A DNA stretch of 64,000 nucleotides, taken from contig CAYTFU010000005.1 in assembly GCA_964437185.1 (NCBI GenBank), positions 2,528-66,527 of the forward strand, given 5' to 3'. Source of the stretch: an uncultured Candidatus Saccharibacteria bacterium (GTDB taxonomy: Bacteria > Patescibacteriota > Minisyncoccia > Phycocordibacterales > UBA2100). Positions within the stretch are counted from its first letter, which is position 1. Each line of letters starts with the position of its first letter. The position numbers and the translations under genes are program-made. Positions 1 to 64,000 of this stretch are shown here, piece by piece. Below the pieces are notes generated by a model. It made no database searches, was not told where the DNA came from, and was given only the letters and a program-made list of their open reading frames with translations.

Positions 1-96
1 AAACGTTACGTTTCTCAACTCCTCTATTAAAACAGTGGTACCACTCGCCATATTCGAACGGGGCACGGTTTGCCATTCACTGAATTGTACCCGAAT

Positions 97-128
97 GCGA
101 TGAGATGACATCTCATCGCATTTTTATT
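97..128 (+). terminator. hairpin plus T-tract, Rho-independent terminator candidate
   Basis: gcgatgagatg/catctcatcgc inverted repeat followed by atttttatt; overlaps dcd stop region. Confidence 0.4.
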
Positions 129-759
129 GGTGGGCAGGGAAATCCTTTTTGAGCTTTTTGAGTTCGCCGCTGAATACGAGCTTCATCTCTGCGCCTTTTT
201 CTTTCTTTCCCTTATCCACCACATCCTTCTGGTGCCACCGGCTCTTGCGCGGCTCTACCTTGTGCTTCAACTCTTCAAATACAAGCTGACAAAATCGCTC
301 GCCCGGATGGAGTTGTATGACCTGCGAGCGCGTGTTGTTGCGTATCGGAAGCGTAAGCGGCCCTTCATAACCCGAATCAATAATGCCGGTGAGGTCTACC
401 GAGAGCCCCTTACGATTGACCGAGGAGCGCGGATAAAGCACTGCCATGAGATCGTCGGGCACTTTGATCGTCTCAAACGTCGAAACGAGCACATACTCTT
501 GCGGCAAGAGCTCAAAGCACTGCCCCTGCTCTAGTTCGATGACGTCGAAATATTCGGGCCCATGATCGCGTAGCGGATCGATCGAGAGTGCCTGCCGACC
601 CTTCGCGGTCATGCGCCACACCTTGGGAATGAGAAAGGTGAATCCGAGGCGAAGGTCGACCGCATGCATCTGAAGCTGAAACCGATCCAAGCCGGGCTTA
701 AACTCAATGTTCCCCGCCTGCACGCGTTCGAGTATTTCTTGCTTAGTAAGAATAGCCAT
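124..759 (-). CDS. dcd: dCTP deaminase
   Basis: 211-aa ORF, N-terminus MAILTKQEILERV and overall similarity to dCTP deaminase/dUTPase-fold family. Confidence 0.85.
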   Translation of the reverse strand: MAILTKQEILERVQAGNIEFKPGLDRFQLQMHAVDLRLGFTFLIPKVWRMTAKGRQALSIDPLRDHGPEYFDVIELEQGQCFELLPQEYVLVSTFETIKVPDDLMAVLYPRSSVNRKGLSVDLTGIIDSGYEGPLTLPIRNNTRSQVIQLHPGERFCQLVFEELKHKVEPRKSRWHQKDVVDKGKKEKGAEMKLVFSGELKKLKKDFPAHQ

Positions 760-762
760 GGT

Positions 763-1599
763 TTAGAGGACGATTTGCAAGCCGGTGATTGCGGCGTGAG
801 GCTTGTATTGTAACGTAAATTGCGAAACGATGCCCTCGACAAGTCTGTGATCGCGCTTCTCCGCCTTTTCGAAGGAACCTTTGGGCAATACGATCGAAAT
901 GGGGGCGTGAGCGGTGTCGCGCCGGAGAAGCTCTTCCACCGCCTCATATTGGTTATCGTAGATGTGCGCATTTGAAATCGAATGCGAGTATACACCAGGC
1001 TTCACGCCAAGTTTTTGCGCGAGGATCATTTGCAGAAGAGCGAATCCCGCGACATCCGAAGGAAAACCGAGCACCATGTCGTTGGACCGAACGATGTTGT
1101 GAAAGTGTAGTCGCCCACCAATAATGTTGACGGTAAACGAATACGGGCACGGCACATTTGCGCGCGCCGTCCCGCCCAAGCCATCGCTCCCCGGATCCCA
1201 TGTCACGACGACCGCGTGGCGCGATGTCGGATCTTTCTTCAACAAATCGACGAGGAGCTTGAGCTGATCGCGCCCGAAGTGCTTGCGCCACCGATATCCG
1301 TACGCCACCGTCACCACGTCGGCGGGATTGGTAAAACTGTCCCAGATTTTTGTAAAGTCGCGCAAGAAATCCGCAGGCTTGCGTCCACCTGCTATAAACC
1401 ACACTTGTTCGGCGACAAACATTTTCACCGGAATTTTGCGCAAGGTGAGGAGTGGAAAGCCATCGCGCTCGATATCGTGTGAGAAGTGGAGACCTGGCAC
1501 TGCTTGTACCTCGTGCCCTGTCCTCGCATTTTTCTCGCGCTCCCCTCGCCCGACGATTTCCCGAAGTAGCCCCTGATACGTCTCGTCGAAGCGCGCCAT
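763..1599 (-). CDS. thyA: thymidylate synthase (folate-dependent ThyA)
   Basis: ThyA-like blocks (FHNIVRSNDMVLGFPSDVAGFALLQMILAQ); start placed at MARFDETYQ inside the longer 763..1665 ORF. Confidence 0.9.
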   Translation of the reverse strand: MARFDETYQGLLREIVGRGEREKNARTGHEVQAVPGLHFSHDIERDGFPLLTLRKIPVKMFVAEQVWFIAGGRKPADFLRDFTKIWDSFTNPADVVTVAYGYRWRKHFGRDQLKLLVDLLKKDPTSRHAVVVTWDPGSDGLGGTARANVPCPYSFTVNIIGGRLHFHNIVRSNDMVLGFPSDVAGFALLQMILAQKLGVKPGVYSHSISNAHIYDNQYEAVEELLRRDTAHAPISIVLPKGSFEKAEKRDHRLVEGIVSQFTLQYKPHAAITGLQIVL

Positions 1600-1655
1600 G
1601 GAGGTATTGTACGCGCCGTCCGCAGGCCCGCAAACACGTGGTACATTTCGGGCAT

Positions 1656-2144
1656 ATGGTGGCAATAGAGTATCCCTACCTCCCTACTGGCCGAACAATC
1701 GAGTACGTCGGCGAACAACATGCATGTATGCGGGAGGCGCGCGAGTACGCGCGCCTCCACTCCCTCGACCACGCGGTACCGACCGGCTCCATCGTTGTAA
1801 AAGACGAGCTCATTCTCGGTCGCGGCGCGAACGGCAGTTCGTACCACGCCGAGCACGGTTGCGAGCGAGTACGGCGCGGCGTCCCCACCGGCCACGGCTA
1901 TGAACTGTGCGAAGGATGCAGCCCCGTAAACCACTGCGAGCCACGCGCAATCGCCGACGCAATCGCACGCGGCGGAGCAACAGTTGGCGCGGATCTCTAT
2001 CTCTGGGGCCACTGGTGGTGCTGCGAGCCCTGCTGGCGAGCCATCATAGAAGCTGGCATTGATCACGTATACCTACTCGAAGGGAGCGAGAGACTGTTTA
2101 ACAAGGCGAATCCCGCCAATATTATCGGACGGCAGTTTTCATAG
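1656..2144 (+). CDS. dCMP (deoxycytidylate) deaminase, cytidine-deaminase-fold zinc enzyme
   Basis: HAEHGCE and PCEPC zinc-ligand motifs; start placed at MVAIEY within the 1452..2144 ORF; divergent from thyA. Confidence 0.8.
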   Translation: MVAIEYPYLPTGRTIEYVGEQHACMREAREYARLHSLDHAVPTGSIVVKDELILGRGANGSSYHAEHGCERVRRGVPTGHGYELCEGCSPVNHCEPRAIADAIARGGATVGADLYLWGHWWCCEPCWRAIIEAGIDHVYLLEGSERLFNKANPANIIGRQFS

Positions 2145-2158
2145 TACAATGGCCTCTC

Positions 2159-2791
2159 ATGCAGCGCGGGAAATTCATAGTTTTCGAAGGCGGTGATGGA
2201 TCCGGAAAAGATACCTTCATCGCGCGTCTTAAGGAAAAGTACGCTTCGCGCACAGACCTCGTCTTTACCCGCGACCCAGGCGGCACCGAGCTCGGCGAAG
2301 CGATCCGCAACCTCATACTTTCGCACTCCACAAAATCGATCAGCGTCCGTGCCGAAATTCTCGCATTTCACACCGCACGCGCGGAGCTCGTCGCGAGCGT
2401 GATCGCGCCCGCCCTCGCCGCAGGTAAAAGCGTTATTTCGAATCGATTTGAACTTTCAGCTTTCGCATACCAAATCTACGGACGAGAACACCCCGAGCTC
2501 TTGCCATTTGTGAAGCAGTTGAGTGAGTTTGTAATACAAGATTGCACACCCGATATGTGCATCTTTCTCGACGTGCCCCCGCGTCTTGCCCTGGAGCGCA
2601 CGCGACAGCGGCCCGAAGAGCCGAGCCGCTTCGACGAGGAGAGCGTTGCATTCCACGAACGCGTCAACGGCGGTTACAAAAAGCACCTAGCCGATTTCGG
2701 CCAGCCCGTGATTGTTGATTCCGGCCGCACCATCGACGAGGCGTGGCCAATCGTCGAGAAGGCAGTAGAATCAATTTTGCCAACGCTATGA
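2159..2791 (+). CDS. tmk: thymidylate kinase
   Basis: FIVFEGGDGSGK P-loop, 210 aa. Confidence 0.9.
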   Translation: MQRGKFIVFEGGDGSGKDTFIARLKEKYASRTDLVFTRDPGGTELGEAIRNLILSHSTKSISVRAEILAFHTARAELVASVIAPALAAGKSVISNRFELSAFAYQIYGREHPELLPFVKQLSEFVIQDCTPDMCIFLDVPPRLALERTRQRPEEPSRFDEESVAFHERVNGGYKKHLADFGQPVIVDSGRTIDEAWPIVEKAVESILPTL

Positions 2792-2831
2792 TTTAGCGTT
2801 CCAACATTTTAATAGCATCATTTATTTTTTT

Positions 2832-4100
2832 ATGAATGACTACGCACACATTCAAAAGCAAGATCCGGATGTTTTTAAAGTATTAGAGGGCGAAGAAACG
2901 CGCGAGGCCGAGGGGCTCGAGCTCATTCCGTCGGAAAATTACGTCTCAAAAGCCGTGCGCGAGGCCAACGGCTCGTGCTTTACCAACAAATATTCCGAAG
3001 GCTACCCGGGCAAGCGATACTACGGCGGCCAGACCTACACCGACGAGGTAGAGACAATTGCGATTGAGCGCGCGAAGAAGCTCTTCAACTGTCAATTCGC
3101 AAACGTGCAAACGCACGCAGGCGCGCCTGCGAACGTCGCAATGTACTTTGCTCTCCTTCAGCCAGGCGACACTGTGCTCGGCATGGATCTCTCGCACGGC
3201 GGCCACCTTACGCACGGACACCCTGTCACGTACCTAACGAAGATTTTCAACTTCGTCCGCTACAAGATGAAGGATCCCAACACGGGAGAAATTGATTACG
3301 ATGAGATGCGCAAAGTCGCTCTCGAACACAAGCCCAAAATCGTCCTCGCAGGTTTTTCCGCATACCCACGCGAGCTCAACTACGCGAAGTTTGTCGAGAT
3401 TGCCCGCGAAGTCGGTGCATACGCAATCATGGACGTCGCCCACATCGCAGGCCTTATCGCTGGCAAGGCGGTGAAAAGCCCGTTTGACTTTGGCTTCGAC
3501 GTGATGACATCGACTACGCACAAAACCCTTCGCGGCCCACGCGGCGGCCTCATCCTCACGCGCGAGAATGAAGAAATCGCGAAGAAAATCGACAAATCCG
3601 TCTTTCCCGGCCTCCAAGGCGGCCCCATCATGAACACCGTCGCAGCCAAAGCTGTGTGCTTCGGCGAAGCGCTCCTGCCATCGTTCCAGACCTACGCATC
3701 GCAAATCCTTAAAAACGCTAAGGCTATGGAAGAAGTCTTTCGCTCCAATAACATCCGCATGCTCACTGGCGGCACGAGCAACCACCTTATCCTCGCCGAC
3801 GTCTTCGGCAGCCTCGGTATGCCCGGCCAAGAAGCCGAGACGCTGCTCGACAAAGCGGGCATCACGCTCAACAAAAACTCGATTGCAGACGACACGCGCA
3901 AACCGATGGATCCTTCCGGCATCCGCTTCGGCACGCCCGCAATCACGACACGCGGATTCAAGGAAGCGGAGTGCAAACGCGTGGCTGAATTGATGGTGGA
4001 CGTCATGAAAAATAAAGACGACGCAAAAAAGCAGTCAGAAATCCGCGAAGAAATCCGCACCCTCTGCCTCAAATTTCCCATCCCCGAGTCGTTTGTGTAA
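2832..4100 (+). CDS. glyA: serine hydroxymethyltransferase
   Basis: 422 aa, SHMT blocks (PSENYVS, YSEGYPGKRYYGG, TTHKTLRGPRGG). Confidence 0.95.
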   Translation: MNDYAHIQKQDPDVFKVLEGEETREAEGLELIPSENYVSKAVREANGSCFTNKYSEGYPGKRYYGGQTYTDEVETIAIERAKKLFNCQFANVQTHAGAPANVAMYFALLQPGDTVLGMDLSHGGHLTHGHPVTYLTKIFNFVRYKMKDPNTGEIDYDEMRKVALEHKPKIVLAGFSAYPRELNYAKFVEIAREVGAYAIMDVAHIAGLIAGKAVKSPFDFGFDVMTSTTHKTLRGPRGGLILTRENEEIAKKIDKSVFPGLQGGPIMNTVAAKAVCFGEALLPSFQTYASQILKNAKAMEEVFRSNNIRMLTGGTSNHLILADVFGSLGMPGQEAETLLDKAGITLNKNSIADDTRKPMDPSGIRFGTPAITTRGFKEAECKRVAELMVDVMKNKDDAKKQSEIREEIRTLCLKFPIPESFV

Positions 4101-4223
4101 AGACGGATGAGGTGACCCTCTCTCGTGTCCGCGACTTGAGAAAAAAGTGTTTGCCAACAGTCGCGCTTAAGGCACTTTCTCATCTATTCGTTTCTGGCAG
4201 CTCTCCGGCGATCTAACGACCTA

Positions 4224-4321
4224 TTGTTTATCTCTGACGGCCGTCAAAGATAAACAATACTTCTCCGCAAGGAGATGAGAGGGCTTTTTAAAAATAACGA
4301 TTTCGTAAATCGTTATTTTTT
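4224..4321. terminator. two adjacent palindromes (17-bp arms 4224..4257; 14-bp arms 4291..4319 with flanking A/T tracts), bidirectional terminator candidate
   Basis: ttgtttatctctgacgg/ccgtcaaagataaacaa and aaaaataacgattt/aaatcgttattttt inverted repeats between convergent genes. Confidence 0.45.
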
Positions 4322-4466
4322 ATGAAAACCTCACACTCCTTTGTCTCTTTTGAATTCACCATTCGACTTCGCTCATGGTAAACCTGAATGATGCGCTCAA
4401 AAGAGTGGGGCATTTTTACGTGTTGCCCCAAGTCCACGGCGGGTTTCGGACCCGCAAAGATCAACC

Positions 4467-4955
4467 CTAGGACGCAGCGCGTGCCGCCGCGGCCCTTAAG
4501 GCCTCGGCGATCGCCGGTCCGCGGGCGTTTATTCGGTTTATCCAATCAACGCCCGCGATTGCGCCGTGGATCGCGGAATAGCCCTCCCAGCCATCGGCAA
4601 GCCGATGGACTGGCGCAGGTTTGTCGAGGAATTTGGCCGCCCTGTCCACGGCCTCCCGGAACTCCGGGAGGTACTCGAGGGCATTTTGCCCCCTCTTGGG
4701 CAGGGAGTCGTCATACTCCCCAAGGTCGACGAGGTCGACCCTCCGAATCGAGAGAGCGGGGTCGTCGGGCACAAAGACCCAACTTCCCCGAAGATACGAG
4801 CGATTTTGCTCGTCGTTAAATTTTTTCGCGCCCGAAATTTCAATCGCCCAGCCAGCTGGCCTGGGCGGGAGTGTTCCGCAGGCGTAGGTCGGCCAAACCT
4901 TGGCCGGCACTCTCGCGATCAAAAGAAATTTTCCCATGTCGTACATGTCAGTCAT
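4467..4955 (-). CDS. hypothetical protein in GC-rich island
   Basis: ORF 4467..4985, start placed at MTDMYDMG; region 4400..5090 visibly GC-richer than flanks; no recognisable motif. Confidence 0.4.
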   Translation of the reverse strand: MTDMYDMGKFLLIARVPAKVWPTYACGTLPPRPAGWAIEISGAKKFNDEQNRSYLRGSWVFVPDDPALSIRRVDLVDLGEYDDSLPKRGQNALEYLPEFREAVDRAAKFLDKPAPVHRLADGWEGYSAIHGAIAGVDWINRINARGPAIAEALRAAAARAAS

Positions 4956-5335
4956 TTCTCTGCCCTCCTTAAGGGCGTCTCGCACAATCCGTGTGCGAAT
5001 TCGGTTGGCCAGTGCTGTGCGCTGGCCGATGAACGTATCCCAGCAAGACCACCTTGATGGGCAATGAGCCCGCCCGAAGGCGGCAATTTAAGGATGCATT
5101 ACCATGCGATCCCTCTTTCCTGCACTAGGCGCACAGCCTACTGCGGGAGAAGAGGAATAACAGCGTGTACCTGAAGTACGCATGATTCCAGTTCTACCTA
5201 TTTATCTGTCAGAGAGCGCATCGGCGAGGCAATTTGGGCACAATGCCGAATGGCTTGTAAGTTTAACATGCTAACATGTGTTTGTCAAGTGAAATATGGC
5301 GAATTGTGGACATTTTTGGGGGTATAATCCTCCAA

Positions 5336-5956
5336 ATGCCTGAAATATCACTTACCGTCCTCGTCCAATTCTTCGGCTACCCCGGCCTCTTCACCGCAGT
5401 ATTTCTGGAATCGGGCCTCCCGATCGGTTTTTTCCTTCCCGGCGCCTCGATGCTTTTTACGGCCGGACTTCTCGCATCGCAGGGATTTTTCAATATTTGG
5501 ATTCTCATTCCCCTCCTCACGCTCGGCGCGATTTTGGGAGACAACGCGGGCTACTGGCTTGGAGCAAAGCTCGGCGTGCGACTTTTCCTTCGTCCTGATT
5601 CTCGATTTTTTCATCACGCGCATTTGGCGCGCGCGAAGGAATTTTACGAGAAGCACGGCATGCTCGCGATAGTGCTTGCGCGCTTTGTGCCTATCGTGCG
5701 CACCTTTACTCCGATTGTCGCGGGCATTGTGCGAATGAATTACCGCACTTTCATCATGTACAACATCGTGGGCGCGCTCTCGTGGGCTTCGGGCGTTACG
5801 TACATTGGGTACCTGCTCGGCGAAAAGATTCCCGGCGTAGAAAAATATCTCTCCCCCATTCTTCTCGGCATCATCGTGCTCACCTGCATCCCGCTCGGTG
5901 TGCAATTGTGGAAAAATTGGAAATCTCCCACACCGCCCACTACACCACTTGCCTAA
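5336..5956 (+). CDS. DedA / SNARE-associated (TVP38) family membrane protein
   Basis: VFLESGLPIGFFLPG DedA signature, multiple TM segments; start placed at MPEISLTV. Confidence 0.75.
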   Translation: MPEISLTVLVQFFGYPGLFTAVFLESGLPIGFFLPGASMLFTAGLLASQGFFNIWILIPLLTLGAILGDNAGYWLGAKLGVRLFLRPDSRFFHHAHLARAKEFYEKHGMLAIVLARFVPIVRTFTPIVAGIVRMNYRTFIMYNIVGALSWASGVTYIGYLLGEKIPGVEKYLSPILLGIIVLTCIPLGVQLWKNWKSPTPPTTPLA

Positions 5957-5963
5957 GACGCGT

Positions 5964-6779
5964 TTACCCTTTGAAGCCTTGGCGTAAGAGGGCGAGGCCA
6001 CCCCAGAGTCCGCCTTCGTCTTTGAGTGTCGAGTGAACGATCTCAGGTACCGAGGAAAATTTCTTCATAATGCGCTTCACGTGCGTCGCCACGCTCTCGA
6101 CGGGAATTCCTATTTCGTTGAACATAGAACCTCCGAGCACTACGCGGTCGGGCGACCAGTGGAGAATGCTGTTGTGCACACCGACCGCAGTTATTTTGGC
6201 GAGTTCCTCCCACACAGGATCATCTTTTGCGACTTCTTTTGGCGGCTTGCCAAATCTTTTTGAGATCACGGTACCCGAAATCAAATCTTCAAGCGTTTGC
6301 ACGCCATCTGCATCAAGGTATTGCCCTCCCATTTCTGCGCGACCGCGGTCAATCGCCCCGCCGATGATTCGGACGCCGTTTACACCCGTCGAGACTGTCA
6401 TATAGAAAACGACCGGAGCGCCCATGCCCGCACCATACACGGCCTCGCCAAGTCCCACCTGCGCCGTATCGTTTTCAAGAAAGACCCGCGTCGATAGCGC
6501 TTTTTCGATATCACCGGCAAGTTCGTGGCCTACCCATTGCGGAAGGTGTCGCGCCTCGCCAATGGTGCGTTTGTTGTCGGAAAGTGGGCCGGGGACGCCG
6601 ATTGCGATAGCCTCAATCGCACGATTACCGGCCGTCTGCCGCACCGCGTCGCAAAAGCGCGTAATGCCTTCGCGGTAATCTTGCGACGTATCAAATTTGC
6701 TCGGCGCATCGTACTGTTCGAGACTCGCACAACCTGCGATGCGCGTCTTGCTGCCCCCTATGTCGGCGACGATATACAT
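5964..6779 (-). CDS. ROK family sugar kinase (glucokinase-like)
   Basis: IGGSKTRIA N-terminus, ENDTAQVGLGE ROK signature. Confidence 0.8.
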   Translation of the reverse strand: MYIVADIGGSKTRIAGCASLEQYDAPSKFDTSQDYREGITRFCDAVRQTAGNRAIEAIAIGVPGPLSDNKRTIGEARHLPQWVGHELAGDIEKALSTRVFLENDTAQVGLGEAVYGAGMGAPVVFYMTVSTGVNGVRIIGGAIDRGRAEMGGQYLDADGVQTLEDLISGTVISKRFGKPPKEVAKDDPVWEELAKITAVGVHNSILHWSPDRVVLGGSMFNEIGIPVESVATHVKRIMKKFSSVPEIVHSTLKDEGGLWGGLALLRQGFKG

Positions 6780-6782
6780 GAC

Positions 6783-7763
6783 TCACTGCGCAATGCGCTT
6801 CTTAAATTCCGCAACCAACGGCGTCTCAGGATTCGGAACGCCGTAATCATTTGCGAGCGTGAAAGACACCCAATCGGCGAGAATTGCAGAATTGAGCGCT
6901 TTTTCAAATCCCGTTTTCCCCGCAAGCGCAATTTTCTCCACCGGAATCCCGCGCTCACCGAGAATTTCCGCCGCCACCTTCATCCGTTCAACAACGCGCG
7001 GGTGGTCACTAAAATCCTGCAAGAAAAGCGCGTGCATATTGCCCGAAATGGAGCGCGTGGAATCCGCGACATCAAAGCCCGAAAGCTCATTGTGGCAGAG
7101 CTCGGGGAAGACGTTGCAAAATGCGGGAATCTTCGATGTCTCGTTGAACTTTATTTTCCAAATGTAGGAGATCGGCACGTTCGCCGCCGATGAATAAATG
7201 AGGGGTACTTTGCCGCGAAGCGCTGCCGCGAGGCGCTCCCCCTCCGCCTTTCCGACCGTCGGATCGACGCGCTTGCCGGACGCGCGAATCGAATCTTCGA
7301 GCATAGGATTACTCATGAGGCGCGCCATAGCGATCATGGAGTAGCCGACCGCCATGCGCGGCTGAAGGCCCGTCTGCGGAATAAGGATGAGCGGCGCGCG
7401 ATGTTCGCGAGCAAATTCCGCGAGCTTCCCTCCCGTCGTCGCGGCAACGACCGGCAATCTCCGCTCAAGCGCAGTGCGCGCCGCATCGAGCGTTTCCTCC
7501 GTCGTCCCTGAATAAGAACTCAAAATCACGAGCGTATCCCGCGCCTGATCGGGCGCCACATCGGGAAGACTGTAGTCTCGATGAATCTCAATATTTGAAA
7601 CCGCTCCAAAACGCTTGATGAGCCACGCACCCAAGTGCGACCCACCCATTCCTGCAACAATATAATGTTTAAATGGCCGGAGCGTTTCTCCCCTCTCGAC
7701 CTCCGGTACCCAATCAAACTGCGCGCTGAATTTTGCAAGCGTATCTCCAATCATGACCGGCAT
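6783..7763 (-). CDS. bifunctional phosphoglucose/phosphomannose isomerase (SIS domain, archaeal type)
   Basis: GMGGSHLGA and SYSGTTEET SIS motifs, about 325 aa. Confidence 0.75.
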   Translation of the reverse strand: MPVMIGDTLAKFSAQFDWVPEVERGETLRPFKHYIVAGMGGSHLGAWLIKRFGAVSNIEIHRDYSLPDVAPDQARDTLVILSSYSGTTEETLDAARTALERRLPVVAATTGGKLAEFAREHRAPLILIPQTGLQPRMAVGYSMIAMARLMSNPMLEDSIRASGKRVDPTVGKAEGERLAAALRGKVPLIYSSAANVPISYIWKIKFNETSKIPAFCNVFPELCHNELSGFDVADSTRSISGNMHALFLQDFSDHPRVVERMKVAAEILGERGIPVEKIALAGKTGFEKALNSAILADWVSFTLANDYGVPNPETPLVAEFKKRIAQ

Positions 7764-7862
7764 TGTAACATCTCTCCGCCGCATCGATGAATGCGCTATT
7801 GTATCGATGCGGCATAAGGGGCCGTAGTCCCAAATAACTATCTTGTTATTTGTGAACGGACC

Positions 7863-9848
7863 CTAAGGCGTAGGGTTGCAGTTGGCGCTAATACCCAACT
7901 CCTCAACCCGATCTAAATACTTAACGACCGCGGCCACATATGAGGCATGCGCCCATGTGAGCGGCGCCGCGCACACCTGCTCGCCAGTATTTGGGTTGAG
8001 CTGCTCGGAAAGCACGCCAGAAGGTTGTGCGTGCCGGACAACCCAGCTAAATATTTCGCGCACACGATCAAGATCGGATTCTGTTCGCGCATTCGCGATG
8101 AGGTACTCTGCATAAAAGAGCGTTGTGAGTACCCACGGATTGCCCGTCGATGCACCCGGCACACGATAATAGTCGTCGTTTTCAAAACGCGCGATGCCGC
8201 CGATCGACACGCCGTGACTCAAAACCTCAACGCTTTTTTCAAACGCACGGGCAAGTTTTGGGTCGCCGGGCGGGAGCAGGCCGAAGGCGAAGACTCCGTA
8301 AACGCTCGAAATGTCGATAGTTTTGTCGTACACGAGCGATCCGTCTTTCCAATTGACGAGCTTCACAAACGTGCCGAGTTGATCATCCCAAAGATATTTT
8401 AGGACAGCATCCCGTATTTCTGAGGCAGCGTGGCGATATCGAGTCTCGTGCGACTCTTTACCTAATATTTTTGACATCTCGGCTGCGGCGATAAGCGCGC
8501 CATACACCGTCGCGGCTGTAAAGGTGGAACATCCGCGCAGTCGCTCCCACAAATCGTACGACGGACGAGGCAGCTTCGTCTGCGGATCGCGATAGTCGAC
8601 AAGAAAATCCGCCGGACGTTCGACCAGAAGGTTGTAGTTGGATTCTAGAAATTCGAGGTTGCGGCTGTGCTTGTAGTGTTCCAAGAGCGCGTAGACGACG
8701 AGTGCCGTTTCATCTTCTTGGATCGGCAATTGCGGATGACCGTCGCGAATCCAGGGGTGCCACGACGAACCGAGCGATTTGTCCGGCAAATACTTGTGCA
8801 TGAGGTACCCCTCTTTTGTTATGACGTCTTTGCAAAATTCGAAAAAGCGTTTTGCGACGGCGCCCTCCCCGGCCATGTCGAGCGACATCGCCACGTACGC
8901 GCCGTCGCGCGGCCACACATAACTATACGTATCGAGCCCATACTGCATCATGTCTGAATCGGTGGACGCGATGATGCCACCGTCTTTGTCGACGTGCGCG
9001 CGGATGTACATGAGCGAGCGGCGGAAAAGCGCTACGTGCTCTTTTGAGAGTCCGTAAAATTTCCAATCGTACGCATGCACCCACGCACGCCAAAACGCGG
9101 TCGTGGTGCGAAGCAAATGCTCCGGCATCTTTTTTACGACCACCTGATTGAGCTCATGCGCCTCAGGGATTGACTGCGCTGCGACCATCCAGTAATGACA
9201 CGTGCGCGATTGCCCGCCTGCGTAGCGAGCATAGAGACCGATGATGGAATCCGCCGGGCCGTGTTCTATCGGATTTTTGGAGAGCACGCCATCATCCCCA
9301 TCGCGATACGTCCCTTCGAGACCAGCGAAATTTACGCGCCCCGTCGCATAATCTTCAAACGGCACGCCGTCGAGGAGTGCGCGTATGAGAAACACCCGAT
9401 GCCCCTTGTAGTGGATCAGTGAGTGCGACCCGGGGTCGAAATATGCCGTATCGCTGCCGTGCGATTTGTAAATCTCAAACTCATGCCCGAAATACAGTTT
9501 GATATCCCTCGATTCCTCCGAAGTATTGGTGACAACGACACGGCGTACAAATACGGGCCGCTCGTTGTATACGGTGTCGGTAAGCGCGAGATCGACGCCG
9601 AGTTTTCTATTTCGCGCAATGACCGAGCTCACAAGCGCTTCCTCCTCGCAAGAAATATTGATCTCCCAATCGGCATCTTGCGACAGCCAACTAATTTTTC
9701 CGTCGACCCACACACCGAGACGATGAAGGTAGTGTCCTCGCACGTGATCCTCGAGTCCGACATGCGGATAGTAAATGTCTCGCACCTCGGCATGCTTATC
9801 GAGCGCGATGCACAGCTCGCCGTTTGATAAGACAATTGAGCGCGACAT
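7863..9848 (-). CDS. glycoside hydrolase family 15 (glucoamylase / glucodextranase-like)
   Basis: 661 aa with GH15 N-terminal beta-sandwich plus (alpha/alpha)6 catalytic-region blocks (WPRDGAY, LWEE-like, TWAHASYV). Confidence 0.85.
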   Translation of the reverse strand: MSRSIVLSNGELCIALDKHAEVRDIYYPHVGLEDHVRGHYLHRLGVWVDGKISWLSQDADWEINISCEEEALVSSVIARNRKLGVDLALTDTVYNERPVFVRRVVVTNTSEESRDIKLYFGHEFEIYKSHGSDTAYFDPGSHSLIHYKGHRVFLIRALLDGVPFEDYATGRVNFAGLEGTYRDGDDGVLSKNPIEHGPADSIIGLYARYAGGQSRTCHYWMVAAQSIPEAHELNQVVVKKMPEHLLRTTTAFWRAWVHAYDWKFYGLSKEHVALFRRSLMYIRAHVDKDGGIIASTDSDMMQYGLDTYSYVWPRDGAYVAMSLDMAGEGAVAKRFFEFCKDVITKEGYLMHKYLPDKSLGSSWHPWIRDGHPQLPIQEDETALVVYALLEHYKHSRNLEFLESNYNLLVERPADFLVDYRDPQTKLPRPSYDLWERLRGCSTFTAATVYGALIAAAEMSKILGKESHETRYRHAASEIRDAVLKYLWDDQLGTFVKLVNWKDGSLVYDKTIDISSVYGVFAFGLLPPGDPKLARAFEKSVEVLSHGVSIGGIARFENDDYYRVPGASTGNPWVLTTLFYAEYLIANARTESDLDRVREIFSWVVRHAQPSGVLSEQLNPNTGEQVCAAPLTWAHASYVAAVVKYLDRVEELGISANCNPTP

Positions 9849-9849
9849 A

Positions 9850-11046
9850 TCACCCTGCCGGCTTCGCCACGCGAAGGCGGAGGTCGGAAAGCGCGTTCAT
9901 GTACGCGATGTACGCATCGTAGGGCGATTCATACGGAGAAAAATACGCATGCACGTCGCCATCGGCAAACCACTTCGTACACATGTAGTAGAAGTGATCG
10001 GAGGTCTGAAGCTTGCGCCAGTCATCGAGCAATTTGTGATCGTTGGCGCGCAAAACGTCGTTTTCGAGCGCGTACACATTTTCGATTGCCGCGCGCTGCA
10101 TCGGATTGCCTACCCACGCCGTCAAATCGCGATCGGTGTCTGCCCACGTAAGAATGTGCGGCACATCCACCTCATCGCGCGGATCGTACGAAGCGATGAC
10201 CTCTGATGGGGTTTTGAAATCGATGCCAGGATTATACGAAAGTTGTCGAGGCAGATTTTCAAGAAAGTGAAAAATCCCCGTGTCTTCCCACTGATGCTCG
10301 CCAAACGTTTCGTAATCCATGAAGAGGTTGACCGTATCGCCATCGGCCTCACCCAGCCACGCACCAAACTTTTCGGTCGTAAGCGGCCACTCGGCCCAAT
10401 CGCGCGAAGAAAAACGGAACGCGACGTCGTCGGACAACCTATAATTTTTGAGGAGGAGCCGCGTGTTCTCTGCACCACTCGGCTTGTATACATAATTCGG
10501 ACTTCTCCACCCAAGTACCGGATCCCATCCCTCCGCGATGACACCCGCGTATCCGCTGCGATCCGCCCACTGCCCCAAATCATTTCTGTATGAGAGCTCG
10601 GTGTTGCGAAACACGCGCGGGCGAACACCGAAAAGTCGGCGGATAATATCACGGTGCTTGGTGACCTGCTGTTCAAACTCAAGAGGAGAGTAAAAAAACG
10701 CGAGACTGTGGTAATAGGTCTCGCCCAACACCTCCGCCCTCCCGGTGTCTACCACTTTTTTGAATAGCTCGATAACCTCGGGAGTGTGACGCTCCATCTG
10801 TTCAAGCGCGATACCCGAAAAGGAGAAACTCACCTTAAACTCCGGATGGCGATTCAATAGATCGAGTATGAGCCGTGTCGCCGGAATGTACGATTTTCGG
10901 GCAACCTTTTCCAAAACCTTCCGATTATTGAGATCGCTTTCGCCGCGATCATTGAAATACTCGGCATCGTTGCCGACGTCAAAAATGCGGTACCGCTTTA
11001 CGCGATACGGTTGGTGCACTTGAAAATAAAAACAAACTGACTTCAT
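9850..11046 (-). CDS. glycoside hydrolase family 57 (alpha-amylase / 4-alpha-glucanotransferase-like)
   Basis: FYFQVHQPYR GH57 N-terminal signature, 398 aa. Confidence 0.85.
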   Translation of the reverse strand: MKSVCFYFQVHQPYRVKRYRIFDVGNDAEYFNDRGESDLNNRKVLEKVARKSYIPATRLILDLLNRHPEFKVSFSFSGIALEQMERHTPEVIELFKKVVDTGRAEVLGETYYHSLAFFYSPLEFEQQVTKHRDIIRRLFGVRPRVFRNTELSYRNDLGQWADRSGYAGVIAEGWDPVLGWRSPNYVYKPSGAENTRLLLKNYRLSDDVAFRFSSRDWAEWPLTTEKFGAWLGEADGDTVNLFMDYETFGEHQWEDTGIFHFLENLPRQLSYNPGIDFKTPSEVIASYDPRDEVDVPHILTWADTDRDLTAWVGNPMQRAAIENVYALENDVLRANDHKLLDDWRKLQTSDHFYYMCTKWFADGDVHAYFSPYESPYDAYIAYMNALSDLRLRVAKPAG

Positions 11047-11112
11047 GATTTTTCAGTTTTTGACTCCGCCCAATGTTGTGCGAACATAGACATTCTACCA
11101 CCTCCAATCATC

Positions 11113-12333
11113 TCATTGGGTGAGGTCTTGCACAATGGTGTTGACTTTGAGAGCCGCGTCGGTCCAGGTGAGCCGATCTGCCTCGCGCGATGCGTTTTCG
11201 GAGAGCGTTTGGCGCAACCCAGGGTGGCCGACAACCGAAAGGATTTGATTTGCCATTTCTTCGACATCCCAGAAATCGACTTTAAGCGCGTGCTTTACGA
11301 CTTCAGAAACTCCAGACTGCTTCGACATCAACACTGGCGTGCCGAGCTTCATGGCTTCCAGCGCCGTGAGACCAAAGGGCTCCGATACCGAAGGCATCAC
11401 GAAAAGATCCGCGACAGAATATACTTCGTGCCTCTCCTCGCCTTCAAGAAAACCGGTAAAAAAGACCTGCCCTGCAATGCCGAGCTCTGCCGCAAGGTTC
11501 ATCATTTGATTTTCCATATCTCCCGAACCGGAAAGAATGAACAGCACCTTGGGGTCGTGTTCGGCCACACGCTTGGCGACTCGCAAGAAATAATCCGGCC
11601 CTTTCTGCAGCGTCACACGGCCGATGAAAAGCACCATTTTGTACCCGCGCGCTTTGAGCGCCCGCAAGCGCGGCAGCGCGCCACTTCCTTTTGCGGGGGT
11701 GGTGGATTCATCGATTCCGTTGTAAATGACGCGCACTTTTTCTTCCGGTATGCCGTACTCGCGCACAATAATTCCTTTCGTTAATTCTGATACAGCAATC
11801 ACGCGATCTGCATACTCCATTCCTTCCTTTTCGATTCGGTAGACGTCGGGATTTACGCCCGCAGAGCCTCCGCATCTGTCAAACTCGGTTGCGTGCACAT
11901 GCACGATGAGTGGCTTGCCGGAAACGCGCTTGGCCTCCATTCCAGCTCCAAAAGATAGCCAGTCGTGCGCGTGGATCACATCAAACTGCTCACGCCGCGC
12001 GATCCCCGCACCAAGGCTCGCGTACCGCAGCACCTCGCTCATCAAATCCTGGCCGTAAATTGAAATTACCGATCGATCACCTCGTACCACATAGCTCTTA
12101 GAGGTCACGTAGGGCCGCAAAATGGAGTTTATCGCCACCGATTCGACGCCCTCGATATCGGCAAAAATCATCCGCGCCCACTGGGTCTGGATATCGAGCT
12201 TCTTTGGCATGACGAAAAGCACATCGAGTCCGATGTTCGAGAGTGCGCGCGTGAGACCGAGGCATGCGACACCGAGCCCACCGCTATGGTAGGGCGGAAA
12301 CTCCCATCCGAACATGAGGACACGCTTTTTCAT
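11113..12333 (-). CDS. GT4-family glycosyltransferase (alpha-glucan / glycogen-synthase-like)
   Basis: 406 aa, GT-B fold blocks, C-terminal E-x7-E-like GT4 region (FVMPSVSEPFGLTALEAM). Confidence 0.75.
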   Translation of the reverse strand: MKKRVLMFGWEFPPYHSGGLGVACLGLTRALSNIGLDVLFVMPKKLDIQTQWARMIFADIEGVESVAINSILRPYVTSKSYVVRGDRSVISIYGQDLMSEVLRYASLGAGIARREQFDVIHAHDWLSFGAGMEAKRVSGKPLIVHVHATEFDRCGGSAGVNPDVYRIEKEGMEYADRVIAVSELTKGIIVREYGIPEEKVRVIYNGIDESTTPAKGSGALPRLRALKARGYKMVLFIGRVTLQKGPDYFLRVAKRVAEHDPKVLFILSGSGDMENQMMNLAAELGIAGQVFFTGFLEGEERHEVYSVADLFVMPSVSEPFGLTALEAMKLGTPVLMSKQSGVSEVVKHALKVDFWDVEEMANQILSVVGHPGLRQTLSENASREADRLTWTDAALKVNTIVQDLTQ

Positions 12334-12390
12334 TGTTAAAAATTGTTGATGACTGTAGAGATTTTACCATGCGCATGCTACGCTCCACAC

Positions 12391-13152
12391 ATGATTTGTC
12401 CTCGTGTGGTGATATTCGATCTCGACGACACACTCGCAGAGAGTTTTCAGCCGCCGACCGCGCAGATGGTAGAGAAATTGCATGCATTACTCGATCGAGT
12501 GCCCATCGGACTCATGACGGCGGCCGGCCTGCCCCGCATTCGCGAGCAATTTATCGATCATTTGAAAGATTCCGAGCACATATCGCGCTTCTACATTTTC
12601 CCCAATAGCACTGCAGAATGTTATGTATTCAAGGACGGCGAGTGGGGTGTCGCCTACAGCCTCGGCCTTACGCAAGAGGACCGCGAATTGATCAAAAGAG
12701 CCATTACCGATGCCCTCGCTGAGACGGGCATTCTGGGTGAGAGCCCGAAACATGAGCCGCTCATCATCGATCGCGATGCGCAAATCGCTTTTGCCGCCCT
12801 TGGACTTGGCGCTTCCTACGAAGATAAAGCATCCTGGGATCCCGATAGAAAGAAGCGGCTGGCGCTTATTGATGTGCTTCTCAAGAAGATTCCGCAATTT
12901 GAAATTTTGATGGGCGGCATGACGACTATCGACATCACACACAAAGGGATCAACAAAGCATACGGCGTGAAGTGGCTTTCGGAAAATCTCGGCATCCCCA
13001 CGGGCGAAATGATCTTCGTCGGCGACGCACTCTACCCGGGCGGCAACGACAACGTCGTGATCCCGACCGGAATCCAAACCCGCGCCGTCACCAACCCGAG
13101 CGAAACTCTCCTCGTCATCGACGAACTCCTCACCATCTGCCCGAGCACCTAG
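12391..13152 (+). CDS. HAD-IIB family sugar-phosphate phosphatase
   Basis: VVIFDLDDTL motif I, later GGMTTIDITHKGINKA and FVGDALYPGGNDN motifs; start placed at MICPRV. Confidence 0.65.
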   Translation: MICPRVVIFDLDDTLAESFQPPTAQMVEKLHALLDRVPIGLMTAAGLPRIREQFIDHLKDSEHISRFYIFPNSTAECYVFKDGEWGVAYSLGLTQEDRELIKRAITDALAETGILGESPKHEPLIIDRDAQIAFAALGLGASYEDKASWDPDRKKRLALIDVLLKKIPQFEILMGGMTTIDITHKGINKAYGVKWLSENLGIPTGEMIFVGDALYPGGNDNVVIPTGIQTRAVTNPSETLLVIDELLTICPST

Positions 13153-13180
13153 CCAACGGTCGCAGCTATCGCTGCGCTCG

Positions 13181-13201
13181 GTATGTGCCGGAGGAGAGAC
13201 T
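13181..13201. repeat. 21-bp direct duplicate of the 3' end of tRNA-Leu(CAA)
   Basis: atgtgccggaggagagactcg also at 13225..13245 (tRNA 3' acceptor/T-arm), copies 44 bp apart. Confidence 0.6.
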
Positions 13202-13227
13202 CGGTCACGAATCCTGTATTTGTTGTG

Positions 13228-13308
13228 TGCCGGAGGAGAGACTCGAACTCTCATGGGTTGCCCCACACGATTTTGAGTCGTGCGCGTATACCATTTCGCC
13301 ACTCCGGC
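13228..13308 (-). tRNA. tRNA-Leu(CAA)
   Basis: manual cloverleaf: acceptor GCCGGAG/CTCCGGC, anticodon loop CTCAAAA, long variable arm, T-loop TTCGAGT; 81 nt, CCA not encoded. Confidence 0.85.
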
Positions 13309-13430
13309 ATAGAGTCCGTTCGCAAATAACCGAAGAGTTATTTGTGATTACGGAATCTTGTGCCGTATCCACTAAGAGCCCGTGGATACGGTACTCGCCC
13401 TACGCTTCTTAAGCAGAGGACTGCGAGAAA

Positions 13431-13790
13431 TCATACGCGTTTTCTGCCGAATATCCAATATCGTGTTTTCTCCACAATCCGATACACGATTCCTGCCAGC
13501 TGACGAAACCCGGGCAAGCGCCCGAGCCGCGCGACCACGCGCCACTGAGGGTACTGTTCAAGAATTTTGAGAACCCCATCGGCGCCCTTGTACATCTCGC
13601 CATGTTCGTCCACCACATGAACATCACACATGGCTTCCTCCTCAGACACTCCCTCCGGCAAAACCCCCTTAGAAATATCCGCGTGGGCAAAGGAACGACC
13701 GCGCGAAGATTTTTCTACCGAATCCATGAGACCCGAACACAAATTGCACACCCCGTCGTAGTACACCGTGATTTTCGACTGACTCTCCAT
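13431..13790 (-). CDS. thiol-disulfide oxidoreductase DCC family (DUF393)
   Basis: VYYDGVCNLCS motif near N-terminus; start placed at MESQSK. Confidence 0.7.
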   Translation of the reverse strand: MESQSKITVYYDGVCNLCSGLMDSVEKSSRGRSFAHADISKGVLPEGVSEEEAMCDVHVVDEHGEMYKGADGVLKILEQYPQWRVVARLGRLPGFRQLAGIVYRIVEKTRYWIFGRKRV

Positions 13791-13875
13791 GGTGGATATT
13801 GTACCCCGTGAGATATTCACCGTGAACATCCGCACTCTGTGAGAAATATCTAACGGGGTGTACTATTGCGTCGCC

Positions 13876-14793
13876 ATGAGCGCAAAAACGAAAGTCTTGA
13901 TTGTCGTCGGCCCTACTTCCTCTGGAAAGAGCGCGCTCGCCGCGGAGCTCGCGCGCCGATTTCACGGAGAGATTATCTCTGCAGACTCACGACAGGTGTA
14001 TCGCGGGCTCGACATCGGCACCGGCAAAGTCACCAAGCGCGAGATGCGCGGCGTTCGGCATCACTTGCTCGATGTGGCATCGCCGCGCACGGTGTTTACC
14101 GCAAATGACTTCGTGGAGCGTGCGCGCCGAGCAATAGAAGATATCGCCGCCCGAGGAAAGTTGCCCATAGTCTCGGGCGGCACGGGATTCTATATCGACT
14201 CGCTTCTCGGCCGCGTCATACTGCCTGCCGTGCCTCCCAATTTGAAGCTGAGAGCGCGGCTGCATACCAAATCCGCAGCCAAGCTTTACCGTATGCTTGA
14301 ACAGCGCGACTCTGCCCGAGCACTAAGCATGGACACGCCGAGCGAGCGCAACAACAAAGTCCGCCTCATTCGTGCACTTGAAATCGCGGAGAGTCGCGAG
14401 AGCGCAAAACATATCGATTTACGAAATTGTTATGAATCGCTGTGGATTGGTATTGCGCCGCCGCTTCAATTGCTCGAGAAAAAGATCGCCGCTCGACTAG
14501 CGGCGCGCATGAAAAAAGGCATGGTCGCCGAAGCGAAGCGCCTGCACTTAGCGGGTCTTTCGTACAAGCGAATGCATACGCTTGGCCTTGAGTACCGCGC
14601 GCTCGCTTCCCTATTACAAGGTCGCATTTCGCGCGCAGAAATGGCAACACAACTGCAATCCGCGATCAGAAAATACGCCAAACGACAAATTGCCTATTGG
14701 AAACGCAACAAAGAAATCGCATGGTTCGAAGCTCCTAATGCACCGCGCATCTGGAAAATGGTTGCGAAGTGGGATGCAAGGCGGGCGATGTAG
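13876..14793 (+). CDS. miaA: tRNA dimethylallyltransferase
   Basis: VGPTSSGKS P-loop, MiaA blocks; 3' end overlaps tRNA-Trp by about 12 nt. Confidence 0.9.
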   Translation: MSAKTKVLIVVGPTSSGKSALAAELARRFHGEIISADSRQVYRGLDIGTGKVTKREMRGVRHHLLDVASPRTVFTANDFVERARRAIEDIAARGKLPIVSGGTGFYIDSLLGRVILPAVPPNLKLRARLHTKSAAKLYRMLEQRDSARALSMDTPSERNNKVRLIRALEIAESRESAKHIDLRNCYESLWIGIAPPLQLLEKKIAARLAARMKKGMVAEAKRLHLAGLSYKRMHTLGLEYRALASLLQGRISRAEMATQLQSAIRKYAKRQIAYWKRNKEIAWFEAPNAPRIWKMVAKWDARRAM

Positions 14794-14852
14794 GAATCGA
14801 ACCTACGACGTCGGTTTTGGAGACCGAAGTTATACCATTTAACTAATCGCCC
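14782..14852 (-). tRNA. tRNA-Trp(CCA)
   Basis: manual cloverleaf: acceptor GGGCGAT/ATCGCCC, D-stem GTTA/TAAC, anticodon stem TCGGT/ACCGA, loop CTCCAAA, T-loop TTCGATT; 71 nt. Confidence 0.85.
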
Positions 14853-14915
14853 AATTTTGGCTTGCGTAAGGTCTGCAGCCGTTGAGAGAGTATAACGCAC
14901 CTCACTTCAGCCGAC

Positions 14916-14964
14916 TACTTCTTAGACTCCTTGTGCTTCGTGTGCGCTTTGCACCACTAGCAGT
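14916..14964. repeat. 49-bp direct duplicate of the 3' end of rpmG (degenerate, in-frame TAG)
   Basis: near-identical to 15083..15131 (last codons plus stop of rpmG); 3 mismatches. Confidence 0.7.
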
Positions 14965-15081
14965 TCTGGGAAACCCACTCCGCTTGCTGACGGATTCCCA
15001 TACCTTCCTCCACGGGGAACCGGCAGGTTCCCCGACCCCCTCCTTCTGCAAGTGGCTCGCAAAAGGCATTCGTAAACTCTC

Positions 15082-15240
15082 TTACTTCTTAGATTCCTTG
15101 TGCTTCGTGTGCGCTTTGCACCACTTGCAGTACTTTTTTAGTTCCACCTTGCGGGTTACGAGTTTGCGGTTTTTGCGTGACCAGTAGTTGATGCGGGCGC
15201 ACTTGCCACACGCCAATTTGAATAGTTGATCCTGAGACAT
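15082..15240 (-). CDS. rpmG: 50S ribosomal protein L33
   Basis: MSQDQLFKLACGKCARINYWSRKNRK...LKKYCKWCKAHTKHKESKK, zinc-ribbon L33 pattern; start placed inside the 15082..15354 ORF. Confidence 0.8.
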   Translation of the reverse strand: MSQDQLFKLACGKCARINYWSRKNRKLVTRKVELKKYCKWCKAHTKHKESKK

Positions 15241-15280
15241 GCGCGGCACTATACGGTAATTAGCCCCATTTTGCAAATTT

Positions 15281-16213
15281 TTAACTGCCTTCACCCGCCG
15301 GATGCTCCCTTTCATACTCCTCGACCATCCTGAAGAATGCTGACGTAGGCCCACGGGGCATAAGCACCTTTGCTGGGAACGCCTCAGTCAAGTCCTCCTC
15401 TGTTTTCGCCCTCGCAACCCGCTCTGAAAATACTTTCCACATTTCCTGGTTCACTGAGCCGTCGGCTTTCACAAACTGCATCCAGAGCGCAGGCGCGGCT
15501 AAAAATTTTTTGGTGTCACCAATCGCCTCGACGGCCTCTAAGGACTCTTGATACTCGATGGGAAACAATTCGCGGTAACGGGGCAAATTATATAGCCAGG
15601 ATTGTCCGTTCACCATCTTGTTTTCGTCTGGATATAACGTGCGAATTTCTTTAAACATCTCGTACAATTCGCGCTTTCTTCTTTCCAGTTTGTCGAGTGA
15701 CAAGGGACCTCCTCCGACATTATCTCGATTGTCAAAGTGTACGTTGATTTCTCCGGGGCGAGAACTATCCATCGGTTGAACATCGTAATGAAAACAACCG
15801 AATCGGTGCTCGGTTCGCATATTACGCCCTTCCTTCAAGCTGTTATATTTTTCGTACGCAATTTGGGCCACGTCCTGAAGTTTATTAGCAGAGACAAGGG
15901 GTGTCGCTTGCTCTATAAAATCTTCCCAAATTTTCCAGAGCGCATCGTATGTAGCCTTATCTCGACCGGGCAACTCATGCCCAAGCACATTAAAAAACGG
16001 CGTGTGAGACGACAAAGCTTCTCTAAACGGTATTTCCTTCAATCTTGAAGCTGCGTCGGCGTACTCCACCATTACCTGAAAAACTTCCCTACTGTATCGA
16101 ACTTCCTCGTTAAGATCATCAGAAAGCTGAGACGGTGCTTGGGGTCCCTCAAGCGAACCATTCTTACGATCGCCCGCCGTTTTCCCCACTGCTCTTATGG
16201 GCGTCTCGCGCAT
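15281..16213 (-). CDS. hypothetical protein
   Basis: long ORF 15281..16300 trimmed to avoid overlap with 16248..16670; no recognised motif. Confidence 0.4.
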   Translation of the reverse strand: MRETPIRAVGKTAGDRKNGSLEGPQAPSQLSDDLNEEVRYSREVFQVMVEYADAASRLKEIPFREALSSHTPFFNVLGHELPGRDKATYDALWKIWEDFIEQATPLVSANKLQDVAQIAYEKYNSLKEGRNMRTEHRFGCFHYDVQPMDSSRPGEINVHFDNRDNVGGGPLSLDKLERRKRELYEMFKEIRTLYPDENKMVNGQSWLYNLPRYRELFPIEYQESLEAVEAIGDTKKFLAAPALWMQFVKADGSVNQEMWKVFSERVARAKTEEDLTEAFPAKVLMPRGPTSAFFRMVEEYEREHPAGEGS

Positions 16214-16247
16214 ATCAATAGAAACGATTTCTATCCTACGTAGCGAC

Positions 16248-16670
16248 CTAGGCCCGAGGACAGATGCTGTTCCACGGTCCAAATTCGGTATTTCCCCCAA
16301 CGAGCGTCCGCATGATTGTGTCCACCACTAGCCAACCCATGAGGATAATGACAAGACCAATCGCAACATTGGTAAAGACCTTTTTTGCCTTTGTCGTCTT
16401 ATTCATATTGCCCATAGCGGTCATGTAGACCCAGCCCGCCCAGGCGAACAGAATGGCCGAGAGAAATACCGCAATATAGATAGCTGTGTTGAGAATGTTT
16501 TGCGCAAGCGTCGCAAGATGACACACAGTACACTCCGTGCCACTGAGAGAAGTACCGTCGCAGGGCACCACCTTGTTCAAGACGTTCTGCTGCGCCGTGG
16601 CGAGAGATGGAAGTGCAGTAGAAATGAGGAGCATCAACAGCAGGATCGTCGCTGCTCTCGTCCGAATCAT
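16248..16670 (-). CDS. VirB2/TrbC-like pilin-type small membrane protein
   Basis: signal peptide (ALPSLATAQQ), Cys-containing hydrophilic segment, two hydrophobic helices; same architecture as the 24862..26810 array. Confidence 0.55.
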   Translation of the reverse strand: MIRTRAATILLLMLLISTALPSLATAQQNVLNKVVPCDGTSLSGTECTVCHLATLAQNILNTAIYIAVFLSAILFAWAGWVYMTAMGNMNKTTKAKKVFTNVAIGLVIILMGWLVVDTIMRTLVGGNTEFGPWNSICPRA

Positions 16671-16700
16671 CGCACCATTGTAGCACGGGTATGTGTTTTG

Positions 16701-16783
16701 TGCGCCGGGCAGGATTCGAACCTGCGGAGACCGAAGTCGCGTGGTTTACAGCCACGTGCATTTGACCACTCTGCCACCGACGC
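16701..16783 (-). tRNA. tRNA-Tyr(GTA)
   Basis: manual cloverleaf: acceptor GCGTCGG/CCGGCGC (one GU), anticodon stem CGTGG/CCACG, loop CTGTAAA, long variable arm CGACTTCGG, T-loop TTCGAAT; 83 nt. Confidence 0.85.
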
Positions 16784-16793
16784 AGTGCGGATA

Positions 16794-19505
16794 TTATGCA
16801 CCAACAGAGCTCTTTGCGCGAGCGCGAGCGCCACGCTGGCGCTCGGGGCCTTTGCGAATGTCGAAGGTGAAATCACCCTTGCCGTCCACCCCGCCGTCCG
16901 CGTTGTAGTCCACCGTCACGGATCCGCCCTCAAGAATGCCGCGCGCGACCATCAGATTCGCGACAGTCGTGAGAATTTTGGTCTGAATGAGCCGCTTGAG
17001 CGGGCGGGCGCCGTACTGCGGGTTGTAGCCTTCTTTTGCGAGGTGAGAGAGCGCCGCATCGGTAAGCGAAAGCGCGATTTGCTTTTCTTCCAAACGCTTC
17101 GCCACAAGCTCGATCTGCATTTTCACTATTTCGGAAATCGAAGCGTTCGAGAGAATGTTGAACAGCACGATCTCGTCGAGGCGGTTCAAAAACTCTGGTC
17201 GAAAGAAATCTTTGAGCGATCCCATCACCTTGTCTTTCACTTGTTCATACCGCTGATCCTCGGTTCGCGAAAGACCGCTTCCAAATCCGAGGCCCGACAT
17301 TTTGTCGATGTGCTCGGATCCGATATTGGAGGTCATGATGATGACGCAATTTTTGAAGTTGACGGTGCGACCCTTGGCATCAGTGAGTCTGCCGTCGTCC
17401 AAGACTTGGAGCAGCACGTTGAATACCTCGGGATGCGCCTTTTCGATTTCGTCGAACAGAATGACAGAGTATGGGCGATGGCGGACAAGCTCGGTAAGTC
17501 CCCCTCCCTCGTCGTGGCCGATGTAGCCTGGGGGCGAGCCGATCATCTTCGACACGGAGTGCTTCTCCATGTATTCAGACATATCGACACGAATGAGCGA
17601 CTTATCACTATTGAAGAGAAACTCGGCGAGCGCGCGCGTGAGCTCGGTCTTTCCGACGCCTGTGGGACCAAGAAAGAGAAACGACCCTACAGGCCGATTT
17701 GGATCGGCAATCCCCGCGCGCGAGCGCTTGATCGCATCTGCGACTTTTTGCACCGCCTCATCCTGCCCCACGATGCGCTTCTTGAGCTCGGTCTCCATGC
17801 GCGAGAGCTTCTCCGCCTCCTCCTCAAGCATGCGGAACACGGGGACTCCCGTCCATCGTGAGACGACAGCAGCGATGTCTTCTTCGGTCACCTCCTCTTT
17901 GAGTACGCGGCGAGTCTGTTGCAATTTTTTCAAACGCTTTTGAGCGACGTCAATTTCTCGTTCAAGCATCGGGATTTTGCCGTACCGAAGCTCGGCGGTC
18001 TTCGTAAAGTCTGCAGAGTTCTCTGCGGAATCTGCTTCGAGACGATACTTTTCAAGCTCGCCCTTCGCGCGCTTAATCTCCGTGAGCGTCTCTTTTTCAT
18101 TTTTCCATTTCATCTCGAGCTCGCGAGTAGAATCTCGAAGATCTGCGATTTCCTTCTCAATTGACTTCACTCTCGTGCGAGCCTTTCCTTCGGAGGCTTC
18201 GGCCTCCTTCTTCAGAGCTTCGCGCTCAATTTCAAGCCGAGCGACTTTGCGGTGCGCGTCTTCGAGCACGGGAGGTTTATTTTCGAGTGAGATGCGGAGT
18301 GCGGAGGATGCCTCGTCGATGAGGTCAATCGCCTTATCGGGGAGAAATCGCTCCGTAATATAGCGAGACGAAAGCTGCACCGCAGCGACCATTGCCGTGT
18401 CAGTGATGTGAACGCCGTGGTAGAGCTCGTAGCGCTCCTTTAGGCCGCGCAAAATCGCGATCGCATCTTCGACTGACGGCTCATTCACATATACCGGCTG
18501 AAAGCGGCGAGTGAGCGCGGCATCGTGCTCAATGTGCTTTTGGTATTCCTTGAGAGTCGTGGCTCCCACAACGCGGATCTCCCCGCGCGCGAGTGCGGGC
18601 TTCAACATATTTGATGCGTCCATTGAACCTTCAGCGGCGCCGGCGCCAACGAGCGTGTGAATCTCGTCGATGAAAAGAATGATCTTGCCCTCCGAGCGCT
18701 CCACCTCTTTCATGACCGACTTCAGACGCTCTTCAAATTCTCCGCGGTATTTGGTGCCCGCGATGAGGAGTCCGAGGTCGAGCTGGATCAGCTCCTTGTC
18801 GCGGAGCGATTCCGGCACGTCTCCGCTCGCCATACGCTGCGCGAGGCCCTCGGCGACCGCCGTCTTCCCCACGCCCGCCTCTCCAATGAGGACGGGATTG
18901 TTTTTTGTCCGACGAGAAAGGATTTGAATCACACGCGTAATTTCGGTATCGCGACCGATAACAGGGTCGAGCTTGTTTTCGCGCGCGCGGTCGGTCAGTG
19001 ATCGGGCGAAGCGCGTGAGCGCGCGCGATTTGGTCGTCGTCTCACTCTCTCGAATCTTGCCCTCTTTAATATCAGTAAGGACACGTGCGAGCGCCGCGCG
19101 ATCAATTTTAAATCGCGAGAAAACCTCCGCAGCAGGCCCCGGGTGCTCTGCAATACCGAGGAGCAAATGCTCTGGCGAGACGAATTGATCGTTGAACGAC
19201 GCAGCGATGCGCGGCGCAGCTTCAAACACGCGGACGAGCTCGGGGGTCAGGTACAGTTGAAATGATGGCGAAACAGCAGTGTTACCTCCTCCGCCCTCGA
19301 TCATCTCCAAGATAGAGTCGCTGAGGTGCGTGATATCCACTTCGATCTGTTCAAGCATGGGAAGCACCATCGTCTCCTCTTGCATGAGGAGCGCCGCAAA
19401 GAGGTGAAGCGTCGAGACTTGATTGTGTCCGCGCTCTACCGCGAGCTGATGCGAGCGATGTATCGCTTCCTTCGCCTTTGTCGTGTAGTTGTTGAATGGA
19501 GCCAT
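16794..19505 (-). CDS. clpB: ATP-dependent chaperone ClpB
   Basis: 903 aa, two AAA+ modules (GEAGVGKTA; GPTGVGKTE), middle coiled-coil, Clp N domain. Confidence 0.95.
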
Positions 19506-19568
19506 AATGTATATATGAAATACTAAATGTATTATACTATATTTGCCAAAAAAGGCCAGCCCCGACTC

Positions 19569-20384
19569 CTAGGGCCCGGTGGACGTTTCCGCTTTTTTTA
19601 CGAGCACGCGGGCCGATACGAAACTTGATGGCTCGGCAGCGCGCGAGACGGCAGTACTCAGACCGCGCAAATTTCCATCGGTATCAAAAAGCGGCGATCC
19701 CGGAAGAATTGAGCCTTCTGCAATGTCCGTCTCGATAATCTGCGGCGCCGATTCGTCTACCCCCGGCACGAGCGCGGTTACAATTCCTGCGGCGATACGC
19801 GCGACAGACCTTCCGGCAACAGCGATCAAGCTTTCGCCGAGCATCGGATCTTTCGGCGAGAGCGTGACGGGTTTCCACGTCACTGGCTTTCCGTCTGCGG
19901 TTGTCGTTGCTGTCGTGAAGTAAGAGAGACCGTAGACAGCATCCTTTGAAGAAATAAATCCTCGTACGCGCGTATTGTCATTACGCTCCACCATCGTGCT
20001 CACAGAATCTCCGATATCAGCACCGCTCACGATCATTCCTGTACCATCGGAAACTACGCCAAGGCCAAGGAATTGCGGATTTTCGACGTCGCTCGTATAC
20101 AAACGAACCACCGAGGGCTCGATCCGGCTCACCATCTCGGATATGAGCGTCGACTCCTTTACTACAACGGTTTTCTCCTGCGTGATCACCGTGGCCGCGG
20201 ATTGCCCTGCTGGTACCACCTTTTCTACCGTACGCTCAATGATTCTATTAACCGTTTGCGCTATCGCAGGAGGCGCCTGATCCATGAGCGAGACGGTGAC
20301 GATGCCTGTCGCAATCGATGTTACAAAAGAGACGAGGAGCGTGAGGAGAACTATCTGAGATTTGGAGAGTTGCTCTATATCCAT
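19569..20384 (-). CDS. trypsin-like serine protease (S1 family), membrane-anchored
   Basis: N-terminal TM helix, TDIAEGSILPGSPLFDTDGNLRGL resembling the GxSGxP catalytic-Ser region. Confidence 0.6.
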   Translation of the reverse strand: MDIEQLSKSQIVLLTLLVSFVTSIATGIVTVSLMDQAPPAIAQTVNRIIERTVEKVVPAGQSAATVITQEKTVVVKESTLISEMVSRIEPSVVRLYTSDVENPQFLGLGVVSDGTGMIVSGADIGDSVSTMVERNDNTRVRGFISSKDAVYGLSYFTTATTTADGKPVTWKPVTLSPKDPMLGESLIAVAGRSVARIAAGIVTALVPGVDESAPQIIETDIAEGSILPGSPLFDTDGNLRGLSTAVSRAAEPSSFVSARVLVKKAETSTGP

Positions 20385-20413
20385 AGACGCATCGTATCAC
20401 AACCAAGAAAAAA

Positions 20414-21652
20414 TCAACGGGGAAAAAGCTGCTTGAGCGCGCTGAGAGCTCGCGCGAGATCTCTCTTGGTAGTAGAGCGGCCGAGGGAGAATCGGATGGT
20501 GTTGGTGGCGCGCCACTCCTCCCCTCCGAGCGAAGCGAGTGCAGCTACGACGTGTGATTTTGCCTCCCCCGACCTGCATGCGCTCTTTGTGGAAACGGAG
20601 ATTCCTGCGTGATCGAGCTGCAATACAAGGTATTCGCCCGTGCGCTCACCGGGAATAGAAATGTTGAGCATGTGGGGCAGCGCATGTCTTACATCCCCAT
20701 TCATGTACATACCTGGTATGTACATGGCTAGGTTGCGGACGAAATGATCGCGGAGATCGCGGAGGCGTTTGGTCTCTTCAACACGCTCACGCCTGAGTAC
20801 TTCGAGCGCCTTGGCGCATCCGACGGCTGCCGCCACCTTCTCTGTCCCCGCCCGAAGGCCTTTTTCTTGTCCACCTCCTACTATCATTGGCGCGATCGAC
20901 AATGGATCGCGCACGAAGAGCGCACCCGACGTACGCGGACCATACAATTTCCCCGCGCCGAGAGACAGCATGTTGACGCCGAGCGTATGCACCTGTGGCG
21001 AGAGATAGAGCGGTGCCTGTCCTGCGTCGCTGTGAAAAATTATCCGCTTCCCGTTGGCCGCGCCTCCGGGATGGGAGTGTTCAAATGCTCGAATCGCGCT
21101 CGCAATTTTTGAAAGCGGCGCCACCGTTCCGATCTCGTTGTTCGCCCACCCTACGGAAACGAACACGGTGTCCGCTCGAAGTGCGTTTGCAATAGATTCC
21201 GGTGTCACGATGCCGCCTTTATTTGGATCGACAAACGTCACCCTTCCGCCCAATCGTTCGATCTCTCCAAAACACTCCAGCACCGAATCGTGCTCTATAG
21301 AGCTCGTGATCCAATGCGTGCCGCTAAGAGAAACACCCGCAAGCGTGAGCTTGCGCCCATACCCAAGAATTGCAAGATTATTGCTCTCGGTAAGACCCGA
21401 AGTGAAAATGATTTGACGGGCCTTGCAGCCAAGCTCTGCGGCGACGCGATCGCGAGCCCTCTCCAAAACACGCGCCGCTGCCACACCCTCCGCATGTATG
21501 GAACCAGGATTACCGATGAGCGCCTCTGCCGCATGCATCTCTCTCAGAACCGAAGGAAGCAGTGGGGTCGCGCTCGCAAAATCGAGATAAATGCGCGACG
21601 CCTTAGATAGAGCCCTTCGCTTAACGGATCGTTTCGCAGTCATGTGTGCCAT
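20414..21652 (-). CDS. cysteine desulfurase (class V aminotransferase, IscS/NifS-like)
   Basis: YLDFASATP N-terminal block, SGHK-like PLP region (SLGAGKLYGPRTSGALF), SACRSGE active-site Cys loop. Confidence 0.85.
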   Translation of the reverse strand: MAHMTAKRSVKRRALSKASRIYLDFASATPLLPSVLREMHAAEALIGNPGSIHAEGVAAARVLERARDRVAAELGCKARQIIFTSGLTESNNLAILGYGRKLTLAGVSLSGTHWITSSIEHDSVLECFGEIERLGGRVTFVDPNKGGIVTPESIANALRADTVFVSVGWANNEIGTVAPLSKIASAIRAFEHSHPGGAANGKRIIFHSDAGQAPLYLSPQVHTLGVNMLSLGAGKLYGPRTSGALFVRDPLSIAPMIVGGGQEKGLRAGTEKVAAAVGCAKALEVLRRERVEETKRLRDLRDHFVRNLAMYIPGMYMNGDVRHALPHMLNISIPGERTGEYLVLQLDHAGISVSTKSACRSGEAKSHVVAALASLGGEEWRATNTIRFSLGRSTTKRDLARALSALKQLFPR

Positions 21653-21743
21653 TCTGCACTCACGAAGATTCTTTTACAAATCTCTATTTTAGTTGTACAC
21701 TTGCGCTTTCGCTTCGGCCCTCGCGCACCTATGACCCTTCAGT

Positions 21744-23249
21744 ATGAAAAACACAGCCACACACACGATCGAGCGACCTCCCATTGTGGCGGTTTTGGGG
21801 CACGTCGACCACGGTAAATCAACGCTACTCGATTTTATCCGCAAGTCCAACACCGTCGCCAAAGAATCTGGCGGCATCACGCAACACGTGGCGGCGTACG
21901 AAGTTGTGCGAGAGAAGGGCGGTACAGAGAAGCGCATTACATTCATCGACACACCCGGACACGCTGCGTTTGGCGCCATCCGCGAGCGAGGCGCGACTGC
22001 CGCCGATATCGCCATTCTCGTCGTCGCTGCCGACGACGGGGTAAAGGCGCAAACGCTTGAAGCACTTCAGAGCATTCGCGATGCCAAGACGCCATTCATT
22101 GTCGCGATCAACAAAATTGACAAACCCAACGCTGATCGAGAGAAAACGATTCGCACGCTTCTCGATCAGGATGTGTTCCTCGAAAAATATGGAGGCGACG
22201 TGCCGTGGGCTGCGATATCTGCAAAAACTGGCGAGGGCGTGGAGGAGCTTCTCGATTTAATTTTGCTCGTCGCAGAAATCGAGACGTTTACGGGAGATGA
22301 ATCAGCACGCGCGAAGGGTTACGTAATTGAAGCGCACCGAGACCAGAAACGCGGGCTCGCCGCAACACTCATCATTACCGACGGAGTGCTCCGCAGCGGC
22401 ATGGCGGTACTCGCGGGCTCCGCGCTCGCGCCCGTCCGCCTCATGGAAAACCATGCGGGCAAGGCTATTTCAGAGGCGAGTTTCTCAAGCCCGGTGCAGT
22501 TAATCGGGTTTGACGCCTTGCCCGAGGTGGGCGCAGAGTTTCACTCATTCAATAATAAGAAAGAGGCCGAGCTCGCGCGACCTGCTCCGCGCGCGGCTGC
22601 GCAGCGTGCGACACTTCCCCCATCCGAGGGCGAAACGGGCCCCTTCCTGCTGCCCGCCATTATTCGCGCTGATGCATCTGGATCTCTCGAAGCGATTGCA
22701 CACGAGGTTGCAAAAGTTGGCGATGAGTACGCGCGTATTTCGATCGTTCAGTCCGGCATTGGCGCGATATCGGAAAACGACGTAAAGGCTGCGATCGCGA
22801 GCGACACTCCTGCGGTCGTTGTCGGCTTCCACGTCTCAACAGACCCAATCGCCTCCGCACTTGCGCTCCAGCACGGCATTCAAATCTCTACTTTTAATAT
22901 TATCTATAAGCTTACTGAGTACCTGGAAGAACGCCTTGCCGCGCAGGCACCGAAAAGAGCGGTCGAGGATGTCACAGGCCGCGCGCGCGTACTCAAATAC
23001 TTTTCAAGCCGAAAGGACGAGCACGTCCTCGGAGGTAAGGTACTTGACGGTTATCTCGCAAAAGGTGGATCGGTCCGCGTCGTGCGGCGCGATACCACGG
23101 TCGGCGTGGGCAAAATTCGGAACATCCAGTCCAATAAAGAAGACGTGAGCCGAATCGAGGTCGACCGAGAGTTTGGCGCGCAGATCGTCGCGGATTTTGA
23201 AATCATGCAAGGTGACGTACTCCAGGGTTTTACGACATCAATGAAATAG
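21744..23249 (+). CDS. infB: translation initiation factor IF-2 (short form lacking N-terminal extension)
   Basis: VLGHVDHGKSTLLD G1, DTPGH G3, NKIDK G4, IF-2 C-terminal beta-barrels. Confidence 0.9.
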   Translation: MKNTATHTIERPPIVAVLGHVDHGKSTLLDFIRKSNTVAKESGGITQHVAAYEVVREKGGTEKRITFIDTPGHAAFGAIRERGATAADIAILVVAADDGVKAQTLEALQSIRDAKTPFIVAINKIDKPNADREKTIRTLLDQDVFLEKYGGDVPWAAISAKTGEGVEELLDLILLVAEIETFTGDESARAKGYVIEAHRDQKRGLAATLIITDGVLRSGMAVLAGSALAPVRLMENHAGKAISEASFSSPVQLIGFDALPEVGAEFHSFNNKKEAELARPAPRAAAQRATLPPSEGETGPFLLPAIIRADASGSLEAIAHEVAKVGDEYARISIVQSGIGAISENDVKAAIASDTPAVVVGFHVSTDPIASALALQHGIQISTFNIIYKLTEYLEERLAAQAPKRAVEDVTGRARVLKYFSSRKDEHVLGGKVLDGYLAKGGSVRVVRRDTTVGVGKIRNIQSNKEDVSRIEVDREFGAQIVADFEIMQGDVLQGFTTSMK

Positions 23250-23255
23250 ATTTGT

Positions 23256-23579
23256 ATGTCCGATCACCGAAAGACCAAAGTCGAGGAGTCGATCGCTCAC
23301 ATGGCGATGGATTTTTTTGCGCGCGAATCGGCGGTGAAGGCCCTCATCACCGTGACGCACGCGCAGGTAGGGCAGACGTTTAAGAACGTGACTGTATATT
23401 TCACAGTTCTCCCCGTATCGATGGAGGCACAAGCTTTAAAGTTTGCAAAGCGAAGCCGCACCGACTTCAGAGCGTATGTAAAAAAGAATTCTTACCTCCA
23501 TCCAATTCCGGTCGTTGACTTCGCAATTGATCTCGGTGAAAAAAACCGCCAGCGCATCGATGAGCTCACACGTTCGTAA
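23256..23579 (+). CDS. rbfA: ribosome-binding factor A
   Basis: 107 aa KH-like RbfA pattern, immediately downstream of infB as usual. Confidence 0.75.
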   Translation: MSDHRKTKVEESIAHMAMDFFARESAVKALITVTHAQVGQTFKNVTVYFTVLPVSMEAQALKFAKRSRTDFRAYVKKNSYLHPIPVVDFAIDLGEKNRQRIDELTRS

Positions 23580-23585
23580 CCTCTG

Positions 23586-23657
23586 AGGCCTGGGCGAGAC
23601 TCGAACTCGCGCATAAGAGTTTTGCAGACTCCCGTGTTACCCCTTCACCACCAGGCC
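23586..23657 (-). tRNA. tRNA-Cys(GCA)
   Basis: manual cloverleaf: acceptor GGCCTGG/CCAGGCC, anticodon stem GGAGT/ACTCT, loop CTGCAAA, T-loop TTCGAGT. Confidence 0.85.
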
Positions 23658-23707
23658 AACAATAAACTGACGCGTGTACTGTAACATACAAAAATTATGG
23701 GATACAG

Positions 23708-24253
23708 ATGTGCACAGCTTACATCGTGCGTATACCCTTCTGTTACAATCTATTAATGCGAAAGCGAAGCTGGTCTCTGCAACAGCTAAAGAAGGCCGCA
23801 GAACAGTCGCATAGTATTCGTCAGGTTCTTATCAATTTGAAGCTTGTGCCGGCGGGAGGAAACTACGTACAAATAAAGCGAGAGCTAGAGATTCAAGAAA
23901 TCGATACGCTGCATTTTCGGGGAAAAACCTGGAATCGCGGACTCAAAACACCTAGACCACCTCTCATAGCTACTGCTGACATACTAGTGAAAAAAAGCGG
24001 CTACCAGAGTTTTAAATTAAAGAAGCGTCTCTTTGCCGAGGGTTTGAAAAAAGCCCAATGCGAAATCTGCGGTTGGGCGGAACGATCAATCGACGGTCGT
24101 CTTCCCCTTGAACTCGATCACGTAAACGGCGATCGCTACGACAATCGAATCGAAAACTTACGAATACTTTGTCCCAACTGCCATAGCCTTCAACCCACAC
24201 ATCGTGGTAGAAATAAGGGACGTCGGGGTGGCGTAATTGGTAGCCGCATTTGA
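23708..24253 (+). CDS. HNH endonuclease
   Basis: CEICGW...LELDHVNGDRYDNRIENLRILCPNCH HNH/zinc motif; alternative start ATG 23756; lower GC than surroundings; 3' end overlaps tRNA-Leu by about 30 nt. Confidence 0.7.
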   Translation: MCTAYIVRIPFCYNLLMRKRSWSLQQLKKAAEQSHSIRQVLINLKLVPAGGNYVQIKRELEIQEIDTLHFRGKTWNRGLKTPRPPLIATADILVKKSGYQSFKLKKRLFAEGLKKAQCEICGWAERSIDGRLPLELDHVNGDRYDNRIENLRILCPNCHSLQPTHRGRNKGRRGGVIGSRI

Positions 24254-24305
24254 CTTAAGATCAAATGCTCGAAAGAGCGTGTGGGTTCGAGTCCCACCCC
24301 CGGCA
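24222..24305 (+). tRNA. tRNA-Leu(TAA)
   Basis: manual cloverleaf: acceptor GTCGGGG/CCCCGGC (one GU), anticodon stem TTTGA/TCAAA, loop CTTAAGA, long variable arm, T-loop TTCGAGT; 84 nt. Confidence 0.85.
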
Positions 24306-24307
24306 CA

Positions 24308-24485
24308 GACTGAGCGGAGCGAGTGCTGTGCTGGGGAGCACAGCGCCTGCGCGCTGTGCGTGTGGGACTCGAAAGGCGCAGGCATGTCGCACGAGTACGT
24401 GCGACGCCGAGCCGGGGTCGCGGAAATTCAATCGTGTCGACGATTGAATTATTCGTGACCGAGTTTACCCCCCACCCCCGGCACA
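24308..24485. repeat. hairpin-rich GC-rich insert ending in a 15-bp duplicate (cccacccccggcaca, 24471..24485) of the tRNA-Leu(TAA) 3' end
   Basis: perfect hairpins gtcgcacg/cgtgcgac and aattcaatcg/cgattgaatt; duplicate of 24293..24307. Confidence 0.6.
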
Positions 24486-24598
24486 TTTTTGTGTTTCAAA
24501 ACTTGAGAATTTGTGTACAATCTCACTACCGCCTATATATTCATATAGACGGGTCAGTCGGAGAACATGAAAGCTCGCTTTCATGTTTCCCCTCCTTA

Positions 24599-24671
24599 CC
24601 GCCTATAGCTCAGCTGGTAGAGCAACTGCCTCTTAAGCAGTGGGTCCCAGGTTCGATCCCTGGTGGGCGGA
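24599..24671 (+). tRNA. tRNA-Lys(CTT)
   Basis: D-arm TAGCTCAGCTGGTAGAGC, anticodon loop CTCTTAA, T-loop TTCGATC, acceptor CCGCCTA/TGGGCGG; the 5' boundary (C1) is uncertain by 1-2 nt. Confidence 0.75.
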
Positions 24672-24702
24672 AAAATGTTTTGAGTGTTAGGATACCGGGG
24701 AA

Positions 24703-24784
24703 GGGCAGATGGCGAAATTGGTAGACGCACCAGCCTTAGGAGCTGGCCCCGCAAGGGATGGGAGTTCGAGTCTCCCTCTGCCCA
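24703..24784 (+). tRNA. tRNA-Leu(TAG)
   Basis: acceptor GGGCAGA/TCTGCCC, anticodon stem CCAGC/GCTGG, loop CTTAGGA, long variable arm, T-loop TTCGAGT; 82 nt. Confidence 0.85.
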
Positions 24785-24861
24785 CGAGTGAAGCGAGTGG
24801 AGACAAGTCCCTGCGAAGCAGAGGGGCTCTGCCCACAGGCAAAAGCGCGAAGAATTCGAAT

Positions 24862-25146
24862 CTATCGAACGATGTTTTTTTCAACGCTCTTGTTACCCGA
24901 GCCAAGATTAAACGTGCTGTCGATGATTCGAATAATGCCCCACGAGGAAACCATGATCGTCATGCCGATGACGCCCCAGAGCATATGCTCCTTACCTTTT
25001 TCATCCACCTTGCCCGTGCGCATTCCCCACATCATCTCTACCAGTCCGTACATGAAGACGAGCAGACCAATACCGAACAGGAGCGCAAGCGTGGGATTGA
25101 TGATGAGTGTCGTGATGCGACCCATTATTTCTCCAATTGTGTTCAT
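24862..25146 (-). CDS. pilin-like small membrane protein (VirB2/TrbC-like), paralog 1
   Basis: 94 aa, two hydrophobic helices separated by a charged loop (RTGKVDEKGKEH). Confidence 0.5.
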   Translation of the reverse strand: MNTIGEIMGRITTLIINPTLALLFGIGLLVFMYGLVEMMWGMRTGKVDEKGKEHMLWGVIGMTIMVSSWGIIRIIDSTFNLGSGNKSVEKNIVR

Positions 25147-25206
25147 ACTAAATTCACCTCGTAAAGAGTTACCGATCCCAAGAGCGAACGATCACCGATG
25201 TAAAAA

Positions 25207-25581
25207 CTAAAAGTTGGTCAACTGAATACCCTGCGGCACCTGTGCTGCCCCACCGCCAACAGAGAAGGTCGTCTGAAGCAAGCGTACGAGACCCCAAACC
25301 GAAACCATAACGAAGATTGTGACGACGCCGTAAAACATCACCTTGAGACCCTCTGATTTTCCCTCTGCGCCACCCTGAAAGAGATATTTTACTAAGCCCC
25401 AGAAGAAAACCACTACCGCGAGCGTTACGGCGACCCCGATGAGCCCATTTAGAAATCTGCTGATGAGCTGCAACACGCCAAACAGTCCTCCAACGGTCTG
25501 GGTGGGCGTTTGGGCCATGGTAATGAGCGGCAGTGCAGCCACAGAAAGCGCGGGGATCAGAGTGTTTATAAATTTACGCAT
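25207..25581 (-). CDS. pilin-like small membrane protein (VirB2/TrbC-like), paralog 2
   Basis: signal peptide ending ITMAQTPTQT, two TM helices with charged loop GGAEGKSEGLK. Confidence 0.55.
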   Translation of the reverse strand: MRKFINTLIPALSVAALPLITMAQTPTQTVGGLFGVLQLISRFLNGLIGVAVTLAVVVFFWGLVKYLFQGGAEGKSEGLKVMFYGVVTIFVMVSVWGLVRLLQTTFSVGGGAAQVPQGIQLTNF

Positions 25582-25689
25582 AGATTATTTAGCAGTTACT
25601 GCTCCTAATAGGTAGCTCAATCGTATCTTTGGGGGGCGAAAACACAATGCTTTTTCCCTATGAAATGTGGATAACCCCTAGGTCAGTTG

Positions 25690-26118
25690 CTATGCATGCT
25701 CCTCCGGTGAGGGGGGTTTGGCGGACGCTCCCGATTGAGCAACAACCACCACCCCTACCCCGATCGCAATAAGTACGGCGAGAACAGAGAGCACATACCG
25801 AGCCGATTCCGCGTTGTTCTGAATAAACTGGACGATGGTGAGAAGCACCACAAGCACAAAAAGTATGACCACTGCCCACTCCATTACCTTGATTGCGACT
25901 GTGCGATACGAAGGCCAACTCCCAAGGCGGCACGCCCACTGAATTAATCCAACCGCATACGTAACGATTGCGGTCGTCAGCATAAGTCCGACGAAGATAT
26001 TAAAGATGCCTACCGCTTTAGAGAGAATCTCCGCGTGCGCTGGAAATGGCACGGCGAGCGCAAGTAAGAGAAGACCGGCGCAATGTGTCGACACATTTTT
26101 CAGATACGATACCAACAT
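25690..26118 (-). CDS. pilin-like membrane protein, longer paralog (extra C-terminal helix)
   Basis: signal peptide (AVPFPAHAEI), then three hydrophobic helices; start placed at MLVSYLK to avoid overlap. Confidence 0.45.
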   Translation of the reverse strand: MLVSYLKNVSTHCAGLLLLALAVPFPAHAEILSKAVGIFNIFVGLMLTTAIVTYAVGLIQWACRLGSWPSYRTVAIKVMEWAVVILFVLVVLLTIVQFIQNNAESARYVLSVLAVLIAIGVGVVVVAQSGASAKPPSPEEHA

Positions 26119-26119
26119 A

Positions 26120-26446
26120 CTAGAGAGGTGTTGCGGCTCCGCCACCCGGGAAAAATGTGGCTTGAATCAGACCCACTATCCCCCAGAGAGAAACCATGAC
26201 GAACAAAATGATAATTCCCCAAAAGAAAAGATTTTTCATATTCTCGCGTCCGCTCTCAGACGACTTAGACATGTTGAGGACAAAAAGAAACATGTAGGTG
26301 GTAAGTGCCGCAAGGGTCAGCATCTCGATAGCCACCTTGATGATGTTGAGTAGAAGCTGCACGAGCTGCGCGTACGTTTGCGGGGCAGCGAGCGCCACGC
26401 CGGGGACGAGCGCGAGCAGAGCGAGAAGTGCGGCGGGCTTCCGCAT
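26120..26446 (-). CDS. pilin-like small membrane protein (VirB2/TrbC-like), paralog 4
   Basis: signal peptide ending VALAAPQTYAQ, two TM helices, charged loop SKSSESGRENMK. Confidence 0.55.
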   Translation of the reverse strand: MRKPAALLALLALVPGVALAAPQTYAQLVQLLLNIIKVAIEMLTLAALTTYMFLFVLNMSKSSESGRENMKNLFFWGIIILFVMVSLWGIVGLIQATFFPGGGAATPL

Positions 26447-26447
26447 A

Positions 26448-26810
26448 CTAAGTTCCGAGCACGGCGCTTACGGTGCCCCCGATCATTTGCGCAAGTACCC
26501 ACGCCCCGAGGATAAGGAGTGCTCCGAGGATTACGTAGAGAAAATTCTTTTTTGCAGTTTCAAGTTGGCCAGGACGACCTCGCGCGAGCACAAACATAAA
26601 TCCCGAAATTACCACAAAGAGAGATATGATCGGCAGAGCGATAATAACAACGATCTTCAACACACCAGCAATAAACCCCGGAATAGTACTGAATTGTGCG
26701 CTCAGCGGATTTTTGATCACGAAGTCCTGTGCTGCTATGACCATGGCGGCCGGGAAAAAAAGCAACATGCCTCCCAATATCCCTAGGTATTTTGCTAATT
26801 GCCGTTTCAT
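26448..26810 (-). CDS. pilin-like small membrane protein (VirB2/TrbC-like), paralog 5
   Basis: signal peptide ending AMVIAAQDF, two TM helices, charged loop ARGRPGQLETAKK. Confidence 0.55.
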   Translation of the reverse strand: MKRQLAKYLGILGGMLLFFPAAMVIAAQDFVIKNPLSAQFSTIPGFIAGVLKIVVIIALPIISLFVVISGFMFVLARGRPGQLETAKKNFLYVILGALLILGAWVLAQMIGGTVSAVLGT

Positions 26811-28105
26811 ATGGCAAGAATTTGTGTGAGCTCAAGGTCGGCGCGCTGGACCGCTTCATTAATGAGGACAGCCCCACTCGTCGTGTTTTCAATCATAGCT
26901 CGAAATATCTCGGCTGTCGCCTCGGGGTCGGGATCTGTCCACGAGCGCGCGATGATTGTTTGTTTATTGAAAATATCTGCATTTCCGGTGCCCGGCGTGC
27001 TGAGGAGCTCGCGCCGCGCGCTCGTCATGCCAAGCCCTTGCGCAAGCGGCCCCGCAAAATCAGCGCCTGCGAGGAGCGTTGCGGCGGTCACTGCCCCTTG
27101 AAGATTGGTGCTCGTACGCGAAACAGCGATACCGTACACGCGCGCCGTATTTAACGAGGTAGAGTTCGAGCGTATCTGCGGAAGAGGAGCGACGCCATAA
27201 TTTAAATTCGCATTCGTGCGCCGTATGGCCGATTCTTCACTCGCATACCCTATGTACAGCGCCACGTCGCCGCCAGCAAACGCACGCTGCGATTCCAAGA
27301 GCGAACGATTCCACGTGTAAATTTCCTTAGACGGATTTGCAAACTCGGTGTAAAAGCGGAGTGCGGACACTGCGGCCTGACTTTCCGACCCGCTCTGCGG
27401 AGCAAGCGCCGCCCTGAGCGCACGCTGCTCGTCGAAAGCGGTAATGCGCCCCCCTGCCTGAAGAATCAAAGTCGCGAGAATTTCTTTTGCATTTGTGACA
27501 TTGCGATATTCCCCCATCGCAATAGCAGATCGTTTGATCGTACCAGTCTCGTCCTTGACGGTAATCTTCTGCGCCATACCTATGAGCTCGTCCCAAAAAC
27601 TCGGCGGCTTTGCGTATCCCGCGGTAGCGAGCATGTCTTTGTTCCAGTACAAAACGAGTGGATCTACGAGGATCGGTATCCCCGCAATGCCCTTGTCGTT
27701 CGTAAAGGGAGATACTACATCCACAAACGTACTCTCGAATTTAGACAGAGGGTGCGTCTCTGGCGGAAGCACGTAGATTTTTCCGAGGTTACGGAAAACC
27801 TGATTTTCTCGAAGAATAAACAGATCTGGGCCTTCGCCGTTTGCGAGCGCATTGGTGAGGGCTTTTTCATATGTTGCTGGATCTTTTTTTTCATACACGA
27901 CTCCCGAAAGCGGACCCCCATTCTCCAAGCTTTTGGTAAGCACTTCGCCAAATGCCGCGTCATCGATAGTGCCCCATATTCGCACGGTACCGAGCGACCC
28001 TCCCTCATCTTTCCCCACGAACATTGCAAAAACCATCACCCCCGCGACTGCAAATGCCCCAAAGACCGCGAGGAGCACGACCCGAAACATTGAGGGCGAT
28101 TTCAT
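26807..28105 (-). CDS. extracellular solute-binding protein-like (family 1 SBP fold), N-terminal membrane anchor
   Basis: TM anchor then SBP-like blocks (GEGPDLFIL, IPILVDPLVLYWNKDML, PPSFWDEL); no permease or ATPase adjacent. Confidence 0.55.
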   Translation of the reverse strand: MKSPSMFRVVLLAVFGAFAVAGVMVFAMFVGKDEGGSLGTVRIWGTIDDAAFGEVLTKSLENGGPLSGVVYEKKDPATYEKALTNALANGEGPDLFILRENQVFRNLGKIYVLPPETHPLSKFESTFVDVVSPFTNDKGIAGIPILVDPLVLYWNKDMLATAGYAKPPSFWDELIGMAQKITVKDETGTIKRSAIAMGEYRNVTNAKEILATLILQAGGRITAFDEQRALRAALAPQSGSESQAAVSALRFYTEFANPSKEIYTWNRSLLESQRAFAGGDVALYIGYASEESAIRRTNANLNYGVAPLPQIRSNSTSLNTARVYGIAVSRTSTNLQGAVTAATLLAGADFAGPLAQGLGMTSARRELLSTPGTGNADIFNKQTIIARSWTDPDPEATAEIFRAMIENTTSGAVLINEAVQRADLELTQILAI

Positions 28106-28106
28106 A

Positions 28107-28679
28107 TTATTTTTTTGCGGGTGAGAAAACGATCCCGTAGTGGTGCGCCCCTGCCGCAAAATCACGAACAAGTGTAAAGCCCGAATCGCGCGCGAGGGTC
28201 TCCGCATTCTCCCTCGTCACCACATCCTCCCCCTGCGGGCCGAGGCCTCCGAAGGAATCGCTCCAATCAATAACGATGAGCGAGCCCTCGGGCCGAAGGA
28301 TGCGCGAAGCCTCTTCAAAAAGCGCTTTTTTATTTTGCACCTGAAAAAGAAGGTTTGATATGAGTACGGTGTCGACGCTTCCATCGGCGAGCTTGGACGC
28401 CCCGGGACGCTCGAGATCCGCCCAAATAACTTCGACGTTTTTAAAACCTCTCCGGTTCGCTTCATTTTTTAGACGGCGCAAAAGATCACGCTGAATGTCG
28501 ATTGCGAAAACATGGCCTTTGTGGTTCAACTCCTCAGCAATATGAAGGACATAGATGCCGCTCCCCGAGCCGAAATCGACGACGGTCATTCCCGGCTGTA
28601 CGCCCAGCGCTTCCACGTTGCGTTTCGGATGCGCAAAACCCGCCGTTGGTAACGGAGTGCCAGTCAACATTGTGCACAT
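28107..28679 (-). CDS. class I SAM-dependent methyltransferase
   Basis: VVDFGSGSGIY motif I, acidic motif II (FAIDIQRD). Confidence 0.8.
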   Translation of the reverse strand: MCTMLTGTPLPTAGFAHPKRNVEALGVQPGMTVVDFGSGSGIYVLHIAEELNHKGHVFAIDIQRDLLRRLKNEANRRGFKNVEVIWADLERPGASKLADGSVDTVLISNLLFQVQNKKALFEEASRILRPEGSLIVIDWSDSFGGLGPQGEDVVTRENAETLARDSGFTLVRDFAAGAHHYGIVFSPAKK

Positions 28680-28730
28680 TATATACTGCCAAAAATGGCC
28701 TTTTGCCTCTTTGGCGGTTGGTGGGGAAAG

Positions 28731-31235
28731 TTATTCGACTGTCCCCGCTTCAAACACAACAAACGAAGCGACGGAATCGCCCTCGCGCATTTTCATGATT
28801 CGGACTCCCTGAGTTGCACGAGAGAGCGTGGGGATTTCGTCGAGCCCTGTTCGGATCGTCTGACTCTTCTTCGACATCGCGACAAGCTCACCACCCGGAG
28901 CAAGGACGACTTCTCCTCCTACGAGCTGCTTCGTTTTCGCTGTAATAGACATGGTCTTCATTCCGCCTCCCCCGCGTCCCTGAGTCTTGTATTCGGTCAG
29001 CTTGGTCTTTTTTCCGTATCCTGTAGAAGACAATACGAGAAGTTCAGCGTCCTTCGCACCTTTCGGAACGATGCCCGAGCCGACGATTGAATCGCCGGAC
29101 TTCAGCTTCATCCCGCGCACGCCCGCCGCCTGTCTTCCCATCTCACGTACGTCTTTTGCCGCAAAACGAATCGCCTGCCCCTTCGAGGTCGCAAGCACGA
29201 CGTCGTCGCCAGGGTACACAAACTGCGCGGAAATGAGCGCGTCGCCCTTGTCGAGATTAATCGCGATGAGTCCACTCCGGCGCACCTCGTGGAATTGAGA
29301 CGCGGCAACGCGCTTCACGGTGCCATTCTGTGTCGCCATAAGGAGTGAGAGTCCTTCGACCACTTTTTTCTCTTTTGGCATCGCAAGAATTGAGGTGATC
29401 CGCTCCCCCTGTTCGAGTGAGATAAAATTCATGATCGACTTCCCCTTCGTGGCACGCTTCCCTTCGGGCAAATCGTACATCTTGAGCTGGTAGACCTTTC
29501 CACGGTCAGAGAAGAAAAGGAGGTCGCTATGCGCGCTCGCCGTCAAAAATTGCGTGACGAAATCTTCTTCTTTCGTATCCAAATCGACGACACCAACCCC
29601 TCCGCGCTTCTGTCGACGATACTCTCCGGGGTTGGTGCGCTTGATGTATCCACCTTGCGTGAGAACGAGTACTGATTCTTCATCGGCAATCAAATCTTCC
29701 GCCGAGAGGATGGTTGCGCCGCGCTTCACGATCTTCGTGCGGCGGTCGTCTCCGAATTTCTCGACGACGTCGGTAATCTCTTTCTTGATAAGCGCCATGA
29801 GCTTCTTTTCGCTCTTCAAAAGCGCGGTCAATTCTTCTATGAGCGCTTGTACTTCCTTCAATTCATCTTCGATCTTTTTGCGTTCGAGGCTCGCGAGCTT
29901 CTGGAGTCGCATGTCGAGAATCGCCTGCGCTTGAATCTCAGAAAATTTAAACACCTTGATGAGGCCCGCGCGCGCTTCGTCTACATCCTTCGATTTCTTG
30001 ATGAGCTTGATGATTTCATCAATGTGATCGAGCGCTTTTTTGAGGCCGAGCAATATGTGCTCGCGCGCCTCCGCAACTTTCAGATCGTAACGCGTGCGCT
30101 TGGTGACCACGTCTTTGCGGTGCGCGACGAAGTATTCGAGGAGTGCCTTCAGCGAGAGCGTCTGTGGGACGCCGTCGACGAGCGCGACGACGTTGTAATG
30201 GAACGTTTCTTCGATCTGCGTGTGCTTGTAGAGATAATTTAAAACCGTCTGCGCATTCGCGTTGTTTTTGAGCTCAACCACGATTCGAATATCCTTGGTG
30301 GATTCATCGCGGAGATCGCGGATGCCCTCGAGCTTCTTTTCGTGCACGAGATCGGCGATTTTCGTGAGAAGGTCGGACTTATTTACGCGAAAGGGAATCG
30401 ACGTGATGACGATCTGATAGTCTCCCTTCTTCCCTTCCACAATTTCGGCCTGTCCGCGCACCACGACGCCGCCGCGACCCGTCGCATACGCGTGGGCGAT
30501 GTCCTTCTGATTAAACGCGAGACATCCGGTCGGAAAATCCGGACCCTGCACAAACTGCAAAAGGTCTTCCGTCGTCGCCTCAGGATTGTCGATGAGATGA
30601 ATCGCAGCCCCGCAGACTTCGCGTAAATTGTGCGGTGGAATGTTGGTCGCCATACCGACCGCGATGCCGAGCGTGCCATTCAAAAGCAAATTGGGGACAG
30701 CGGCGGGAAGTACGAGCGGCTCTTGCTTCGTGTTGTCGTAGTTGGGACCAAACGCGACAGTCTCCTTCTCAATGTCGCGCAACATCTCTCCCGCGAGACG
30801 CGACATCTTCGCTTCCGTGTAGCGCATCGCAGCGGCATTATCGCCGTCGATCGATCCGAAGTTACCTTGCCCTACGATAAGCGGATATCGCATGGTGAAA
30901 TCTTGCGCCATTTTCACCATCGCGTCATAGACTGAGGCATCGCCGTGCGGGTGATATTTACCGAGCACTTCTCCCACCACCGTCGCCGATTTGCGCGTCT
31001 TTGCTGATGCGGTGAGGCCGATATCTTGCATCGCGTAAAGAATGCGGCGGTGCACTGGCTTGAGCCCATCGCGCACATCGGGGAGGGCGCGCGCAGTGAT
31101 CACTGACATCGCGTAGTCGAGATACGACTCGCGCATCTCGGTCGTAATGCTTCGCGCGATCACACCACTCGTTCGCACTGGCGCGCTCTCTGCGGGCTCC
31201 TTCTCGTCTTTGCGGCGTGCCATAAGTGACGACAA
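28731..31235 (-). CDS. gyrA: DNA gyrase subunit A
   Basis: 834 aa, [33 protein letters not shown] including the active-site Tyr region, C-terminal beta-pinwheel repeats. Confidence 0.95.
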
Positions 31236-31287
31236 TTATAGCAGAAAGCGCCTCTCCCCGCCAGCAAAAAAACGGCCAATGAAAGGC

Positions 31288-31719
31288 CTAAAATGAGGTC
31301 GAACTTGATGCAGATGGCGCTGAATCGCCTCGCAGCGCGCGCATTGCCGCCGCCTCATCACTCTGAAGCTGATCGAAATCGACGGCTGGACTCGTCACTA
31401 CATCAAAGGTTAGCTCAGCAGACCCCTCATCAACAGATGAGGTGGCTGCGGGAAGTACAAACATCGAGGGAAGCGAGGAATCGGCCGGCGGCACACTTCG
31501 CGCAGGAGCGCCAATCGCATCAAAAATCTCCGCGCTCACGGGCCCCAACTCGAGCGAAGACTCCGATGACTGATTCTGAATGCTTCTAAAAAATAAAATT
31601 CCCCACACCAGAATTAATATTCCAATCACTGCAAACGCCGTCGCGCTCGCGACCGCGTGCTTATCTTCGTCGGGCCTCTGCCGCATGTGATGGATTACTC
31701 GACGGACAACCATACACAA
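31288..31719 (-). CDS. hypothetical membrane-anchored protein
   Basis: one TM helix (FAVIGILILVWGILFF), Ser/Ala-rich tail. Confidence 0.35.
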   Translation of the reverse strand: MCMVVRRVIHHMRQRPDEDKHAVASATAFAVIGILILVWGILFFRSIQNQSSESSLELGPVSAEIFDAIGAPARSVPPADSSLPSMFVLPAATSSVDEGSAELTFDVVTSPAVDFDQLQSDEAAAMRALRGDSAPSASSSTSF

Positions 31720-31801
31720 TAGCTTATCAGCTTTTAACCGTCAGTTGAGAGTTATGCAGTGCACATCTTTTCGCGCACTAAAAACTACAAACTATAAACT
31801 C

Positions 31802-32422
31802 CTAACTGCTCAATACAACCACATCATTTTCCTTGCCGGCAAGGTCCCGCGGCTTGATCGTAAGCTTGTCGACGGGCTTTACACTTTCTTCTCCCGCTTC
31901 TTTCTGAAATTGCTTCAGTGATTTGTCGTCGAAGAGAATCGGTATCACGATTTTTGCTTCAAGCTTCACCGCAAGCTTCTGCGCCTCCGCAGGATTCAAT
32001 ACTCCATTGCCACCGATTGGCACGATGAGCACATCGGGCGCATCCATTTCGAGCACATCGCCAGGCAAATCAAGATCGCCGAGCGCGCCGAGGTAGAGAA
32101 TCGACATGCCGTCGAACTTTACTGAGTAAACTGTGTTGATGCGCGGAGTGCCGCCAAAATTTGAGCCTGTGCCAAACCCCGCGACCGTCGATTCTTTAAT
32201 CTCATATTCACCTGGGCCAGAAACGATAAATGGTTGACGCTCGCCTCTCGCCGCCTCATCACTCCCGTTCATATCGGGATGATTAAATGAAATGAATGCA
32301 ACGTCCGCACCAAAGTTGGTTGGCTTAAAATTCTTGGACGCTTTAGAAATCGGCCCAAACACGAGCGTCGTATCCCCCGCACTCGCGCGTATGCATGCAC
32401 CTTCGTGATACGACAATATCAT
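31802..32422 (-). CDS. MBL-fold metallo-hydrolase
   Basis: 206 aa, beta-lactamase-fold blocks (ISFNHPDMNGSD, VLIVPIGG). Confidence 0.6.
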   Translation of the reverse strand: MILSYHEGACIRASAGDTTLVFGPISKASKNFKPTNFGADVAFISFNHPDMNGSDEAARGERQPFIVSGPGEYEIKESTVAGFGTGSNFGGTPRINTVYSVKFDGMSILYLGALGDLDLPGDVLEMDAPDVLIVPIGGNGVLNPAEAQKLAVKLEAKIVIPILFDDKSLKQFQKEAGEESVKPVDKLTIKPRDLAGKENDVVVLSS

Positions 32423-32552
32423 AATGAATTTTACCTAGTGTCGACCAGTATAGCAGAAAGCCTATCCACCGCGAAAACATTGACGGATGAATAGAGAGAG
32501 TAGTTTAGCTGCACGGCGGAACAACTTCCTCCGTCGTAAAAGGAGGGTCGCC

Positions 32553-32600
32553 ATGGCTGAGGGGGCCATTAAGCGACAGTCGAAGAATCACCACAACTGA
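32553..32600 (+). CDS. 15-codon mini-ORF (MAEGAIKRQSKNHHN) with consensus SD, candidate leader peptide
   Basis: AGGAGGG 5 nt upstream of the ATG; followed by a second SD-led mini-ORF and alternative hairpins. Confidence 0.3.
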   Translation: MAEGAIKRQSKNHHN

Positions 32601-32612
32601 AAGGAGGTCACA

Positions 32613-32627
32613 ATGACCTGGACCTAG
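32613..32627 (+). CDS. 4-codon mini-ORF (MTWT) with consensus SD
   Basis: AGGAGG 5 nt upstream of the ATG; Trp codon; embedded in hairpin ggtcacaatgacc. Confidence 0.25.
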   Translation: MTWT

Positions 32628-32668
32628 GTACGATCTTTTCGAGAACAAGTCCCGTTTAATCCGCCCGA

Positions 32669-32720
32669 ACGGGCACTGGGCGGCATCTGTGGGATCCACG
32701 ATGCCGCCTTGAGCTTTTTT
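32669..32720 (+). terminator. Rho-independent terminator
   Basis: ggcggcatc/gatgccgcc 9-bp perfect stem followed by ttgagctttttt; the upstream segment ccgccc (32651..32656) can alternatively pair with gggcgg (32668..32673). Confidence 0.7.
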
Positions 32721-32814
32721 ATATACACAGAAAATCGCAAATCATCATTGACCGCGCGATTCGCCGTTCTAAACTTCTACGAGCTATCTGATCTTTCCAC
32801 AGGTGGCTGATGGT

Positions 32815-32838
32815 GCCGACCTGGGGTCGGCATTTTTT
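32815..32838 (+). terminator. second hairpin plus T-tract terminator
   Basis: gccgacc tgggg tcggc followed by atttttt. Confidence 0.5.
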
Positions 32839-33156
32839 AATTGGAAAGACGGCACCGGAAACCGCAATGGCAAAGAAACAGCCCGAGAAGGAACCTCCTC
32901 GCAAAACCATTTCTCTCTCTACTGGATTTTTTTTCGCGGGCAATGGTGGATTACTTTCGCAATCCATCAAGCGGCGTCCGAAAAAGCCGCCCAAAAAGAA
33001 ATCTTGAGACCGCGCCCGGAAGAGTTGCTAGCCACCGTGCGTAGTGGCGACTCTTCCGGGATTTCGTTTTTTACTCTCCCCCGCATCCCCACTTCACATT
33101 TAAATTCTCCTTGACCAAAAATCACAAAGGACATACGCTCGACTGTGGCAACCTGG

Positions 33157-33168
33157 TCTTTGAATATT
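33157..33168. repeat. 12-bp direct repeat tctttgaatatt, left flank of GC-rich island
   Basis: identical copy at 33818..33829, 661 bp away, at the other edge of the 66% GC segment. Confidence 0.5.
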
Positions 33169-33235
33169 GAAGTCAGGTCGCGGACGTTGGGGGATGTCTC
33201 TCAGCGTTCACTACTCAACCCGCATGGAGGAAAAC

Positions 33236-33724
33236 ATGCGAAAACTTGGATTGGCTACCGTGGCAGGGGCGATGATGCTCGCCTTCGCCATGACGCACGC
33301 GCCCCCTTCGATGGCGCAGTGCATCACCGGCACCAATGCCGGACTTTCCGCGATCAATCCCGGCCCGCCAGTGTTGCCGGAAGCGATCGCGCTGGCTGAC
33401 CAAGCTCCGGTCGGCCAGGCTACCGCGACGGAGTCAACCTTCCTGGGGCAGATTCCGTGGGCGTCCGAAGCCATCGCTCCCCTCGCCGGCAACATGGCGA
33501 AAAGCGCGGTGGTGCCGACTTCCATCACCACCCCGCGCGGTGGCGCGACGGGCCAGGTGATGGTGCGCCTCCCGACAACCACGCAGGCCGATTCGGCTGT
33601 GCATCAACTCGGCGCGGAGGGCTTTATCGGGCCGCCCTCGGCGTTGCAACACGGCGCGGCGATCGTCGGCAACGCGCCGTTCACCAAGATCGCCCTGGTC
33701 GGCCAGATGGCCTATGCTGGCTGA
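33236..33724 (+). CDS. secreted hypothetical protein in 66%-GC island
   Basis: signal peptide MRKLGLATVAGAMMLAFAMTHAPPSMA; GC3-rich codon usage unlike neighbours; start placed at the internal ATG of the 33167..33724 ORF. Confidence 0.5.
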   Translation: MRKLGLATVAGAMMLAFAMTHAPPSMAQCITGTNAGLSAINPGPPVLPEAIALADQAPVGQATATESTFLGQIPWASEAIAPLAGNMAKSAVVPTSITTPRGGATGQVMVRLPTTTQADSAVHQLGAEGFIGPPSALQHGAAIVGNAPFTKIALVGQMAYAG

Positions 33725-33817
33725 TGCAAGTCGCCACCGGTCAGGCACTGATCGCCTGACCAAATAAGGGGGTGCGGCATCGAAAACTATGCTACTCGAT
33801 GTCGCACCTTCCCCCTT

Positions 33818-33829
33818 TCTTTGAATATT
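33818..33829. repeat. 12-bp direct repeat tctttgaatatt, right flank of GC-rich island
   Basis: see 33157..33168. Confidence 0.5.
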
Positions 33830-33989
33830 TTGAGAAATATTTTTCTTGCGCTCACGCAACTCATCATATATAGTATGCGAAGTCCCGATAGGGACTTTAT
33901 TAATTAATAGAGCGTTCGGTAAAGCTTCCTCGCAGACAGTCACGGTAGCGCAACGGTAGCGCAGGCGGGATAGTCCGAACCAAATTACA

Positions 33990-35114
33990 ATGGTAAAAGA
34001 AAAAGAGGAGAAGAAGGTTATTTTAACGGAAGAGAACGAAGTGGAAGTGGCGGCGGTCAAGCAAGGGCCGATGGCGGAGTTGCTTGAGAAATCAGCGACG
34101 CCACCGTCGATGGATGACGTCGTAGAAGGCCCGGTGGTCGCTATCGGCCGCGCGCGAGTTTTCATCGATCTTGCGCCGTTTGGTACGGGAATTATTTATG
34201 GTCGCGAATACCTCTCGGCACGAGAAGCACTCAAAAATGTAAACATCGGCGATACGGTAACCGCGAAGGTCGTCGGATTCGACAATGCAGAAGGGTACAT
34301 CGAAGTCTCGCTGCGCGAAGCACGCCAAGCAGTCATTTGGAATGAGGCTGAGCAGGCGATGCAGAAGAAGACGGTGTTTGAGCTTCCTGTCACCGATGCA
34401 AATAAAGGCGGACTCATCATTACGTGGAACGGCCTTGCAGGATTCCTTCCCGCTTCACAGCTCGCACCAGCGCACTACCCGCGCGTGCCGGACGGAGACA
34501 AAGACAAGATTTTTGTTGAGCTCAAAAAGATGATCGGCACGAAGATCGAGGTCATGGTCATCACCGCAAGCCCGAAAGAGCAGAAGCTTATCTTCAGCGA
34601 GCGTGGCGCAGGTACGACGGAGCGTTCATCACTCGTGGAGAAATATCACATTGGCGATGCGCTCGATGGCGTGGTCACGGGCGCTACGGAATTCGGAGTC
34701 TTCGTGAAGCTCGAAGAAGGACTTGAAGGACTCGTGCACATTTCTGAAATGGATTGGGCTCTCGTCGAGAATCCAAAGACGCGCTATCGCGCAGGTGAGC
34801 ACGTGAAGGTGAAGGTGATCGAGATCAAGGAGGGCAAAATCTCACTTTCGATCAAGGCGCTCATGGATGACCCGTGGAAAGCAGCTGCGGCGAAATACAA
34901 AAAGGATCAGCGTGTCGAGGCAGTTGTCATCAAGTACAACAAGCACGGAGCACTCGCATCGATCGAAGAAGGAGTCGCTGGCCTCGTCCACGTCTCGGAA
35001 TTTGCAAACGAAGAAGATCTTCGCGCGAAGCTCGAGCTCGGCAAGGTGTATCCGTTTACCATCACATTCTTCGAGCCGAAGGATCGTCGGATGACATTGA
35101 AGCCGATCGTATAA
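33990..35114 (+). CDS. rpsA: 30S ribosomal protein S1 (four S1 domains)
   Basis: 374 aa, repeated S1 OB-fold blocks (GxV.G.V..I..FGxFV). Confidence 0.9.
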   Translation: MVKEKEEKKVILTEENEVEVAAVKQGPMAELLEKSATPPSMDDVVEGPVVAIGRARVFIDLAPFGTGIIYGREYLSAREALKNVNIGDTVTAKVVGFDNAEGYIEVSLREARQAVIWNEAEQAMQKKTVFELPVTDANKGGLIITWNGLAGFLPASQLAPAHYPRVPDGDKDKIFVELKKMIGTKIEVMVITASPKEQKLIFSERGAGTTERSSLVEKYHIGDALDGVVTGATEFGVFVKLEEGLEGLVHISEMDWALVENPKTRYRAGEHVKVKVIEIKEGKISLSIKALMDDPWKAAAAKYKKDQRVEAVVIKYNKHGALASIEEGVAGLVHVSEFANEEDLRAKLELGKVYPFTITFFEPKDRRMTLKPIV

Positions 35115-35133
35115 ACGGATCAGAGAAGCAGAA

Positions 35134-35165
35134 AGAGGCCGCCCCCTTGGGGGCGGCCTCTTTTA
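35134..35165 (+). terminator. Rho-independent terminator after rpsA
   Basis: agaggccgccccc/gggggcggcctct 13-bp stem followed by tttt. Confidence 0.7.
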
Positions 35166-35180
35166 ATTGAGGGAGTTGAT

Positions 35181-35194
35181 CTGATTCATCGCGC
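35181..35194. repeat. 14-bp direct repeat ctgattcatcgcgc (degenerate copy of pth 3' end), outer left boundary of cassette
   Basis: identical to 35983..35996, which lies inside the last codons of pth (...RAMNQ); the left copy would encode ...GAMNQ. Confidence 0.65.
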
Positions 35195-35202
35195 CCTCTA
35201 TA

Positions 35203-35242
35203 GTGTTGTTTATAAATTGCTATAGCGTTAAACAAACAACAT
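35203..35242. repeat. hairpin repeat A1 (24-nt core gtgttgtttataaattgctatagc plus imperfect palindromic arms)
   Basis: core identical to 35848..35871; arms tgttgtttat / taaacaaacaaca. Confidence 0.7.
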
Positions 35243-35839
35243 TTAATCGAGAGGCAGTCTGAAATGCCGACGCAGCGGCGCATCAAATTCAATAGCATCT
35301 GCGATGATATAGATAAGCTCTCTACCGATTTTGAGATCGAGCTTTAATAGCGCGACTACCTCCTCACAGTCATACGGAAGAACCCACACGCTATCCTGAA
35401 GCCGAAAAAAACCCATTCTTGAGACGAGTAGTCGAACGCGTTCCCGCAACCCCTTTCTTTTTTCCTCAATATCGAAAATCACGATGCGCCATTTGCGGTC
35501 CCATCGACGAGGCTTTTTGATCTGAGTTTTACCGAGAGAGGCGCGTCGAGCCTCCTGCTCGCCTTTTTGCGTAAGTCGGGGAACATTTCTGCCGTTGAGA
35601 TTTCTGAATTCGATCAGTCCCTTGCGCTTCATTCGAGAGAGGGTCTCCCGCAATCGGCGACGCGGATCTCGCTTACTCATCCAATCGGGATCGCAGTGCT
35701 TCAAAAGCTGGAGCGCATTTGGCGCAGCCATTGCAACAACTGCGATACCCGTCGCCGAGAAGGCGGCAAGTAACATATTTTCTATGTTCACCCGCCTCGT
35801 CCTTTTCTTGGATTCTGATTCCATCCGCCCCACAAGCAC
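35243..35839 (-). CDS. winged-helix-like N-terminal domain fused to a Cas2/VapD-like C-terminal domain (PaaX-like architecture), paralog A
   Basis: 198 aa, GTG start; N-terminal segment NMLLAAFSATGIAVVAMAAPNALQLLKH; C-terminal WRIVIFDIEEKRKGLRERVRLLVSRMGFFRLQDSVWVLPYDCEEV matches the Cas2 core pattern (beta1 hydrophobic-x-x-FD, basic helix, Q-x-SV-F/W); paralog at 57452..58039. Confidence 0.55.
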   Translation of the reverse strand: MLVGRMESESKKRTRRVNIENMLLAAFSATGIAVVAMAAPNALQLLKHCDPDWMSKRDPRRRLRETLSRMKRKGLIEFRNLNGRNVPRLTQKGEQEARRASLGKTQIKKPRRWDRKWRIVIFDIEEKRKGLRERVRLLVSRMGFFRLQDSVWVLPYDCEEVVALLKLDLKIGRELIYIIADAIEFDAPLRRHFRLPLD

Positions 35840-35845
35840 ATCTTA

Positions 35846-35889
35846 ACGTGTTGTTTATAAATTGCTATAGCATGGAATAAACAACACGT
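35846..35889. repeat. hairpin repeat A2, perfect 13-bp-stem palindrome acgtgttgtttat...ataaacaacacgt with 18-nt loop
   Basis: core identical to A1; begins 7 nt upstream of the GTG start of the Cas2-like ORF, so an operator/5'-UTR position. Confidence 0.7.
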
Positions 35890-35973
35890 GAGAAATGGAA
35901 CCGATTATGTGATATGAGAAGGCGGCACTTGGAACGCACTATTGCGAAAGACCGCGTCTCGCCGACTCTGCCT

Positions 35974-36564
35974 TCAATTAAACTGATTCATCGCGCGTTC
36001 GGGGCCTTCGGTCGCAATGATCGCGAGCGCTTTTGAAATTTGTTGGAAAACTTTCTTTAGTTCGATCAGTTCGTTCGCCTTAAACTTTGCGAGAATAAAT
36101 TTTACGACCTCCTGTTCGCCATGAGGTTTATGAATCGCGCCGCCTGCCGTCTTCGGTGAGACGCCGATGCGCACGCGGGTGAACTTTTTGGTCTTCACTG
36201 CACGCATGATTGACTCTACGCCTTTATGTCCGCCGCTTCCGCGATTAAAAGAAAGCTTGATTGTCCCGAATGGCAGGTCGAGATCGTCGTAGAGCACCAC
36301 CATACGCTCGGCCGCCTTCGCACTTTTCACGTACTTCAACACCGCAGAGCCAGATTTGTTCATAAACGTATCGGGAGCGACCAATGTAACGCTCGTTTTT
36401 CCCACAGTACCGCGCGCCACGTGAGCTTTGGACTTCTTATCTTCCCTCCACTCGTCGAATTTTTGCTCATCTGCAAAAAAATCGAGCGCCATGCGGCCGG
36501 CATTGTGCCGTGTCGACTCATATTCCTCACCTGGATTACCGAGACCGACAAATACCCATGCCAT
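35974..36564 (-). CDS. pth: peptidyl-tRNA hydrolase
   Basis: MAWVFVGLGNPGEEYESTRHNAGRMALDFFA N-terminal Pth signature; start placed inside the longer 35974..36687 ORF. Confidence 0.9.
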   Translation of the reverse strand: MAWVFVGLGNPGEEYESTRHNAGRMALDFFADEQKFDEWREDKKSKAHVARGTVGKTSVTLVAPDTFMNKSGSAVLKYVKSAKAAERMVVLYDDLDLPFGTIKLSFNRGSGGHKGVESIMRAVKTKKFTRVRIGVSPKTAGGAIHKPHGEQEVVKFILAKFKANELIELKKVFQQISKALAIIATEGPERAMNQFN

Positions 36565-36794
36565 ATCGAGTAGTTTATAGTTAGTAGTGAAGAGTGGATA
36601 GAAGGAAATTGCAAAAATGCAACGTTCGGTAACTATAAACCAAAAAAAATCTTCTACAAACCACCAATCGCTTTGTGTCAATCCCAAAGGAGATGTAGAA
36701 TGTCGCTCATGACTGATGCAGTGATGTTCGAAAGCTCATCACGAATCGCATTCTCCGTTTTTATTCAGCCCTCCGGCTCTCTCACACGTCGTAT

Positions 36795-37424
36795 ATGAAC
36801 GACGATCGCGCATATGATCAGGCACATCCTGTCCCGCCCGTGGAGGAGTCGACGAAACGCACCGATAGATCGCTCATTGGGTACACTGTCGTCGCCCTCG
36901 GCCTCGCGCTTTTCGTTCGATTCTTCATTGCCGCGCCGTATGTGGTCTCGGGCGCCTCGATGGAGCCCAATTTTCATGACTGGGAGTACTTGATCGTCGA
37001 CAGAATAACCTACGATTTCAGCGAACCCGTGCGCGGTGATGTGGTGATCTTCGATTTACCGCAAAATTCGAGCCGCGCGCTCATCAAGCGCGTCATTGGA
37101 CTCCCGGGAGAGACCGTCACGCTCACCGACAGCAACGTGAGCATCACAAATACTGAGCACCCGGGCGGATTTACGCTCAGCGAACCGTACCTTCGCGCAG
37201 AAAATCTTGGTGGATCCACCGATCAGCAGATCACACTCGGATCGGGAGAATATTTTGTACTCGGAGACAACCGCCGCGTATCCGCTGACTCGCGCTTGTG
37301 GGGCGTTCTTCCCGAGAGCGAAATCGTCGGGCGCGTGCTCTTGCGCTTGTACCCATTCAACGCGATTGATCTTCTTCCCGAGCAAGCACGATACGATCAA
37401 GACGCGCCGCGCGCACAACAGTGA
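36795..37424 (+). CDS. lepB: signal peptidase I
   Basis: VVSGASMEPNF (catalytic Ser region), KRVIGLPGETV, VLGDNRRVSADSRLWG boxes. Confidence 0.85.
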   Translation: MNDDRAYDQAHPVPPVEESTKRTDRSLIGYTVVALGLALFVRFFIAAPYVVSGASMEPNFHDWEYLIVDRITYDFSEPVRGDVVIFDLPQNSSRALIKRVIGLPGETVTLTDSNVSITNTEHPGGFTLSEPYLRAENLGGSTDQQITLGSGEYFVLGDNRRVSADSRLWGVLPESEIVGRVLLRLYPFNAIDLLPEQARYDQDAPRAQQ

Positions 37425-37431
37425 TACTCAT

Positions 37432-38652
37432 ATGATCCGACTCAAAGACACACAGCACATAAACACCGCCGCGTTTCTCGGCTCTGCGATCAAGGTCGCC
37501 GAGTACTATGGATTCTCTCCTCTCGATCAGGCAGCGCGCATCGCGCCTTCGACCGGTGGCGTGGCGCGACAACCCATTCTCTCCCTTTCACAAATCGAAT
37601 CGGAAATTGCGTTTGCGCGACGCGACGAGCGCCCGCTTCTCTCATCGGCTCGCAAGTGTCTCAATTCGGCGCAAAAAAACGGCGCGCTCCTCGCGTGGCG
37701 CGTGGTCGAGAGTGCAGGCAGCATGCCCTCCGCATCTCTTGAACTTCACATCGTCGGACCTTCGAGCGCGATTGCAGAGGCGCTTCTCGTCGTCGTCGCA
37801 AACGCGATTGCTGAAGAAGCAGGAATCGCCCAGCGCGTGCTTTCGGTCAACAACATCGGATCATCCGAATCATCCAATCGTTTCGTGCGCGATGTAGGGC
37901 ACTACTTGCGAAAGCACATCGAATCGATTAGCCCTACGCTGCGCCCGCGCGCAGCGACCGATCCCTTGGGCACGCTCGTGCAGCTCATCGAGCGCGGTCA
38001 CCCAGCCACTCCGCGCGCACCGCAAGCGATGGAATATCTTACCGAAGAAGAGCGCAAGCGTTTTTGGGAATTTCTCGAATACCTCGAAATGTTTGGCTTG
38101 CCATACGAACTCAACGCGCACATCCTCGGGAGCCGCGATTGCTGGTCGCACTCGCTTTTTGAAATCTCTACCCCCGATGCTGAGAGCGGCGCACGCGTAC
38201 CGCTCGCCTTTGGAGGTCGTTACGATCCGCTCGCAAGTCGTTTTGCCCGTACGCCCGCCTCCGCCGCGATGATATCGATCACGTGCGAAGTTCGCGGCAA
38301 GACGCGTGTCCCGCAAGAAAAGAAGGTGACGCGCAGCGAAGTGCAGCCCGCGATTTATTTTGCGCACTTAGGCAACGAAGCCCGCAGACGCGCTCTCTCC
38401 GTTATCGAAAACCTCCGTCGAGCGGCAATCCCCGTACACCAAGGCCTCTGGCACGAGCGCATCGCGGAGCAAATGAGCACGGCACAAGAGCTGAGCGTCC
38501 CCTATATTCTCATCATGGGTCACAAAGAGGCAGTGGAAGGCACGATTCTCGTGCGCGAAGTCTCCACGAATTCACAAGAAGCAATTCCGCTCCCCGATCT
38601 CACCGGATACTTGAAGCGCCGCCGCATCGGCCGCACCGAAGCGCTCGCCTAA
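37432..38652 (+). CDS. divergent histidyl-tRNA-synthetase-like class II aaRS paralog (HisS or HisZ-like)
   Basis: FGGRYDPL (HisRS motif-3-like GGRYD), N-terminal AIKVAEYYGFSPLDQ resembling the HisRS motif 1 region, C-terminal anticodon-binding-like alpha/beta region; canonical motif 2 not recognisable. Confidence 0.5.
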   Translation: MIRLKDTQHINTAAFLGSAIKVAEYYGFSPLDQAARIAPSTGGVARQPILSLSQIESEIAFARRDERPLLSSARKCLNSAQKNGALLAWRVVESAGSMPSASLELHIVGPSSAIAEALLVVVANAIAEEAGIAQRVLSVNNIGSSESSNRFVRDVGHYLRKHIESISPTLRPRAATDPLGTLVQLIERGHPATPRAPQAMEYLTEEERKRFWEFLEYLEMFGLPYELNAHILGSRDCWSHSLFEISTPDAESGARVPLAFGGRYDPLASRFARTPASAAMISITCEVRGKTRVPQEKKVTRSEVQPAIYFAHLGNEARRRALSVIENLRRAAIPVHQGLWHERIAEQMSTAQELSVPYILIMGHKEAVEGTILVREVSTNSQEAIPLPDLTGYLKRRRIGRTEALA

Positions 38653-38660
38653 CGCTGCAC

Positions 38661-39032
38661 CTATTCTAAGCACTGTCCCTCGGGCAAGCCCCAACACGCG
38701 CCGTTTTTCTCTACGAGTGATTGATTGAGTGATTCGACGTGCGAATTTTTGAGTCCGCGCGAAGCATACTCATGAAAGTACTGCGACATCCGAAGCCCGA
38801 GCTGCGCTTCGTAGCTGCTGTCGAGCGCTTTCATACCCGAGAGAAGTTCTGATATAAGATTTTCGTTTGAAAGTTCACGCACATCGACAGGCTGCGCGGG
38901 AGGCTGCGCCATCCCCGTATTGATTTCAGGAACGAAAAGATTGTTTTGCCACGCAAAAAATCCAATACTCAACGCGATCAAAAATGCGACCACCGCGCTC
39001 ACCACAAAATACACCTTCCTCATCCTCAACAT
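38661..39032 (-). CDS. hypothetical membrane-anchored protein
   Basis: N-terminal TM helix VVSAVVAFLIALSIGFFAW, C-terminal Cys pair. Confidence 0.35.
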   Translation of the reverse strand: MLRMRKVYFVVSAVVAFLIALSIGFFAWQNNLFVPEINTGMAQPPAQPVDVRELSNENLISELLSGMKALDSSYEAQLGLRMSQYFHEYASRGLKNSHVESLNQSLVEKNGACWGLPEGQCLE

Positions 39033-39119
39033 GCATCCAGTATATATCTAAAAAGTAGGCGACCCCCAGCAGCAAATCATTGCCACCGAGGGTCCGTAGT
39101 CAGGCCCGCGCCCGAATTG

Positions 39120-39932
39120 TTACGCGGTGGTTCGCAGGATCAGGGCAAGGTCCTCGTCCAGCGAGCAAGCATCGAGTCGGACGAATCCTTGCTGACCGGA
39201 ATAGTATCCGACCATGTGCCCGTTCCCTGGATCGAGCACGACGACCGGCGCCCCGAAGTATCCACCCTGATGCCACTTGTCGTCGTAGACGACCGTGATT
39301 TTCTCGGGCAGTCCCCGAAGTTCCCAGCCGAAATGCGCGACAAGCACCCGCTCCCCGTTTGCGGTCTTCGTGTTGTAGCGCAGGAACCGGAAGTCGCCCC
39401 ACACTTTCAACTTGTCGAGGGAATTGATGGCGAGGCAGGGAACACCTGGCGCGGCACTCACGCCCCCCGGGACATATTGGTATTCGCGGTCCATCGAGAA
39501 GACGATGACCTCCTCCGCACATTCCCGGCGCACCGTGGCCAATAGATCCGGGCCGTCCTCGAAGTCCGCCCAACCCATCGGGACGGGCTTGAAGCCCCTC
39601 AGCCGATCGTCGTAAACGGCAAGGATGCCGTCGCGAGTGCGCAACGCGCCCGTGGCACCAGAGAGCCAAAGGCCTGGCGGCGCTTCCGCGCTGAATTTCT
39701 TGCGATCGGCGAGGTTGACATAGGCGTCCTTGATAAACGCGAACAGCCCCGTATCGTACTCAACCCGAAGTGCGATCCTCTGCTTCGAGGGCGGTTTGTG
39801 ATATGCAGTATTCTCCTCCATCAGACGCCTGAGATAGTCGCGCTGCTCGTTGAGGCGCAGGTCCGCGATTTCAACCGTGTGATAATGTGACAAAGAGCCA
39901 TCCTCCTGTTCGATTGCGCCGCAGTGGCGCAA
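39120..39932 (-). CDS. hypothetical protein in GC-rich island (weak Nudix-box-like segment)
   Basis: 270 aa; segment GWADFEDGPDLLATVRRECAEEV loosely resembles the Nudix box; GC clearly above flanks. Confidence 0.4.
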   Translation of the reverse strand: MRHCGAIEQEDGSLSHYHTVEIADLRLNEQRDYLRRLMEENTAYHKPPSKQRIALRVEYDTGLFAFIKDAYVNLADRKKFSAEAPPGLWLSGATGALRTRDGILAVYDDRLRGFKPVPMGWADFEDGPDLLATVRRECAEEVIVFSMDREYQYVPGGVSAAPGVPCLAINSLDKLKVWGDFRFLRYNTKTANGERVLVAHFGWELRGLPEKITVVYDDKWHQGGYFGAPVVVLDPGNGHMVGYYSGQQGFVRLDACSLDEDLALILRTTA

Positions 39933-40033
39933 TGCGGTGACAAGACTCTACATCATTTTTGTATGTCCGTCAATGGCGATTTTGGCGCACAGAAGTTGGA
40001 CAGAATGGTGTCTGTCTGCTATTCTCCTCGGAC

Positions 40034-40357
40034 ATGTCGATCAACGCAGAAGTTACAAAAAGCGGCAATGAGAGCACGCTTTCTACCATTCGCAAATTCA
40101 GCCGCCGCGTGCAAGGCACTGGCCTCATTCGCACCGTCCGCGGTCAGCGATATTTTCTACGCGATTCGTCGAAAGTGGTGAAAAAGAAGCGCGCTCTCAA
40201 GCTCATCAAGCGCCGCGCGGAGTTTAAGAAGCTCGTGAAAGAGGGCAAGATTTCCGATGAACCCGTCCGAGGCCGTGGCCGCCCATCGTTCAACCGCCCT
40301 TCTACTACGCAGACCGAGGCGCAAAAGCCTGCCGACACTACCCCGATTCTTCGATAA
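40034..40357 (+). CDS. rpsU: 30S ribosomal protein S21 (with C-terminal basic extension)
   Basis: RKFSRRVQGTGLIRTVRGQRYFLRDSSKVVKKKRAL resembles the S21 core; start placed at MSINAEV. Confidence 0.65.
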   Translation: MSINAEVTKSGNESTLSTIRKFSRRVQGTGLIRTVRGQRYFLRDSSKVVKKKRALKLIKRRAEFKKLVKEGKISDEPVRGRGRPSFNRPSTTQTEAQKPADTTPILR

Positions 40358-40360
40358 GCA

Positions 40361-40801
40361 ATGACTGAGGTCGTTGCCATCCGATCCACACTGCGCACGA
40401 AAGTGCCGGTCTTGCCGTATGAGAAAATAGCGCGCGCCGTACTCGGCGCGCGCTATGAACTATCTCTCGTGATCTGCGGAGACTCACTCGCGAAGCGAAT
40501 GAATATCGAATATCGTCCTACTTCGCCAAGGCTTCGAAGGACAAAAAAGAAAAGTTATTCCCCAAATGTACTATCATTCCCCCTCTCAAAGACTGAGGGA
40601 GAAATATTTTTGAATGTCCGTAAGGCTGAGCGCGAGGCGCGACTCTTTGGCGTCTCTACGAGAGAGCGACTCGCGCTCTTATTTGTCCACGGCTGCTACC
40701 ATTTGAGGGGGCTCCAACATGGGCGTACAATGGAGGGCAAGGAGCGCGACACGCTGCGCGCTTTCTCATTCTCATGGCACGGCAATTCTACACGGGCATA
40801 G
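40361..40801 (+). CDS. ybeY: rRNA maturation endoribonuclease YbeY
   Basis: VHGCYHLRGLQHG zinc-binding H-x-x-x-H-x5-H-like motif. Confidence 0.8.
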   Translation: MTEVVAIRSTLRTKVPVLPYEKIARAVLGARYELSLVICGDSLAKRMNIEYRPTSPRLRRTKKKSYSPNVLSFPLSKTEGEIFLNVRKAEREARLFGVSTRERLALLFVHGCYHLRGLQHGRTMEGKERDTLRAFSFSWHGNSTRA

Positions 40802-41958
40802 ACATCGGCACGTACCACGTCAAGGTTGTCATTGCGGCTCCTAGCGATGCGCAGACGGGCGGATCGGAATTCCCGCTCACCATTATTGGCTCTGGCACAT
40901 CTTCTTCGCGGGGCCTCCGACACGGCTATATCATAGACAAAAAAGAGGCGACAAAAGCTATTCGCGAAGCTCTCGGTCGGGCGGTCGTATCGGCGAAGGT
41001 GCGCGTGCGCAGCGCGCGCATTGGCCTCGGCGGAATCGGACTCGATGAGATTCGCAGCACGGGCGAGATTCCTCTCACGCCATCGGGCGGAATCGTCACC
41101 GATCGCGAAATTGAGCGCGCGCTGCGCGAGGCCGAGAAGCGCGCGTCTTCGAAACTCACCAACCGATCCATCATTCACGCGATACCCCTCGAATACCGCA
41201 TCGATGGTGCCAAGGTTTTCGGCAACCCCCAAGGGCTTCAGGGCACGCGTCTCGCGATCGACGCGCTTCTCATCACCATGCTCTCACAGCACCAGGAAGA
41301 TATTGTGGAGGCGGTGGAGGCAGCGGGAGTAGAGGTGGATGGCGTGATGGCCTCCCCGCTCGCCGCAAGCCTCGTCACGCTCACAAAGGCGCAAAAGACT
41401 GCGGGTGTGGTACTCGCAAATATTGGCGCAGAAACGCTCTCCGTCGCGGTGTTTGAAAACGACACGCCGATATCTCTCAAAATATTTCCCACGGGCTCGT
41501 CGCAGATCACCGAATCGATCGCGCTTTCATTTAAAATTCCACTACCGGAAGCAGAGAGCCTGAAGCGCGGCGGTGTGACGGGAAGCGACGTTCCTGAGAA
41601 AAAAATATATACGCTTGTGAGCGCTCGCCTCAAAGAAATGTACACGCTGGTCAACGCGCACCTCAAATCAATCGATCGTCATCGGCTATTGCCTGCGGGC
41701 GTCGTGATCACGGGCGGCGGTTCGGGTATCTCTTCGGCCTCTGATATCGCGAAAGCGGTGCTGCAAATACCCTCGCAAGTTTCTCAGATCGGACACCTGC
41801 CCCGATCGGCGGGAATCGACGCTACATGGGCGGTCGCGTTTGGCCTGTGCCGATGGGGATATGCCGAGGATATGAGCGGATCGAGCCGTGCATTTGGCGG
41901 AATACTCCGCGACGCCTGGGACTCGCTTCTTCAATCCATCCGCTCGCTCTTGCCGTAG
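40774..41958 (+). CDS. ftsA: cell division protein FtsA
   Basis: FYTGIDIGTYHVKVVIA actin-fold phosphate-1 block, 394 aa, directly upstream of ftsZ. Confidence 0.9.
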   Translation: MARQFYTGIDIGTYHVKVVIAAPSDAQTGGSEFPLTIIGSGTSSSRGLRHGYIIDKKEATKAIREALGRAVVSAKVRVRSARIGLGGIGLDEIRSTGEIPLTPSGGIVTDREIERALREAEKRASSKLTNRSIIHAIPLEYRIDGAKVFGNPQGLQGTRLAIDALLITMLSQHQEDIVEAVEAAGVEVDGVMASPLAASLVTLTKAQKTAGVVLANIGAETLSVAVFENDTPISLKIFPTGSSQITESIALSFKIPLPEAESLKRGGVTGSDVPEKKIYTLVSARLKEMYTLVNAHLKSIDRHRLLPAGVVITGGGSGISSASDIAKAVLQIPSQVSQIGHLPRSAGIDATWAVAFGLCRWGYAEDMSGSSRAFGGILRDAWDSLLQSIRSLLP

Positions 41959-42072
41959 TCAAAAGTAGACATTTGTTGTCCTTCGTGGGGTGGATGCGTC
42001 ATCAAACTTGAACACTGAGCGCATCTTAGGTCAAGCTTGTGAGAATCCATAAAGTGCTATTATGTCCTCACT

Positions 42073-43275
42073 ATGAGCAAACAAGTGAAGCCTGATGTAG
42101 AGTCGTTTGCACGAATTCGAGTTATTGGAGTCGGAGGCTCAGGAGGCAACGCGGTCAATCACATGGTGAATTCTCATGTGATGGGCGTTGATTTCATTGC
42201 GATCAACACCGATGCGCAAGATCTCCACAAATCAAAGGCAAAGCGCAAAATTCACATCGGAAAAAATATTACGCGCGGCCTCGGAGCGGGGATGAATGCA
42301 GAGATCGGCAAGCAGGCTGCAGAAGAAACGCGCGACGACATTCAAGAAGCGATCAAAGGTTCTGACATGGTTTTCATCACGTGCGGAATGGGTGGCGGCA
42401 CAGGTACCGGTGCCGCTCCAGCCGTTGCAAAAGTCGCACGCGAGCTTGGTGCTCTCACTGTCGGAGTCGTGACGCGTCCGTTTTCTTTCGAGGGTCAGCA
42501 GCGCATGCGCCTTGCAGAAGCGGGACTCGCAGAACTCCGCAAAGCGGTAGACGCGCTCATCATCATTCCCAACGACAAATTGCTCGCTATCGTTTCCCGC
42601 GAGACAGGCATTCGCAACGCTTTTGCAATGTGCGATGACATACTGAAGCAGGCGGTTGAGGGAATTTCGGACCTCATTACGACCACAGGAATCATCAATG
42701 TCGACTTCGCCGACGTTCGAGCAATCATGCAGAATGCTGGCTCGGCGCTTATGGGTATTGGCACCGCAATCGGCGAGCACCGAGCAGAGATGGCCGCGCG
42801 CGCCGCTATCAATTCTCCGCTCCTCGAAGTATCGATCACGGGCGCGAAGGGCGTGCTCTTCTCGGTCGCTGGTGGCGAAGACTTGGGAATGCTCGAAGTG
42901 CAAGATGCCGCCAACGTCATCACCGAGGCAATCGACCCCGACGCGAAGGTTATCTTCGGCGCCGTTACGGACGATTCGCTCAAGAAGGGCCAGATCCGTG
43001 TTACCGTCATCGCGACCGGTTTCCCGGAGCCGGGTGTCAAATCGTCACTCTTTGTTGGCTCACAGCGACTTGTTGCAAAAAAGGATCATGATGTGCCGCC
43101 CGTGAGTGCTCGCGCTCGCGAAGAAATGAAGCGCGATGAGATAACAGTGGAAAAATTTGATCGACCTGTAAAAGAAATGCCGAGGGTCGAGCCGCCTAAA
43201 CCAACAAAACCTGAGCCTCGGGCAGACGAAGAAGATAACTGGGGTGGCCTTCCATCGTTTTTGCGCAGAAAGTAA
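42073..43275 (+). CDS. ftsZ: cell division protein FtsZ
   Basis: [11 protein letters not shown] and GGGTGTG tubulin signature, 400 aa. Confidence 0.95.
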
Positions 43276-43339
43276 GAACCTGGGCGTGTCCAAATCCAAA
43301 GGAGAAAGTTTCAACTATTTTGCGCTATAATTGTTCGTC

Positions 43340-44284
43340 ATGACTGACACGTACGAACTTGCAATAGTAGGCGGCGGCCCCGCAGGGGCCGCCGCAGCTG
43401 TGTATGCCGCGCGAAAGCGCATCAAAACCATCTTCATCACCGCCGAGTGGGGCGGACAGAGCATCACATCGCTCGAAATTCAAAACTGGATCGGCACTCC
43501 TCAGATATCAGGCGCAGAGCTCGCGGAAAATCTAAAGAAACACGTGGAGGCATACGTGGGTGAATGGCTCACGATCATTGCTCCCGCTTTTGCTGAATCG
43601 CTGGCGGCTCACGATGAGTCAGTCGAAATCGGACTACGGGACAAACGCGTCTTCAAAGCCAAAGTCGCGCTTATTACAACGGGCGCAAACCGCCGCAAGC
43701 TCGAAGTCCCCGGCGCAGCAGAATACGATCAAAAGGGCCTCACCTATTGCGCTTCGTGCGACGGCCCACTCTTTGCCGACAAGGATGTCGCGGTGATCGG
43801 CGGAGGCAACGCCGCATTCGAAACGGCCCTTCAGCTTCTCGCTTATTGCAAGACAGTCACGCTCTTCAATCGTGGAGAGACTTTCCGTGCGGATAAAATT
43901 AGCGTTGATGCGGCGCTCGCACATCCCAACATGCGCGTCATAAAGAATTCTGAGATCCTGGCCGTGGAGGGCACGCAATTTGTTACGGGCCTCAAATGGA
44001 AAGATGCGCAGAGCGGTAAAGAAGAAGTGCTTCCGGTAGAGGGTATTTTTGTGGAGATCGGCCTCATTCCCAATACCACGTGGATCGGGAATGCACTCGA
44101 TATGAATGAAGTAGGGCAAATCAAAGTCGATCCTCGTACACATCGCACCTCGCACCCGCGCATTTGGGCCGCGGGCGATTGCACCGACGGCATCTATCAT
44201 CAAAACAACATCGCCGCTGGCGATGCTGTGAAAGCTCTCGAAGACATCTACCTCTCGCTGCGCCACCAACCTCAAAATATATAA
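43340..44284 (+). CDS. trxB: thioredoxin-disulfide reductase
   Basis: AIVGGGPAGAAAAVYAAR FAD motif, CASCDG redox-active disulfide (CxxC), second NAD(P) Rossmann GGGNAA. Confidence 0.85.
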   Translation: MTDTYELAIVGGGPAGAAAAVYAARKRIKTIFITAEWGGQSITSLEIQNWIGTPQISGAELAENLKKHVEAYVGEWLTIIAPAFAESLAAHDESVEIGLRDKRVFKAKVALITTGANRRKLEVPGAAEYDQKGLTYCASCDGPLFADKDVAVIGGGNAAFETALQLLAYCKTVTLFNRGETFRADKISVDAALAHPNMRVIKNSEILAVEGTQFVTGLKWKDAQSGKEEVLPVEGIFVEIGLIPNTTWIGNALDMNEVGQIKVDPRTHRTSHPRIWAAGDCTDGIYHQNNIAAGDAVKALEDIYLSLRHQPQNI

Positions 44285-44391
44285 ACCCCGTTAGAAGCCC
44301 TAGTGATGAGTTTTTCTCACGCTAGACATCTGATGAAACCCAGCGCAAATAAACGTTGAAAGTGCTCACTTCTAACGGGGTAAAGTTTTGC

Positions 44392-44421
44392 GGGCCGGAC
44401 TCGTTAAGTCCGGCCCGTTTT
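44392..44421 (+). terminator. Rho-independent terminator after trxB
   Basis: gggccggac/gtccggccc 9-bp stem, loop tcgttaa, followed by gtttt. Confidence 0.65.
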
Positions 44422-45134
44422 CCGAGTAGTACAACGGGACCCTTAGGCTCCGTCTTCCACGGTTTGGCTCGGTGGAGGCACTGGTACCGGTGGGGGACCC
44501 AGGACTTGCGGAGGCGGTGGCACCACATCCGCCGCATCGACAAGGCTCTCGTCCCCAGGATCAGTATTCGCAAGATATCTCGTCGGGTCGGCCATGACTT
44601 GATCTCCATCACCCCCGTGGTGAATTTCATTGGAACAAAATAGGACTTGCGGGGGATACAAGTCTCTACATGAAAGTATTTCAAATCAGGCCCACGTGTC
44701 AACAAAAAACAAACGAGCCGGCCACAAGGGTCGGCTCGCTTCGTCGCATACTTAGCCACACGTCAGAGGCTACGAAACGCAACGTTGATGATCCGCAACA
44801 CGAGCAGATCATACGCATGACCTGGGCCGATCGCGGCTTTGATGTCGAGCCCCGCGCGTCGCCCGCAATCCGCCGCAGCGCGAGCGAGGTCGTCGAACGT
44901 TTGACCGGTCTCCTTCCTGGTCATGGCATTCAATGCCCGTGCTGCGCCCATGACGGCTCGCGTCACGTCATGCTCAGCCACCACTACACTAGTTTGCCCG
45001 AACATCTCATTCTCCCATTGGTGCCACTACTCTGTGCAGGGCGTTGTTTCTCCCGCAGACGTCGCGGGCCGAGGGGAATCAAACACTCTTTGGGCGACTC
45101 TGTCAACTTTTTCATCCATATGCTATGCTCGCCA

Positions 45135-46281
45135 CATGAAAAAATCGCTGGTAAATGCGACTGAAGCGAGGGCGTTAATTGCGAAGCATGGTTCCCCGCT
45201 CTACGTGTACAGGAAGAGTGTCGTGGAGCAACGCTACCAAGATTTGGTGAAATCGATCCAGTATCCAAAAACAAAGATTTATTACGCCTGCAAGGCCAAT
45301 TTCAATTCCGAAATTCTGCACACATTACTCAGGCTCGGTTCCTCGGTCGAGTGCGTGAGCAAGGGTGAAGTGGAGCGCGCGATTGCGGTGGGTTTTCCCC
45401 GCGAGCGAATTTCGTTTACCTGCTCCAATATGAGTAAGGATGAGCTTGCCTGGGTAACGGAGCGAGTAGGGTCAGTGCACCTCGATTCGCTTACGCAACT
45501 CACATGGTGGGGAGAAATGAAACCGCACTCAAAGGTATCACTGCGCGTGAATCGCGGGTTTGGCGCGGGCGCGACGAGCCACATCATCACGGGCGGCCCT
45601 GAGAGCAAATTTGGGATTTACTACACCGACCTTCCGAAAGCAAAAAACATTGCAAAAAAATATGGCCTCTCCGTCGTGGGTCTCGAACAGCACATCGGCT
45701 CCAGCATTCTCAATCCGAGCGCTTTTATCCGCGCGATGAAGCTGCTCACAGAGTCGGCGAAAGGATTTCCCGATCTGCAATTTATGGATTTCGGCGGGGG
45801 ACTCGGCATTCCCTACAAGCTCGAACAAAAGCCGCTCGACATCGCGGCGCTCGGGAAAAAACTTGGCGATACGTTTTCAAAGTTTTGCGCATCGTACGGT
45901 CGTAATCTCGAACTGCGCCTCGAACCGGGCCGCTACATCGTCGCAGAATCGGGCGCATTTCTTGCCACAGTTGTCGACATCAAGACGACTCCGAATCACA
46001 CATTCGTCGGCATCAACTCCGGATTCAACCATCTGATCCGTCCCGCCTTCTATGGCTCATACCATCACATCCTCAACCTCACCCGCCCGAATGCAAAAGT
46101 AGCCGCTGTTACGGTAGTCGGCAACATCTGCGAATCCTCCGACCGATTTGCTACAAACCGAAAAATTCCGATGCCACACATCGGCGACATTCTCCTCCTT
46201 GCGGATGCCGGTGCCTATGGATTTGTTATGGCATCCGATTACAACCTCCACCCGAAGCCGCCCGAAATTTTGATCGACTAA
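45135..46281 (+). CDS. lysA: diaminopimelate decarboxylase
   Basis: PLP fold-III decarboxylase blocks (YACKAN, HIGSSI, EPGRYIVAESG, CESSD); start placed at MKKSLV. Confidence 0.9.
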
Positions 46282-46932
46282 CTACGACGTAATACGCTTC
46301 AGTACCGAGAAGGCGCGATCCACATCGGCGTCTTCAAATATGAGGCTAAGCTCCGTCAGAACCGACATAACTTCCACGAAGCTGATCCCCTCCATAGCAA
46401 GCGCTTTCAGTACGGGGTAGTACAGGCCAGGGACATCGAGGCTTTCCTCGGGCAATCGAAGCGTGATCGCAGAGAGCTTCCCCCTTCGGCGAATATTTTT
46501 GTACTTCGACAACGCACCTGCCACACCCTTTTCAGAGCCCGCGTCGACAATGAGCAAAGATTCGTTGAGGCCGCGGGAGAAGTTGAGAAACGACCCCTTA
46601 CGATGACGAGATCCTTTGGATATTTCCTCAAGAATGCCGGAGAGCTCGTCAGAATTCGGGCACACAAATTGTACGAGATTGGACCGAACCGTTATGTCAT
46701 TGAGATGACGCAGAAAACGCATCCCAAAAAGTGGCGCTCGCATCTCCTTACTCATTCGGTGGAGCGCCATGCCGATGGCCGCATCCGAAACCTTTTCCAT
46801 CAGCCGTGACTCCACTTCGGGGCGAATCTTGCGCGCGATTTGTGCATGATTAGCAATTCCTTCCGCCAGCGCCTCCGCATAAAATGGCGACCGCCCAAGT
46901 ACTTCCTCCACGATCTGACTTATCGTTCTCAT
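46282..46932 (-). CDS. ACT-domain-containing protein (aspartokinase regulatory-domain-like)
   Basis: C-terminal tandem ACT-like beta-alpha-beta-beta-alpha-beta segments; sits between lysA and dapB. Confidence 0.45.
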   Translation of the reverse strand: MRTISQIVEEVLGRSPFYAEALAEGIANHAQIARKIRPEVESRLMEKVSDAAIGMALHRMSKEMRAPLFGMRFLRHLNDITVRSNLVQFVCPNSDELSGILEEISKGSRHRKGSFLNFSRGLNESLLIVDAGSEKGVAGALSKYKNIRRRGKLSAITLRLPEESLDVPGLYYPVLKALAMEGISFVEVMSVLTELSLIFEDADVDRAFSVLKRITS

Positions 46933-47044
46933 TGTTATATTTATAACAATTTGTCACATTAATGTAAATATCACCAAAAAACTTCCCTTTTCCGAGCGAA
47001 GGCGTAAGATGTGCTGACGAAACGGGCACAACCCCCTTCTACGC

Positions 47045-47782
47045 ATGAAAATATTGCTCTTGGGATATGGAAATATGGGGCGAGAAATTGAGGAACTCCT
47101 CATAGCGGGCGGCACTCACACATACGATATCGCGCTCAAGAAAGTGGGATCTGCACTTATACCCGCTCAGGTGCAGGGGGCAGATGTGGTGATCGATTTC
47201 ACATCGCCAGACGCGGTTTTGCGCAACATCAAGACCGTTCTTTCTTTGGGGAAACGCATGGTCGTGGGTACGACCGGCTGGTACGAGCACCTTCCGAAAG
47301 TCGCAGCACTGGTTAAAAAACACAAGACGGGGCTTCTATACGGTGCAAATTTCTCCATTGGAGCCAATATATTTTTTCGACTTGTCGCGGAGGCGACGCG
47401 TCTCACCTCCCGCGTGGGCGCGTACGATGCGTTTGGTTTTGAAATCCATCACGCGGGCAAAAAGGATAGCCCTTCGGGAACCGCGCTGCGCACCGCACAT
47501 GAAATACTCAAACACTCAAAGACTAAGAAAGCGCTTCAAACGCAACGGCTCGACCGTGCAATCAAGCCGCAGGAACTGCATTTTGCGTCTGTCCGCGGCG
47601 GCCACAACAGAGGCTTCCATCAAGTAGTCTTCGACAGCGCCGCCGACGCCATTACGGTAAGTCACGCCGCGCACAGCAGGCGCGGCTTTGCGGAAGGCGC
47701 TATTCTCGCCGCCGAGTTTATTCACCGAAAAAAAGGCCTGTACACATTTGACGACGTGATCGAACAAAAAATTTCCGTATGA
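47045..47782 (+). CDS. dapB: 4-hydroxy-tetrahydrodipicolinate reductase
   Basis: MKILLLGYGNMG Rossmann, EIHHAGKKDSPSGTAL signature. Confidence 0.9.
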   Translation: MKILLLGYGNMGREIEELLIAGGTHTYDIALKKVGSALIPAQVQGADVVIDFTSPDAVLRNIKTVLSLGKRMVVGTTGWYEHLPKVAALVKKHKTGLLYGANFSIGANIFFRLVAEATRLTSRVGAYDAFGFEIHHAGKKDSPSGTALRTAHEILKHSKTKKALQTQRLDRAIKPQELHFASVRGGHNRGFHQVVFDSAADAITVSHAAHSRRGFAEGAILAAEFIHRKKGLYTFDDVIEQKISV

Positions 47783-48684
47783 AAAAAATACTTTTTGAAG
47801 GTGCTTTTACCGCTATCGTCACACCGTTTACAAAACGTGGCGGTATTGACCTGCCAGCACTGCGCCGACTTCTTGCGTACCAGCTCGATGGCGGCATCAA
47901 CGGAATCGTGGTGTGCGGCTCTACAGGAGAGGCCGCGACACTTTCCGAAAAGGAGTACAGCCTCGTCGTTCGGCAAACAGTACGGACGGTAGCGGGCAGA
48001 GTTCCTGTCATTGCGGGCGCCGGTTCCAACAACACGCAGAGGGCGATTGCGTGGTCTCGCCTCGCGGCCAAGGCGGGAGCCGACGCACTTCTCCACGTAA
48101 CCCCTTTTTACAACAAACCCACGCCCGACGGCCTAGTCGCCCACTTCAAAGCCATCGCAAAAGCGGTCGACCTACCTATCATCATCTACAATGTTCCCAG
48201 CCGCACCGGACAAAACCTATCCCCCCGACTAGTAGCTCGCATAGGGAAAGAGGTGCCGCGGGTCATCGGCATCAAAGAGGCTGCGGGCAGCATCAATCAA
48301 TTTGGTGAGCTCATGCAGCTCGTTCCGAAACATTTTACGGTACTCTCGGGCGACGATTCGCTCACCATTCCGGCGATGGTGCTCGGAGCGAAGGGGTGTA
48401 TTAGCGTGGTCTCCAATGAAGCGCCGAGGGATTTTTCTCTCCTGTGCGCTGCGGCGCTCCGAGGAGATTGGGAGAATGCGCGAGCGCTTCATTTTCGGCT
48501 TCTTGATTTGATGAACATCAACTTCATCGAGTCCAACCCTTCGCCAGTCAAATGCGCCCTCGCGATGATGGGTATTATCGAAGAATCTTTGAGGCTCCCC
48601 CTCGCACCCCTCGAAAAGAAAAACAGACCGGCGGTGAGGCGGGCACTCCAACAGTTGAAATTGTTACGACATGGCACACATTAA
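47779..48684 (+). CDS. dapA: 4-hydroxy-tetrahydrodipicolinate synthase
   Basis: TAIVTPF, GSTGEAATLS, active-site Lys region GIKEAAG. Confidence 0.9.
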   Translation: MKKILFEGAFTAIVTPFTKRGGIDLPALRRLLAYQLDGGINGIVVCGSTGEAATLSEKEYSLVVRQTVRTVAGRVPVIAGAGSNNTQRAIAWSRLAAKAGADALLHVTPFYNKPTPDGLVAHFKAIAKAVDLPIIIYNVPSRTGQNLSPRLVARIGKEVPRVIGIKEAAGSINQFGELMQLVPKHFTVLSGDDSLTIPAMVLGAKGCISVVSNEAPRDFSLLCAAALRGDWENARALHFRLLDLMNINFIESNPSPVKCALAMMGIIEESLRLPLAPLEKKNRPAVRRALQQLKLLRHGTH

Positions 48685-49867
48685 TCCCAACTTCAGAAAT
48701 GTTGCAGAGGGTTACTTTTTCTCTGAGATCGGGAAACGAGTCGCAGCTTTTAGCGCGGAGAATCCCGGCGTTGAACTCTATCGACTCGGTATCGGCAATA
48801 CCACCGAGGCACTCACTCCCGCAATAATTCGTGGGCTCACGCACGGGGTGGAGAAACTGAGTCGACGCGAGACCTATGCCGGGTATGGAGACGAGCAAGG
48901 CGATGCGCGGCTTCGAAAAGCAGTCGTTGCGCTCTATGCAGAGCGTGGAATTTCATTTGCTCCAAACGAAGTGTTTATCAGCGACGGCGCCAAGTCCGAT
49001 TGCGCCAACATCATGTCGATTTTTTCGCCGAAGAGCGTGATTGCAGTGAGCGATCCGGTGTACCCAGTGTACCGTGACGCGGCCCTCCTCTCGGGGAAGA
49101 AAGTGACATACATGAACGCAACAGAAAAGAATTCTTTTTTTCCCGCGCCACCTTCGGAGCACGCTGATCTGATATTCCTCTGCAGCCCCAACAATCCGAC
49201 AGGAGCCGTCGCGACGAAGGCGCAATTGAAGCGATTTGTCGATTACGCGATCAAACATAAGGCGATCATACTTTTCGACGCAGCGTATTCCGAATTTATC
49301 CGCGATGCTTCGCTTCCAAAAAGTATTTACGAGATCAAGGGAGCAAAACGGTGCGCGATTGAGATTCAGAGTTTTTCGAAATCGGCGGGATTCACGGGCG
49401 TACGCTTGGGATGGACCGTCGTCCCCAATGATCTCGTGATCGCGGATGCTCCCCAAGGCGTCCTCAATCAAATGTGGAATAGACGACAAACCACCATGTT
49501 CAACGGCGCTTCAAACATCGCACAGGAGGGCGGGCTCGCGGCGCTTTCCGCCGCAGGACAGCAACAAACGCGTCGACAAATTGCCTTTTACATGGACAAC
49601 GCGCGAATAATCCGCGATGGCCTTCGGAAGTCCGGATTCACTATCTATGGAGGCGAGAATGCGCCCTATGTATGGCTCAAGTGCCCGAAGGGACGCACCT
49701 CATGGGAATTTTTTGACGACCTTCTCGCAGTTGCTCACGTGATCACGACCCCAGGCATCGGATTCGGATCACAGGGGGAAGGATACTTGAGGCTCTCAGC
49801 GTTTGGCAGCAGGAAAACCATCACCAAGGCTATCAATTCTATTCAAAAACATTTTGCACGCGTATGA
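48671..49867 (+). CDS. dapL: LL-diaminopimelate aminotransferase
   Basis: class I/II aminotransferase, [17 protein letters not shown]-Lys region, overall DapL-like layout. Confidence 0.8.
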
Positions 49868-50703
49868 AAATGCAATTTACAAAAATGCAGGGACTTGGCA
49901 ACGATTTCGTCGTCTTCGACGGTATCAACCAAAAGATACAGATGACGAGGAAGATTGCGCGCCGACTTGCGGATCGACATTTCGGCATTGGATGCGACCA
50001 GATACTAATCGTCGAGCGCCCCAAGAGTAAGGAGGCAGACTTTGGATACCGCATTTGGAATTCCGACGGTGGCGAAGTGGAGCAGTGCGGCAACGGAGCA
50101 CGATGCTTTGTACGATTCGTGATTGATAAGAAGCTTACGCTCAAAAAAGAAATTCGCGTCGAAACCAAGGGCGGTATCATAATCCCGCGTCTCGAATTAA
50201 ACGGTGAAATCACCGTGGATATGGGTATGCCAATCTTTGAGCCCAAACGCATTCCCTTTACGAGTGACTCCACGGAGATGGTGCAACCACTCGAAGTAGG
50301 CGGCGAAGTGATCGAAATCTCAGCCGTGTCGATGGGCAATCCTCACGCGGTGCAGGTGGTTCCCGATATCGATGCGGCTCCGGTGACGAGCCAGGGGCCG
50401 CTCATAGAAAATCACCCCTGCTTCCCCCTGCGCGTGAATGCGGGCTATATGCAAATTGTCGACCGAAAAAATATCCGACTACGGGTCTGGGAGCGCGGAG
50501 CGGGCGAAACACTCGCGTGCGGCACTGGCGCGTGTGCGGCCGTCGCCGCAGGCATCCGTCGCGGGCTACTCGAATCATCAGTAACAGTCGCAACGCGCGG
50601 GGGCAAACTCACCATCCGTTGGGAGGAGAAAAATAATCTTCCATCGCCAGTCAAAATGACGGGGCCGGCGGAAAGCGTTTTTGACGGAGAAATAGATCTG
50701 TAG
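49864..50703 (+). CDS. dapF: diaminopimelate epimerase
   Basis: [14 protein letters not shown]-terminus, two catalytic Cys regions ([18 protein letters not shown]). Confidence 0.9.
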
Positions 50704-50715
50704 GCTAGTTGTAGG

Positions 50716-51705
50716 TTAGTGCCGAAAATGGCGGATGCCGGTGAAAACCATGGCAATGCCTGCGGCGTTCGCAGCGCTAATTGAATCCTGATCTTTAAGA
50801 GAACCGCCCGGCTGGATAATCGCCGTAATCCCCTCCTGCGCAGCCACGTCCACGCAATCAGGAAACGGCATAAAAGCATCGGAGGCCATTACGGCGCCTT
50901 CGAGAGAAATTTTCTCGTCGGCCGCCTTAATCGCGGCAAGCCGCGCGGAGTATATGCGGCTCATCTGCCCCGCGCCTATTCCTACTGTCGCGCCATCTTT
51001 TGCATACACGATCGCGTTGGACTTTACGTGTTTGCATACGGTGAATGCAAAGAGTAGGTCAGCGAGTTCTTTTTCTGTTGGCACGCGCGTGGTGACTGTT
51101 TTTACCTCACCGTCAAACACCTTCGCATCGGCGGTCTGTACGAGTACGCCACCCGCGATTGATCGCATGGTCGTACGAGGTTCCGCAGGATCGGGCATTG
51201 ATCCCGTGAGGAGCACGCGCACATTCGGCTTCACCGAAAGAATCGTGAGCGCTTCTTCCTCGGCATCGGGAGCGATGATTACTTCGAGAAATATTTTGAC
51301 AAGCTCGCTCGCAAGATCGGCAGTGATTTTCGAATTGAGCGCGACGATACCGCCAAAGGCAGAGACGGTGTCGCACGCAAACGCTCGCATGTAGGCATCG
51401 TGAATCGTGTCCGCAACCGCCACTCCACACGGGTTCATGTGCTTCACGATCACAGCGGCTGGCTCCTCAAACTCGGCGACGCATTCAAAGGCCGCGTCGG
51501 CGTCCTGCAAATTGTTGAAGCTGAGTTCCTTCCCCTGCACCATGCGCGCAGACGCGACGCCCGGTCGGACGTCGCCTGGATTTCTGTACAAAGCCGCTGC
51601 TTGGTGAGGATTCTCACCGTAGCGAAGCGCGCTTATTTTCTCGAGCCTCAGCGAGAGAGGCGATGGAAGCTGTTCTTGCTCGTGATCCGCTTCGTTCATT
51701 GCCAC
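50716..51705 (-). CDS. purH: AICAR transformylase domain protein (PurH C-terminal domain only, no IMP-cyclohydrolase/MGS domain)
   Basis: [10 protein letters not shown] near the N-terminus corresponds to about residue 220 of bifunctional PurH; GTG start; 329 aa. Confidence 0.8.
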
Positions 51706-52648
51706 ATACTACTACGCCTCAGCTCATTTCTCCATCGCGAAACTACTCTACAACGATCACCTTGCCGTACACGCCGCCCTTCACGTGATTGTGGTACGGC
51801 CATGTACCCACCTTCTCAAACTTCGTAGTATACGTTGCTCCAACTGCACACTGGTCAAATGCAGTGTCAGTCGTGTCGGGACAGTGCTCTTTGAGTGTCG
51901 TACCCGCGTAGCCTTTGTGATCCGGGTGCATCGCGGTCGCTACCCACATATCGGGACCTGTGCTCGTGAAGGTAACGGTACTTCCCTTCTTAACCGTCAC
52001 TTCAGCGGGAGTAAACGCTGCACCATCGTACGAAACTCCACACGGGTTCATGTGCTTCACGATCACAGCGGCTGGCTCCTCAAACTCGGCGACGCATTCA
52101 AAGGCCGCGTCGGCGTCCTGCAAATTGTTGAAGCTGAGTTCCTTCCCCTGCACCATGCGCGCAGACGCGACGCCCGGTCGGACGTCGCCTGGATTTCTGT
52201 ACAAAGCCGCTGCTTGGTGAGGATTCTCACCGTAGCGAAGCGCGCTTATTTTCTCGAGCCTCAGCGAGAGAGGCGATGGAAGCTGTTCTTGCTCGTGATC
52301 CGCTTCGTTCATTGCCACATACTACTACGCCTCAGCTCATTTCTCCATCGCGAAACTACTCTACAACGATCACCTTGCCGTACACGCCGCCCTTCACGTG
52401 ATTGTGGTACGGCCATGTACCCACCTTCTCAAACTTCGTAGTATACGTTGCTCCAACTGCACACTGGTCAAATGCAGTGTCAGTCGTGTCGGGACAGTGC
52501 TCTTTGAGTGTCGTACCCGCGTAGCCTTTGTGATCCGGGTGCATCGCGGTCGCTACCCACATATCGGGACCTGTGCTCGTGAAGGTAACGGTACTTCCCT
52601 TCTTAACCGTCACTTCAGCGGGAGTAAACGCTGCACCATCGTACGAAA
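51423..52648. repeat. perfect tandem duplication, 2 x 613 bp
   Basis: 51423..52035 equals 52036..52648; junction gcaccatcgtacgaaac|tccacacggg. Confidence 0.85.
51743..52318 (-). pseudogene. chimeric ORF created by the duplication: PurH residues 1-95 fused to the C-terminal 96 residues of the cupredoxin-like protein
   Basis: first 95 aa identical to 50716..51705 product, remainder identical to the C-terminus of 52356..52820 product. Confidence 0.6.
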
Positions 52649-52820
52649 CAGTCGCTGTTGTCGCAGCTGCCGGAACCCCCGCATCAGTCGGCACAGCTGG
52701 GACGGTCGGAACTGCTGCAACCGGCGCTGGATTCTCCACCGAAGCCGCAGAACCCTTCATAAGCCAATATCCGCCACCAAGTACTACAATTATTATCACT
52801 ATCCACATCACTGGTTTCAT
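52356..52820 (-). CDS. cupredoxin-like (plastocyanin-fold) membrane-anchored protein
   Basis: N-terminal [15 protein letters not shown] ... HPDHKGYAG ... CPD ... [10 protein letters not shown]: His/Cys/His ligand-like pattern. Confidence 0.65.
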   Translation of the reverse strand: MKPVMWIVIIIVVLGGGYWLMKGSAASVENPAPVAAVPTVPAVPTDAGVPAAATTATVSYDGAAFTPAEVTVKKGSTVTFTSTGPDMWVATAMHPDHKGYAGTTLKEHCPDTTDTAFDQCAVGATYTTKFEKVGTWPYHNHVKGGVYGKVIVVE

Positions 52821-52915
52821 AAAATAAAGAAATAGAATCTAATATCGAGAAAGTATACTATGTGTGCTCTTGAATAAAACTTTCGCTGTGGAACAAAACG
52901 TGTCCTATTATGGCA

Positions 52916-53383
52916 CTACTGCACAATAATCAAACCTGTCTGATATCCATGCAAGTGATCGTGATAGCGCCACTCGCCCGCGTAATTAAACGTGTAGTCG
53001 AAAAACTGCCCCGGATTCAGCACGGCGCACGAATCGAAAGAACTTCCGAGACAATCGGATTCATTCTTCTCCGGATAGAGCGTGTGGGTGGGGTGGAGAG
53101 CGGAGGCTGGCCATACACTCTCTTTTGAGTCGTTGAGAAAACGGATCCGTTCGCCCTTCTTAATCGTTACCGACTCCGGTTCGAATCCCTTGTCCGTGTA
53201 TCGGATCATAACGTCAAATGAATCCGTGTCGACATCTGCACTTCCGACGACACCGAGCCCTGGCGCTTCTGTGTTTTGCTCATACTGATCGACGGAGCGC
53301 GTCGAGATATATTGATACACCAAACCTGCAACAGCCCCCGCAACCAATAACAACAAGAGTACCCATGTGCGGGGCATTCGCAT
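52916..53383 (-). CDS. cupredoxin-like membrane-anchored protein, paralog
   Basis: same architecture: TM anchor, VTIKKGERIRFLN, HPTHTLYPEKNESDC, WRYHDHLHG. Confidence 0.6.
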   Translation of the reverse strand: MRMPRTWVLLLLLVAGAVAGLVYQYISTRSVDQYEQNTEAPGLGVVGSADVDTDSFDVMIRYTDKGFEPESVTIKKGERIRFLNDSKESVWPASALHPTHTLYPEKNESDCLGSSFDSCAVLNPGQFFDYTFNYAGEWRYHDHLHGYQTGLIIVQ

Positions 53384-53385
53384 AC

Positions 53386-54060
53386 TTACGCCGATTTTGT
53401 ACGCGCCAAAAAGTCCTTCCCATGCCCGACGTCAGTGTTCACGGGAATTCCTCCCTTACAGAGATCGCAGTCAGCCTCCGGCCACTGACTCAGGTGGACG
53501 GTAAGAAGCGAGACAAACTCGTCGGGATTATCAACGACCTCCTTGGTCACACCTCCTCTATTACAAATTGCGACGGCACCCACCACCTCGGCGCCCGCGG
53601 CGCGCGTCGCGATGATGACCTTCTTGAGCGAGCCACCGGTCGTCACCAAATCTTCTACCACGAGCACCTTTTTGTCCTTAATGAGCGCATCGTACCCACG
53701 ACGAATTGCAAACCCTTGCGCCTCATCTTTATCCGCATAGGTACTGTATACCTCTTTACCCTCAAGTTCCGAAAGGTGGTATGCAACCCACTGAGAGAGA
53801 ATGATGCCCCCTGTCGACGGGCCGACGACAGCCTCTATACCCTTCCCCTTAAACGTCTCCGCAATGCTTCGACAGAGCGCGGACATTTCGCGTGTAAATG
53901 GATACATCGCGTTTTTGTTGACGTACGTATCCATATGAAGCCCCGACGCGCCGACGAAATGTCCGGCACGAAACGCGCCTACCCGTTGCAATAAATCTAA
54001 AACCTCTGCTTCACTCATCGACATACAAAGTATTCTATAGCGCTTTTGAAATTGCGCCAT
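53386..54060 (-). CDS. pyrE: orotate phosphoribosyltransferase-like (type I PRTase)
   Basis: VLVVEDLVTTGGSL PRPP-binding motif; adjacent to pyrF. Confidence 0.75.
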   Translation of the reverse strand: MAQFQKRYRILCMSMSEAEVLDLLQRVGAFRAGHFVGASGLHMDTYVNKNAMYPFTREMSALCRSIAETFKGKGIEAVVGPSTGGIILSQWVAYHLSELEGKEVYSTYADKDEAQGFAIRRGYDALIKDKKVLVVEDLVTTGGSLKKVIIATRAAGAEVVGAVAICNRGGVTKEVVDNPDEFVSLLTVHLSQWPEADCDLCKGGIPVNTDVGHGKDFLARTKSA

Positions 54061-54865
54061 TCAATTCTATAACCTTTTCGCGCGCTGCTTCTGCAAAATC
54101 CTTTTCGAGCGATGCAAAAATGACCGCGCGCGACGCGCAGATGATCATTCCCCTTCCGCGACTATCTTTGCCAGAGGCAACCGTTTTCTCAAGATCGCCA
54201 CCCTGCGCACCGATGCCCGGAATAAGAATTGGCATATCGACTACGATTCGCCGCACAGCGGCAAGATCGTCGGTGTTGGTCGCGCCGACCATGATCATCG
54301 TGTTGCCATTGCGATTCCACGCACCGGCCGTCATCGTGGCGACGGTCTGATAGAGCGGTACATCGCCCACCTGCAAACTTTGGATTTCACCAGCCCCGGG
54401 ATTGGAGGATCGACACAGCACGATAATGCCTTTGTCTTTCCTGTCGAAAAAAGGCTGAAGGGCATCTGAACCAAAGTACGGGTGCACGGTAATGGCGTCG
54501 GCGTGCAGGTGGTCAAATGCAAATTGCGCATACTGACTATTCGTGTTGCCAATGTCTCCACGCTTTGCGTCGAGCACCACCGGCACGTCAGGCGCTTGAT
54601 CGTTGATGTACTGAATCGTCTCGCGTAGCGCGCGGTACCCTTCGTCGCCCCACGCCTCGTAAAACGCGCTGTTGGGTTTGTATGAGCACACGAGATCTTT
54701 CGTCGCATCAACGATTCCTCGATTGAAAGCGACAATCGACTCACGCACGCTACCCTTTCGAATCCATTCTGGAATACTTTCAAAATCACTGTCGAGCCCA
54801 ACACACAAAAATTTTCCCTCGTCCCACTTTTTATCCAAAAGGGCCCTAAAATTCCTCTGGCTCAT
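54035..54865 (-). CDS. pyrF: orotidine 5'-phosphate decarboxylase (long type 2)
   Basis: VVLDAKRGDIGNT active-site Lys/Asp block; start placed at MSQRNF. Confidence 0.85.
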   Translation of the reverse strand: MSQRNFRALLDKKWDEGKFLCVGLDSDFESIPEWIRKGSVRESIVAFNRGIVDATKDLVCSYKPNSAFYEAWGDEGYRALRETIQYINDQAPDVPVVLDAKRGDIGNTNSQYAQFAFDHLHADAITVHPYFGSDALQPFFDRKDKGIIVLCRSSNPGAGEIQSLQVGDVPLYQTVATMTAGAWNRNGNTMIMVGATNTDDLAAVRRIVVDMPILIPGIGAQGGDLEKTVASGKDSRGRGMIICASRAVIFASLEKDFAEAAREKVIELNGAISKAL

Positions 54866-54922
54866 TAGGGGACATACTAACATAAAAGGGCAAAAAATTA
54901 TCCGGCGAGGGTTCAACATACT

Positions 54923-55342
54923 TCATGTTGAATCCCCCGCCGGCCTTTGCTGAAGCGACCAACGATACCGCCCGCCGCTCATTTCCAGAAAAAATACAGG
55001 AAATTGCGTAGTAGAACTCCCGTGAACTTCTTCGAGAGCCGCAACTTTCTCCCAAAGACTTTCCCGCGGAACATTTCGATGTTTCGCGACTTCTTGAGCA
55101 AAAAACCCATTTTTACAGGGCAGATCGACGATGTAAACGTCGAAACCTTCACGGATTGGATTTACCGCAACGACGCGAGTTTTACCGTTGAGCCCGAGCT
55201 TGGCTTTTGCAGCCGCCTGCAATTCGTTTCCGCAATTGGGAACGCGAAAAACCATTTGCGCCTCCTGTGTTAGGAACACTCGTTGTCCAGACCATCCCGG
55301 ACAACTTCGTATCCCCAACGCCTCAAAGAACAGTAAGAACAA
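54923..55342 (-). CDS. hypothetical protein
   Basis: 139-aa ORF co-directional with pyrF; competing 108-aa ORF on the + strand (54947..55273); neither has a recognisable motif. Confidence 0.3.
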   Translation of the reverse strand: MFLLFFEALGIRSCPGWSGQRVFLTQEAQMVFRVPNCGNELQAAAKAKLGLNGKTRVVAVNPIREGFDVYIVDLPCKNGFFAQEVAKHRNVPRESLWEKVAALEEVHGSSTTQFPVFFLEMSGGRYRWSLQQRPAGDST

Positions 55343-55373
55343 AACAAAAACCCTCCGAGCGGAGGGTTTTTGT
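55341..55373. terminator. bidirectional hairpin terminator
   Basis: ccctccg agc ggaggg flanked by aaaacaaaaa and tttttgt. Confidence 0.6.
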
Positions 55374-55499
55374 CTGAATGTCTAGTTTTTAGATATGCAG
55401 GCAAAACACCTCCGCTTTCGTGCGCATCGCCATCATCATATTTGCGGAGAACATTTGCATATCAATACGAGTGTAACCGACTCATACATCTTGTCAAAT

Positions 55500-55537
55500 A
55501 TTAAAACTTGGGGGAGGCTCGACGCTGTCGAGCCTCC
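55500..55537 (-). terminator. hairpin with 11-bp stem plus short U-tract on the minus strand
   Basis: ggaggctcgac/gtcgagcctcc, minus strand continues ccaagtttt. Confidence 0.45.
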
Positions 55538-56151
55538 ATCCCAATGCGCCATGAGGTCAGCTTCCCCCGGGTTCAGCGTAGGCTGATGGCCGCTCGCCAC
55601 CGATGACCGGCAAGGCGTGGATGTCGCAGCGAAATATACGCGGTGGGCTGCCTAGAGCACCAACTCCCGCTACGACTTTCGTAGCGAACTTACAACACTC
55701 GGAGCACTTCGTGCCCACAGGCACCGCCTCAGGAGTCGCCATTTTCGACACCCTCGCCCATGTCTCCCGTGCAAGGCAGCTCATCCCTCGGCACATGCCG
55801 AGTCGGACCACCGCCGTCCAAAGGGACACCACCGTACAATCCGACTGGCCTCTGTCGTGGCGTGTATTCAATCCGCCGAGACGTATTGCCGTTTGACTCT
55901 TCACGACTCATTTTCGCCTTACCTCCAAAAAGATCGGATTACGAACGCACGCGCGTCCGCCCGGGTTGATCGCTGTGATCATGATCCGGAATCGAGTCGC
56001 TGGACGAGCCGATTCCGAAACACGAAAAAGGCCCCCTTTCGGGAGCCTTCTGCATTTCGTTTTTTGTGAAATTAAATGCGCAAAGCTCCCGGGGTGCCGG
56101 TAATAATCGAAATAATGCTAATCGCGCGCATCTGCTTCATGTATCCATATA

Positions 56152-56733
56152 CTATTCCATGGCTTGTTTGTTGTCAATTTTGTGGAAAAGGTGAATGCTC
56201 GATATGAGTAGCGAAAAAGCGAAGGCCGCGGTTGGGAAAAAACTCTCTGCCATTGTCCATGTACCAAGCGTAAAGATGTTGGTACCCGACGCAAAGAGTC
56301 CCATGAGCCAAGGAGGCGCTTGGCGAGGTTCGGGGCGCTTATATGCAGCAATGGCATTGGGTGCTCCAGCGACAAGATATTTTCCGATTGTAAGACTTAC
56401 GAGAGCGAAGATTGGCCCTGCTATGTACCAAAGAACGAGACATACGAGCGTGACAATGGTGCAAATATTTTCCAACATCCCCCACTTCCAATTGCCTTTG
56501 AAAAAAAGTACAAACGTCAGCAGGAGCGTGCCTGTGAAAAGTCCGGCGGAAAGAAACGGCACGGTGGCCCCAGATGCGAGCGACGCAAGAAGAATCGAGC
56601 CGTCTATGATGGACCACAATGCCATCGTAGCCACGCTCAGGTGAAAACTACCCCGCGTGACGCCATAAATCAAAAGGAGACCCGAGAGAAAGGCAACTAT
56701 TCCACCCATCAGCGCAAGCACCTGCATGCCCAT
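56152..56733 (-). CDS. polytopic membrane protein, paralog family member 1
   Basis: 193 aa, about 6 hydrophobic helices; paralogous to 56736..57332 and 58102..58686. Confidence 0.5.
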   Translation of the reverse strand: MGMQVLALMGGIVAFLSGLLLIYGVTRGSFHLSVATMALWSIIDGSILLASLASGATVPFLSAGLFTGTLLLTFVLFFKGNWKWGMLENICTIVTLVCLVLWYIAGPIFALVSLTIGKYLVAGAPNAIAAYKRPEPRQAPPWLMGLFASGTNIFTLGTWTMAESFFPTAAFAFSLLISSIHLFHKIDNKQAME

Positions 56734-56735
56734 AA

Positions 56736-57332
56736 TTAATTACCCTTGATCTTAGTGGGGAGTTGCTTACGACGGATCACGAGCGTCGCGACGAGCACTC
56801 CATCGAGTACGCCGCACCAGAGAGGGTAGAGGAAGGTCGTGAGAGTGAGCGTTTCGAGCGCAGGAATCACTAAGAACCATCGCACCGAACTCATGGCAAA
56901 TTGCGAGATCGTCTCTTGGTAGGGCCTATTATAAGATTTTCGAAATGTTGGAAGGAATGCGAAGAAATCGGCGAGAATTATAAACAGCACGGCAAGCAAA
57001 GGCTGGTCTGCGCCCTGCCAAAGGACAATCGCCGCAATCGCGAGAAAGAGGCAGATCCAATCGGTAAACGGTATGATTTTTTCTCCCCGCGTGTATGCAA
57101 AAAGTGTTATCCCAAAGCAACACAACGACTCAATACCCGTAACAATTGCCCCTATTCCTCCCCCCTCCGCGAGCTGGATGAAAAAGGTGATGCCCACGAG
57201 CAGCGACCAAATGAGCCACGAGAAAACGTGAGGCTTGGTCGTCCCCTTTACGATGTCGCGATAGTACGGATAGAAACTCGCGAGTCCGATGATGGTGCCA
57301 ATTGTGACGAGCGCAACCTGATAATCGTACAT
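56736..57332 (-). CDS. polytopic membrane protein, paralog family member 2
   Basis: 198 aa; shared N-terminal motif YPYYRDIVKGTTKPHVFSW. Confidence 0.55.
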   Translation of the reverse strand: MYDYQVALVTIGTIIGLASFYPYYRDIVKGTTKPHVFSWLIWSLLVGITFFIQLAEGGGIGAIVTGIESLCCFGITLFAYTRGEKIIPFTDWICLFLAIAAIVLWQGADQPLLAVLFIILADFFAFLPTFRKSYNRPYQETISQFAMSSVRWFLVIPALETLTLTTFLYPLWCGVLDGVLVATLVIRRKQLPTKIKGN

Positions 57333-57387
57333 TGGGAACAGTGTACCTCACGTTCGTTGCAGGAACACATTACGTGAGTAAGCATTG

Positions 57388-57421
57388 TCTTATTATTCTA
57401 CGATCGGAGATTCATAAGATA
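57388..57421. repeat. hairpin-forming repeat B1 (tcttat...ataaga arms)
   Basis: gtcttattattctacgatcggagattcataagatat; direct repeat of 58039..58075. Confidence 0.6.
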
Positions 57422-57451
57422 TATTTAAATTGCCTCGTAACTGGAGAGAGT

Positions 57452-58039
57452 CTATTCCGCACGCGGAGGTAACTTAAAAAGACTCCGGAGCCACCGATCC
57501 CCTTCCACCTCATCCGTGACGATATACAGCACTTCCCTTCCCACAGAAAAGTCGGTCTTAATCATTGAAATGATATCTTCACAATCGTGCGGGAAAATCC
57601 AAACGCTATCTTGCAATTTGATGAATCCAATTTTGATAAGCAGGTGACGTAATCGATCACGTGCCAAACGGCGACGCTCGGTAATATCAAACATGACGAT
57701 TCGCCACTTACCGTCCCACTTTTTTGGTGACTTGTATTTTGCCGATCCGAGCTCAAGACGAAGTAGCAATTGCTCACCGCGTTTAGTGAGCTCTACGCCC
57801 CTTTTGGGGCCAGAACCTACCACACGAATGAGGCCCCTACTTTCCAACCTTCGGCGAGTTGCGGACACACGTGAGGCATAGCGTGATCGGGGACCATCAA
57901 TGTACTTCAATAGCCGCAGTGCATTTGGAGCCACCGCCGCCATAGCCAGAAATCCCACGACTTTAATCGATTCAAGAACTGCGCGTTGAATATTTTGCTT
58001 CCGTGCTCTCTTTTGAACTCTTGCCTCTACCTTACCCAT
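57452..58039 (-). CDS. winged-helix-like N-terminal domain fused to a Cas2/VapD-like C-terminal domain, paralog B
   Basis: 195 aa; N-terminal segment GFLAMAAVAPNALRLLKY; C-terminal WRIVMFDITERRRLARDRLRHLLIKIGFIKLQDSVWIFPHDCEDI; same architecture as 35243..35839. Confidence 0.55.
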   Translation of the reverse strand: MGKVEARVQKRARKQNIQRAVLESIKVVGFLAMAAVAPNALRLLKYIDGPRSRYASRVSATRRRLESRGLIRVVGSGPKRGVELTKRGEQLLLRLELGSAKYKSPKKWDGKWRIVMFDITERRRLARDRLRHLLIKIGFIKLQDSVWIFPHDCEDIISMIKTDFSVGREVLYIVTDEVEGDRWLRSLFKLPPRAE

Positions 58040-58075
58040 TATCTTATTCTACTACGATCGTATAATTATAAGATA
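58039..58075. repeat. hairpin-forming repeat B2 (atcttat...ataagat arms)
   Basis: atcttattctactacgatcgtataattataagatat; immediately upstream of the paralog B start. Confidence 0.6.
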
Positions 58076-58101
58076 TGGGGCTTGTGCAGAAGCTGGCCGA
58101 T

Positions 58102-58686
58102 CTACGTGTTTGAAATTTGCTTGCGGCGGTATACGAGCACGGATACCAATACGATATTGACCGCGATGATGAAACTTGGATAGAGCGTGTTGGTGAGTGT
58201 GAAAGACGCGAATGCGAAAAATCCGACGACGAACTTCGCGATCGAAAGAATGAAGAGGCTCATAGTTTCTTCGTACGGTTTGAGATAGGCCTTGCGCAGC
58301 ATGGGCCCCATCGCGACCATGTGCGTGGCAGTGACGATGAGTACCGCGTGCAAGGGATCGCTCGTCGCGCGCCAGAGCACGATTCCCATGAGCGCAGCGA
58401 CCAAGCAGATCCAATCAAAAAGCACGACCTCGACCCGTCCGTGAATCATCGCAAAAATCGCAATCGCAAGCACCGCCGCCGCGCTCACGCCCGTCACCCA
58501 TGCACCTGCCCCAGCGCCCGTCACGACTTGTGCGGCAAACGTAATTCCCATAAGAATTGCGAAGGCAACCCACGACACGGGGTGCGGCTTAGTCGTTCCC
58601 TTCAAGATATCTCGAATGTACGGCACATAGCTTACAAGCGCGATCACGACCGCGAGTGCACCTGCTACCGCCTGAATATTTCCCAT
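58102..58686 (-). CDS. polytopic membrane protein, paralog family member 3
   Basis: 194 aa; shared N-terminal motif YVPYIRDILKGTTKPHPVSW and C-terminal RRKQ. Confidence 0.55.
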   Translation of the reverse strand: MGNIQAVAGALAVVIALVSYVPYIRDILKGTTKPHPVSWVAFAILMGITFAAQVVTGAGAGAWVTGVSAAAVLAIAIFAMIHGRVEVVLFDWICLVAALMGIVLWRATSDPLHAVLIVTATHMVAMGPMLRKAYLKPYEETMSLFILSIAKFVVGFFAFASFTLTNTLYPSFIIAVNIVLVSVLVYRRKQISNT

Positions 58687-58739
58687 AAGAGGAGCATTCT
58701 AGCACCCGCGTGCGCCTCCTTTACACAGAACGCTGTGCA

Positions 58740-59747
58740 CTAGTTGATCTCGATGTCGATGTGGTACACACTTGGGAACTTTTTGCGGATGCGAGCTTCA
58801 ATCTCGTCGATCTTTTTTCCCATTAGACGAGGAATCCGATCAGCGTAGTCGACGCAAAAGCGCTTGAAAGATTCGTAGTCGCCCTTTACCTCCTCGTATT
58901 CATTGCGTAGGGCGGCTTGCTGATACGCACCACCGAATAGTGCCGCTCCATTAAACTCCACCTCACACTTAATTCTATACACTCCATAACCAAGCACGGC
59001 TGATTTAAAATCGATCACTTTTTCTATAGCTGGCTCCTTTTGCAATAGTTCAATAATTCCCTCCTCTACAGGCCCTGGTATGGCTTTGCCGAGGAGGTAC
59101 GCCCGATTTTTAATGATGAGGATAATGGCGACGACCGCGAGGAGCGAGGCGATGACAATCGAGCCGAGCGCATCCCACACAGCGCTTCCCGTGATGTATG
59201 CGAGTGAAATACAAATAAACGCAACACACACGCCGACCACCGCGACCGCGTCTTCGAGGAACACCGCGAGGGTGGAGGGATCTGCTTGAGCGAGGCGCTT
59301 ACTCCACCGTGCGCGCGGAAAAGCCTTTTTCAGTTGATCCGCGGCGACCCAGAGCGTCCAGGATTCGATCGCGAGTGAGACTGCGAGAACGCCGAATACG
59401 AGGAGCGATAGTTCGACGGGATGCGGGTGAAGTAGAGAGGAGACGCCATGATACGCTGTCACGCCAGCACCGACGAAGAAAATTCCGCACGCAGAGATCA
59501 GCGCCCAAAACGAAAGCTCGTTGCCATATCCGTAGTCAAAGTTGTCATCGGCTTTTCTCCGTGATCTCTTCAGCCCGATGAGTAGGAGCAACTGATTAAG
59601 CGTGTCGGCAAAACTGTGCACCGCTTCGGAAAACATGGAGCTCGATCCAGAAATAACCGCCGCCGCAAATTTGATCCCCGTAACAATCGTGTTGCCGACG
59701 AGCGCGGCAGCAACAGATGTAAATCCCGTCTGGCTTCGTGATGTCAC
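58740..59747 (-). CDS. cation diffusion facilitator (CDF) family metal efflux transporter
   Basis: six TM helices with HSFADTLNQ and HGVSSLLHPHP motifs, C-terminal cytoplasmic domain. Confidence 0.8.
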   Translation of the reverse strand: MTSRSQTGFTSVAAALVGNTIVTGIKFAAAVISGSSSMFSEAVHSFADTLNQLLLLIGLKRSRRKADDNFDYGYGNELSFWALISACGIFFVGAGVTAYHGVSSLLHPHPVELSLLVFGVLAVSLAIESWTLWVAADQLKKAFPRARWSKRLAQADPSTLAVFLEDAVAVVGVCVAFICISLAYITGSAVWDALGSIVIASLLAVVAIILIIKNRAYLLGKAIPGPVEEGIIELLQKEPAIEKVIDFKSAVLGYGVYRIKCEVEFNGAALFGGAYQQAALRNEYEEVKGDYESFKRFCVDYADRIPRLMGKKIDEIEARIRKKFPSVYHIDIEIN

Positions 59748-60223
59748 AGAGATCAGTGTATATCCTCACGAACAAAAACATAAACCTATATCCAAAAAAC
59801 ACTTATGCACCTTGATAAATTGACAGATTTTCGACGCGGGTGTGTAATCGTCGCACGTAATCGCGTGCGTACGCGATTACGGGGGAAGGCTGTACGGAGG
59901 CGGTCTCTGTACGGTATGTAAACGCTCATAAAGAGGAAGCGTGCCACATGAACCGAATCGACGGACTCACCGGCACTGCGCTGGCAGCCACGACGGGAAT
60001 AATTTCGCTGGCCCCGTCTATGGCCCTGGGTTTCAACGGCCACTTGGGAAAGGCGGCAATACTGGGCACCGCTAGCGCCCTCCTGCTCGTCGCCGCCAGC
60101 GTCGGGTGGCGAAAATACCATCGCTCCACACCCGGCTTGCTGCTGGGGATGTTCGTCCCCCGTTAAATAAACGGGGAAATATCCTAACAAGGGGTTGGTT
60201 GGCAGGATGATTTCTGCCAACCG

Positions 60224-60237
60224 CCTCCCCTTTCAAG
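60224..60237. repeat. 14-bp direct repeat cctcccctttcaag, left flank of GC-rich island
   Basis: identical copy at 60906..60919, 682 bp away; inverted partial copy ttgaaaggg at about 60961. Confidence 0.55.
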
Positions 60238-60386
60238 GGCTTAACCACGAGTTGAGTTCTAGAAAGAGGAGGCAGATTGACATATGTAGTTTTTTTGTTC
60301 ATAATTTTTCAACCCCGATTAGATTCGGAGGAGTTCTATGACACCGAGCCGCATCACGGTGAATTGATGCGGATATAGGAGAAAAC

Positions 60387-60818
60387 ATGCCAAAAATCCC
60401 CGACGATGGGAGCGCTTTGGCCCTCGCCATGAGGACCAACGTCATGGCCGGGCTCCCGCCCGCGACCGACCTCACCGACCTCAAAATTATTGAGGTTCGA
60501 TACCCGCTCACCGACTCCAATGCTCGCCAGCCAGTGTTCCGCATTGCCGTCGCCAACGATCGCGTTGTCGCTGTGCAACATGGAACGTACACGGCACGAC
60601 GCGACACCTGGGGATCTTGGGAAGCGTATTTTGGATTGACGCAACGGGGCCTGCGGGGCCTGAACGAAGCTCCGCTTGTGCCTATGCCTAATACTCTCCG
60701 CAAGATTTTGAATCGGGCGCGGCCGACACTTCCCCAAGAAGCCAAAGCAGTTTCGGCGGTCGTACGGGAGGCCCAGCAATCTTGGAACGATTGGAGAACG
60801 CGAGACACCGCTGCCTAA
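60387..60818 (+). CDS. hypothetical protein in GC-rich island
   Basis: 143 aa, GC3-rich codons, no recognisable motif. Confidence 0.4.
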   Translation: MPKIPDDGSALALAMRTNVMAGLPPATDLTDLKIIEVRYPLTDSNARQPVFRIAVANDRVVAVQHGTYTARRDTWGSWEAYFGLTQRGLRGLNEAPLVPMPNTLRKILNRARPTLPQEAKAVSAVVREAQQSWNDWRTRDTAA

Positions 60819-60905
60819 TCCCCCTAGGTATTTTTGCACTACGGGGCACCGTATCTACCTCGGGGAACTGAGGAGTGAGTCGTCTGGATGATTCCATACG
60901 ACCCT

Positions 60906-60919
60906 CCTCCCCTTTCAAG
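60906..60919. repeat. 14-bp direct repeat cctcccctttcaag, right flank of GC-rich island
   Basis: see 60224..60237. Confidence 0.55.
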
Positions 60920-60985
60920 CTCTTCAGCGCATTTGCTTGCCATGAGCACTGTCGAATGGAGCGTTTGAAAGGGGAAAAACAAAAT

Positions 60986-61849
60986 CTACAGCACTCGCTT
61001 GTTGTAACTGAGCTTGATGAATTCGCCGGGGACTATGGATCCCGCGTTACCATTGATCTGCACGGAGGGAAATATATAGGTAGGTAGATCAAGCGTCTTG
61101 TCGCGCGCCGTGCGCATCGTGATAAATTCTTCTTTACTCGTGCCATCGCGTACGTGAATATTTTTTTCTCTCTCTTCCCCCACCGTCGTGCTGAAGAGCA
61201 CACCGCGGCCTTTGCCCTCAGGATAATCGTGGCAGAGGTAGATCAATGTCTCTGGCGGGTAGCTCGTCAGAATTTTGCGTACTGATTCGTACATCGTATT
61301 TGCGCTTCCGCCTGGAAAATCGCATCTCGCAGTGCCCATATCCGGCGCAAAGATCGTGTCTCCGACGAAGAGCACGCCCCCGATTTCGTAGCACATGTCT
61401 GCTGGCGTGTGGCCCGGCGTATGCATAGCGCGCGCCGGAATGTTGCCGAGGGAGAAACTCTCGCCATCCGCAAACAGATGATCAAACTGCGATCCATCGG
61501 TCTTAAAATTGTCGTTAAGGTCAAAAACTTTTTTCAGATACTCCTGCACGACGGGGATTTTGTTGCCAATTCCCTTCTTTCCGCCGATTTTTTCTTTCAG
61601 GTACGACGCAGCCGATATGTGATCGGCATGCATGTGCGTCTCGAGAAGCCATTCATTTGTGAGCCCCTGCTCGCGTATATACGCAATCGCCGCATCGGCG
61701 AGTTCCGTGCTCGTCTCGACATTTTTGTGATTGTAGTCGAGCACCGAATCGATAATCGCCGAGCGTTTCGTCCCCTTGTCCCACACGACGTACGTCACGG
61801 TGTGCGAATCGGCGTCGAAAATTGGATGTATGACGAGATTGGGGTTCAT
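60986..61849 (-). CDS. MBL-fold metallo-hydrolase, persulfide-dioxygenase / glyoxalase-II-like
   Basis: ETHMHADHISAA (H-x-H-x-D-H), 287 aa; adjacent to rhodanese. Confidence 0.7.
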   Translation of the reverse strand: MNPNLVIHPIFDADSHTVTYVVWDKGTKRSAIIDSVLDYNHKNVETSTELADAAIAYIREQGLTNEWLLETHMHADHISAASYLKEKIGGKKGIGNKIPVVQEYLKKVFDLNDNFKTDGSQFDHLFADGESFSLGNIPARAMHTPGHTPADMCYEIGGVLFVGDTIFAPDMGTARCDFPGGSANTMYESVRKILTSYPPETLIYLCHDYPEGKGRGVLFSTTVGEEREKNIHVRDGTSKEEFITMRTARDKTLDLPTYIFPSVQINGNAGSIVPGEFIKLSYNKRVL

Positions 61850-61886
61850 GGAGCGTTTTTAATTGTACATGAATAATTGCTGTCGA

Positions 61887-62411
61887 TTATGGGCGATTCC
61901 ACGGCATCTTCGCGAGGAAAAACGCCATGCCGCACCAACCGCTTACACCCGCAAAGATAAGTCCGATGCCTGCGGCGATTGGAATGACGAGATACGAAGA
62001 GCCTGCGAAGAGCGCAAGTACGCTCCCGAAAACAATGAGAGACCCTGACGCGATGAAGACTTGCCGCATGAGAGGTAGTCGCGTTGTCGTAGCTTTCGTC
62101 TCGAGGCCCGCCTCCTCCCACGCCAAAGTGCCACCCTCCACGTTCACGAGTTCGGCAGTGACCCCGAGCGATTGAAGCTTCTCGATTGCTCGCCCGCCTC
62201 TGCGCCCTGATCGGCAGTGAATGTAGATAGTCTTTTTGCCATCAAATTCCCCCCTGCGCGCTTCAAGATCATCAAGCGGCACCGATCGGACGCCCGGAAT
62301 GTGCTTCTCCGCGTACTCCGCAGGCGTGCACACATTGACGAAATCGACGGATGGATTGTTTTCCTCCGCCTTTAGTACTTCTTTAAATGCTGCGATTGAA
62401 ATGGTTTTCAT
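61887..62411 (-). CDS. rhodanese domain fused to C-terminal DUF2892-like membrane domain (YgaP-like)
   Basis: IYIHCRSGRRG active-site Cys loop; two C-terminal TM helices. Confidence 0.7.
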   Translation of the reverse strand: MKTISIAAFKEVLKAEENNPSVDFVNVCTPAEYAEKHIPGVRSVPLDDLEARRGEFDGKKTIYIHCRSGRRGGRAIEKLQSLGVTAELVNVEGGTLAWEEAGLETKATTTRLPLMRQVFIASGSLIVFGSVLALFAGSSYLVIPIAAGIGLIFAGVSGWCGMAFFLAKMPWNRP

Positions 62412-62424
62412 ACTTAATTATTGG

Positions 62425-62670
62425 CTACGAATTAATGAGTGATAGTAAGGAGTCAATTTTCCTTTCTCCGCTCTTCTTCGAGAGCGTCGTGTGAACGAAG
62501 CACGTAATGAATGCCGCGCGCAGAGAGGAGAACGACCGTGAGGCCGCGCGCAGTGTCGCGGCCGCCTTCGTACAATCGGGCTCCTGCTGGGCTAGCTCGC
62601 GCTTCACCGATGCGAGCTGTCCTTCAAGGCGACTAATGTGATGGATAAGTGATGTTGGTGTGTTCTTCAT
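62425..62670 (-). CDS. CsoR/RcnR/CstR-family metal- or persulfide-sensing transcriptional repressor
   Basis: LIHHISRLEGQLASVKREL...DC...AFITCFVH: all-helical CsoR-family pattern with two Cys; start placed at MKNTPTS. Confidence 0.65.
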   Translation of the reverse strand: MKNTPTSLIHHISRLEGQLASVKRELAQQEPDCTKAAATLRAASRSFSSLRAAFITCFVHTTLSKKSGERKIDSLLSLINS

Positions 62671-62726
62671 GACCGCAGTATACACATACCCCCCAGGGTA
62701 TGCAAGAGGTGCGCGCCGCTCGCCCC

Positions 62727-63101
62727 TCAATTCCCGTTCTTTCGCAAAATCTTTTCCATCGCCCTCCCTTTTGCCAGTTCGTCGATGAGTTTGTCGAGAT
62801 AGCGCACTTCGCGCATCACAGGATCCTTAATCTCTTCCACGCGAACACCGCAAATGACGCCCGTGATCAACGTGCGTGAAGGATTGCGATGCGGCGCTTT
62901 CGCAAAAAAGTGTTCGAAATCAGTCCCCTTTTCAATCTGCGCGCGCATCTGCTTCTCGCTATACCCCGTCAGCCAACGAATAATTTCGTCGACCTCTTTT
63001 TTTGTACGACCCTTCCTCTCAGCTTTTTTCACATACATCGGATACACCATTCCGAAGCTCATTGTATACACGCGATTCAATGTCTTTGAGTCTTCTTTCA
63101 T
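62727..63101 (-). CDS. conserved hypothetical protein (DUF2200-like)
   Basis: 124 aa, [34 protein letters not shown]; family assignment from memory only. Confidence 0.35.
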
Positions 63102-63308
63102 ATCGTGATCTCATTATGCCTCATGCACATGCCCATGGAAATGTCTGCATGAATATGATATAATGCACCTATGAAAGTTGGTGGGAAAACAACCGTTTTG
63201 ACTCCACAGAAAAAGGCCGCCATCAAAGCCGGTAGCCTTAAGTCCGTGCTCACTTCGTTCAAAATTGAGGGCGTTACGTTCTCGCCTTCTCAAATCAATT
63301 CTATAAAA

Positions 63309-63899
63309 TCACGCATGCAGCTCTCGAAATAACTCCTGCATCAGGCCGTATTCCTTTTTCAAAGTCTGTTGGATGGCCGCGATATACCGTTCGAAGTTGT
63401 GATCTTTGGTGATTAGCTCAAAATCCAGATCGGCACCCGTCTTTGCGACATGGACAAGACGAGTGAAGAGACGAACGACTCTGCCGTTTCCTTCTCGAAA
63501 CGGATGTATATAGAGCAATTCCGCATGCAATGCTGCAAGATGGTCGAGTATTTCTGATTTCTGCCAATCACGGACATGGATCGGCGCGAGATATTCTTCC
63601 GCAAATGCGGCGAGCGTTTGTGGTAAAAATTGAGCTGAGGCGAACATAAAATCGCCCTTGGACATGTTTACCGTGCGCAGATTCCCCGCAAAATCGTACA
63701 TGGAGCCGAGAGCACTCTTATGTAGATCGTACAAATAATCGAGCGAGAATATTGTCTTTTCACTTAACGCATCGATAGCATCATGTTCAGCTCGCAGAAA
63801 CCCTGCCGCCTCCTCCTCATTAATAGCATCACGATCGATGAGGCCTAGTTTGTTCGGCAAAAACTCATCTTCGTTCGGATTCGTTGCGTACCGATCCAT
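63309..63899 (-). CDS. Fic family protein (AMPylation / Doc-like toxin domain)
   Basis: HPFREGNGRVVR Fic motif H-x-F-x-(D/E)-G-N-G-R-x-x-R. Confidence 0.8.
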   Translation of the reverse strand: MDRYATNPNEDEFLPNKLGLIDRDAINEEEAAGFLRAEHDAIDALSEKTIFSLDYLYDLHKSALGSMYDFAGNLRTVNMSKGDFMFASAQFLPQTLAAFAEEYLAPIHVRDWQKSEILDHLAALHAELLYIHPFREGNGRVVRLFTRLVHVAKTGADLDFELITKDHNFERYIAAIQQTLKKEYGLMQELFRELHA

Positions 63900-64000
63900 A
63901 GCTATATTCTACCCTGTCCCCCCACTTTTTGCGTGCATACATACAACTCCTACGATCCTAGGTCTTGTATGTGTGGGTGAACCACGCCGCCAAAACAACA

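Follow-up and report, generated by a model that had tools for sequence, protein, structure and literature searches.

What is encoded by a short intergenic stretch that carries two tiny open reading frames (ORFs), each behind a strong Shine-Dalgarno sequence (SD), followed by hairpins and a run of T? This question is raised by one locus in a 64,000-nucleotide stretch of DNA, here called the window, from a Candidatus Kaiserbacteria (CPR) genome. A preliminary description had likened the locus to a leader-peptide attenuator with His-His and Trp codons, had raised the possibility that an insertion split it from its operon (with rpsA as the nearest downstream gene), and had named micro-proteins or an sRNA as alternatives. 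Our analysis confirms the observation and supports the interpretation in part. We tentatively regard the element, which we call unit A, as belonging to a family of small structured transcripts that is confined to one lineage and evolves fast, an assignment in which our confidence is a little short of even.

Unit A is intergenic, lying between a divergent MBL-fold gene and an S1 (rpsA-like) gene. The gene order around it (gyrA-hyp-MBL on one side and S1-pth on the other) is kept in about 60 species, and the length of the MBL-S1 interval ranges from 0 to 2068 nt across relatives. The interval is a hypervariable accessory region, which in the window holds two tandem + strand units, A and B. Identity is 100% across four contigs that come from different samples. 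On the minus strand, the -10 box of the MBL-fold gene sits in a bidirectional promoter module of ~65 nt common to two relatives (L001 and L101), and among the related loci CCAGTATAGCAGAAA..CC is kept beside the first minus-strand gene. The ORFs that adjoin unit A are orphans, and a homologue search with a 64-aa ORF on the minus strand came back empty. The conserved neighborhood of unit A also includes pth, which may be coincidence.

Because the ordinary genes of this genome mostly lack an SD, which is absent from 65 of their 72 first starts, the strong SDs of unit A are special to the region. The window has 13 copies of the motif AAGGAGG against an expectation of 8.2, and by eye five of the 13 have an ATG 5–9 nt downstream; two of these five lie 61 nt apart, inside unit A. 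A single genome thus contrasts housekeeping genes that are almost devoid of SDs with accessory units whose SDs span 7–11 nt. The features of the locus are collected in Table 1.

Table 1. Coordinates of features in the MBL-S1 interval, as positions in the window; transcripts, promoters and pairings are predictions.
Feature	Position	Strand	Remarks
MBL-fold gene promoter, -10 box	32447–32452	-	TATACT, TGC before
Unit A, promoter through terminator	about 32480–32720	+	
Unit A promoter	32480–32506	+	-35 TTGACG 32480–32485; 15-nt spacer; -10-like TAGTTT 32501–32506
Unit A transcript (inferred)	32512–32720	+	~210 nt, structured, two SD-led mini-ORFs
CCUCC/GGAGG pairing	32528–32547	+	CCUCC 32528–32532 with GGAGG of SD1 32542–32546; MFE and centroid
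SD1	32541–32547	+	AGGAGGG; 5 nt, then ATG at 32553
AUG1 hairpin	32547–32577	+	predicted fold; GUCGC/GCGAC outer stem, AUGGCU/GGCCAU inner stem
ORF1	32553–32600	+	15 codons, MAEGAIKRQSKNHHN, stop TGA
UCGAAGAAUC, partner of the GAUCUUUUCGA box	32580–32589	+	within ORF1
Best-conserved block	32598–32628	+	ORF1 stop UGA overlapping GAAAGGAGGU, spacer, ORF2, then G
"Super-SD" GAAAGGAGGU	32599–32608	+	10 nt, holds SD2
SD2	32602–32607	+	AGGAGG; 5 nt, then ATG at 32613
ORF2	32613–32627	+	MTWT; AUG ACC UGG ACC UAG
GAUCUUUUCGA box	32632–32642	+	paired with UCGAAGAAUC; MFE
Hairpin H4	32649–32676	+	GUCCCGUU/AACGGG-C-AC; -9.3 kcal/mol
Unit A terminal hairpin	32678–32709	+	-24.3 kcal/mol; T6 at 32715–32720
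Unit B	about 32748–32849	+	
Unit B promoter	32748–32775	+	TTGACC, 16 nt, TAAACT
Unit B conserved leader	32789–32849	+	aligned with six relatives
Unit B UGAUCUUUCC box	32789–32798	+	
Unit B GC hairpin	32812–32834	+	T6 32833–32838; called as terminator by consensus scan
Unit B GGAAAGA box	32843–32849	+	complementary to UCUUUCC
46-aa ORF	32867–33007	+	MAKKQPEKEPPRK...KKKS; position of secreted-protein genes in relatives
Hairpin and T-run	33015–33072		3' of the 46-aa ORF
Direct repeat TCTTTGAATATT	33157–33168 and 33818–33829		perfect, 12 nt; bounds the GC-rich island
S1 5' leader	about 33875–33989		structured, without SD

The two tiny ORFs with strong SDs are present as had been reported, their signals are kept in two other species (L009 and L101), and no ORF longer than these mini-ORFs precedes the second terminator. 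The transcription start of unit A is a prediction from the promoter motif. L092, L009 and L101 share with the window the GGAGGGTCGCC(A)ATG setting of SD1, and the box that holds SD2 is complementary to the usual 3' tail of 16S rRNA, the reference tail not being from the organism itself. Boxes of the GAUCUUUC type, related to the GAUCUUUUCGA box, were judged by eye to occur in L003, L092, L081 and L001, and a strict 17-mer pattern for such a box matched L003 and L082 only. The terminal hairpin has an outer stem of 10 bp, one of them G-U, and an inner 4-bp stem, and TTGAGC (about 5–6 nt) separates it from T6. A consensus terminator scan made no call at 32678–32720 because the T-run is displaced from the stem; a similar gap of 4–6 nt before the T-run is seen by eye in L001, L002, L003, L007, L009, L014, L081 and L092. 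T-runs follow the hairpins on the + strand only. Unit A folds with z-scores of -3.1 to -3.3 on the + strand, and on the - strand the value is -3.9. Set against random 220-nt segments of the same sequence (mean -0.69, sd 1.46), it falls at about the 5th–8th percentile, about 2 sd past the background, so that unit A is structured, though not extreme against the window background.

Searches of the usual kind made the element seem unconserved. With the whole intergenic region as query, blastn and tblastx against 160 related loci recovered only the S1 leader and one promoter piece. Rfam 15 reported tRNAs only in the window, and nothing of at least 18 bits at E values up to 10 in 32380–34020; with gathering thresholds and permissive E-values it gave nothing useful on 17 related loci either. 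ARAGORN found no tmRNA, and the phage and plasmid collections yielded no match. These Rfam and ARAGORN searches exclude tmRNA, RNase P RNA, SRP RNA, 6S RNA and the known riboswitches and leaders. Three matches from pattern scans of viral contigs lie within coding regions (LTDEQRE) and were set aside as chance. A 60-codon open frame that runs past the ORF2 stop was considered as a pseudogene, but it matched only short repeats in three repetitive proteins and was judged spurious. A type I/III toxin-antitoxin system, a retron, an integron attC site and a tandem repeat were likewise dismissed, as there are no repeats, reverse transcriptase or hydrophobic peptide.

What revealed the element was the reading of syntenic intergenic regions, for which the same interval was compared in about 160 related loci; its conservation lies below the sensitivity of BLAST. 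Judged from these comparisons, unit A recurs in fast-diverging form at the same intergenic site in related Kaiserbacteria, and at least two further species, L009 and L101, have homologues. The window unit aligns block-wise with both. Among the extracted units, blastn gives E = 2e-3 and 9e-5, and a three-sequence profile of window, L009 and L101 behaves consistently. The SD2/ORF2 block is 86–90% identical to its counterparts in L009 and L101 over 28–29 nt, between flanks that are unalignable, and these two agree with each other at 25/26 positions, the sole difference within ORF2 being synonymous (CCT/CCC). Across ~1 Mb of related loci, this block turns up in only three distinct copies. ORF2 reads MNWP in both L009 and L101, and window, L009 and L101 are the three distinct members of what we term the W-type (ORF2 with Trp). 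Allowing at most one mismatch, GAAAGGAGGTCA occurs five times in related intergenic regions in addition to the window copy, and three times in the remaining ~1.7 Mb, both strands counted. ORF1 spans 38–57 codons in L009 and L101, and the ORF1 of the window is a shortened counterpart; its peptide has no homologue, and no similarity to other family ORF1s was detected. The preservation of the SD2/ORF2 block in other species is the decisive evidence that the element is more than chance. A lack of any conservation, which by the preliminary description would have spoken against its element, is not what we find, since relatives do retain the region, and retain the signals of the mini-ORFs best of all.

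A wider mosaic family shares the same plan. A TTGACG-type promoter stands back-to-back with the MBL promoter and is followed by SD1, a start-codon hairpin, a variable ORF1, a long SD, an ORF2 of 3–7 codons and further hairpins, the last of which has a T-run behind it. The pattern TTGAC.-N15-17-TAG..T heads units in L001, L002, L003, L004, L007, L009, L014 and others, and also in L081, L082, L092, L094, L099 and L101. The window unit sits at the MBL-S1 site on the S1 strand, has a promoter of the form TTGACG-N15-17-TAGnnT, and carries a pair of small SD-led ORFs in succession, of which ORF2 has a GAAAGGAGGU-like SD. The ORF2-type mini-ORFs of members include MNWP, MRL, MKKPGK, MNKPNKL, MPDQT and MVES, each closed by a stop codon. 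ORF1 can be as short as 5 codons or as long as 57, depending on the member. It contains S/T-P-P in eight members, and in many it ends in S/T-P-P-(G/Q/E/I), with third positions of the proline codons that vary among the Pro-Pro members (CCG/CCA/CCC, CCT/CCG). In L087 and L131, ORF1 encodes a conserved peptide of 37–38 aa (..AA[ML]Q[ST]IDMA..IAKT, then the stop), and L081, L082 and L094 have (Q/P)ESPP in common. The homologous units are structured (z = -1.9 to -5.5), and a start-codon hairpin is predicted in 8/11 members, with differing stem sequences. Around SD2 there is no consistent fold across members (z from 0 to -1.9), and the idea of a conserved helix around SD2 and ORF2 was rejected when the folds of seven members disagreed. 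The bigger members carry a large 3' domain (a CUCAACCGCGAGAGCGGGGUU block and a CGGUYCUAGAUGRACCG hairpin) that is absent from window, L009 and L101, and the window unit is a short form of the family. The W-type trio is tied to the larger Pro-Pro cluster by locus, promoter, architecture and short motifs; direct alignment between the two groups gave nothing significant.

The relation of unit A to S1 is less direct than had been proposed. In all relatives, whether the unit is present or not, S1 is served by a promoter of its own and by a 5' leader supported by covariation, and unit A is therefore not "the" rpsA leader. Some relatives that lack unit A have an intergenic region of just 127–220 nt, and since S1 has its own promoter everywhere, a role of the unit in S1 control is not required. 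In L101, L009, L082, L094, L087 and L002–L004, the unit terminator abuts the S1 promoter, so that read-through would feed S1, and the entire intergenic region of L101 amounts to 573 nt, that of L009 being alike. The window has about 1.1 kb extra between unit A and the S1 promoter, which the comparison with relatives indicates to be an insertion in the host genome. It contains unit B, the 46-aa ORF and a GC-rich orphan gene, and three further hairpin/T-run sites lie between unit A and S1. The GC-rich island noted earlier is real (GC 0.62–0.70) and bounded by a direct repeat; its ORF is an orphan for which no homologue was found. The second terminator, which the preliminary description had placed between its element and rpsA, belongs to unit B, a conserved 5' leader in its own right that heads the next gene. 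This leader aligns with L002, L003, L081, L093, L114 and L135, where it precedes genes for signal-peptide proteins; the hairpin stems differ between members, and the alignment is out of register at the hairpin columns. The site at 32812–32838 has the form of an intrinsic (Rho-independent) terminator. The 46-aa ORF has no homologue in 5.8 billion proteins or in the related loci. Because ~1.1 kb has been inserted and ORF1 has just 15 codons, the window copy of unit A would be a displaced, possibly degenerating orphan.

How, then, should unit A be explained? A classical trp/his attenuator would sense the charging of His or Trp tRNA. Components of such a device are there, namely SD-led mini-ORFs, several hairpins and a terminator, and homologous units adjoin the S1 promoter in relatives. 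The ORF2 Trp codon is kept in window, L009 and L101. However, it is the only Trp codon, occurs in these three W-type members alone and has no equivalent in the unrelated mini-ORFs of other members, and His-His is missing from ORF1 of L009 and L101, in a family whose ORF1 runs from 5 to 57 codons. The alternative pairing on which attenuation would turn fares no better. CCGCCC, in the loop of H4, and GGGCGG were placed 10 nt too low in the preliminary description and really lie at 32661–32666 and 32678–32683. They can form 6–7 bp, with -11.2 kcal/mol when folded alone, but the antiterminator has a pair probability of 0.0002, and constraint folding onto it yields -22.4 instead of -36.5 kcal/mol, a penalty of 14 kcal/mol. 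Among the three sequences compared, no CCGCCC-type antiterminator counterpart was seen in L009 or L101, and the ORF2 stop (32627) is 34 nt upstream of CCGCCC (32661), beyond the reach of a ribosome on the mini-ORF. Moreover, the next features in the window are another promoter and leader, S1 in relatives has its own promoter and structured leader, and S1 is no amino-acid biosynthesis gene. Of the hallmarks of the class, the locus has a short SD-led 5' ORF but neither a cluster of regulatory codons nor mutually exclusive helices nor a promoterless downstream operon, and we consider a His/Trp attenuator extremely unlikely. A plain gene for a small protein, in which the ORF1 peptide (perhaps with that of ORF2) is the functional product and the rest is structured mRNA with a long 3' UTR, finds some footing in the strong SDs, in the recognizably conserved ORF1 of L087 and L131, in the (Q/P)ESPP of three other members, and in the third-position variation of the Pro-Pro codons, as expected under coding constraint. 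Yet the window ORF1 has 15 aa without detectable similarity to the others, the lengths of ORF1 in the family differ more than tenfold, the best-conserved block is SD2 with a 4-codon ORF and not ORF1, and peptides of 4–7 residues would hardly be folded products, all of which makes this reading quite unlikely.

Two further readings were weighed. An RNA acting in trans with incidental mini-ORFs, whose GAAAGGAGGU box binds the 16S 3' end or the 30S subunit as a "sponge", or else target mRNAs, would suit the 10–11-nt complement of the usual 16S 3' tail in window, L092 and L001 (with close variants elsewhere), the rare use of SDs by host genes, and the promoter and terminator that unit A has to itself without a downstream gene. 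However, a canonically spaced AUG and a nearby in-frame stop are conserved along with the SD, which points to real initiation, and we consider this reading very unlikely. The window copy might also be a non-functional relic, a decaying family remnant in a recombination-prone accessory region whose signals merely persist. It is the shortest member (226 nt, against 260–590 nt as extracted, some of which extend beyond their own terminator), with a truncated ORF1, no large 3' domain, insertions between it and S1, and orphan ORFs as neighbors. Against decay stand the intact SD1, AUG1 hairpin, SD2, ORF2, promoter and terminator, the ~86–90% identity of the SD2/ORF2 block to species whose flanking proteins are just ~80% identical, and the sequence identity of the four contigs from different samples; a relic is rather unlikely.

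The best explanation, which we hold with slightly less than even confidence, is that unit A is a lineage-specific, translation-dependent small-ORF RNA, shortened and displaced in the window, with a function that we infer from its layout. Such an RNA would act via its own translation. Ribosomes that open the AUG1 hairpin would translate ORF1, stop at the UGA overlapping SD2 and pass to ORF2, and their occupancy of about 32550–32640 would set the folding of the downstream hairpins and terminator. The outcome of folding would in turn set whether the transcript ends or is read through, or else the stability of the RNA. The analysis establishes the homology, layout and genomic position of unit A and the energetics of the pairings proposed for it, while its transcription, its translation and any regulatory output are predictions. 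The poor conservation of ORF1 and its shortening in the window fit decay. A bolder proposal, which we consider rather doubtful, is that unit A represents an undescribed class of CPR regulatory RNA, ancestrally upstream of S1, that reports translation status via two mini-ORFs and a long anti-16S sequence, with Pro-Pro stalling motifs in many members. The signal would emerge as a change in how the RNA terminates or is read through into S1, or as 30S titration, and would do so in bacteria with ordinary genes that largely lack an SD or a leader. If functional, a translation-sensing small-ORF RNA would join the very sparse list of regulatory RNAs in CPR, and the family would be tied to S1, which of all proteins matters most for initiation on SD-less mRNAs. 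The window copy itself, short, displaced from S1 and possibly decaying, is of modest practical importance.

Several known systems resemble unit A in part. With the trpL, hisL and pheL attenuators it has in common a tiny SD-led ORF before hairpins and a terminator-like hairpin, such that the position of a ribosome could steer folding, but it differs from them in having no run of regulatory codons, no conserved terminator/antiterminator pair and no downstream biosynthetic operon. In the translational attenuation of ermC and cat, a second SD and AUG come directly after a leader ORF and may be masked by local structure, as in unit A; here, however, the "regulated" ORF has 3–7 codons, no resistance gene follows, and SD2 is not consistently sequestered. 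SgrS/SgrT, RNAIII/hld and SR1/SR1P are independently transcribed structured small RNAs with a small ORF, as is predicted for unit A, which has no sequence similarity to them and no Rfam match. The autoregulatory leader of E. coli rpsA, which consists of three hairpins, finds its parallel not in unit A but in the neighboring S1 5' UTR, which is likewise structured, SD-less and placed before S1, although the helices differ. Proline-codon leader ORFs such as mgtL and mgtP of Salmonella offer another comparison, because ORF1 in the family bears S/T-P-P motifs of the kind that stall ribosomes when EF-P is lacking, and a ribosome stalled on it could gate the folding of downstream RNA. EF-P and transcription-translation coupling are the subject of one study (PMC5021804), and SPP figures as a stalling motif in another (PMC12407103). 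The ORF1 of the window, unlike these leaders, has no Pro-Pro. Finally, ORF2 recalls the bar minigenes of phage lambda and other start-stop mini-ORFs, in which 2–6 codons follow a strong SD. Minigenes of this type lead to drop-off of peptidyl-tRNA, with effects that depend on peptidyl-tRNA hydrolase.

The window derives from a Candidatus Kaiserbacteria genome (Parcubacteria, CPR), and its attenuator-like element is located in a gap of 1567 nt that separates a divergent MBL-fold gene from the rpsA-like gene S1. Gene order is conserved across ~60 species representatives (gyrA, hypothetical gene, MBL / S1, pth), with MBL–S1 gaps of 0 to 2068 nt among relatives. No 4-mer Shine–Dalgarno sequence (SD) precedes the first start in 65 of the window's 72 long ORFs, as counted from crude longest-ORF gene calls, and many start codons fall 0–10 nt past a TATAAT-like box, often TGnTATAAT (for example, gyrA, ctgcTATAAttg), suggesting that mRNAs with short leaders or none are widespread. 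Since ordinary genes here are nearly SD-less, strong SDs are a special feature of the MBL–S1 accessory region; they also occur on the GC-island ORF (GGAGGAAAACATG) and on a second GC-rich ORF near 4950. The latter, a minus-strand ORF of roughly 162 aa (AAGGAGGGCAGAGAAATG, about 4970–4953), sits in a second strongly structured stretch (4100–5000, z −4 to −6 on both strands) that looks like a further accessory island.

Features of the MBL–S1 region (window positions)
Feature	Position	Strand	Remarks
MBL-fold gene	31802–32422	−	Pfam Lactamase_B_3
SD1 AGGAGGG	32541–32547	+	5 nt, then ATG at 32553
ORF1, 15 codons (MAEGAIKRQSKNHHN)	32553 to TGA ending 32600	+	sequence
SD2 AGGAGG	32602–32607	+	5 nt, then ATG at 32613
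ORF2, 4 codons (MTWT)	32613 to TAG (32625–32627)	+	sequence
Unit A terminal hairpin	32678–32709	+	folds at −24.3 kcal/mol
T6 run of that hairpin	32715–32720	+	begins 6 nt past stem
Unit B promoter TTGACC-16-TAAACT		+	at 32748–32775
Unit B first box UGAUCUUUCC	32789–32798	+	invariant among members, in part imposed by the search pattern
Second terminator site	32812–32834, T6 32833–32838	+	called by consensus scan; same site as the unit B GC hairpin and U-rich tract
Unit B GC hairpin	32812–32834	+	stem sequence varies between members
Unit B U-rich tract	32833–32838	+	T6 in window
Unit B GGAAAG(A) box	32843–32849	+	complementary to first box; then SD and AUG
46-aa orphan ORF	32867–33007	+	own hairpin and T-run
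Promoter-like TTGACC-17-TACGCT	33108–33136		just beyond direct repeat of GC island
GC-rich island	33157–33829		GC up to 0.70; perfect 12-nt direct repeat TCTTTGAATATT at both bounds
GC-rich orphan gene of island	33236–33724		signal-peptide-like N-terminus, SD
S1 promoter TTGCGC-17-TATAGT	33846–33874	+
S1 promoter and structured 5′ UTR	33846–33989		common to more than 20 Kaiserbacteria
S1 gene	33990–35114	+	three S1 domains

The two SD-led mini-ORFs of the preliminary description are indeed present, within what we call unit A (~32480–32720), and the UGA stop of ORF1 overlaps SD2 (UGAAAGGAGGU). The window contains 13 copies of AAGGAGG (8.2 expected); five are read as having ATG at SD spacing, two of them 61 nt apart inside the element. 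The element folds with z of about −3.1 (+ strand) and −3.8 (− strand) relative to shuffles, which places it at about the 5th–8th percentile of 110 stretches of 220 nt drawn at random from this sequence (mean −0.69, sd 1.46). The most structured random window sampled was 35120–35339, directly past the S1 stop codon (z about −5 on both strands). Because of the distance between its stem and T6, the unit A terminal hairpin is not called by the consensus terminator scan.

The element had been read as a leader-peptide attenuator in which ccgccc pairs either locally or with gggcgg, segments that in fact lie at 32661–32666 and 32678–32683, 10 nt higher than described. In both the minimum free energy fold and the ensemble, CCGCCC is looped out in hairpin H4, and the terminator forms completely; the forced CCGCCC:GGGCGG antiterminator reaches −22.4 vs −36.5 kcal/mol, with a pair probability of 0.0002. 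The ORF2 stop lies 34 nt upstream of CCGCCC, farther than the footprint of a terminating ribosome extends downstream, so that CCGCCC is out of reach of a ribosome terminating there. The supposed His/Trp leader peptides fare no better, the His codons being unconserved and Trp a lone codon, and no equivalent alternative pairing was seen in L009 and L101, the two relatives whose units align with that of the window. With three of four defining features failing, a classical leader-peptide attenuator is very unlikely.

An Rfam search of the window returned only tRNAs, with nothing meaningful up to E = 10; ARAGORN found no tmRNA in it, phage, plasmid, and viral collections held no match to the element, and the neighboring ORFs are orphans without homologues. 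When the gap was compared with 160 related loci by blastn and tblastx, matches were confined to the ~130 nt immediately preceding S1, a promoter-like piece of L001 (the closest relative), and contigs from the same population that are 100% identical. Conservation in relatives, a check proposed in the preliminary description, thus seemed absent, yet direct reading of the relatives' gaps reveals homologous units, which were extracted behind a recurring promoter, TTGAC(G)-N15-17-TAGnnT, placed back-to-back with the MBL promoter or deeper in the gap. Unit A of the window block-aligns with those of L009 (=L098; MBL 79% identical) and L101 (MBL 80% identical) in the start region, the SD1 context AGGAGG(G)TC.GCCATG, GAAGAA..TCACC, and foremost the SD2/ORF2 block CTGAA(A)GGAGGTCACAATGAnnTGGnCnTAGG, for which blastn among the extracted units gave E = 2e-3 and 9e-5. 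L009 and L101 are identical at 25 of its 26 positions; their single ORF2 difference is synonymous (CCT/CCC), both encoding MNWP and a stop. At ≤6 mismatches, the block occurs in three distinct sequences only, those of this W-type trio, in ~1 Mb of related loci. L101 represents the minimal layout, with MBL promoter, unit, and S1 promoter plus leader within a 573-nt gap.

The same plan is common to a single-linkage cluster of pairwise similarities (units of L002/L114, L003, L081, L082, L092, L094, L099, L007, L014, and L001). Here ORF1 is either short (MASPPQ, MTPPG, MSTIPPE, and MKPPL, each with a stop; also MLPPGK..) or encodes a 30–33-aa peptide ending (Q/P)ESPP.., and its Pro-Pro codons vary at third positions among members, as expected under coding constraint. 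The second SD, (U)AGAAAGG(A/G)GGUCA, precedes a 3–7-codon ORF2 (MKKPGK, MNKPNKL, MPDQT, or MVES, then a stop), and GAAAGGAGGTCA (≤1 mismatch) is found in five copies in relatives' gaps plus the window copy, vs three elsewhere. L087 and L131 share a conserved 37–38-aa ORF1 and an ORF2 encoding MRL and a stop. For 8 of 11 members, a start-codon hairpin is predicted, its stem differing among them (UGCCAU/AUGGCA, UGUCAU/AUGACA, UUGACC/GGUCAA, UUGGCA/UGCUGA, AUGGCU/GGCCAU). The larger members are an unclassified structured RNA of 300–480 nt with a conserved 3′ domain missing from the window unit, comprising (in L003, L082, and L092; also L007 and L014) the block GCGCCUCAACCGC(GAGA/UAAC)GCGGGGUU and the hairpin CGGUYCUAGAUGRACCG, whose stem covaries; they end in a stem GGGGGUG...CACCCCC, an ACCA-like spacer, and a U-run. 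Rfam and ARAGORN gave no match to the wider-family units. No direct significant alignment was found between trio and cluster, and their apparent relationship is deduced from locus, promoter, architecture, and short motifs. In L001, positions 2040–4000 include putative nucleotidyltransferase/HEPN-like genes (identified by eye) as an insertion that separates the MBL gene from the shared promoter module. This interval also has two RNAs resembling unit A (z −5.5 and −4.0), whose bodies are unrelated; one of these RNAs contains GGAAAGGAGGUG, which is complementary over 11 nt to the usual 3′ tail of 16S rRNA.

In L101, L009, L082, L094, L087, and L002–L004, the T-run of the unit enters the S1 promoter or stops a few bases short of it, whereas about 1.1 kb intervenes in the window; the suggestion that an insertion split a leader from rpsA is therefore right as regards position. 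It does not hold as regards the leader: S1 has its own promoter and conserved 5′ UTR in all relatives compared, and those with 127–220-nt gaps keep this leader without unit A, which is thus an optional upstream neighbor. In 17 sequences, the three helices of the S1 5′ UTR are 86% paired, with both-sided changes in 13 of 16 pairs, values matched by 0 of 500 shuffles. This region, without an Rfam match and with a tandemly duplicated CGGTAGCGCA motif in the window, is a candidate S1 autoregulatory leader.

The insert contains unit B, the 46-aa orphan ORF, and the GC-rich orphan gene, whose product matches itself alone among 5.8 billion proteins. Unit B (32748–32849) is a conserved element distinct from unit A. 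It precedes signal-peptide protein genes in six relatives, so the "second terminator" called by the scan is part of the next gene's 5′ leader. The invariance of both unit B boxes stems in part from the search pattern, and they show no covariation for or against pairing. The TTGAC(G)-N15-17-TAGnnT promoter type also drives SD-led small signal-peptide protein genes in the MBL–S1 gaps of L017, L022, L093, L095, L100, L106, and L153, several sharing a 5′ UTR with a hairpin, UUUUGYAUA, and then GGAGGAAAC; in Kaiserbacteria, the MBL–S1 gap is therefore a hotspot of variable genes encoding secreted proteins.

The comparisons show that the locus carries a conserved, fast-diverging unit with promoter-like and terminator-like signals of its own, the most constrained parts of which are translation signals, namely SD1 with the AUG1 hairpin and the long SD2 with its mini-ORF. 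We propose that unit A would be transcribed and translated and would act via ribosome occupancy. The UGA/SD2 overlap would suit termination–reinitiation from ORF1 to ORF2, and ribosomes occupying 32550–32640 would compete with a helix between 32580–32589 and the GAUCUUUUCGA box (32632–32642) and would in this way affect how the RNA folds downstream; in relatives, this could result in read-through into S1. Beside this model stand four rival readings: a relic, a plain small-protein gene, an RNA that binds 16S rRNA or 30S subunits, and, least likely, a classical attenuator. The window unit itself is a short, displaced, degenerate-looking copy that still retains the SD2/ORF2 block, and it may be an orphan from which a small RNA or peptide is still made, or else a relic.

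Unit A belongs to no described family, but may be likened to leader-peptide or uORF-type RNAs, or to dual-function small RNAs. Its 3–7-codon ORFs recall the lambda bar minigenes, the effects of which depend on peptidyl-tRNA hydrolase; pth is a conserved neighbor of the MBL–S1 locus, an adjacency that may be coincidental. Proline-codon leaders are represented by mgtL and mgtP. The Pro-Pro ORF1 of the relatives recalls such leaders, and also EF-P-dependent Pro-Pro stalling (PMC5021804, PMC12407103).

Follow-up and report, generated by a model that had tools for sequence, protein, structure and literature searches.

The GC-rich DNA directly upstream of rpsA in the stretch analysed here (the window, 64 kb long) carries a gene for a small protein with a predicted signal peptide. 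We favour, with moderate confidence, the reading that it is a lineage-specific, self-contained orphan gene for a secreted protein, which takes the last position in a hotspot of accessory genes and is insulated from rpsA by a terminator of its own. In the mechanism that we propose, the gene would form a single-gene transcription unit, in which its own promoter leads into a structured 5' untranslated region (5'UTR), a GGAGG ribosome-binding site (RBS) and the reading frame of a 162-aa precursor. This precursor would be exported by means of its Sec signal peptide, and cleavage behind Ala27 would release a mature protein of some 135 aa. The transcript would run on the + strand from near 33146 to near 33822, where a strong intrinsic terminator would stop it some 30 nt short of the conserved rpsA promoter. 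The route by which the gene arrived, or arose, in this slot would most likely have been recombination and not transposition. The features on which this reading is built are collected in Table 1; the segment that lies between the two copies of a 12-nt direct repeat is referred to as the island.

The gene and its transcription signals

The preliminary description had seen in positions 33236-33724 an ORF with a clean signal peptide, and this holds: the frame is open throughout and its start shows the tripartite layout (n-, h- and c-region) of a Sec signal peptide. Judged by inspection and by Kyte-Doolittle hydropathy, the N-terminus, MRK-LGLATVAGAMMLAFAM-THAPPSMA with QC following the predicted cut, has a 16-residue hydrophobic core (the maximum 15-residue mean, 1.98, starts at residue 4) and small residues at -3 (Ser) and -1 (Ala); no lipobox was found at the cut, where MAQC does not qualify as one. 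The protein is made up of 20% Ala, 11% Gly, 9% Thr and 9% Pro with 7.5% charged residues, and the mature part, some 135 aa long and beginning with QCITG, would be Ala/Gly/Thr/Pro-rich and almost uncharged. Gene callers place the start further upstream, at ATG 33194 (176 aa); this ATG is without a properly spaced ribosome-binding site, so that the 162-aa start chosen in the preliminary description is the better one.

Several properties that can be read from the sequence indicate that the coding frame is real, namely the RBS, the signal peptide, the absence of stops, a low Arg content, a GC content that is higher at first than at second codon positions (GC1 > GC2), and the terminator. Arg makes up 1.9% of the residues in the coding frame and 18-24% in four of the five other frames; the fifth is the antisense frame that has its third codon positions in common with the coding one, and it contains two stops. 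GC content at the three codon positions is 0.65, 0.58 and 0.795, with GC3 the highest. As a side observation, 18-24% Arg in off-frames is typical of GC-rich coding DNA that is misread. An AlphaFold single-sequence model of the protein is uninformative (pLDDT 36), and the protein may be disordered or non-functional. Its export and its function are inferred, and the mature protein is probably extracytoplasmic or surface-exposed.

Table 1. Features of the lacB-rpsA spacer in the window (position 1 is the first nucleotide of the window)
Feature	Position	Strand	Remarks
Lineage-specific part of the spacer	32511-33845		the island gene is the final unit; unmatched in 160 related loci at the nucleotide or translated level
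Putative sigma-70-type promoter of the island gene	33111-33139	+	TTGACC (33111-33116), 17-nt spacer, TACGCT (33134-33139)
Structured 5'UTR	33148-33209	+	hairpins 33148-33181 (holds the left repeat copy) and 33182-33209
Left copy of TCTTTGAATATT	33157-33168	+	inside a 5'UTR hairpin; 85 bp upstream of the GC change-point
Shine-Dalgarno sequence GGAGG	33226-33230	+	5 nt before ATG 33236; from sequence
Coding sequence (CDS)	33236-33724	+	162-aa precursor; 0 stops; Sec-type signal peptide in residues 1-27
Predicted signal peptide	33236-33316	+	residues 1-27; predicted cleavage between SMA and QC, after Ala27
First 3' hairpin, ggtcaggc/gcctgacc	33739-33761	+	no U-tract
Intrinsic terminator	33766-33822	+	18+7-bp stem (33766-33817), then TTTCTTT (UUUCUUU)
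Right copy of TCTTTGAATATT	33818-33829	+	shared in part with the terminator U-tract and with the A/T-rich DNA before the rpsA promoter; 56 bp beyond the right GC change-point
Conserved rpsA promoter	33846-33874	+	TTGCGC, 17-nt spacer, TATAGT; from an alignment of 25 rpsA upstream regions and blastn limits

The only plausible promoter of the island gene is a putative one of the sigma-70 type, and the left copy of the repeat lies downstream of it. Its -10 element keeps T1, A2 and T6, is weak and fails a consensus scan (3/6), and its use is probable on the strength of the sequence. The RNA that follows would be strongly structured, with a predicted fold of -38.7 kcal/mol for positions 33140-33240 (z -3.4; 0 of 200 shuffles fold as well), and because its stems use G-U pairs the structure is specific to the + strand. 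At the other end, the preliminary description had the ORF ending in a hairpin; this hairpin is present, but it is the first of two, and it is the second that has the make-up of a terminator. Positions 33720-33835 fold with -45.9 kcal/mol (z -4.8), and a simple terminator scan misses the terminator because its loop is 12 nt long. Relatives have a terminator in the same position, just upstream of the rpsA -35 element. Rfam searches of the whole window, and permissive ones of 32300-34100, returned only tRNAs and chance-level matches, and RNAalifold gave no structure for the rpsA leader.

An orphan gene in a variable slot between lacB and rpsA

As far as sequence comparison reaches, the island protein is a strict orphan confined to this lineage. 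No homologue was found among about 15 billion proteins, which were covered by word-indexed searches of 5.8 billion clusters and by full HMMER searches of 1.84 billion representatives, no match was found in Pfam, NCBIfam, PHROGs or the PDB, and tblastn of the protein against phages, plasmids and IMG/VR gave nothing. The possibility that the frame covers a fragment of a known gene read in another frame was considered and dropped, as the five other frames, searched together, found nothing either; the donor lineage that the preliminary description had expected from a search with the ORF did not emerge, with no homologue in any frame. Nor was a second copy of the island found in the 64-kb window, in the related loci, or in IMG/VR, phages and plasmids.

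The genome is a MAG of Candidatus Kaiserbacteria (Paceibacterota, CPR), and the relatives that were identified through RpsA are MAGs of Candidatus Kaiserbacteria/Paceibacterota. The gene order gyrA, a 141-aa gene, lacB (-), rpsA (+) and pth (-) is conserved. The island gene sits between two divergently transcribed core genes, lacB, for a protein of the metallo-beta-lactamase fold, and rpsA. In some 60 species the spacer between these genes ranges from 127 to 2254 bp and its content turns over wholesale: what is conserved across the relatives is no more than the lacB promoter region and some 130 nt in front of rpsA, and species pairs with 91-94% identical flanks have nothing in common between the flanks. 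In the window, the only parts of the spacer with counterparts elsewhere are about 90 bp beside lacB with the extended -10 promoter of that gene and, at the other end, roughly 145 bp with the promoter and leader of rpsA. Compared with positions 4884-4945 of the closest relative (L006, 94% RpsA identity), the ancestral lacB promoter region extends to near 32510, and the sequence common to relatives begins again at the rpsA promoter, so that 33846 marks the right edge of the variable slot. Comparison with the rpsA upstream regions of relatives, which the preliminary description had recommended, bears out that the block is lineage-specific, with everything from 32511 to 33845 unmatched as DNA or as protein in 160 related loci. 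It also changes the extent of the block: the lineage-specific stretch is about 1.3 kb long, not the 661 bp that had been taken for an insert bounded by the repeat, and the repeat thus does not delimit an insert. A further small ORF, 32867-33007, lies in the same lineage-specific part.

Other species fill the slot with other things. In L006, the spacer holds a pair of minus-strand ORFs, which from the motifs in their translations read as a HEPN/MNT-like toxin-antitoxin pair, and two tandem non-coding units. In at least 12 relatives the slot contains + strand ORFs, 95-175 aa long, that start with a signal-peptide-like segment and often exceed their genome somewhat in GC content. Two of these relatives, L007 and L011, share one such gene with 49% identity; apart from this pair, the slot ORFs have no detectable similarity to each other or to the island ORF. 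The lacB-rpsA spacer is a hotspot of accessory-gene turnover across Kaiserbacteria.

A high-GC fragment of another organism, joined in by chimeric assembly, would also produce a local jump in GC, and some contigs of this population do break at 32813, 33034, 33143 and 33283, but this explanation is effectively refuted by a comparison of assemblies. Three assemblies (L001/L086, L002 and L003), made from three samples by two assemblers (two MEGAHIT k141 assemblies from ENA and one Logan assembly), run across both junctions and are 100% identical over 2.5 kb. Three shorter contigs, which start at 33034 or 33283 and thus inside or just upstream of the block, match exactly, and the 12-bp repeat is far shorter than the k-mers used in assembly (k=141) and so cannot cause a misjoin. 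The host-like GC content of the 5'UTR and 3'UTR and the functional integration of the unit with the rpsA promoter also speak against a chimera. In all, the island protein was read on seven contigs of the collection; contigs of this population are 99.8-100% identical, and up to 33143 the left flank recurs in a strain that differs slightly (4 mismatches in 2 kb). The breaks at 33034, 33143 and 33283 were considered as strain breakpoints; with no alternative sequence tied to them, they are regarded as fragmentation. The loci L089-L091 were likewise considered as different contexts and turned out to be the same sequence with differing gene calls. No island-less variant was found among the exact-protein contexts of RpsA and LacB, none of the 160 related loci retains the left flank and could display an empty site, and a 24-mer made of left flank plus repeat is absent from JGI metagenome contigs. 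As to closer relatives, the 90% RpsA cluster has one member, the best RpsA from JGI metagenomes reaches 92% and is partial, and no relative above 94% RpsA identity was found.

Base composition and the flanking repeat

Windowed GC content has its peak where the preliminary description had put it, the GC-richest 500-bp window of the 64 kb starting at 33257 (0.68, z 4.3), and the GC content of the ORF is 0.671. The DNA between the repeat copies is GC-rich as described, with a measured value of 0.646 (64.6%) against a window mean of 0.536. The next-highest 500-bp window (0.638) falls within ORF 1452-2144, the translation of which looks from its motifs like a dCMP deaminase, and with such a value in a host gene the host's own GC range comes fairly close to that of the island. 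What did not stand is the claim that the repeat sits exactly at both compositional boundaries: a maximum-likelihood fit of two change-points places these at 33253 and 33761 (support intervals 33244-33294 and 33677-33787), well inside the repeats, and a fit with the boundaries at the repeats is worse by 5.8 lnL units. The GC-rich block 33253-33761 corresponds to the body of the CDS, and both the 5'UTR (33169-33235, 56.7% GC) and the 3'UTR (57%) are near host values.

The codons, which had been called GC3-saturated, have a GC3 of 0.795, which is below saturation and above anything in the host (mean 0.594 ± 0.057, maximum 0.74), and the island ORF is the strongest outlier in both GC and GC3 among the 71 ORFs of the window. 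When the same protein is encoded in simulation with host codon usage, the expected GC content is 0.628 (62.8%), as against 0.675 observed, and the expected GC3 0.648 ± 0.037 (z 4.0; 0 of 5000 simulations attain the observed value), so that GC content and codon usage deviate by more than the make-up of the encoded protein accounts for. The Ala/Gly/Thr/Pro-rich protein contributes about two thirds of the GC excess and the raised GC3 about one third. Signatures that are normalised for base composition are not outlying: the dinucleotide signature has a delta* of 119 vs 95 ± 34, with 21% of windows at least as deviant, and the tetranucleotide check that had been proposed gives a correlation at the 9.5th percentile, no outlier after normalising. 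The raised GC3 would suit a gene from an unsampled foreign source or one of recent origin. It may be added that this excess, 4 sd above host prediction, is accounted for in the reading that we favour only by assuming such an unsampled donor.

The repeat itself is as described, an exact pair of TCTTTGAATATT with no other copy in the window even when one mismatch is allowed. Both copies are intergenic and no gene end is duplicated by them; the A/T-rich stretch that the right copy overlaps lies 16 nt upstream of the rpsA -35 element. We considered whether the right copy is ancestral rpsA-upstream sequence and rejected this, as the T-rich TTTGAA motifs of relatives are only loosely similar, stand at varying distances and include no positional homologue. 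Matches of 12 nt are not rare in 64 kb, as the preliminary description had cautioned, and the window holds about 25 distinct direct-repeat pairs of at least 12 nt spaced 100-1500 bp apart, a count read off a repeat listing and set against a chance expectation of about 5 that is our own estimate. The chance of a bracket around a gene was estimated with the flanks of non-cognate genes in the window as control, which respects intergenic composition. A common 12-mer or longer was found in 0.26% of 4911 non-cognate flank pairs and in the cognate flank pairs of 3 of the 71 ORFs, namely the island gene (12 nt), a paaX-like gene downstream of rpsA (24 nt) and ORF 60299-60808 (14 nt), where the repeat looks like an RBS motif (GGGGAGG, minus strand) that stands before two neighbouring ORFs of the minus strand. 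P is about 0.003 for a bracket around the island gene taken a priori and about 0.17 for one around any of the 71 ORFs. The bracket is thus unlikely a priori and unremarkable if any of the 71 would have been flagged, and with about 0.003 for the most GC-anomalous gene, coincidence is an uncomfortable dismissal.

In the spacers of relatives, repeat pairs of at least 12 nt that are 300-1500 bp apart are 2.4 times commoner than in control DNA, and several of them have the look of promoter or terminator motifs that recur, or of paralogous units in tandem, and not of scars. An inverted-repeat search of 32900-34000 (seed 7) turned up no pair whose arms lie near 33169 and 33817, none of the called genes within about 10 kb has a Pfam family of transposases or integrases on record, and the island has no tRNA or tmRNA gene closer than 8 kb, the distance of the nearest tRNA gene. 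In the reading that we favour, the 12-bp repeat is either a scar of short-homology recombination or a coincidence.

Competing explanations and the origin of the gene

The repeat would find a direct explanation if a discrete mobile segment of 649 bp had been inserted upstream of rpsA with duplication of its 12-bp target, be it by transposition, by site-specific integration or by a single crossover of a circle at 12-bp homology. The empty site would then have read ...CAACCTGG-TCTTTGAATATT-TTGAGAAAT..., with one copy of the repeat and no gene. This agrees with the perfect match of 12 out of 12 in only two copies, the low a priori chance of such a bracket, the rank of the enclosed gene as compositional outlier, the enrichment of repeat pairs in relatives' spacers and the example of the paaX-like insertion next door, with its 14-bp duplication of the pth 3' end and its empty site in L006. 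We nevertheless think it unlikely. The repeats lie outside the compositional change-points, and terminal inverted repeats, a transposase or integrase within about 10 kb, a tRNA gene close by and a second copy are lacking wherever they were searched for. Moreover, the putative promoter would be outside the insert and the U-tract of the terminator would have to be supplied by the target, while several of the repeat pairs in relatives look like recurring motifs or paralogous units and the third bracket in the window like an RBS motif. The left flank, 32511-33156, is itself lineage-specific, and for this reason the pre-insertion site is not reconstructable. Insertion sequences and MITEs with target-site duplications resemble the island in the exact 12-bp repeat around some 650 bp of deviant composition; the island differs from them in being a single copy with neither terminal inverted repeats nor a transposase, in having its repeats off the compositional edges and in carrying as cargo an ordinary gene with its own terminator. 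Integrase-borne islets with att repeats are alike in that direct repeats surround lineage-specific DNA, but the island has neither an integrase within about 10 kb nor a tRNA or tmRNA target, and 12 bp is short for a core att site.

Two further explanations concern the gene itself, and we give little credence to either. The ORF could be non-functional, as a chance frame in GC-rich filler or in decayed foreign DNA, or as a very young de novo gene without an established role, and both the lack of a homologue in about 15 billion proteins, with full HMMER included, and the low model confidence would suit this; GC-rich DNA is also readily open, other frames here being open for 123, 243 and 100 aa, and the 12-bp repeats would permit easy loss. 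However, a well-spaced GGAGG, a signal peptide with n-, h- and c-regions, the absence of an Arg excess and a terminator of its own would be unlikely to come together by chance, and the sequence is identical in every sample that carries it. The gene could instead be an old resident, a positional orthologue of the signal-peptide ORFs that other Kaiserbacteria have before rpsA, which has diverged beyond recognition under diversifying selection. The recurrence of such + strand ORFs in at least 12 relatives, and the one shared by L007 and L011, speak for this, but similarity among the slot ORFs is otherwise absent and none extends to the island ORF. The adjoining non-coding DNA is unalignable even where the flanks are 91-94% identical, which fits replacement and not divergence in place, and the GC3 excess would not be expected.

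The reading of the island as an orphan accessory gene in a hotspot makes it an ordinary kind of object in an interesting lineage. Taxonomically restricted (ORFan) genes for small secreted proteins are common in CPR/Patescibacteria genomes, and the island gene is like them in its Sec signal peptide, in belonging to no family, in its location in a variable region and in having unrelated analogues in the same slot of relatives; it departs from the usual ORFan in an unusually strict orphan status, given the some 15 billion proteins covered, and in a GC3 excess of 4 sd. Between conserved core genes, hotspots of horizontal gene transfer can be devoid of mobile-element genes, as outlined in a study of 80 species (Oliveira, Touchon, Cury and Rocha 2017; PMC5635113). 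The lacB-rpsA slot resembles the hotspots outlined there in being a fixed interval between core genes with rapidly replaced accessory content and no recognisable mobility genes; the next interval, rpsA-pth, is also like them in that an insertion has at its edge a duplicate of a short part of the core gene pth. Unlike those hotspots, the lacB-rpsA slot is tiny (0.1-2.3 kb), holds single small genes or non-coding units, is enclosed by a pair of divergent promoters and belongs to a reduced-genome CPR bacterium, outside the 80 species of that study. The finding is a modest one, an assembly-verified strict orphan gene, probably for a secreted protein, in a CPR bacterium, together with the recognition of the interval before rpsA as a fast-turnover accessory slot across Kaiserbacteria. 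Should the island gene prove to be newly born, it would qualify as a candidate for gene origin de novo.

The neighbouring insertion offers the nearest parallel. The paaX-like gene (35243-35839) lies in an insertion of about 800 bp (35195-35982) in the rpsA-pth interval, which is flanked by exact direct repeats, a 14-bp pair plus a 24-bp pair. The left 14-bp copy (35181-35194) is what is left of a pth 3' end, and L006 has the site in its empty form; on this sequence comparison, the paaX-like gene is a real insertion with a 14-bp duplicated target. It is like the island in being a single small lineage-specific gene of similar size, in the next intergenic slot and with short flanking repeats, and unlike it in that L006 displays the empty site, whereas for the island no outgroup keeps either flank. 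If the repeats around both genes were scars of one insertion process, this would point to a way in which reduced CPR genomes acquire single genes without classical mobile elements. A bolder proposal, which we consider improbable, is that small promoter-proximal slots of Kaiserbacteria (lacB-rpsA and rpsA-pth) are filled by single-gene cassettes of about 0.6-0.9 kb with repeats of 12-24 bp, delivered by a route of insertion for which the cassette has no need of an integrase or transposase of its own, and that the island ORF is a recently captured or newborn secreted effector of an episymbiotic CPR bacterium. Were this so, the two bracketed units within 2.7 kb would be the first footprints of such a process, the paaX-like one with a verified empty site.

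Units of the lacB-rpsA spacer and the rpsA leader

Next to the lacB promoter, the variable spacer between lacB and rpsA holds a leader- or ncRNA-like unit (fold z-score -2.8), for which no Rfam match was found and whose 5' motif, TTGACG..AGAGAGAGTAG, is shared with the related loci L006 (the closest relative) and L008. L006 has two such units, paralogous to each other and arranged in tandem (4907-5270 and 5434-5716). The window's unit contains two mini-ORFs and ends in a terminator (see table for coordinates), and further terminator-like hairpins stand on either side of a very basic ORF of 46 aa, for which a search of the related loci gave no match; the spacer therefore looks like a series of four plus-strand units, each with a terminator at its end.

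Downstream, the conserved structured leader in the rpsA 5'UTR contains the motif ACGGTAGCGCAAG, which is near-invariant across the window and about 70 related loci, and which in the window is present as a tandem duplicate (ACGGTAGCGCA twice, 33942-33963). Pairing in the stem around ACGGTAGCGCAAG is 89%, with compensatory changes in four of the five pairs, and its covariation score is 0.353, compared with at most 0.148 in slid controls. The leader returned no match in Rfam; one possibility is that S1 regulates its own expression through this leader, which would then be of a type not yet described.

Features of the window
Feature	Position	Strand	Remarks
tRNA-Leu(taa)	24222-24306		
TATAGCAGAAAGC (minus strand: GCTTTCTGCTATA)	31237-31249 and 32449-32461		upstream of gyrA and of lacB
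Leader- or ncRNA-like unit	32479-32722	+	adjoins lacB promoter
Mini-ORF, 15 codons	32553-32600	+	perfect Shine-Dalgarno sequence; within 32479-32722 unit
Mini-ORF MTWT	32613-32627	+	perfect Shine-Dalgarno sequence; within 32479-32722 unit
Terminator of 32479-32722 unit	32679-32720	+	
Terminator-like hairpin	32812-32838	+	one side of 46-aa ORF
Small ORF, 46 aa, very basic	32867-33007	+	MAKKQPEKEPP...KKPPKKKS
Terminator-like hairpin	33015-33072	+	other side of 46-aa ORF
Structured rpsA leader	33880-33989		same position in ~70 related loci
paaX-like insertion with bracketing repeats	35166-35996		
paaX-like gene	35243-35839	-	PaaX_M/Cas2-like domain
Exact tandem duplication, 613 bp	51422-52647		

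The same interval in related loci

The lacB-rpsA spacers of 12 relatives (L007, L011, L020, L024, L031, L032, L033, L034, L038, L047, L051 and L058) repeatedly carry small plus-strand ORFs, 95-175 aa long, whose N-termini resemble signal peptides; many of these ORFs are somewhat higher in GC than their own locus. No mutual relationship was found among these ORFs, the sole exception being the L007/L011 pair (49% identity). In L006 (region 4042-4971), a pair of ORFs lies between lacB and its promoter, so that the ancestral lacB promoter now stands ahead of the pair, which we read from its sequence as a putative toxin-antitoxin system composed of a HEPN protein (140 aa, RX4H motif) and an MNT nucleotidyltransferase.

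Insertions, duplications and short direct repeats

Between rpsA and pth, which in L006 are separated by a spacer of only 54 bp, the window carries the paaX-like gene as a lineage-specific insertion. The insertion lies between the two copies of a 14-bp repeat, CTGATTCATCGCGC (35181 and 35983), of which the left one is a remnant of the 3' end of pth, and also between two copies (35203 and 35848) of a palindromic element of about 40 bp, GTGTTGTTTAT-N-GCTATAGC-N-AAACAACAC. The palindromic element is also present in L006 (5313-5352), and as a variant with a different centre in the related locus L061 (7104-7141); its possible roles are those of an operator or a bidirectional promoter.

The 613-bp tandem duplication, either an assembly artefact or a recent event, is invisible to Tandem Repeats Finder because its period exceeds 500. 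It yields a chimeric ORF (51743-52318), whose N-terminus is identical to the N-terminus of ORF 50716-51705, which appears purH-like in translation, and whose C-terminus is identical to the C-terminus of a 154-aa ORF (52356-52820) that we judge to be cupredoxin-like.

The 15-nt string CCCACCCCCGGCACA, which spans the final 14 nt of tRNA-Leu(taa) and the base that follows (24293-24307), recurs 178 bp downstream (24471-24485) and may be an att-site remnant left after integration into the tRNA gene. The TATAGCAGAAAGC/GCTTTCTGCTATA pair looks like an extended -10 promoter motif, TGCTATA, common to gyrA and lacB, and shows that a regulatory motif used more than once can account for a short direct repeat between genes of this genome.

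Follow-up and report, generated by a model that had tools for sequence, protein, structure and literature searches.

A short PaaX-family gene between matched palindromes, inserted at the 3' end of pth in a Patescibacteria genome

The minus-strand gene at 35243..35833 of the window, the 64-kb stretch of DNA analysed here, codes for a short protein of the PaaX repressor family that lacks the C-terminal effector domain. It lies between two copies of one palindrome, and comparison with relatives supports the view that the ~800-bp unit is a real insertion at the 3' end of pth. Among 85 Patescibacteria loci, 67 have the gene placed in this way between two copies of one ~40-bp tripartite palindrome. 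Taken together, the results suggest that the unit is probably an autoregulated PaaX-type DNA-binding module, spread laterally by host recombination and not by integrase-mediated site-specific integration. As far as could be found, there is no prior description of this self-bracketed design, which is present at dozens of the sampled Patescibacteria loci (of at least 528). The features of the pth locus are as follows.

35132..35163: perfect 15+15 GC-rich hairpin, an inverted repeat also found by a terminator scan
35163..35196, minus strand: displaced (pseudo) pth 3' terminus, reading GAMNQINSLN-stop, with the left repeat copy at 35181-35194
35203..35241: palD, the downstream palindrome and predicted second operator copy, centre GCTATAGC at 35219-35226
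35243..35833, minus strand: short PaaX-family gene (predicted wHTH plus Cas2-like PaaX_M, without PaaX_C; PF20803 and PDB 8a39 matches)
35840..35845, minus strand: putative -10 hexamer TAAGAT, read from the sequence
35846..35889: palU, the upstream palindrome and predicted operator, arms 35846-35858 and 35877-35889, centre GCTATAGC at 35864-35871
35890..35973, minus strand: 84-nt spacer from the regenerated pth stop codon to palU, an inserted segment absent in the L009 and L011 empty sites
35974..36564, minus strand: pth, peptidyl-tRNA hydrolase (Pfam PF01195, E=1e-54)

An earlier note on this DNA had described a 198-aa minus-strand ORF at 35243..35839 opening with GTG. That ORF is present in the sequence; however, the GTG at 35833 (196 aa, MGRMES...) is the likelier start, since homologues open with MG-x-x-E. 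Gene callers take the ATG at 35824 (193 aa). The product matches Pfam PF20803 (PaaX_M) over residues 111-186 (E=1.7e-16; 60.5 bits, where 24 are required). This domain, named 'PaaX protein central Cas2-like domain' in Pfam, was present in every listed homologue. A profile search matched E. coli PaaX (PDB 8a39) over the recognition helix, the wing and the Cas2-like domain, and 8a39 was also the best Foldseek match (probability 1.0), with Cas2 structures next (probability up to 0.99, TM about 0.55-0.6 on the target) and a weak match to VapD 6zi1 (E=0.2). In the AF2 model, residues 54-96 form a helix, a beta-hairpin and a helix, and residues 1-50 are of low confidence (pLDDT <50). The Pfam, profile, AF2 and Foldseek evidence thus supports the proposed division into a wHTH N-terminal half and a Cas2-like C-terminal half, and the Foldseek and profile checks returned no non-Cas2 fold for the latter. 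The suggestion that this architecture could not be placed in a described system did not hold, as it appears to be that of the PaaX N-terminal region followed by PaaX_M, with 8a39 as the top structure. Indeed, some homologues already carry the name 'Transcriptional regulator, PaaX family'.

The protein scores 40 bits with TIGR02277, for which the cut-off for true PaaX orthologues is 264.55 bits. No match was obtained at E<=1 with the Pfam PaaX N-terminal model, nor was there one with PaaX_C (PF08223), and the protein stops ~12 residues past its PaaX_M match. Length is uniform in the family, at ~185-200 aa. With the cas2 model TIGR01573 the scores were 26.3 and 28.0 bits (cut-off 24.5 bits), over only ~40 residues, and with Pfam Cas2 (PF09827) 16.4 bits, under its 23.8-bit cut-off.

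PaaX is the phenylacetyl-CoA-responsive repressor of paa operons in E. coli and Pseudomonas (Pfam PF07848, PF20803 and PF08223), in which the Cas2-like domain mediates dimerisation. The short protein shares with it a predicted winged helix followed by a Cas2-like central domain, and the best sequence and fold matches available are to PaaX. However, PaaX has 316 aa and includes the PaaX_C effector domain for aryl-CoA sensing, whereas the short form has ~195 aa and lacks PaaX_C. Unlike PaaX, the short family is multi-copy, occurs in Patescibacteria and forms cassettes without paa gene association. The likeness to Cas2 and VapD lies in the ferredoxin-like fold, the N-terminal strand ending in (F/Y)-D-I and the Q-x-S-V-(F/W) motif, but here a DNA-binding domain is joined to the Cas2-like one and, as had been noted, a CRISPR array is missing, since the 64-kb window has no array-like repeats. 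The Cas2 signature F-D-I...Q-x-S-V-W, with the Asp of Cas2 (D118) and a Q-x-S-x-W motif, is retained in the short form, whereas E. coli PaaX lacks both and reads L-S-E...A-P-S-L-M there. Because this signature is kept here and lost in PaaX, the short form may sit between PaaX and Cas2 with a Cas2-like activity retained. Across the family the wHTH half is variable and follows the arm type, and the Cas2-like half is almost invariant, with its acidic and polar residues, the Cas2 catalytic Asp included, unchanged. Such conservation, far beyond what dimerisation would demand, hints at another activity.

Two hairpins with a common 24-nt core had been reported on either side of the gene, and both are confirmed as non-random. 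The core, GTGTTGTTTATAAATTGCTATAGC, has exactly two occurrences in the 64 kb, at 35203 and 35848, where shuffles expect none, and the repeat shared by palU and palD reaches 39 nt at 90% identity. As the earlier note had also claimed, the upstream copy is a perfect palindrome with a 13-bp stem (13+13, 35846-35889, ACGTGTTGTTTAT...ATAAACAACACGT). Its end lies 6, 12 and 21 nt from GTG 35839, GTG 35833 and ATG 35824, respectively. palD begins 2 nt past the PaaX-like stop codon, and a place just past the stop is family-wide. The arms and centre of palU are kept in the orthologous cassettes L001, L002, L095 and L096, with differing spacers, and in the 64-kb window each arm pair is found only beside its own gene. 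The hexamer TAAGAT adjoins palU 6 nt ahead of GTG 35833; as a putative -10 box, it would therefore imply a leaderless mRNA. In four orthologues of the cassette a TAnnnT hexamer precedes the start, as TAAAAT or TAGAAT at 6 nt and, in L096, as TATAAT at 9 nt. A promoter consensus scan of the pth locus was uninformative.

The operator of E. coli PaaX is TGATTC(N27)GAATCA, and PaaX represses its own promoter too (PMC9493321). No structure of a PaaX-DNA complex had been reported as of the 2022 review (PMC9493321). The predicted site described here is similar in that inverted short arms stand ~27 bp apart, for a total of ~39-40 bp (TGTTGT-N26-ACAACA). It differs in its conserved central hexamer and in that two such sites bracket the gene itself.

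The family comprises at least 528 loci among species representatives in Patescibacteria and 473 clusters at E<=1e-30. Where the upstream (U) and downstream (D) palindromes match, in 67 loci, locus-specific arms surround a CTATAG or CGRYCG centre. The two copies agree best in the arms (positions +-11..19, 85-92% identity) and the centre (82-95%); agreement falls to 53-77% in the spacers and to ~31% past +-20. The centre class is equal in U and D in 59 of these loci, and the two main classes never occur together in one locus. Altogether, 612.7 kb held 130 family-type palindromes against 0 in shuffles, and 120 of them lay within 160 nt of a PaaX_M gene end. The proposal that the hairpins are cognate to the gene is therefore borne out family-wide. 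Hexamers resembling a -10 box are commoner in the right half of U (29/67) than of D (12/67), and inspection by eye of the sequences listed for one class of 20 loci placed TAnnnT in the right spacer. The U-to-D spacing gave no helical phasing. A role for palD as promoter or operator of the downstream gene was rejected, as in 36 of 54 loci that gene converges on the cassette, and its distance is not fixed. Extra flanking-paralogue matches in L028, L055 and L062 were artefacts, namely the palindromes themselves translated.

The same protein family had been noted a second time in the window with its own repeats, and a paralogue with its own flanking palindromes was indeed found. Additionally, the window holds a palindrome of the family type that stands alone.

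4219..4260: solo family-type palindrome, TATTGTTTATCTCTGACGG and CCGTCAAAGATAAACAATA, no PaaX_M gene nearby
57386..57423: paralogue palD, arms and centre as in its palU
57452..58039, minus strand: second short PaaX-like gene, a 195-aa paralogue with 40% identity to the first copy
58040..58076: paralogue palU, arms TATCTTAT and ATAAGATA, centre CGATCG

At the paralogue the start codon adjoins the palU arm, and TAGAAT stands 6 nt ahead of the ATG. The solo palindrome occupies the gap between convergent ORFs, 2832..4100 on the plus strand, which from its sequence is presumably SHMT (glyA), and 4467..4985 on the minus strand (172 aa). In all, three solo palindromes occur away from any PaaX_M gene; they lie in gaps between convergent genes, one of them in a genome with an empty pth-rpsA site. 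Genomes hold several divergent paralogues, and presence is patchy among close relatives. No two cassettes with the same arms were found in one genome of the sample.

The earlier note had placed the insertion at the 3' end of pth with a regenerated terminus, on the evidence of a 14-bp direct repeat around a unit of about 800 bp. The repeat, CTGATTCATCGCGC, occurs only at 35181 and 35983 and bounds 802 bp. With one mismatch allowed, shuffled sequences still averaged only 0.05 matches and none of 100 reached 2; the repeat extends to 19 nt at 89% identity. As described, the right copy (35983-35996) encodes the end of pth (...ERAMNQFN-stop), whose final 23 nt comprise this copy and the regenerated tail TTTAATTGA, and the left copy belongs to the second pth terminus on the minus strand. 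The relatives L009, L011 and L012 have empty sites, with pth directly against rpsA and no cassette, which bears out an insertion. In L009, pth ends with GCGCGATGAATCAATTCAACTGA followed by the terminator, and thus resembles the left pseudo-terminus of the window. L009 also has an equivalent hairpin at the same place as that at 35132..35163, which we predict to be the bidirectional terminator of rpsA and ancestrally that of pth as well. No relative has the identical pseudo-terminus without the cassette, which argues against a simple local duplication. A search of JGI metagenome contigs for the empty-site junction CGCGCGATGAATCAGATCAAC gave a single match, in an unrelated 514-aa gene, and this was rejected as chance.

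Duplicated gene-end scars were found in at least six loci including the pth locus, each in a different gene and with no common core. Flanking repeats vary in length and were seen in ~6 of ~73 loci (5/72 scanned plus L096). The scar in L075 lies in obg, with 27 nt exact plus a diverged extension, and duplicated gene ends also flank the cassettes of L081, L033, L021 and L096. The last is a sister cassette at the same pth-rpsA intergenic site, with its scar, a relic of rpsA, in that gene instead of pth. Similar islets at gene 3' ends, formed by integrases or by homology-facilitated illegitimate recombination, also have diverged duplicates of a neighbour's 3' end on both sides of the insert and leave that gene intact; they differ from the present unit, which has no integrase and no common core and is only ~0.8 kb. 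Recombination with the DNA of relatives whose cassette already occupies that locus would be consistent with the scars. No signal of a recombination breakpoint was found in pth by sliding-window identity against four relatives, the divergence of ~25-29% being too high for breakpoints to be mapped. Integron cassettes differ in having a single 3' attC, as opposed to matched palindromes at both gene ends, and in forming arrays, which were not seen here; no intI was seen among called or scanned genes near the sampled loci.

We propose the following mechanism. A dimer would bind each 40-bp palindrome, with its two variable winged helices, centred ~30 bp apart, on the locus-specific outer arms and its conserved Cas2-like core over the conserved central hexamer, CTATAG or CGRYCG. 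Because the upstream site overlaps the gene's own promoter, with the putative -10 box adjoining and a leaderless mRNA, the PaaX-like protein would repress itself. The downstream site, which is often more symmetric than the upstream one, would most likely strengthen repression by looping and/or block transcription over the 3' boundary, and either role would make the unit a self-contained, insulated expression module. As accessory DNA, the cassette would have reached the pth-rpsA junction on DNA from a relative already carrying it beside pth. Host recombination, through one-sided homology and an illegitimate joint or through a single crossover of a circle, would then have given pth its new tail from the incoming DNA and displaced the old one. 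This route we infer from the scars only. Against the autoregulator reading, the visible targets stand only beside the protein's own gene, with no obvious benefit to the cell. The low model confidence for the first 50 residues, where the Pfam N-terminal model gave no match, the strong conservation of the Cas2-like half, the lack of helical phasing and the three solo palindromes also speak against it.

Alternatively, the layout could be that of a small mobile element able to move autonomously, with the wHTH-Cas2-like protein as a site-specific nuclease or recombinase acting at the central hexamers (attL and attR); this protein would excise a ~0.65-kb circle of the gene and one palindrome, re-insert it at solo palindromes and regulate itself through the upstream end. 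As in an insertion sequence with an autoregulated transposase and a promoter in its left terminal repeat, a small gene is bounded by two presumed sites of its product, the upstream copy overlaps the promoter, and a unit of ~0.65-0.8 kb recurs in varied contexts. The sites are recombinase-like, with two inverted arms around a short core that has an R-Y centre, and homology between cassettes in unrelated contexts ends at the palindromes, so that only the palU-to-palD block is held in common. The solo palindromes in convergent-gene gaps, the one in the genome with the empty pth-rpsA site among them, point the same way, as do the invariant acidic and polar residues with the Cas2 catalytic Asp and the TIGR01573 score above cut-off. 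Nevertheless, we consider this explanation unlikely. There is no sign of recent transposition, because same-arm pairs are lacking and paralogues within a genome are ~40% identical. Furthermore, the insert at pth runs 84+9 nt past palU and 8 nt past palD, and therefore the palindromes are not the junctions, and the scars are duplicated ends of neighbouring genes, which indicates host recombination. Insertion sequences and MITEs also differ from the cassette, which has no known transposase fold, no fixed-length target-site duplication and no identical copies per genome, and each end of which is itself palindromic, the ends not being mutually inverted as in an insertion sequence. In addition, the catalytic subunit of characterised Cas1-Cas2 integrases is not known to be Cas2. 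That the palindrome-gene-palindrome unit is a new kind of minimal mobile element, its protein cutting or exchanging strands at CTATAG/CGRYCG and the solo palindromes being empty or vacated attachment sites, seems rather improbable.

A single-protein addiction or toxin-like module would have the Cas2/VapD-like half as a nuclease toxin and the wHTH half as its own repressor at the two operators, and would persist and spread as a selfish unit or through a defence-related role. We judge it a distinctly unlikely explanation. Divergent paralogues in one genome, patchy presence and location at gene ends resemble the behaviour of TA systems, and the proposed palindromic autoregulation, the Foldseek similarity to Cas2 and VapD and the retained catalytic-type Asp are all consistent with it. 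However, there is no partner gene, and neither a VapX-like partner nor a conserved small antitoxin gene was found across the contexts examined. The neighbours are unrelated housekeeping genes; those within +-3 kb of the cassette are pth, an S26 peptidase, an HGTP_anticodon protein and rpsA, with no adjacent cas1. Defence-system models in PADLOC gave weak Cas2 matches only, and the family is almost absent from mobile DNA collections, with no match in those of phage, only remote PaaX matches in plasmids and one weak partial locus in IMG/VR.

Integration by an integrase acting from elsewhere, with the 14-bp core in the 3' end of pth (attB) recombining with the same core in the element (attP), is a version of the site-specific integration that the earlier note had put forward, and we regard it as very unlikely. 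It would account for the exact 14-nt direct repeat around the 802-bp unit, the regenerated pth end with the old one displaced, and the empty sites in relatives. In opposition to this, no integrase was found in the unit, which holds one gene only and has housekeeping genes as neighbours, and the same cassette lineage has a different scar, in rpsA, in L096. The scars elsewhere, in obg, rpsA and unnamed genes (GCGCGATGAATCAG, AAAAGATACTCAATAAGATTAAGGACG, CTTCCCGTTTAGGAAATA, TCTCCGTCCGTTTCAAA and CGCAAGCGCTCGTC), have no common core. Additionally, GCGCGATGAA is conserved in pth of two (L009 and L011) of four relatives under comparison, so that orthology alone can account for part of the 14-nt match.

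Lastly, it is most improbable that the palindromes act mainly as RNA hairpins, a structure in the 5' UTR and a 3' terminator or stabiliser, and not as protein-binding DNA sites. In favour, palU folds strongly as RNA (-19.4 kcal/mol, z = -7.2), and among the arm mismatches of D, G-T somewhat outnumbers A-C (19 vs 7). In opposition, the inferred -10 box lies at or past the right arm of palU, so that most of palU would be untranscribed, mismatches in the U arms have no G-U excess (16 vs 15), and several D copies fold weakly (z = -0.4 for that of paralogue 2). Moreover, hexamer and arms keep their sequence, and not merely their pairing, both from U to D and across orthologues, and nothing would explain why a terminator copies the promoter-side sequence. 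The lack of G-U excess in U and the weak folding of some D copies argue, from sequence comparison, for DNA sites rather than RNA helices. Rfam gave nothing in L001 and L002, only tRNAs in the window, and only a sub-threshold FinP-like match in the L009 gap.

The genomes of Patescibacteria (CPR) are very small, and few regulators can be recognised in them. In the literature consulted, no paper connects PaaX with Cas2 or with Patescibacteria. The results identify a large family in these bacteria with a built-in, readable pair of putative cognate DNA sites. They also bear on gene flow in uncultivated bacteria, where small accessory cassettes appear to come and go beside housekeeping gene ends, leaving displaced termini behind. 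Should the protein prove an autoregulator and no more, it would extend a known family neatly but modestly; were the mobile-element explanation true, the Cas2 fold would have a role in DNA transactions outside CRISPR, and the family would be a candidate relative of the common ancestor of Cas2 and PaaX.

The ~70 matched protein-site pairs provide a natural data set for decoding how PaaX-type winged helices read DNA. The rank correlation between arms and recognition helices is weak (rho 0.17) because registers shift, and only a qualitative grouping is usable. No protein column was a clean determinant of the centre class. At position 144 the CTATAG class has D throughout and the other class is mixed, a pattern that may reflect phylogeny alone.

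The short PaaX-like gene at the 3' end of pth probably encodes a PaaX-family autorepressor whose own gene is bracketed by two predicted cognate PaaX-type operators. We favor, with fair though not strong confidence, a reading in which the unit is a compact accessory module: host recombination would spread it among related Patescibacteria, with displaced gene termini left as traces. Everything the earlier note described at this locus is in the sequence, and its interpretation stood in part: a winged helix is indeed fused to a Cas2-like domain, but site-specific integration was not supported. New here are the pair of predicted operators around the protein's own gene, the retention of the Cas2 signature and the recurrence of gene-end scars; a literature search did not find them described. 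The features discussed are the following.

4219-4260: solo palindrome, 42 nt
35132-35163: GC-rich hairpin, which also terminates rpsA
35203..35241: palD, downstream palindrome of cassette 1
35243..35833, minus strand: short PaaX-like gene of cassette 1
35846..35889: palU, upstream palindrome of cassette 1
56736-57332 and 58102-58686: tandem membrane-protein genes
57452..58039, minus strand: second short PaaX-like gene (paralogue 2)

The minus-strand ORF claimed for cassette 1 (35243..35839) is present, and its likeliest start codon is GTG 35833, giving 196 aa, since the homologues share the N-terminus MG-x-x-E; gene callers chose ATG 35824. The protein matches Pfam PF20803, 'PaaX protein central Cas2-like domain' (E=1.7e-16), and a profile of 20 family members matched the E. 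coli PaaX crystal structure 8a39 over the recognition helix, the wing and the Cas2-like domain. A structure search with an AlphaFold model (pLDDT 75.8, N-terminal 50 residues poorly predicted) returned 8a39 first, followed by Cas2 structures and the PaaX-like structures 3kfw and 3l09. The fusion is thus already known as the PaaX N-terminal plus middle architecture, and some homologues carry the label 'Transcriptional regulator, PaaX family'. The cassette 1 protein is not an orthologue of PaaX. Its score against TIGR02277 is 40 bits, for a cut-off of 264.55 bits, and, unlike PaaX, it has no PaaX_C domain and is only about 195 aa long. It also retains the Cas2 signature, W-R-x-V-I-F-D-I...L-Q-D-S-V-W; the corresponding residues of E. 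coli PaaX are L-L-L-L-S-E...L-A-P-S-L-M. It passes the cut-off of the Cas2 model TIGR01573 just, across about 40 residues.

The family comprises 473 clusters (50% identity) at E<=1e-30, every one with a length of about 185-200 aa, and at least 528 loci in GTDB species representatives. Among the 80 loci listed from these, nearly all carry a Patescibacteria/CPR label, and several genomes hold multiple copies. In 67 diverse members compared, variation falls in the winged-helix half, and the Cas2-like half is almost invariant, with conservation of W108, D109, W112, R113, F117, D118, E121, R127, G138, F139, Q143, S145, W147, P150, C153, E154, Y172, E179 and D181.

The 24-nt core attributed to the two hairpins is exact at 35203 and 35848, with no other copy in the 64 kb and none expected from shuffles; at 90% identity the repeated sequence is 39 nt long, and the upstream hairpin has the perfect 13+13 stem claimed for it. 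In two syntenic relatives (L001 and L002, cassette proteins 79% and 77% identical) the gene is flanked on both sides by the cassette 1 element GTGTTGTTT-N7-GCTATAGC-N7-AAACAACAC, one copy lying upstream and the other beginning directly after the stop codon. Arms and center are kept in these elements and spacers vary, as they do in the related loci L095 and L096 (GCA_009712145.1). Paralogue 2 has a different palindrome, TATCTTAT...CGATCG...ATAAGATA, also on both sides of the gene. A script scan found matched upstream (U) and downstream (D) palindromes in 67 of 85 loci, with identity concentrated in arms and center.

Identity between U and D copies by position
Arms, +-11..19 from center: 85-92%
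Center, +-1..4: 82-95%
Spacers: 53-77%
Beyond +-20: ~31% (background)

The central hexamer is CGRYCG in 36 and CTATAG in 23 of these 67 loci, and the main classes are never mixed in one locus. When sites were defined structurally, by a central hexamer and complementarity at 8 or 9 of the 9 arm positions, 130 were found in 612.7 kb and none in shuffles; 120 of the 130 had the end of a PaaX_M gene no more than 160 nt away. Within the window, either arm pair occurs only beside its own gene. Furthermore, arm type tracks recognition-helix family; for example, TTGTTTA arms accompany DP(K/R)QRL(R/H)ETxSRLKRKG, and TTTACCTAA arms accompany KNLKYSINDSF. Co-inheritance alone would also be expected to give such a match.

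We read the flanking palindromes as predicted operators of the short PaaX-like protein. The published PaaX site is TGATTC(N27)GAATCA (PMC9493321), and the cassette 1 site, TGTTGT-N26-ACAACA, agrees with it in span and symmetry. In the cassette 1 lineage a TAnnnT hexamer (TAAGAT in the window, TAAAAT in L001, TAGAAT in L002 and L095, TATAAT in L096) abuts the right arm of palU, 6 nt before the start codon, or 9 nt in L096. In 20 other loci the hexamer lies inside the right spacer, with the ATG at the end of the right arm; paralogue 2, one of them, reads TAGAAT-AAGATA-ATG. Both layouts imply leaderless transcripts and a promoter covered by the site. The right half of U contains a -10-like hexamer more often than that of D (29/67 vs 12/67).

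By analogy, the cassette might instead resemble an insertion sequence with an autoregulated transposase, in keeping with the extreme conservation of the Cas2-like half, a palindromic site built like that of a recombinase and the placement of the gene between two copies of its own site. However, no genome holds two cassettes of one specificity, paralogues within a genome are only about 40% identical, and the insertion junctions at pth fall outside the palindromes. A role of the palindromes as RNA hairpins is not favored, as U arms have no G-U excess (16 vs 15) and some D copies fold poorly; D arms have a weak G-U excess (19 vs 7). Some D copies are perfect 48-nt palindromes, with overall symmetry not above that of U. 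D as a promoter of the neighbor was ruled out, the downstream neighbor being convergent in 36 of 54 loci and at no fixed distance. Under the operator reading, D may therefore be an auxiliary operator, acting through looping, as a 3'-boundary roadblock, or both. No helical phasing was found in the U-D spacing (588-752 bp).

The 14-nt direct repeat CTGATTCATCGCGC that bounds the unit has exactly two copies, at 35181 and 35983. In minus-strand translation the one on the right gives the true pth terminus, ...ERAMNQFN*, and the one on the left the degenerate terminus proposed earlier, GAMNQINSLN*, running straight into the GC-rich hairpin. In L009 (GCA_964424265.1), L011 and L012, equally distant relatives whose pth is 76% identical, pth is convergent on rpsA with nothing between.

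Sequences at the 3' end of pth
L009 (empty site): CGCGCGATGAATCAATTCAACTGA, terminator, rpsA
Window, left copy: GGCGCGATGAATCAGATCAACTCC...TAA, terminator, rpsA
Window, true pth tail: ...TTTAATTGA
L011 and L001 tails: TTTAATTGA / TTTAATTAA

This comparison identifies the left copy as the displaced original pth terminus. The 802-bp segment would have brought a replacement pth tail, an 84-nt spacer, palU, the gene and palD. No palindrome is present at the three empty sites, which favors gain in the lineage of the window over deletion from palindrome to palindrome elsewhere. The cassette is on all contigs of the window's own population, and a metagenome search for the empty-junction allele gave a chance match only. 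An empty junction would read ...CCCGAACGCGCGATGAATCAG joined to ATCAACTCC..., and a circle junction, if formed, ...AACAACACTATAGAGG joined to GCGCGATGAATCAGTTTAATTGA....

Direct repeats outside the palindrome pair were scanned for in 72 loci, with shuffle maxima of 8-13 nt. Exact repeats of at least 14 nt were found in five: L075 (27 nt), L081 (18 nt), L033 (17 nt), the cassette 1 locus (14 nt) and L021 (14 nt). All five are the 3' end of the adjoining gene, obg in L075. In L075, L021 and L033 similarity goes on past the exact repeat in diverged form, protein-conserving in L075 and L021, the pattern expected for copies from two different genomes. In L096 a cassette of the cassette 1 lineage occupies the same intergenic site with its scar in rpsA: a relic of the junction between the pth and rpsA ends precedes palU, and the real end of rpsA is on the downstream side. 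Integrase-mediated attB x attP integration does not fit these scars, whose repeats share no common core; no integrase is present. The scars would fit homology-facilitated illegitimate recombination, and would also fit a single crossover of a circular fragment from a relative in which the cassette already lay next to that gene.

Cassettes from different genomes are homologous in nucleotide sequence from the outer edge of palU to that of palD, including in unrelated contexts (between a solute-binding-protein gene and gyrA in L064; beside a sugar transferase gene in L085 and L086). The L067 cassette and paralogue 2 lie between full-length tandem paralogues, 65% and 41% identical respectively; those of paralogue 2 are the two membrane-protein genes, the first of which (56736-57332) had no Pfam match.

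Three solo palindromes were found.

Window 4219-4260: tripartite, PaaX_M-cassette type, arms TATTGTTTATC, center CGGCCG; between convergent ORF ends, 2832..4100 (plus strand) and 4467..4985 (minus strand)
L068 270-311: arms those of a cassette 2.7 kb away; between convergent genes
L009 6413-6455: arms and center as in cassette 1; 650 nt upstream of rpsA

The window copy has no PaaX_M gene nearby; ORF 2832..4100 reads from its sequence as SHMT/glyA, and the 172-aa ORF 4467..4985 had no Pfam match. The L009 genome has its solo palindrome and an empty pth/rpsA site. Solo palindromes might mark sites that a cassette has left, sites for attachment or additional targets. At the contig edge of L096 (1-40) is a second family-type palindrome of different specificity, ACATAATAAGGGTACGGTCGTACTCTTATTATGT. 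It lies upstream of the cassette-1-type unit, at a distance of about 750 nt, and both fall in what used to be the pth/rpsA interval, which suggests that two different cassettes may be stacked at one site.

Upstream of rpsA, the L009 solo palindrome lies in a gap without genes (5766-6895, about 1.1 kb), flanked by two similar units about 450-515 nt apart, each starting AAAGTyTGGGTGTGTATAAAAAT and ending CGCCACGCTACTCTCTCT.CTCATTCGTCA; Rfam gave no significant match to the gap. A comparable region of the window, 32500-33990, a stretch of about 1.4 kb lying upstream of rpsA, holds only overlapping ORFs on both strands and had no Rfam match. Between cassette and rpsA, L001 (~6630-6900), L002 (~2745-3020) and L095 (~1490-1745) share a conserved non-coding block of about 270 nt, absent from the window, with a hairpin after palD and, on the opposite strand, a short conserved ORF, M(K/R)(Q)MFSMFAI; the L001 and L002 blocks had no Rfam match at the gathering threshold.

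Elsewhere in the window, at 51422-52647, a 613-bp segment is present twice in tandem with 100% identity (51422-52034 and 52035-52647). The duplication covers a 3' portion of a cupredoxin-like gene and a 5' portion of a purH-like gene (named from translations) and creates a chimeric ORF, 51743..52318 on the minus strand; it either arose very recently or is an artefact of assembly. Adjoining tRNA-Trp, a 52-nt direct repeat (14916-15134, 94% identical, 167 nt apart) looks by eye like two tandem L33 (rpmG)-like gene ends.

Follow-up and report, generated by a model that had tools for sequence, protein, structure and literature searches.

A 613-bp tandem repeat with a PurH-cupredoxin fusion frame on a single CPR contig, for which a local assembly error is the favoured explanation

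The birth of chimeric genes at duplication junctions is a known class of event. The locus described here resembles it in that the 5′ part of one gene, together with its translation start, is fused in frame to the 3′ part of the upstream neighbour and both parents are intact; it differs in that the fusion is without an orthologue and is known from one contig sequence. Spontaneous tandem duplications with short junctions (Sun et al. 2012, PMC3411829; Slack et al. 2006, PMC1428787) are likewise direct and head to tail with short junction homology, and a duplication of this kind should be unstable and of low frequency in its population. The size usually selected for gene dosage is kilobases to hundreds of kilobases as against 0.6 kb here, and the verified spontaneous duplications of Sun et al. 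have at least 11 bp of junction homology as against 2 bp here, while the artificial chimeric junctions in that study show short homology (PMC3411829). On the side of artefacts, Chen et al. 2020 (PMC7111523) list local assembly errors as a class for MAGs and report 13 of them in one 1.13-Mb CPR genome. Our case is like theirs in that an identical segment of hundreds of bp stands head to tail in a contig of an uncultivated CPR MAG, is detectable by a repeat finder and is absent from other assemblies, except that here there are two copies inside a chromosomal contig, whereas in the paper the copy number can reach three or more, above all in sequences of phages. Also, the defining criterion there is a lack of read support, whereas the comparison here was made among contig sequences. 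The false duplications and false gene gains treated by Ko et al. 2022 (Genome Biol, PMC9516828) are similar in that an assembly duplication leads to an extra gene model in the protein databases (here the protein P0001); in that work the genomes are vertebrate and the cause is mainly unmerged haplotypes, whereas here the population is bacterial and haploid and the extra gene is a junction fusion. Thus both readings of the locus, as a false assembly duplication or as a spontaneous duplication with a fusion at its junction, are well-known categories.

The repeat lies in a stretch of 64 kb of DNA, which was analysed as a whole and is called the window below. Its parts are as follows.

51423..52035: copy 1 of the 613-bp unit, identical to copy 2
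52036..52648: copy 2 of the 613-bp unit, missing in the nine other contigs of the same strain
52035..52036: junction of unit end and unit start, with the dinucleotide AC, which is also present at 51422-51423 and 52648-52649

On direct comparison the two copies, head to tail, are identical at 613 of 613 nt, so that the original prediction of a perfect tandem duplication at these positions stands without a single mismatch. Identity at a period of 613 spans 51422..52036 against 52035..52649, which is one base further on each side, and a microhomology of 2 bp (AC on the plus strand, GT on the gene strand) recurs at the junction and at both outer boundaries. The junction sequence reads CACCATCGTACGAAAC up to 52035 and TCCACACGGGTTCATG from 52036. 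The unit consists of 293 nt from the 3′ end of cupredoxin-like gene 1, a spacer of 37 nt and 283 nt from the 5′ end of purH, all on the minus strand, and this make-up of 613 nt is the one that had been predicted. A k-mer census gave this unit as the sole exact repeat longer than 31 nt in the window, either direct or inverted. Its G+C content of 55.6% is like that of its flanks and the window is without any N. It may be added that TRF reported no repeat in the window, but the longest period of TRF is 500, which accounts for its silence on a period of 613; we have therefore rejected this silence as evidence against the repeat. An exact adjacent repeat of 613 nt cannot be due to chance. The arrangement, with adjacent direct copies, one novel junction and flanks that are colinear with the single-copy allele, is that of a tandem segmental duplication.

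The genes at the locus are listed here from the pyrF side.

54035..54919, minus strand: pyrF
53386..54060, minus strand: pyrE
52916..53383, minus strand: cupredoxin-like gene 2, 155 aa, a paralogue of gene 1; Pfam Cupredoxin_1 27 bits, equal to the cut-off of 27
52356..52820, minus strand: cupredoxin-like gene 1, 154 aa, intact, with an N-terminal transmembrane helix, a low-complexity linker and a C-terminal domain of predicted cupredoxin fold
51743..52318, minus strand: chimeric ORF, 191 aa, with PurH residues 1-95 and the last 96 residues of cupredoxin-like 1 in frame
50716..51705, minus strand: purH, AICARFT only, intact, 329 aa from GTG; Pfam PF01808 E = 2.9e-101
49864..50703, plus strand: dapF, convergent with purH

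The string of genes from pyrF to purH converges on dapF, which is the last gene in a dapB-dapA-dapL-dapF string. The purH gene, which public gene calls start at the ATG at 51699 (327 aa), covers positions 60-311 of the 311 positions of the PF01808 profile, a full-length match to the transformylase part, and is taken as intact because its homologues in the homology search are 320-335 aa long. The intact AICARFT gene of the original prediction is thus borne out by the profile. The chimera retains profile positions 60-150 of 311 only, short of such a match. Its first 95 residues are identical to PurH and its last 96 to cupredoxin-like 1, as had been proposed, the join in the protein being NPCGV followed directly by SYDG. 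It has the complete beta-sandwich of cupredoxin-like 1 without the membrane anchor or the linker, and the spacer of 37 nt upstream of it is the same as that of purH. Also, purH at this locus encodes the AICAR transformylase part only (327-329 aa on the minus strand), with no IMP cyclohydrolase/MGS domain, and most of its close homologues have the same size range. The best matches of purH outside the CPR are in Alphaproteobacteria (Reyranella and relatives) at about 58-61% aa identity, a resemblance that could reflect an old transfer or just strong conservation.

The other parent, an intact cupredoxin gene in the original prediction, is confirmed as an ORF of 154 aa, and its label holds. Pfam matches to the cupredoxin-like proteins are weak, with Copper-bind at 18.3 bits against a cut-off of 21.2 and Cupredoxin_1 just at its cut-off in the paralogue. 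The AF2 model of cupredoxin-like 1 has a mean pLDDT of 64, with core blocks at 70-88, and shows a beta-sandwich that follows an N-terminal helix and a linker of low confidence; a Foldseek search of the PDB with this model gave plastocyanins, amicyanin, pseudoazurin and the Bacillus anthracis Cupredoxin_1 protein 4hcf at E values of about 1e-6 to 1e-5. The model therefore points to a cupredoxin fold, that is, a Greek-key beta-sandwich like that of plastocyanin or amicyanin. In the family alignment (A1) the invariant residues are H94, P95, H97, C120, Y138, H139 and H141, and on inspection the alignment has no Cys-X-His-X-Met loop. The family pattern is an invariant HPxH ... C ... YHxH as against the Cys-His-Met loop of classical type-1 copper proteins. 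Two paralogous membrane-anchored cupredoxin-like proteins are encoded between pyrE and purH (52356..53383, minus strand), and across Kaiserbacteria-like MAGs (relatives L024-L042) the position directly upstream of the AICARFT gene is conserved as that of a cupredoxin-like gene.

The organism itself is, judged from its sequence relationships, a CPR bacterium like Candidatus Kaiserbacteria. Among GTDB representative genomes its purH locus is closest to those of MAGs of Candidatus Kaiserbacteria, Parcubacteria or Patescibacteria, at 75-79% aa identity, several of which carry the record label 'uncultured Candidatus Saccharibacteria', and no GTDB representative genome is of the same species as the window. 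A repeat comparable to the 613-bp unit was found in none of 80 related purH loci (875 kb in total), and a duplication hotspot at this locus was rejected on that count.

The public record of the chimera is narrow. Its homology search returned one full-length match, P0001, which has 189 aa (the form starting at ATG) and 100% identity; NCBI is the only source of this protein, which has no orthologue elsewhere and is encoded on a single contig of 66,978 bp, presumably the one that the window was taken from. The parent proteins P0002 and P0003 are present in NCBI, Logan and ENA. A 39-mer over the junction had no match in GTDB representative genomes or in JGI metagenome contigs. A 38-mer from inside the unit also had no match in JGI contigs, from which it follows that the strain itself is absent from these contigs.

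To compare the locus among assemblies, contigs of the same strain were retrieved by exact-protein look-up with cupredoxin-1, cupredoxin-2, DapF, the 327-aa PurH, ClpB, FtsZ and a GH15 protein. They come from four ENA assemblies of MEGAHIT style (ERZ27247817, -820, -830 and -837, with contig names of the form k141_...) and five Logan run assemblies (ERR3094293, -94, -95, -96 and -302), cover 1-21.5 kb and 32-62.3 kb of the window and are 99.9-100% identical to it. Since the ENA and Logan assemblies may share read sets, they stand for at least 5 independent ones and not necessarily for 9. All nine contigs that cross the locus align to a one-copy model without gaps and with 0-2 mismatches, and each has the unit once. 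The junction was seen in 0 of these 9 assemblies of the same population (four ENA, five Logan), and its 39-mer in none of the retrieved same-strain contigs. The longest comparison is given by ERZ27247837 k141_1234984, which has 50,006 bp and corresponds to window 4503..55121 (50,619 bp) minus exactly 613; because the difference is exactly 613 bp, the extra copy is the only structural or length difference in 50 kb. With flanks that agree at 99.93-100% over as much as 50 kb, we rejected different strains as the cause of one against two copies. It follows from the comparison that a single deposited contig has the second copy, in a population that is otherwise clonal across many samples. As nine assemblies have one copy and the chimera is on a single NCBI contig, the duplication is not part of the consensus genome.

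In a de Bruijn graph of the window, the region of 47-56 kb branches at just two k-mers, the one that opens the unit and the one that closes it, at k=31 as well as at k=141. Unitig-based assemblers end their contigs at branch k-mers unless one of the branches is pruned as low-depth. We take the final k of MEGAHIT to be 141, as the contig names suggest, and that of Logan/Minia to be 31. The nine contigs extend beyond the left boundary of the unit by 35 to 11,559 nt and beyond the right one by 169 to 8,668 nt; since they are unbroken there, the junction is either absent from those read sets or a small minority in them. This bears directly on the reading in which two copies are true everywhere and the nine one-copy contigs are short-read repeat collapses. 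De Bruijn assemblers with k of up to 141 cannot place a unit of 613 bp twice in one unitig and so could never show both copies, as that reading would have it. But after a collapse the graph has a loop, and contigs break at both the first and the last k-mer of the unit, whereas nine contigs from two assemblers and at least five runs cross both boundaries. The junction k-mers would have to be absent or pruned in every one of these data sets, and we consider the reading very improbable.

A few contig ends elsewhere in the same comparison may be noted on their own. The Logan contigs of two runs stop in window 52821..52872, the spacer between the cupredoxin-like genes (at 52817, 52820 / 52853, 52872), while the MEGAHIT contigs and two other Logan contigs run through it; it is not a unit boundary, and the stops suggest a local drop in coverage or a small polymorphism of the spacer. 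At window 47406..47422 contig k141_342670 of ERZ27247817 ends and k141_77810 begins with an overlap of 17 nt, the window being continuous there. The surroundings are G+C-rich with a palindrome, GACGCGTC, flanked by GGAGG/CCTCC, and this break is probably one made by the assembler at a hairpin or a dip in coverage.

The alternatives that had been named at the outset, a very recent duplication or an assembly artefact, are still the correct pair, with the artefact now the likelier of the two in view of the nine one-copy assemblies and the singleton chimera. From the comparison of assemblies we favour a local assembly error as the origin of the second copy over a genuine duplication, with a probability of roughly 0.55. 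The identity of 100% between the copies, a junction homology of 2 bp that is at chance level and the absence of the second copy elsewhere fit such an error. By our calculation with equal base frequencies, the probability of at least 2 bp of junction homology by chance is about 0.16. The repeat is an identical concatenated sequence that is found by a repeat search and is private to one assembly, and in this it resembles the false duplications of PMC7111523. If the error is accepted, the second copy and the chimeric ORF would not be in the genome of this Kaiserbacteria-like population, and the true locus would be pyrF, pyrE, cupredoxin-2, cupredoxin-1, the 37-nt spacer and purH (AICARFT only) with no fusion gene. 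The error could come about when a path-walking assembler circles a spurious loop, or one of very low coverage, once too often, or alternatively in a merging or extension step after assembly.

Against this stands a genuine and very recent tandem duplication, which we hold to be a real contender though below even odds. Either a minority of the cells would have it, their junction reads having taken a path-walking assembler through the loop, or it would be the dominant allele of the one sample behind the source MAG. It would have arisen by an illegitimate, microhomology-mediated and RecA-independent route, the template switching or the strands realigning after slippage between two AC dinucleotides at a distance of 613 bp. 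The copies are cleanly head to tail with perfectly colinear flanks and the 2-bp microhomology, and their zero divergence matches an event of very young age. Neither parent gene nor the operon is disrupted and the reading frame is maintained through the fusion, as expected for a real duplication that is tolerable, although a fusion would be in frame by chance in one case out of three. The same population also has what may be an older partial tandem duplication (the 3′ end of rpmG, with a period of 167 bp) that is present in some assemblies and absent in others. Yet 9 of 9 other assemblies, from a strain that otherwise agrees at 99.9-100%, are without the second copy and show no graph branches at the ends of the unit, and the chimeric protein is recorded once. 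Its 2 bp of homology are no better than chance (about 16%) and fewer than the 11 bp or more of the verified duplications in PMC3411829, and there is no apparent selective advantage in a chimera that has AICARFT positions 60-150 of 311.

The kind of assembler that produced the source contig bears on both readings. De Bruijn contigs hold only k-mers that occur in the reads, a point in favour of a genuine duplication. If a pure de Bruijn short-read assembler was the source, the junction k-mers were therefore in the reads, which favours either minority real molecules or library-chimeric ones. Neighbouring de Bruijn contigs overlap by less than k, and for that reason a simple unmerged-overlap scaffolding error, of the classic kind, does not readily give 613 bp, which is again in favour of a genuine duplication. 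Scaffolding Ns placed over an unrecognised overlap (PMC7111523) were also rejected as a simple cause, the window being free of N and 613 bp being much longer than an overlap of less than k. It may also be that the sample of the source contig is outside the nine.

The fuller form of the genuine reading, in which the duplication is only generations old, makes a new, translatable, in-frame fusion gene beside intact parents and is polymorphic on a clonal one-copy background, is slightly more doubtful again. If it is real, the unit would bring the ribosome-binding region and the start codon of purH, and the fusion would be co-transcribed with the other genes from pyrF to purH, its translation starting as that of purH does. 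From it would come a cytoplasmic protein of 191 aa made of about 30% of the AICARFT domain and an anchor-less cupredoxin domain. This protein would very probably be inactive in purine synthesis, and the membrane would separate its cupredoxin domain from the side where it belongs. The perfect 613-bp repeats would recombine by homology and so delete the duplication again. A duplication of this kind, if true, would be a modest though clean case, from a natural population of uncultivated cells, of a young gene fused at a junction, with mechanism and outcome both of the textbook type, and a snapshot of the first step in chimeric gene birth.

Returning to the assembly error as the preferred reading, the organism most likely has no such fusion, and nothing suggests a function or a selection for it. 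The matter is then one of data hygiene. Under the identifier P0001 the fusion ORF is already listed as a singleton 'AICARFT' protein in a large protein collection, where it could pass for a new PurH-cupredoxin domain architecture, and it should not be so read. Also, the chimeric ORF inflates the gene count of a reduced CPR genome.

Two further observations concern other repeats and mobile elements on the same contigs. In the rpmG region (14916..15134, minus strand) there is a direct repeat of 52 nt that is 94% identical at a spacing of 167 nt. Its upstream copy is the 3′ end of the gene of ribosomal protein L33 (ending in KKYCKWCKAHTKHKESKK) and its downstream copy has decayed to a remnant that an in-frame stop interrupts. 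Contig k141_469346 of ERZ27247820 is without exactly these 167 nt and other assemblies retain them (the window was compared with L003 5559..5607), so that this difference is either an older polymorphic partial tandem duplication or a collapse in ERZ27247820. A Y1 transposase of the IS200/IS605 type (PF01797) is encoded on a contig of the same strain (L104, 19773..20450) between a dUTPase-like gene and a DHFR gene; it lies about 2 kb beyond position 1 of the window and is the only mobile-element gene seen near it.
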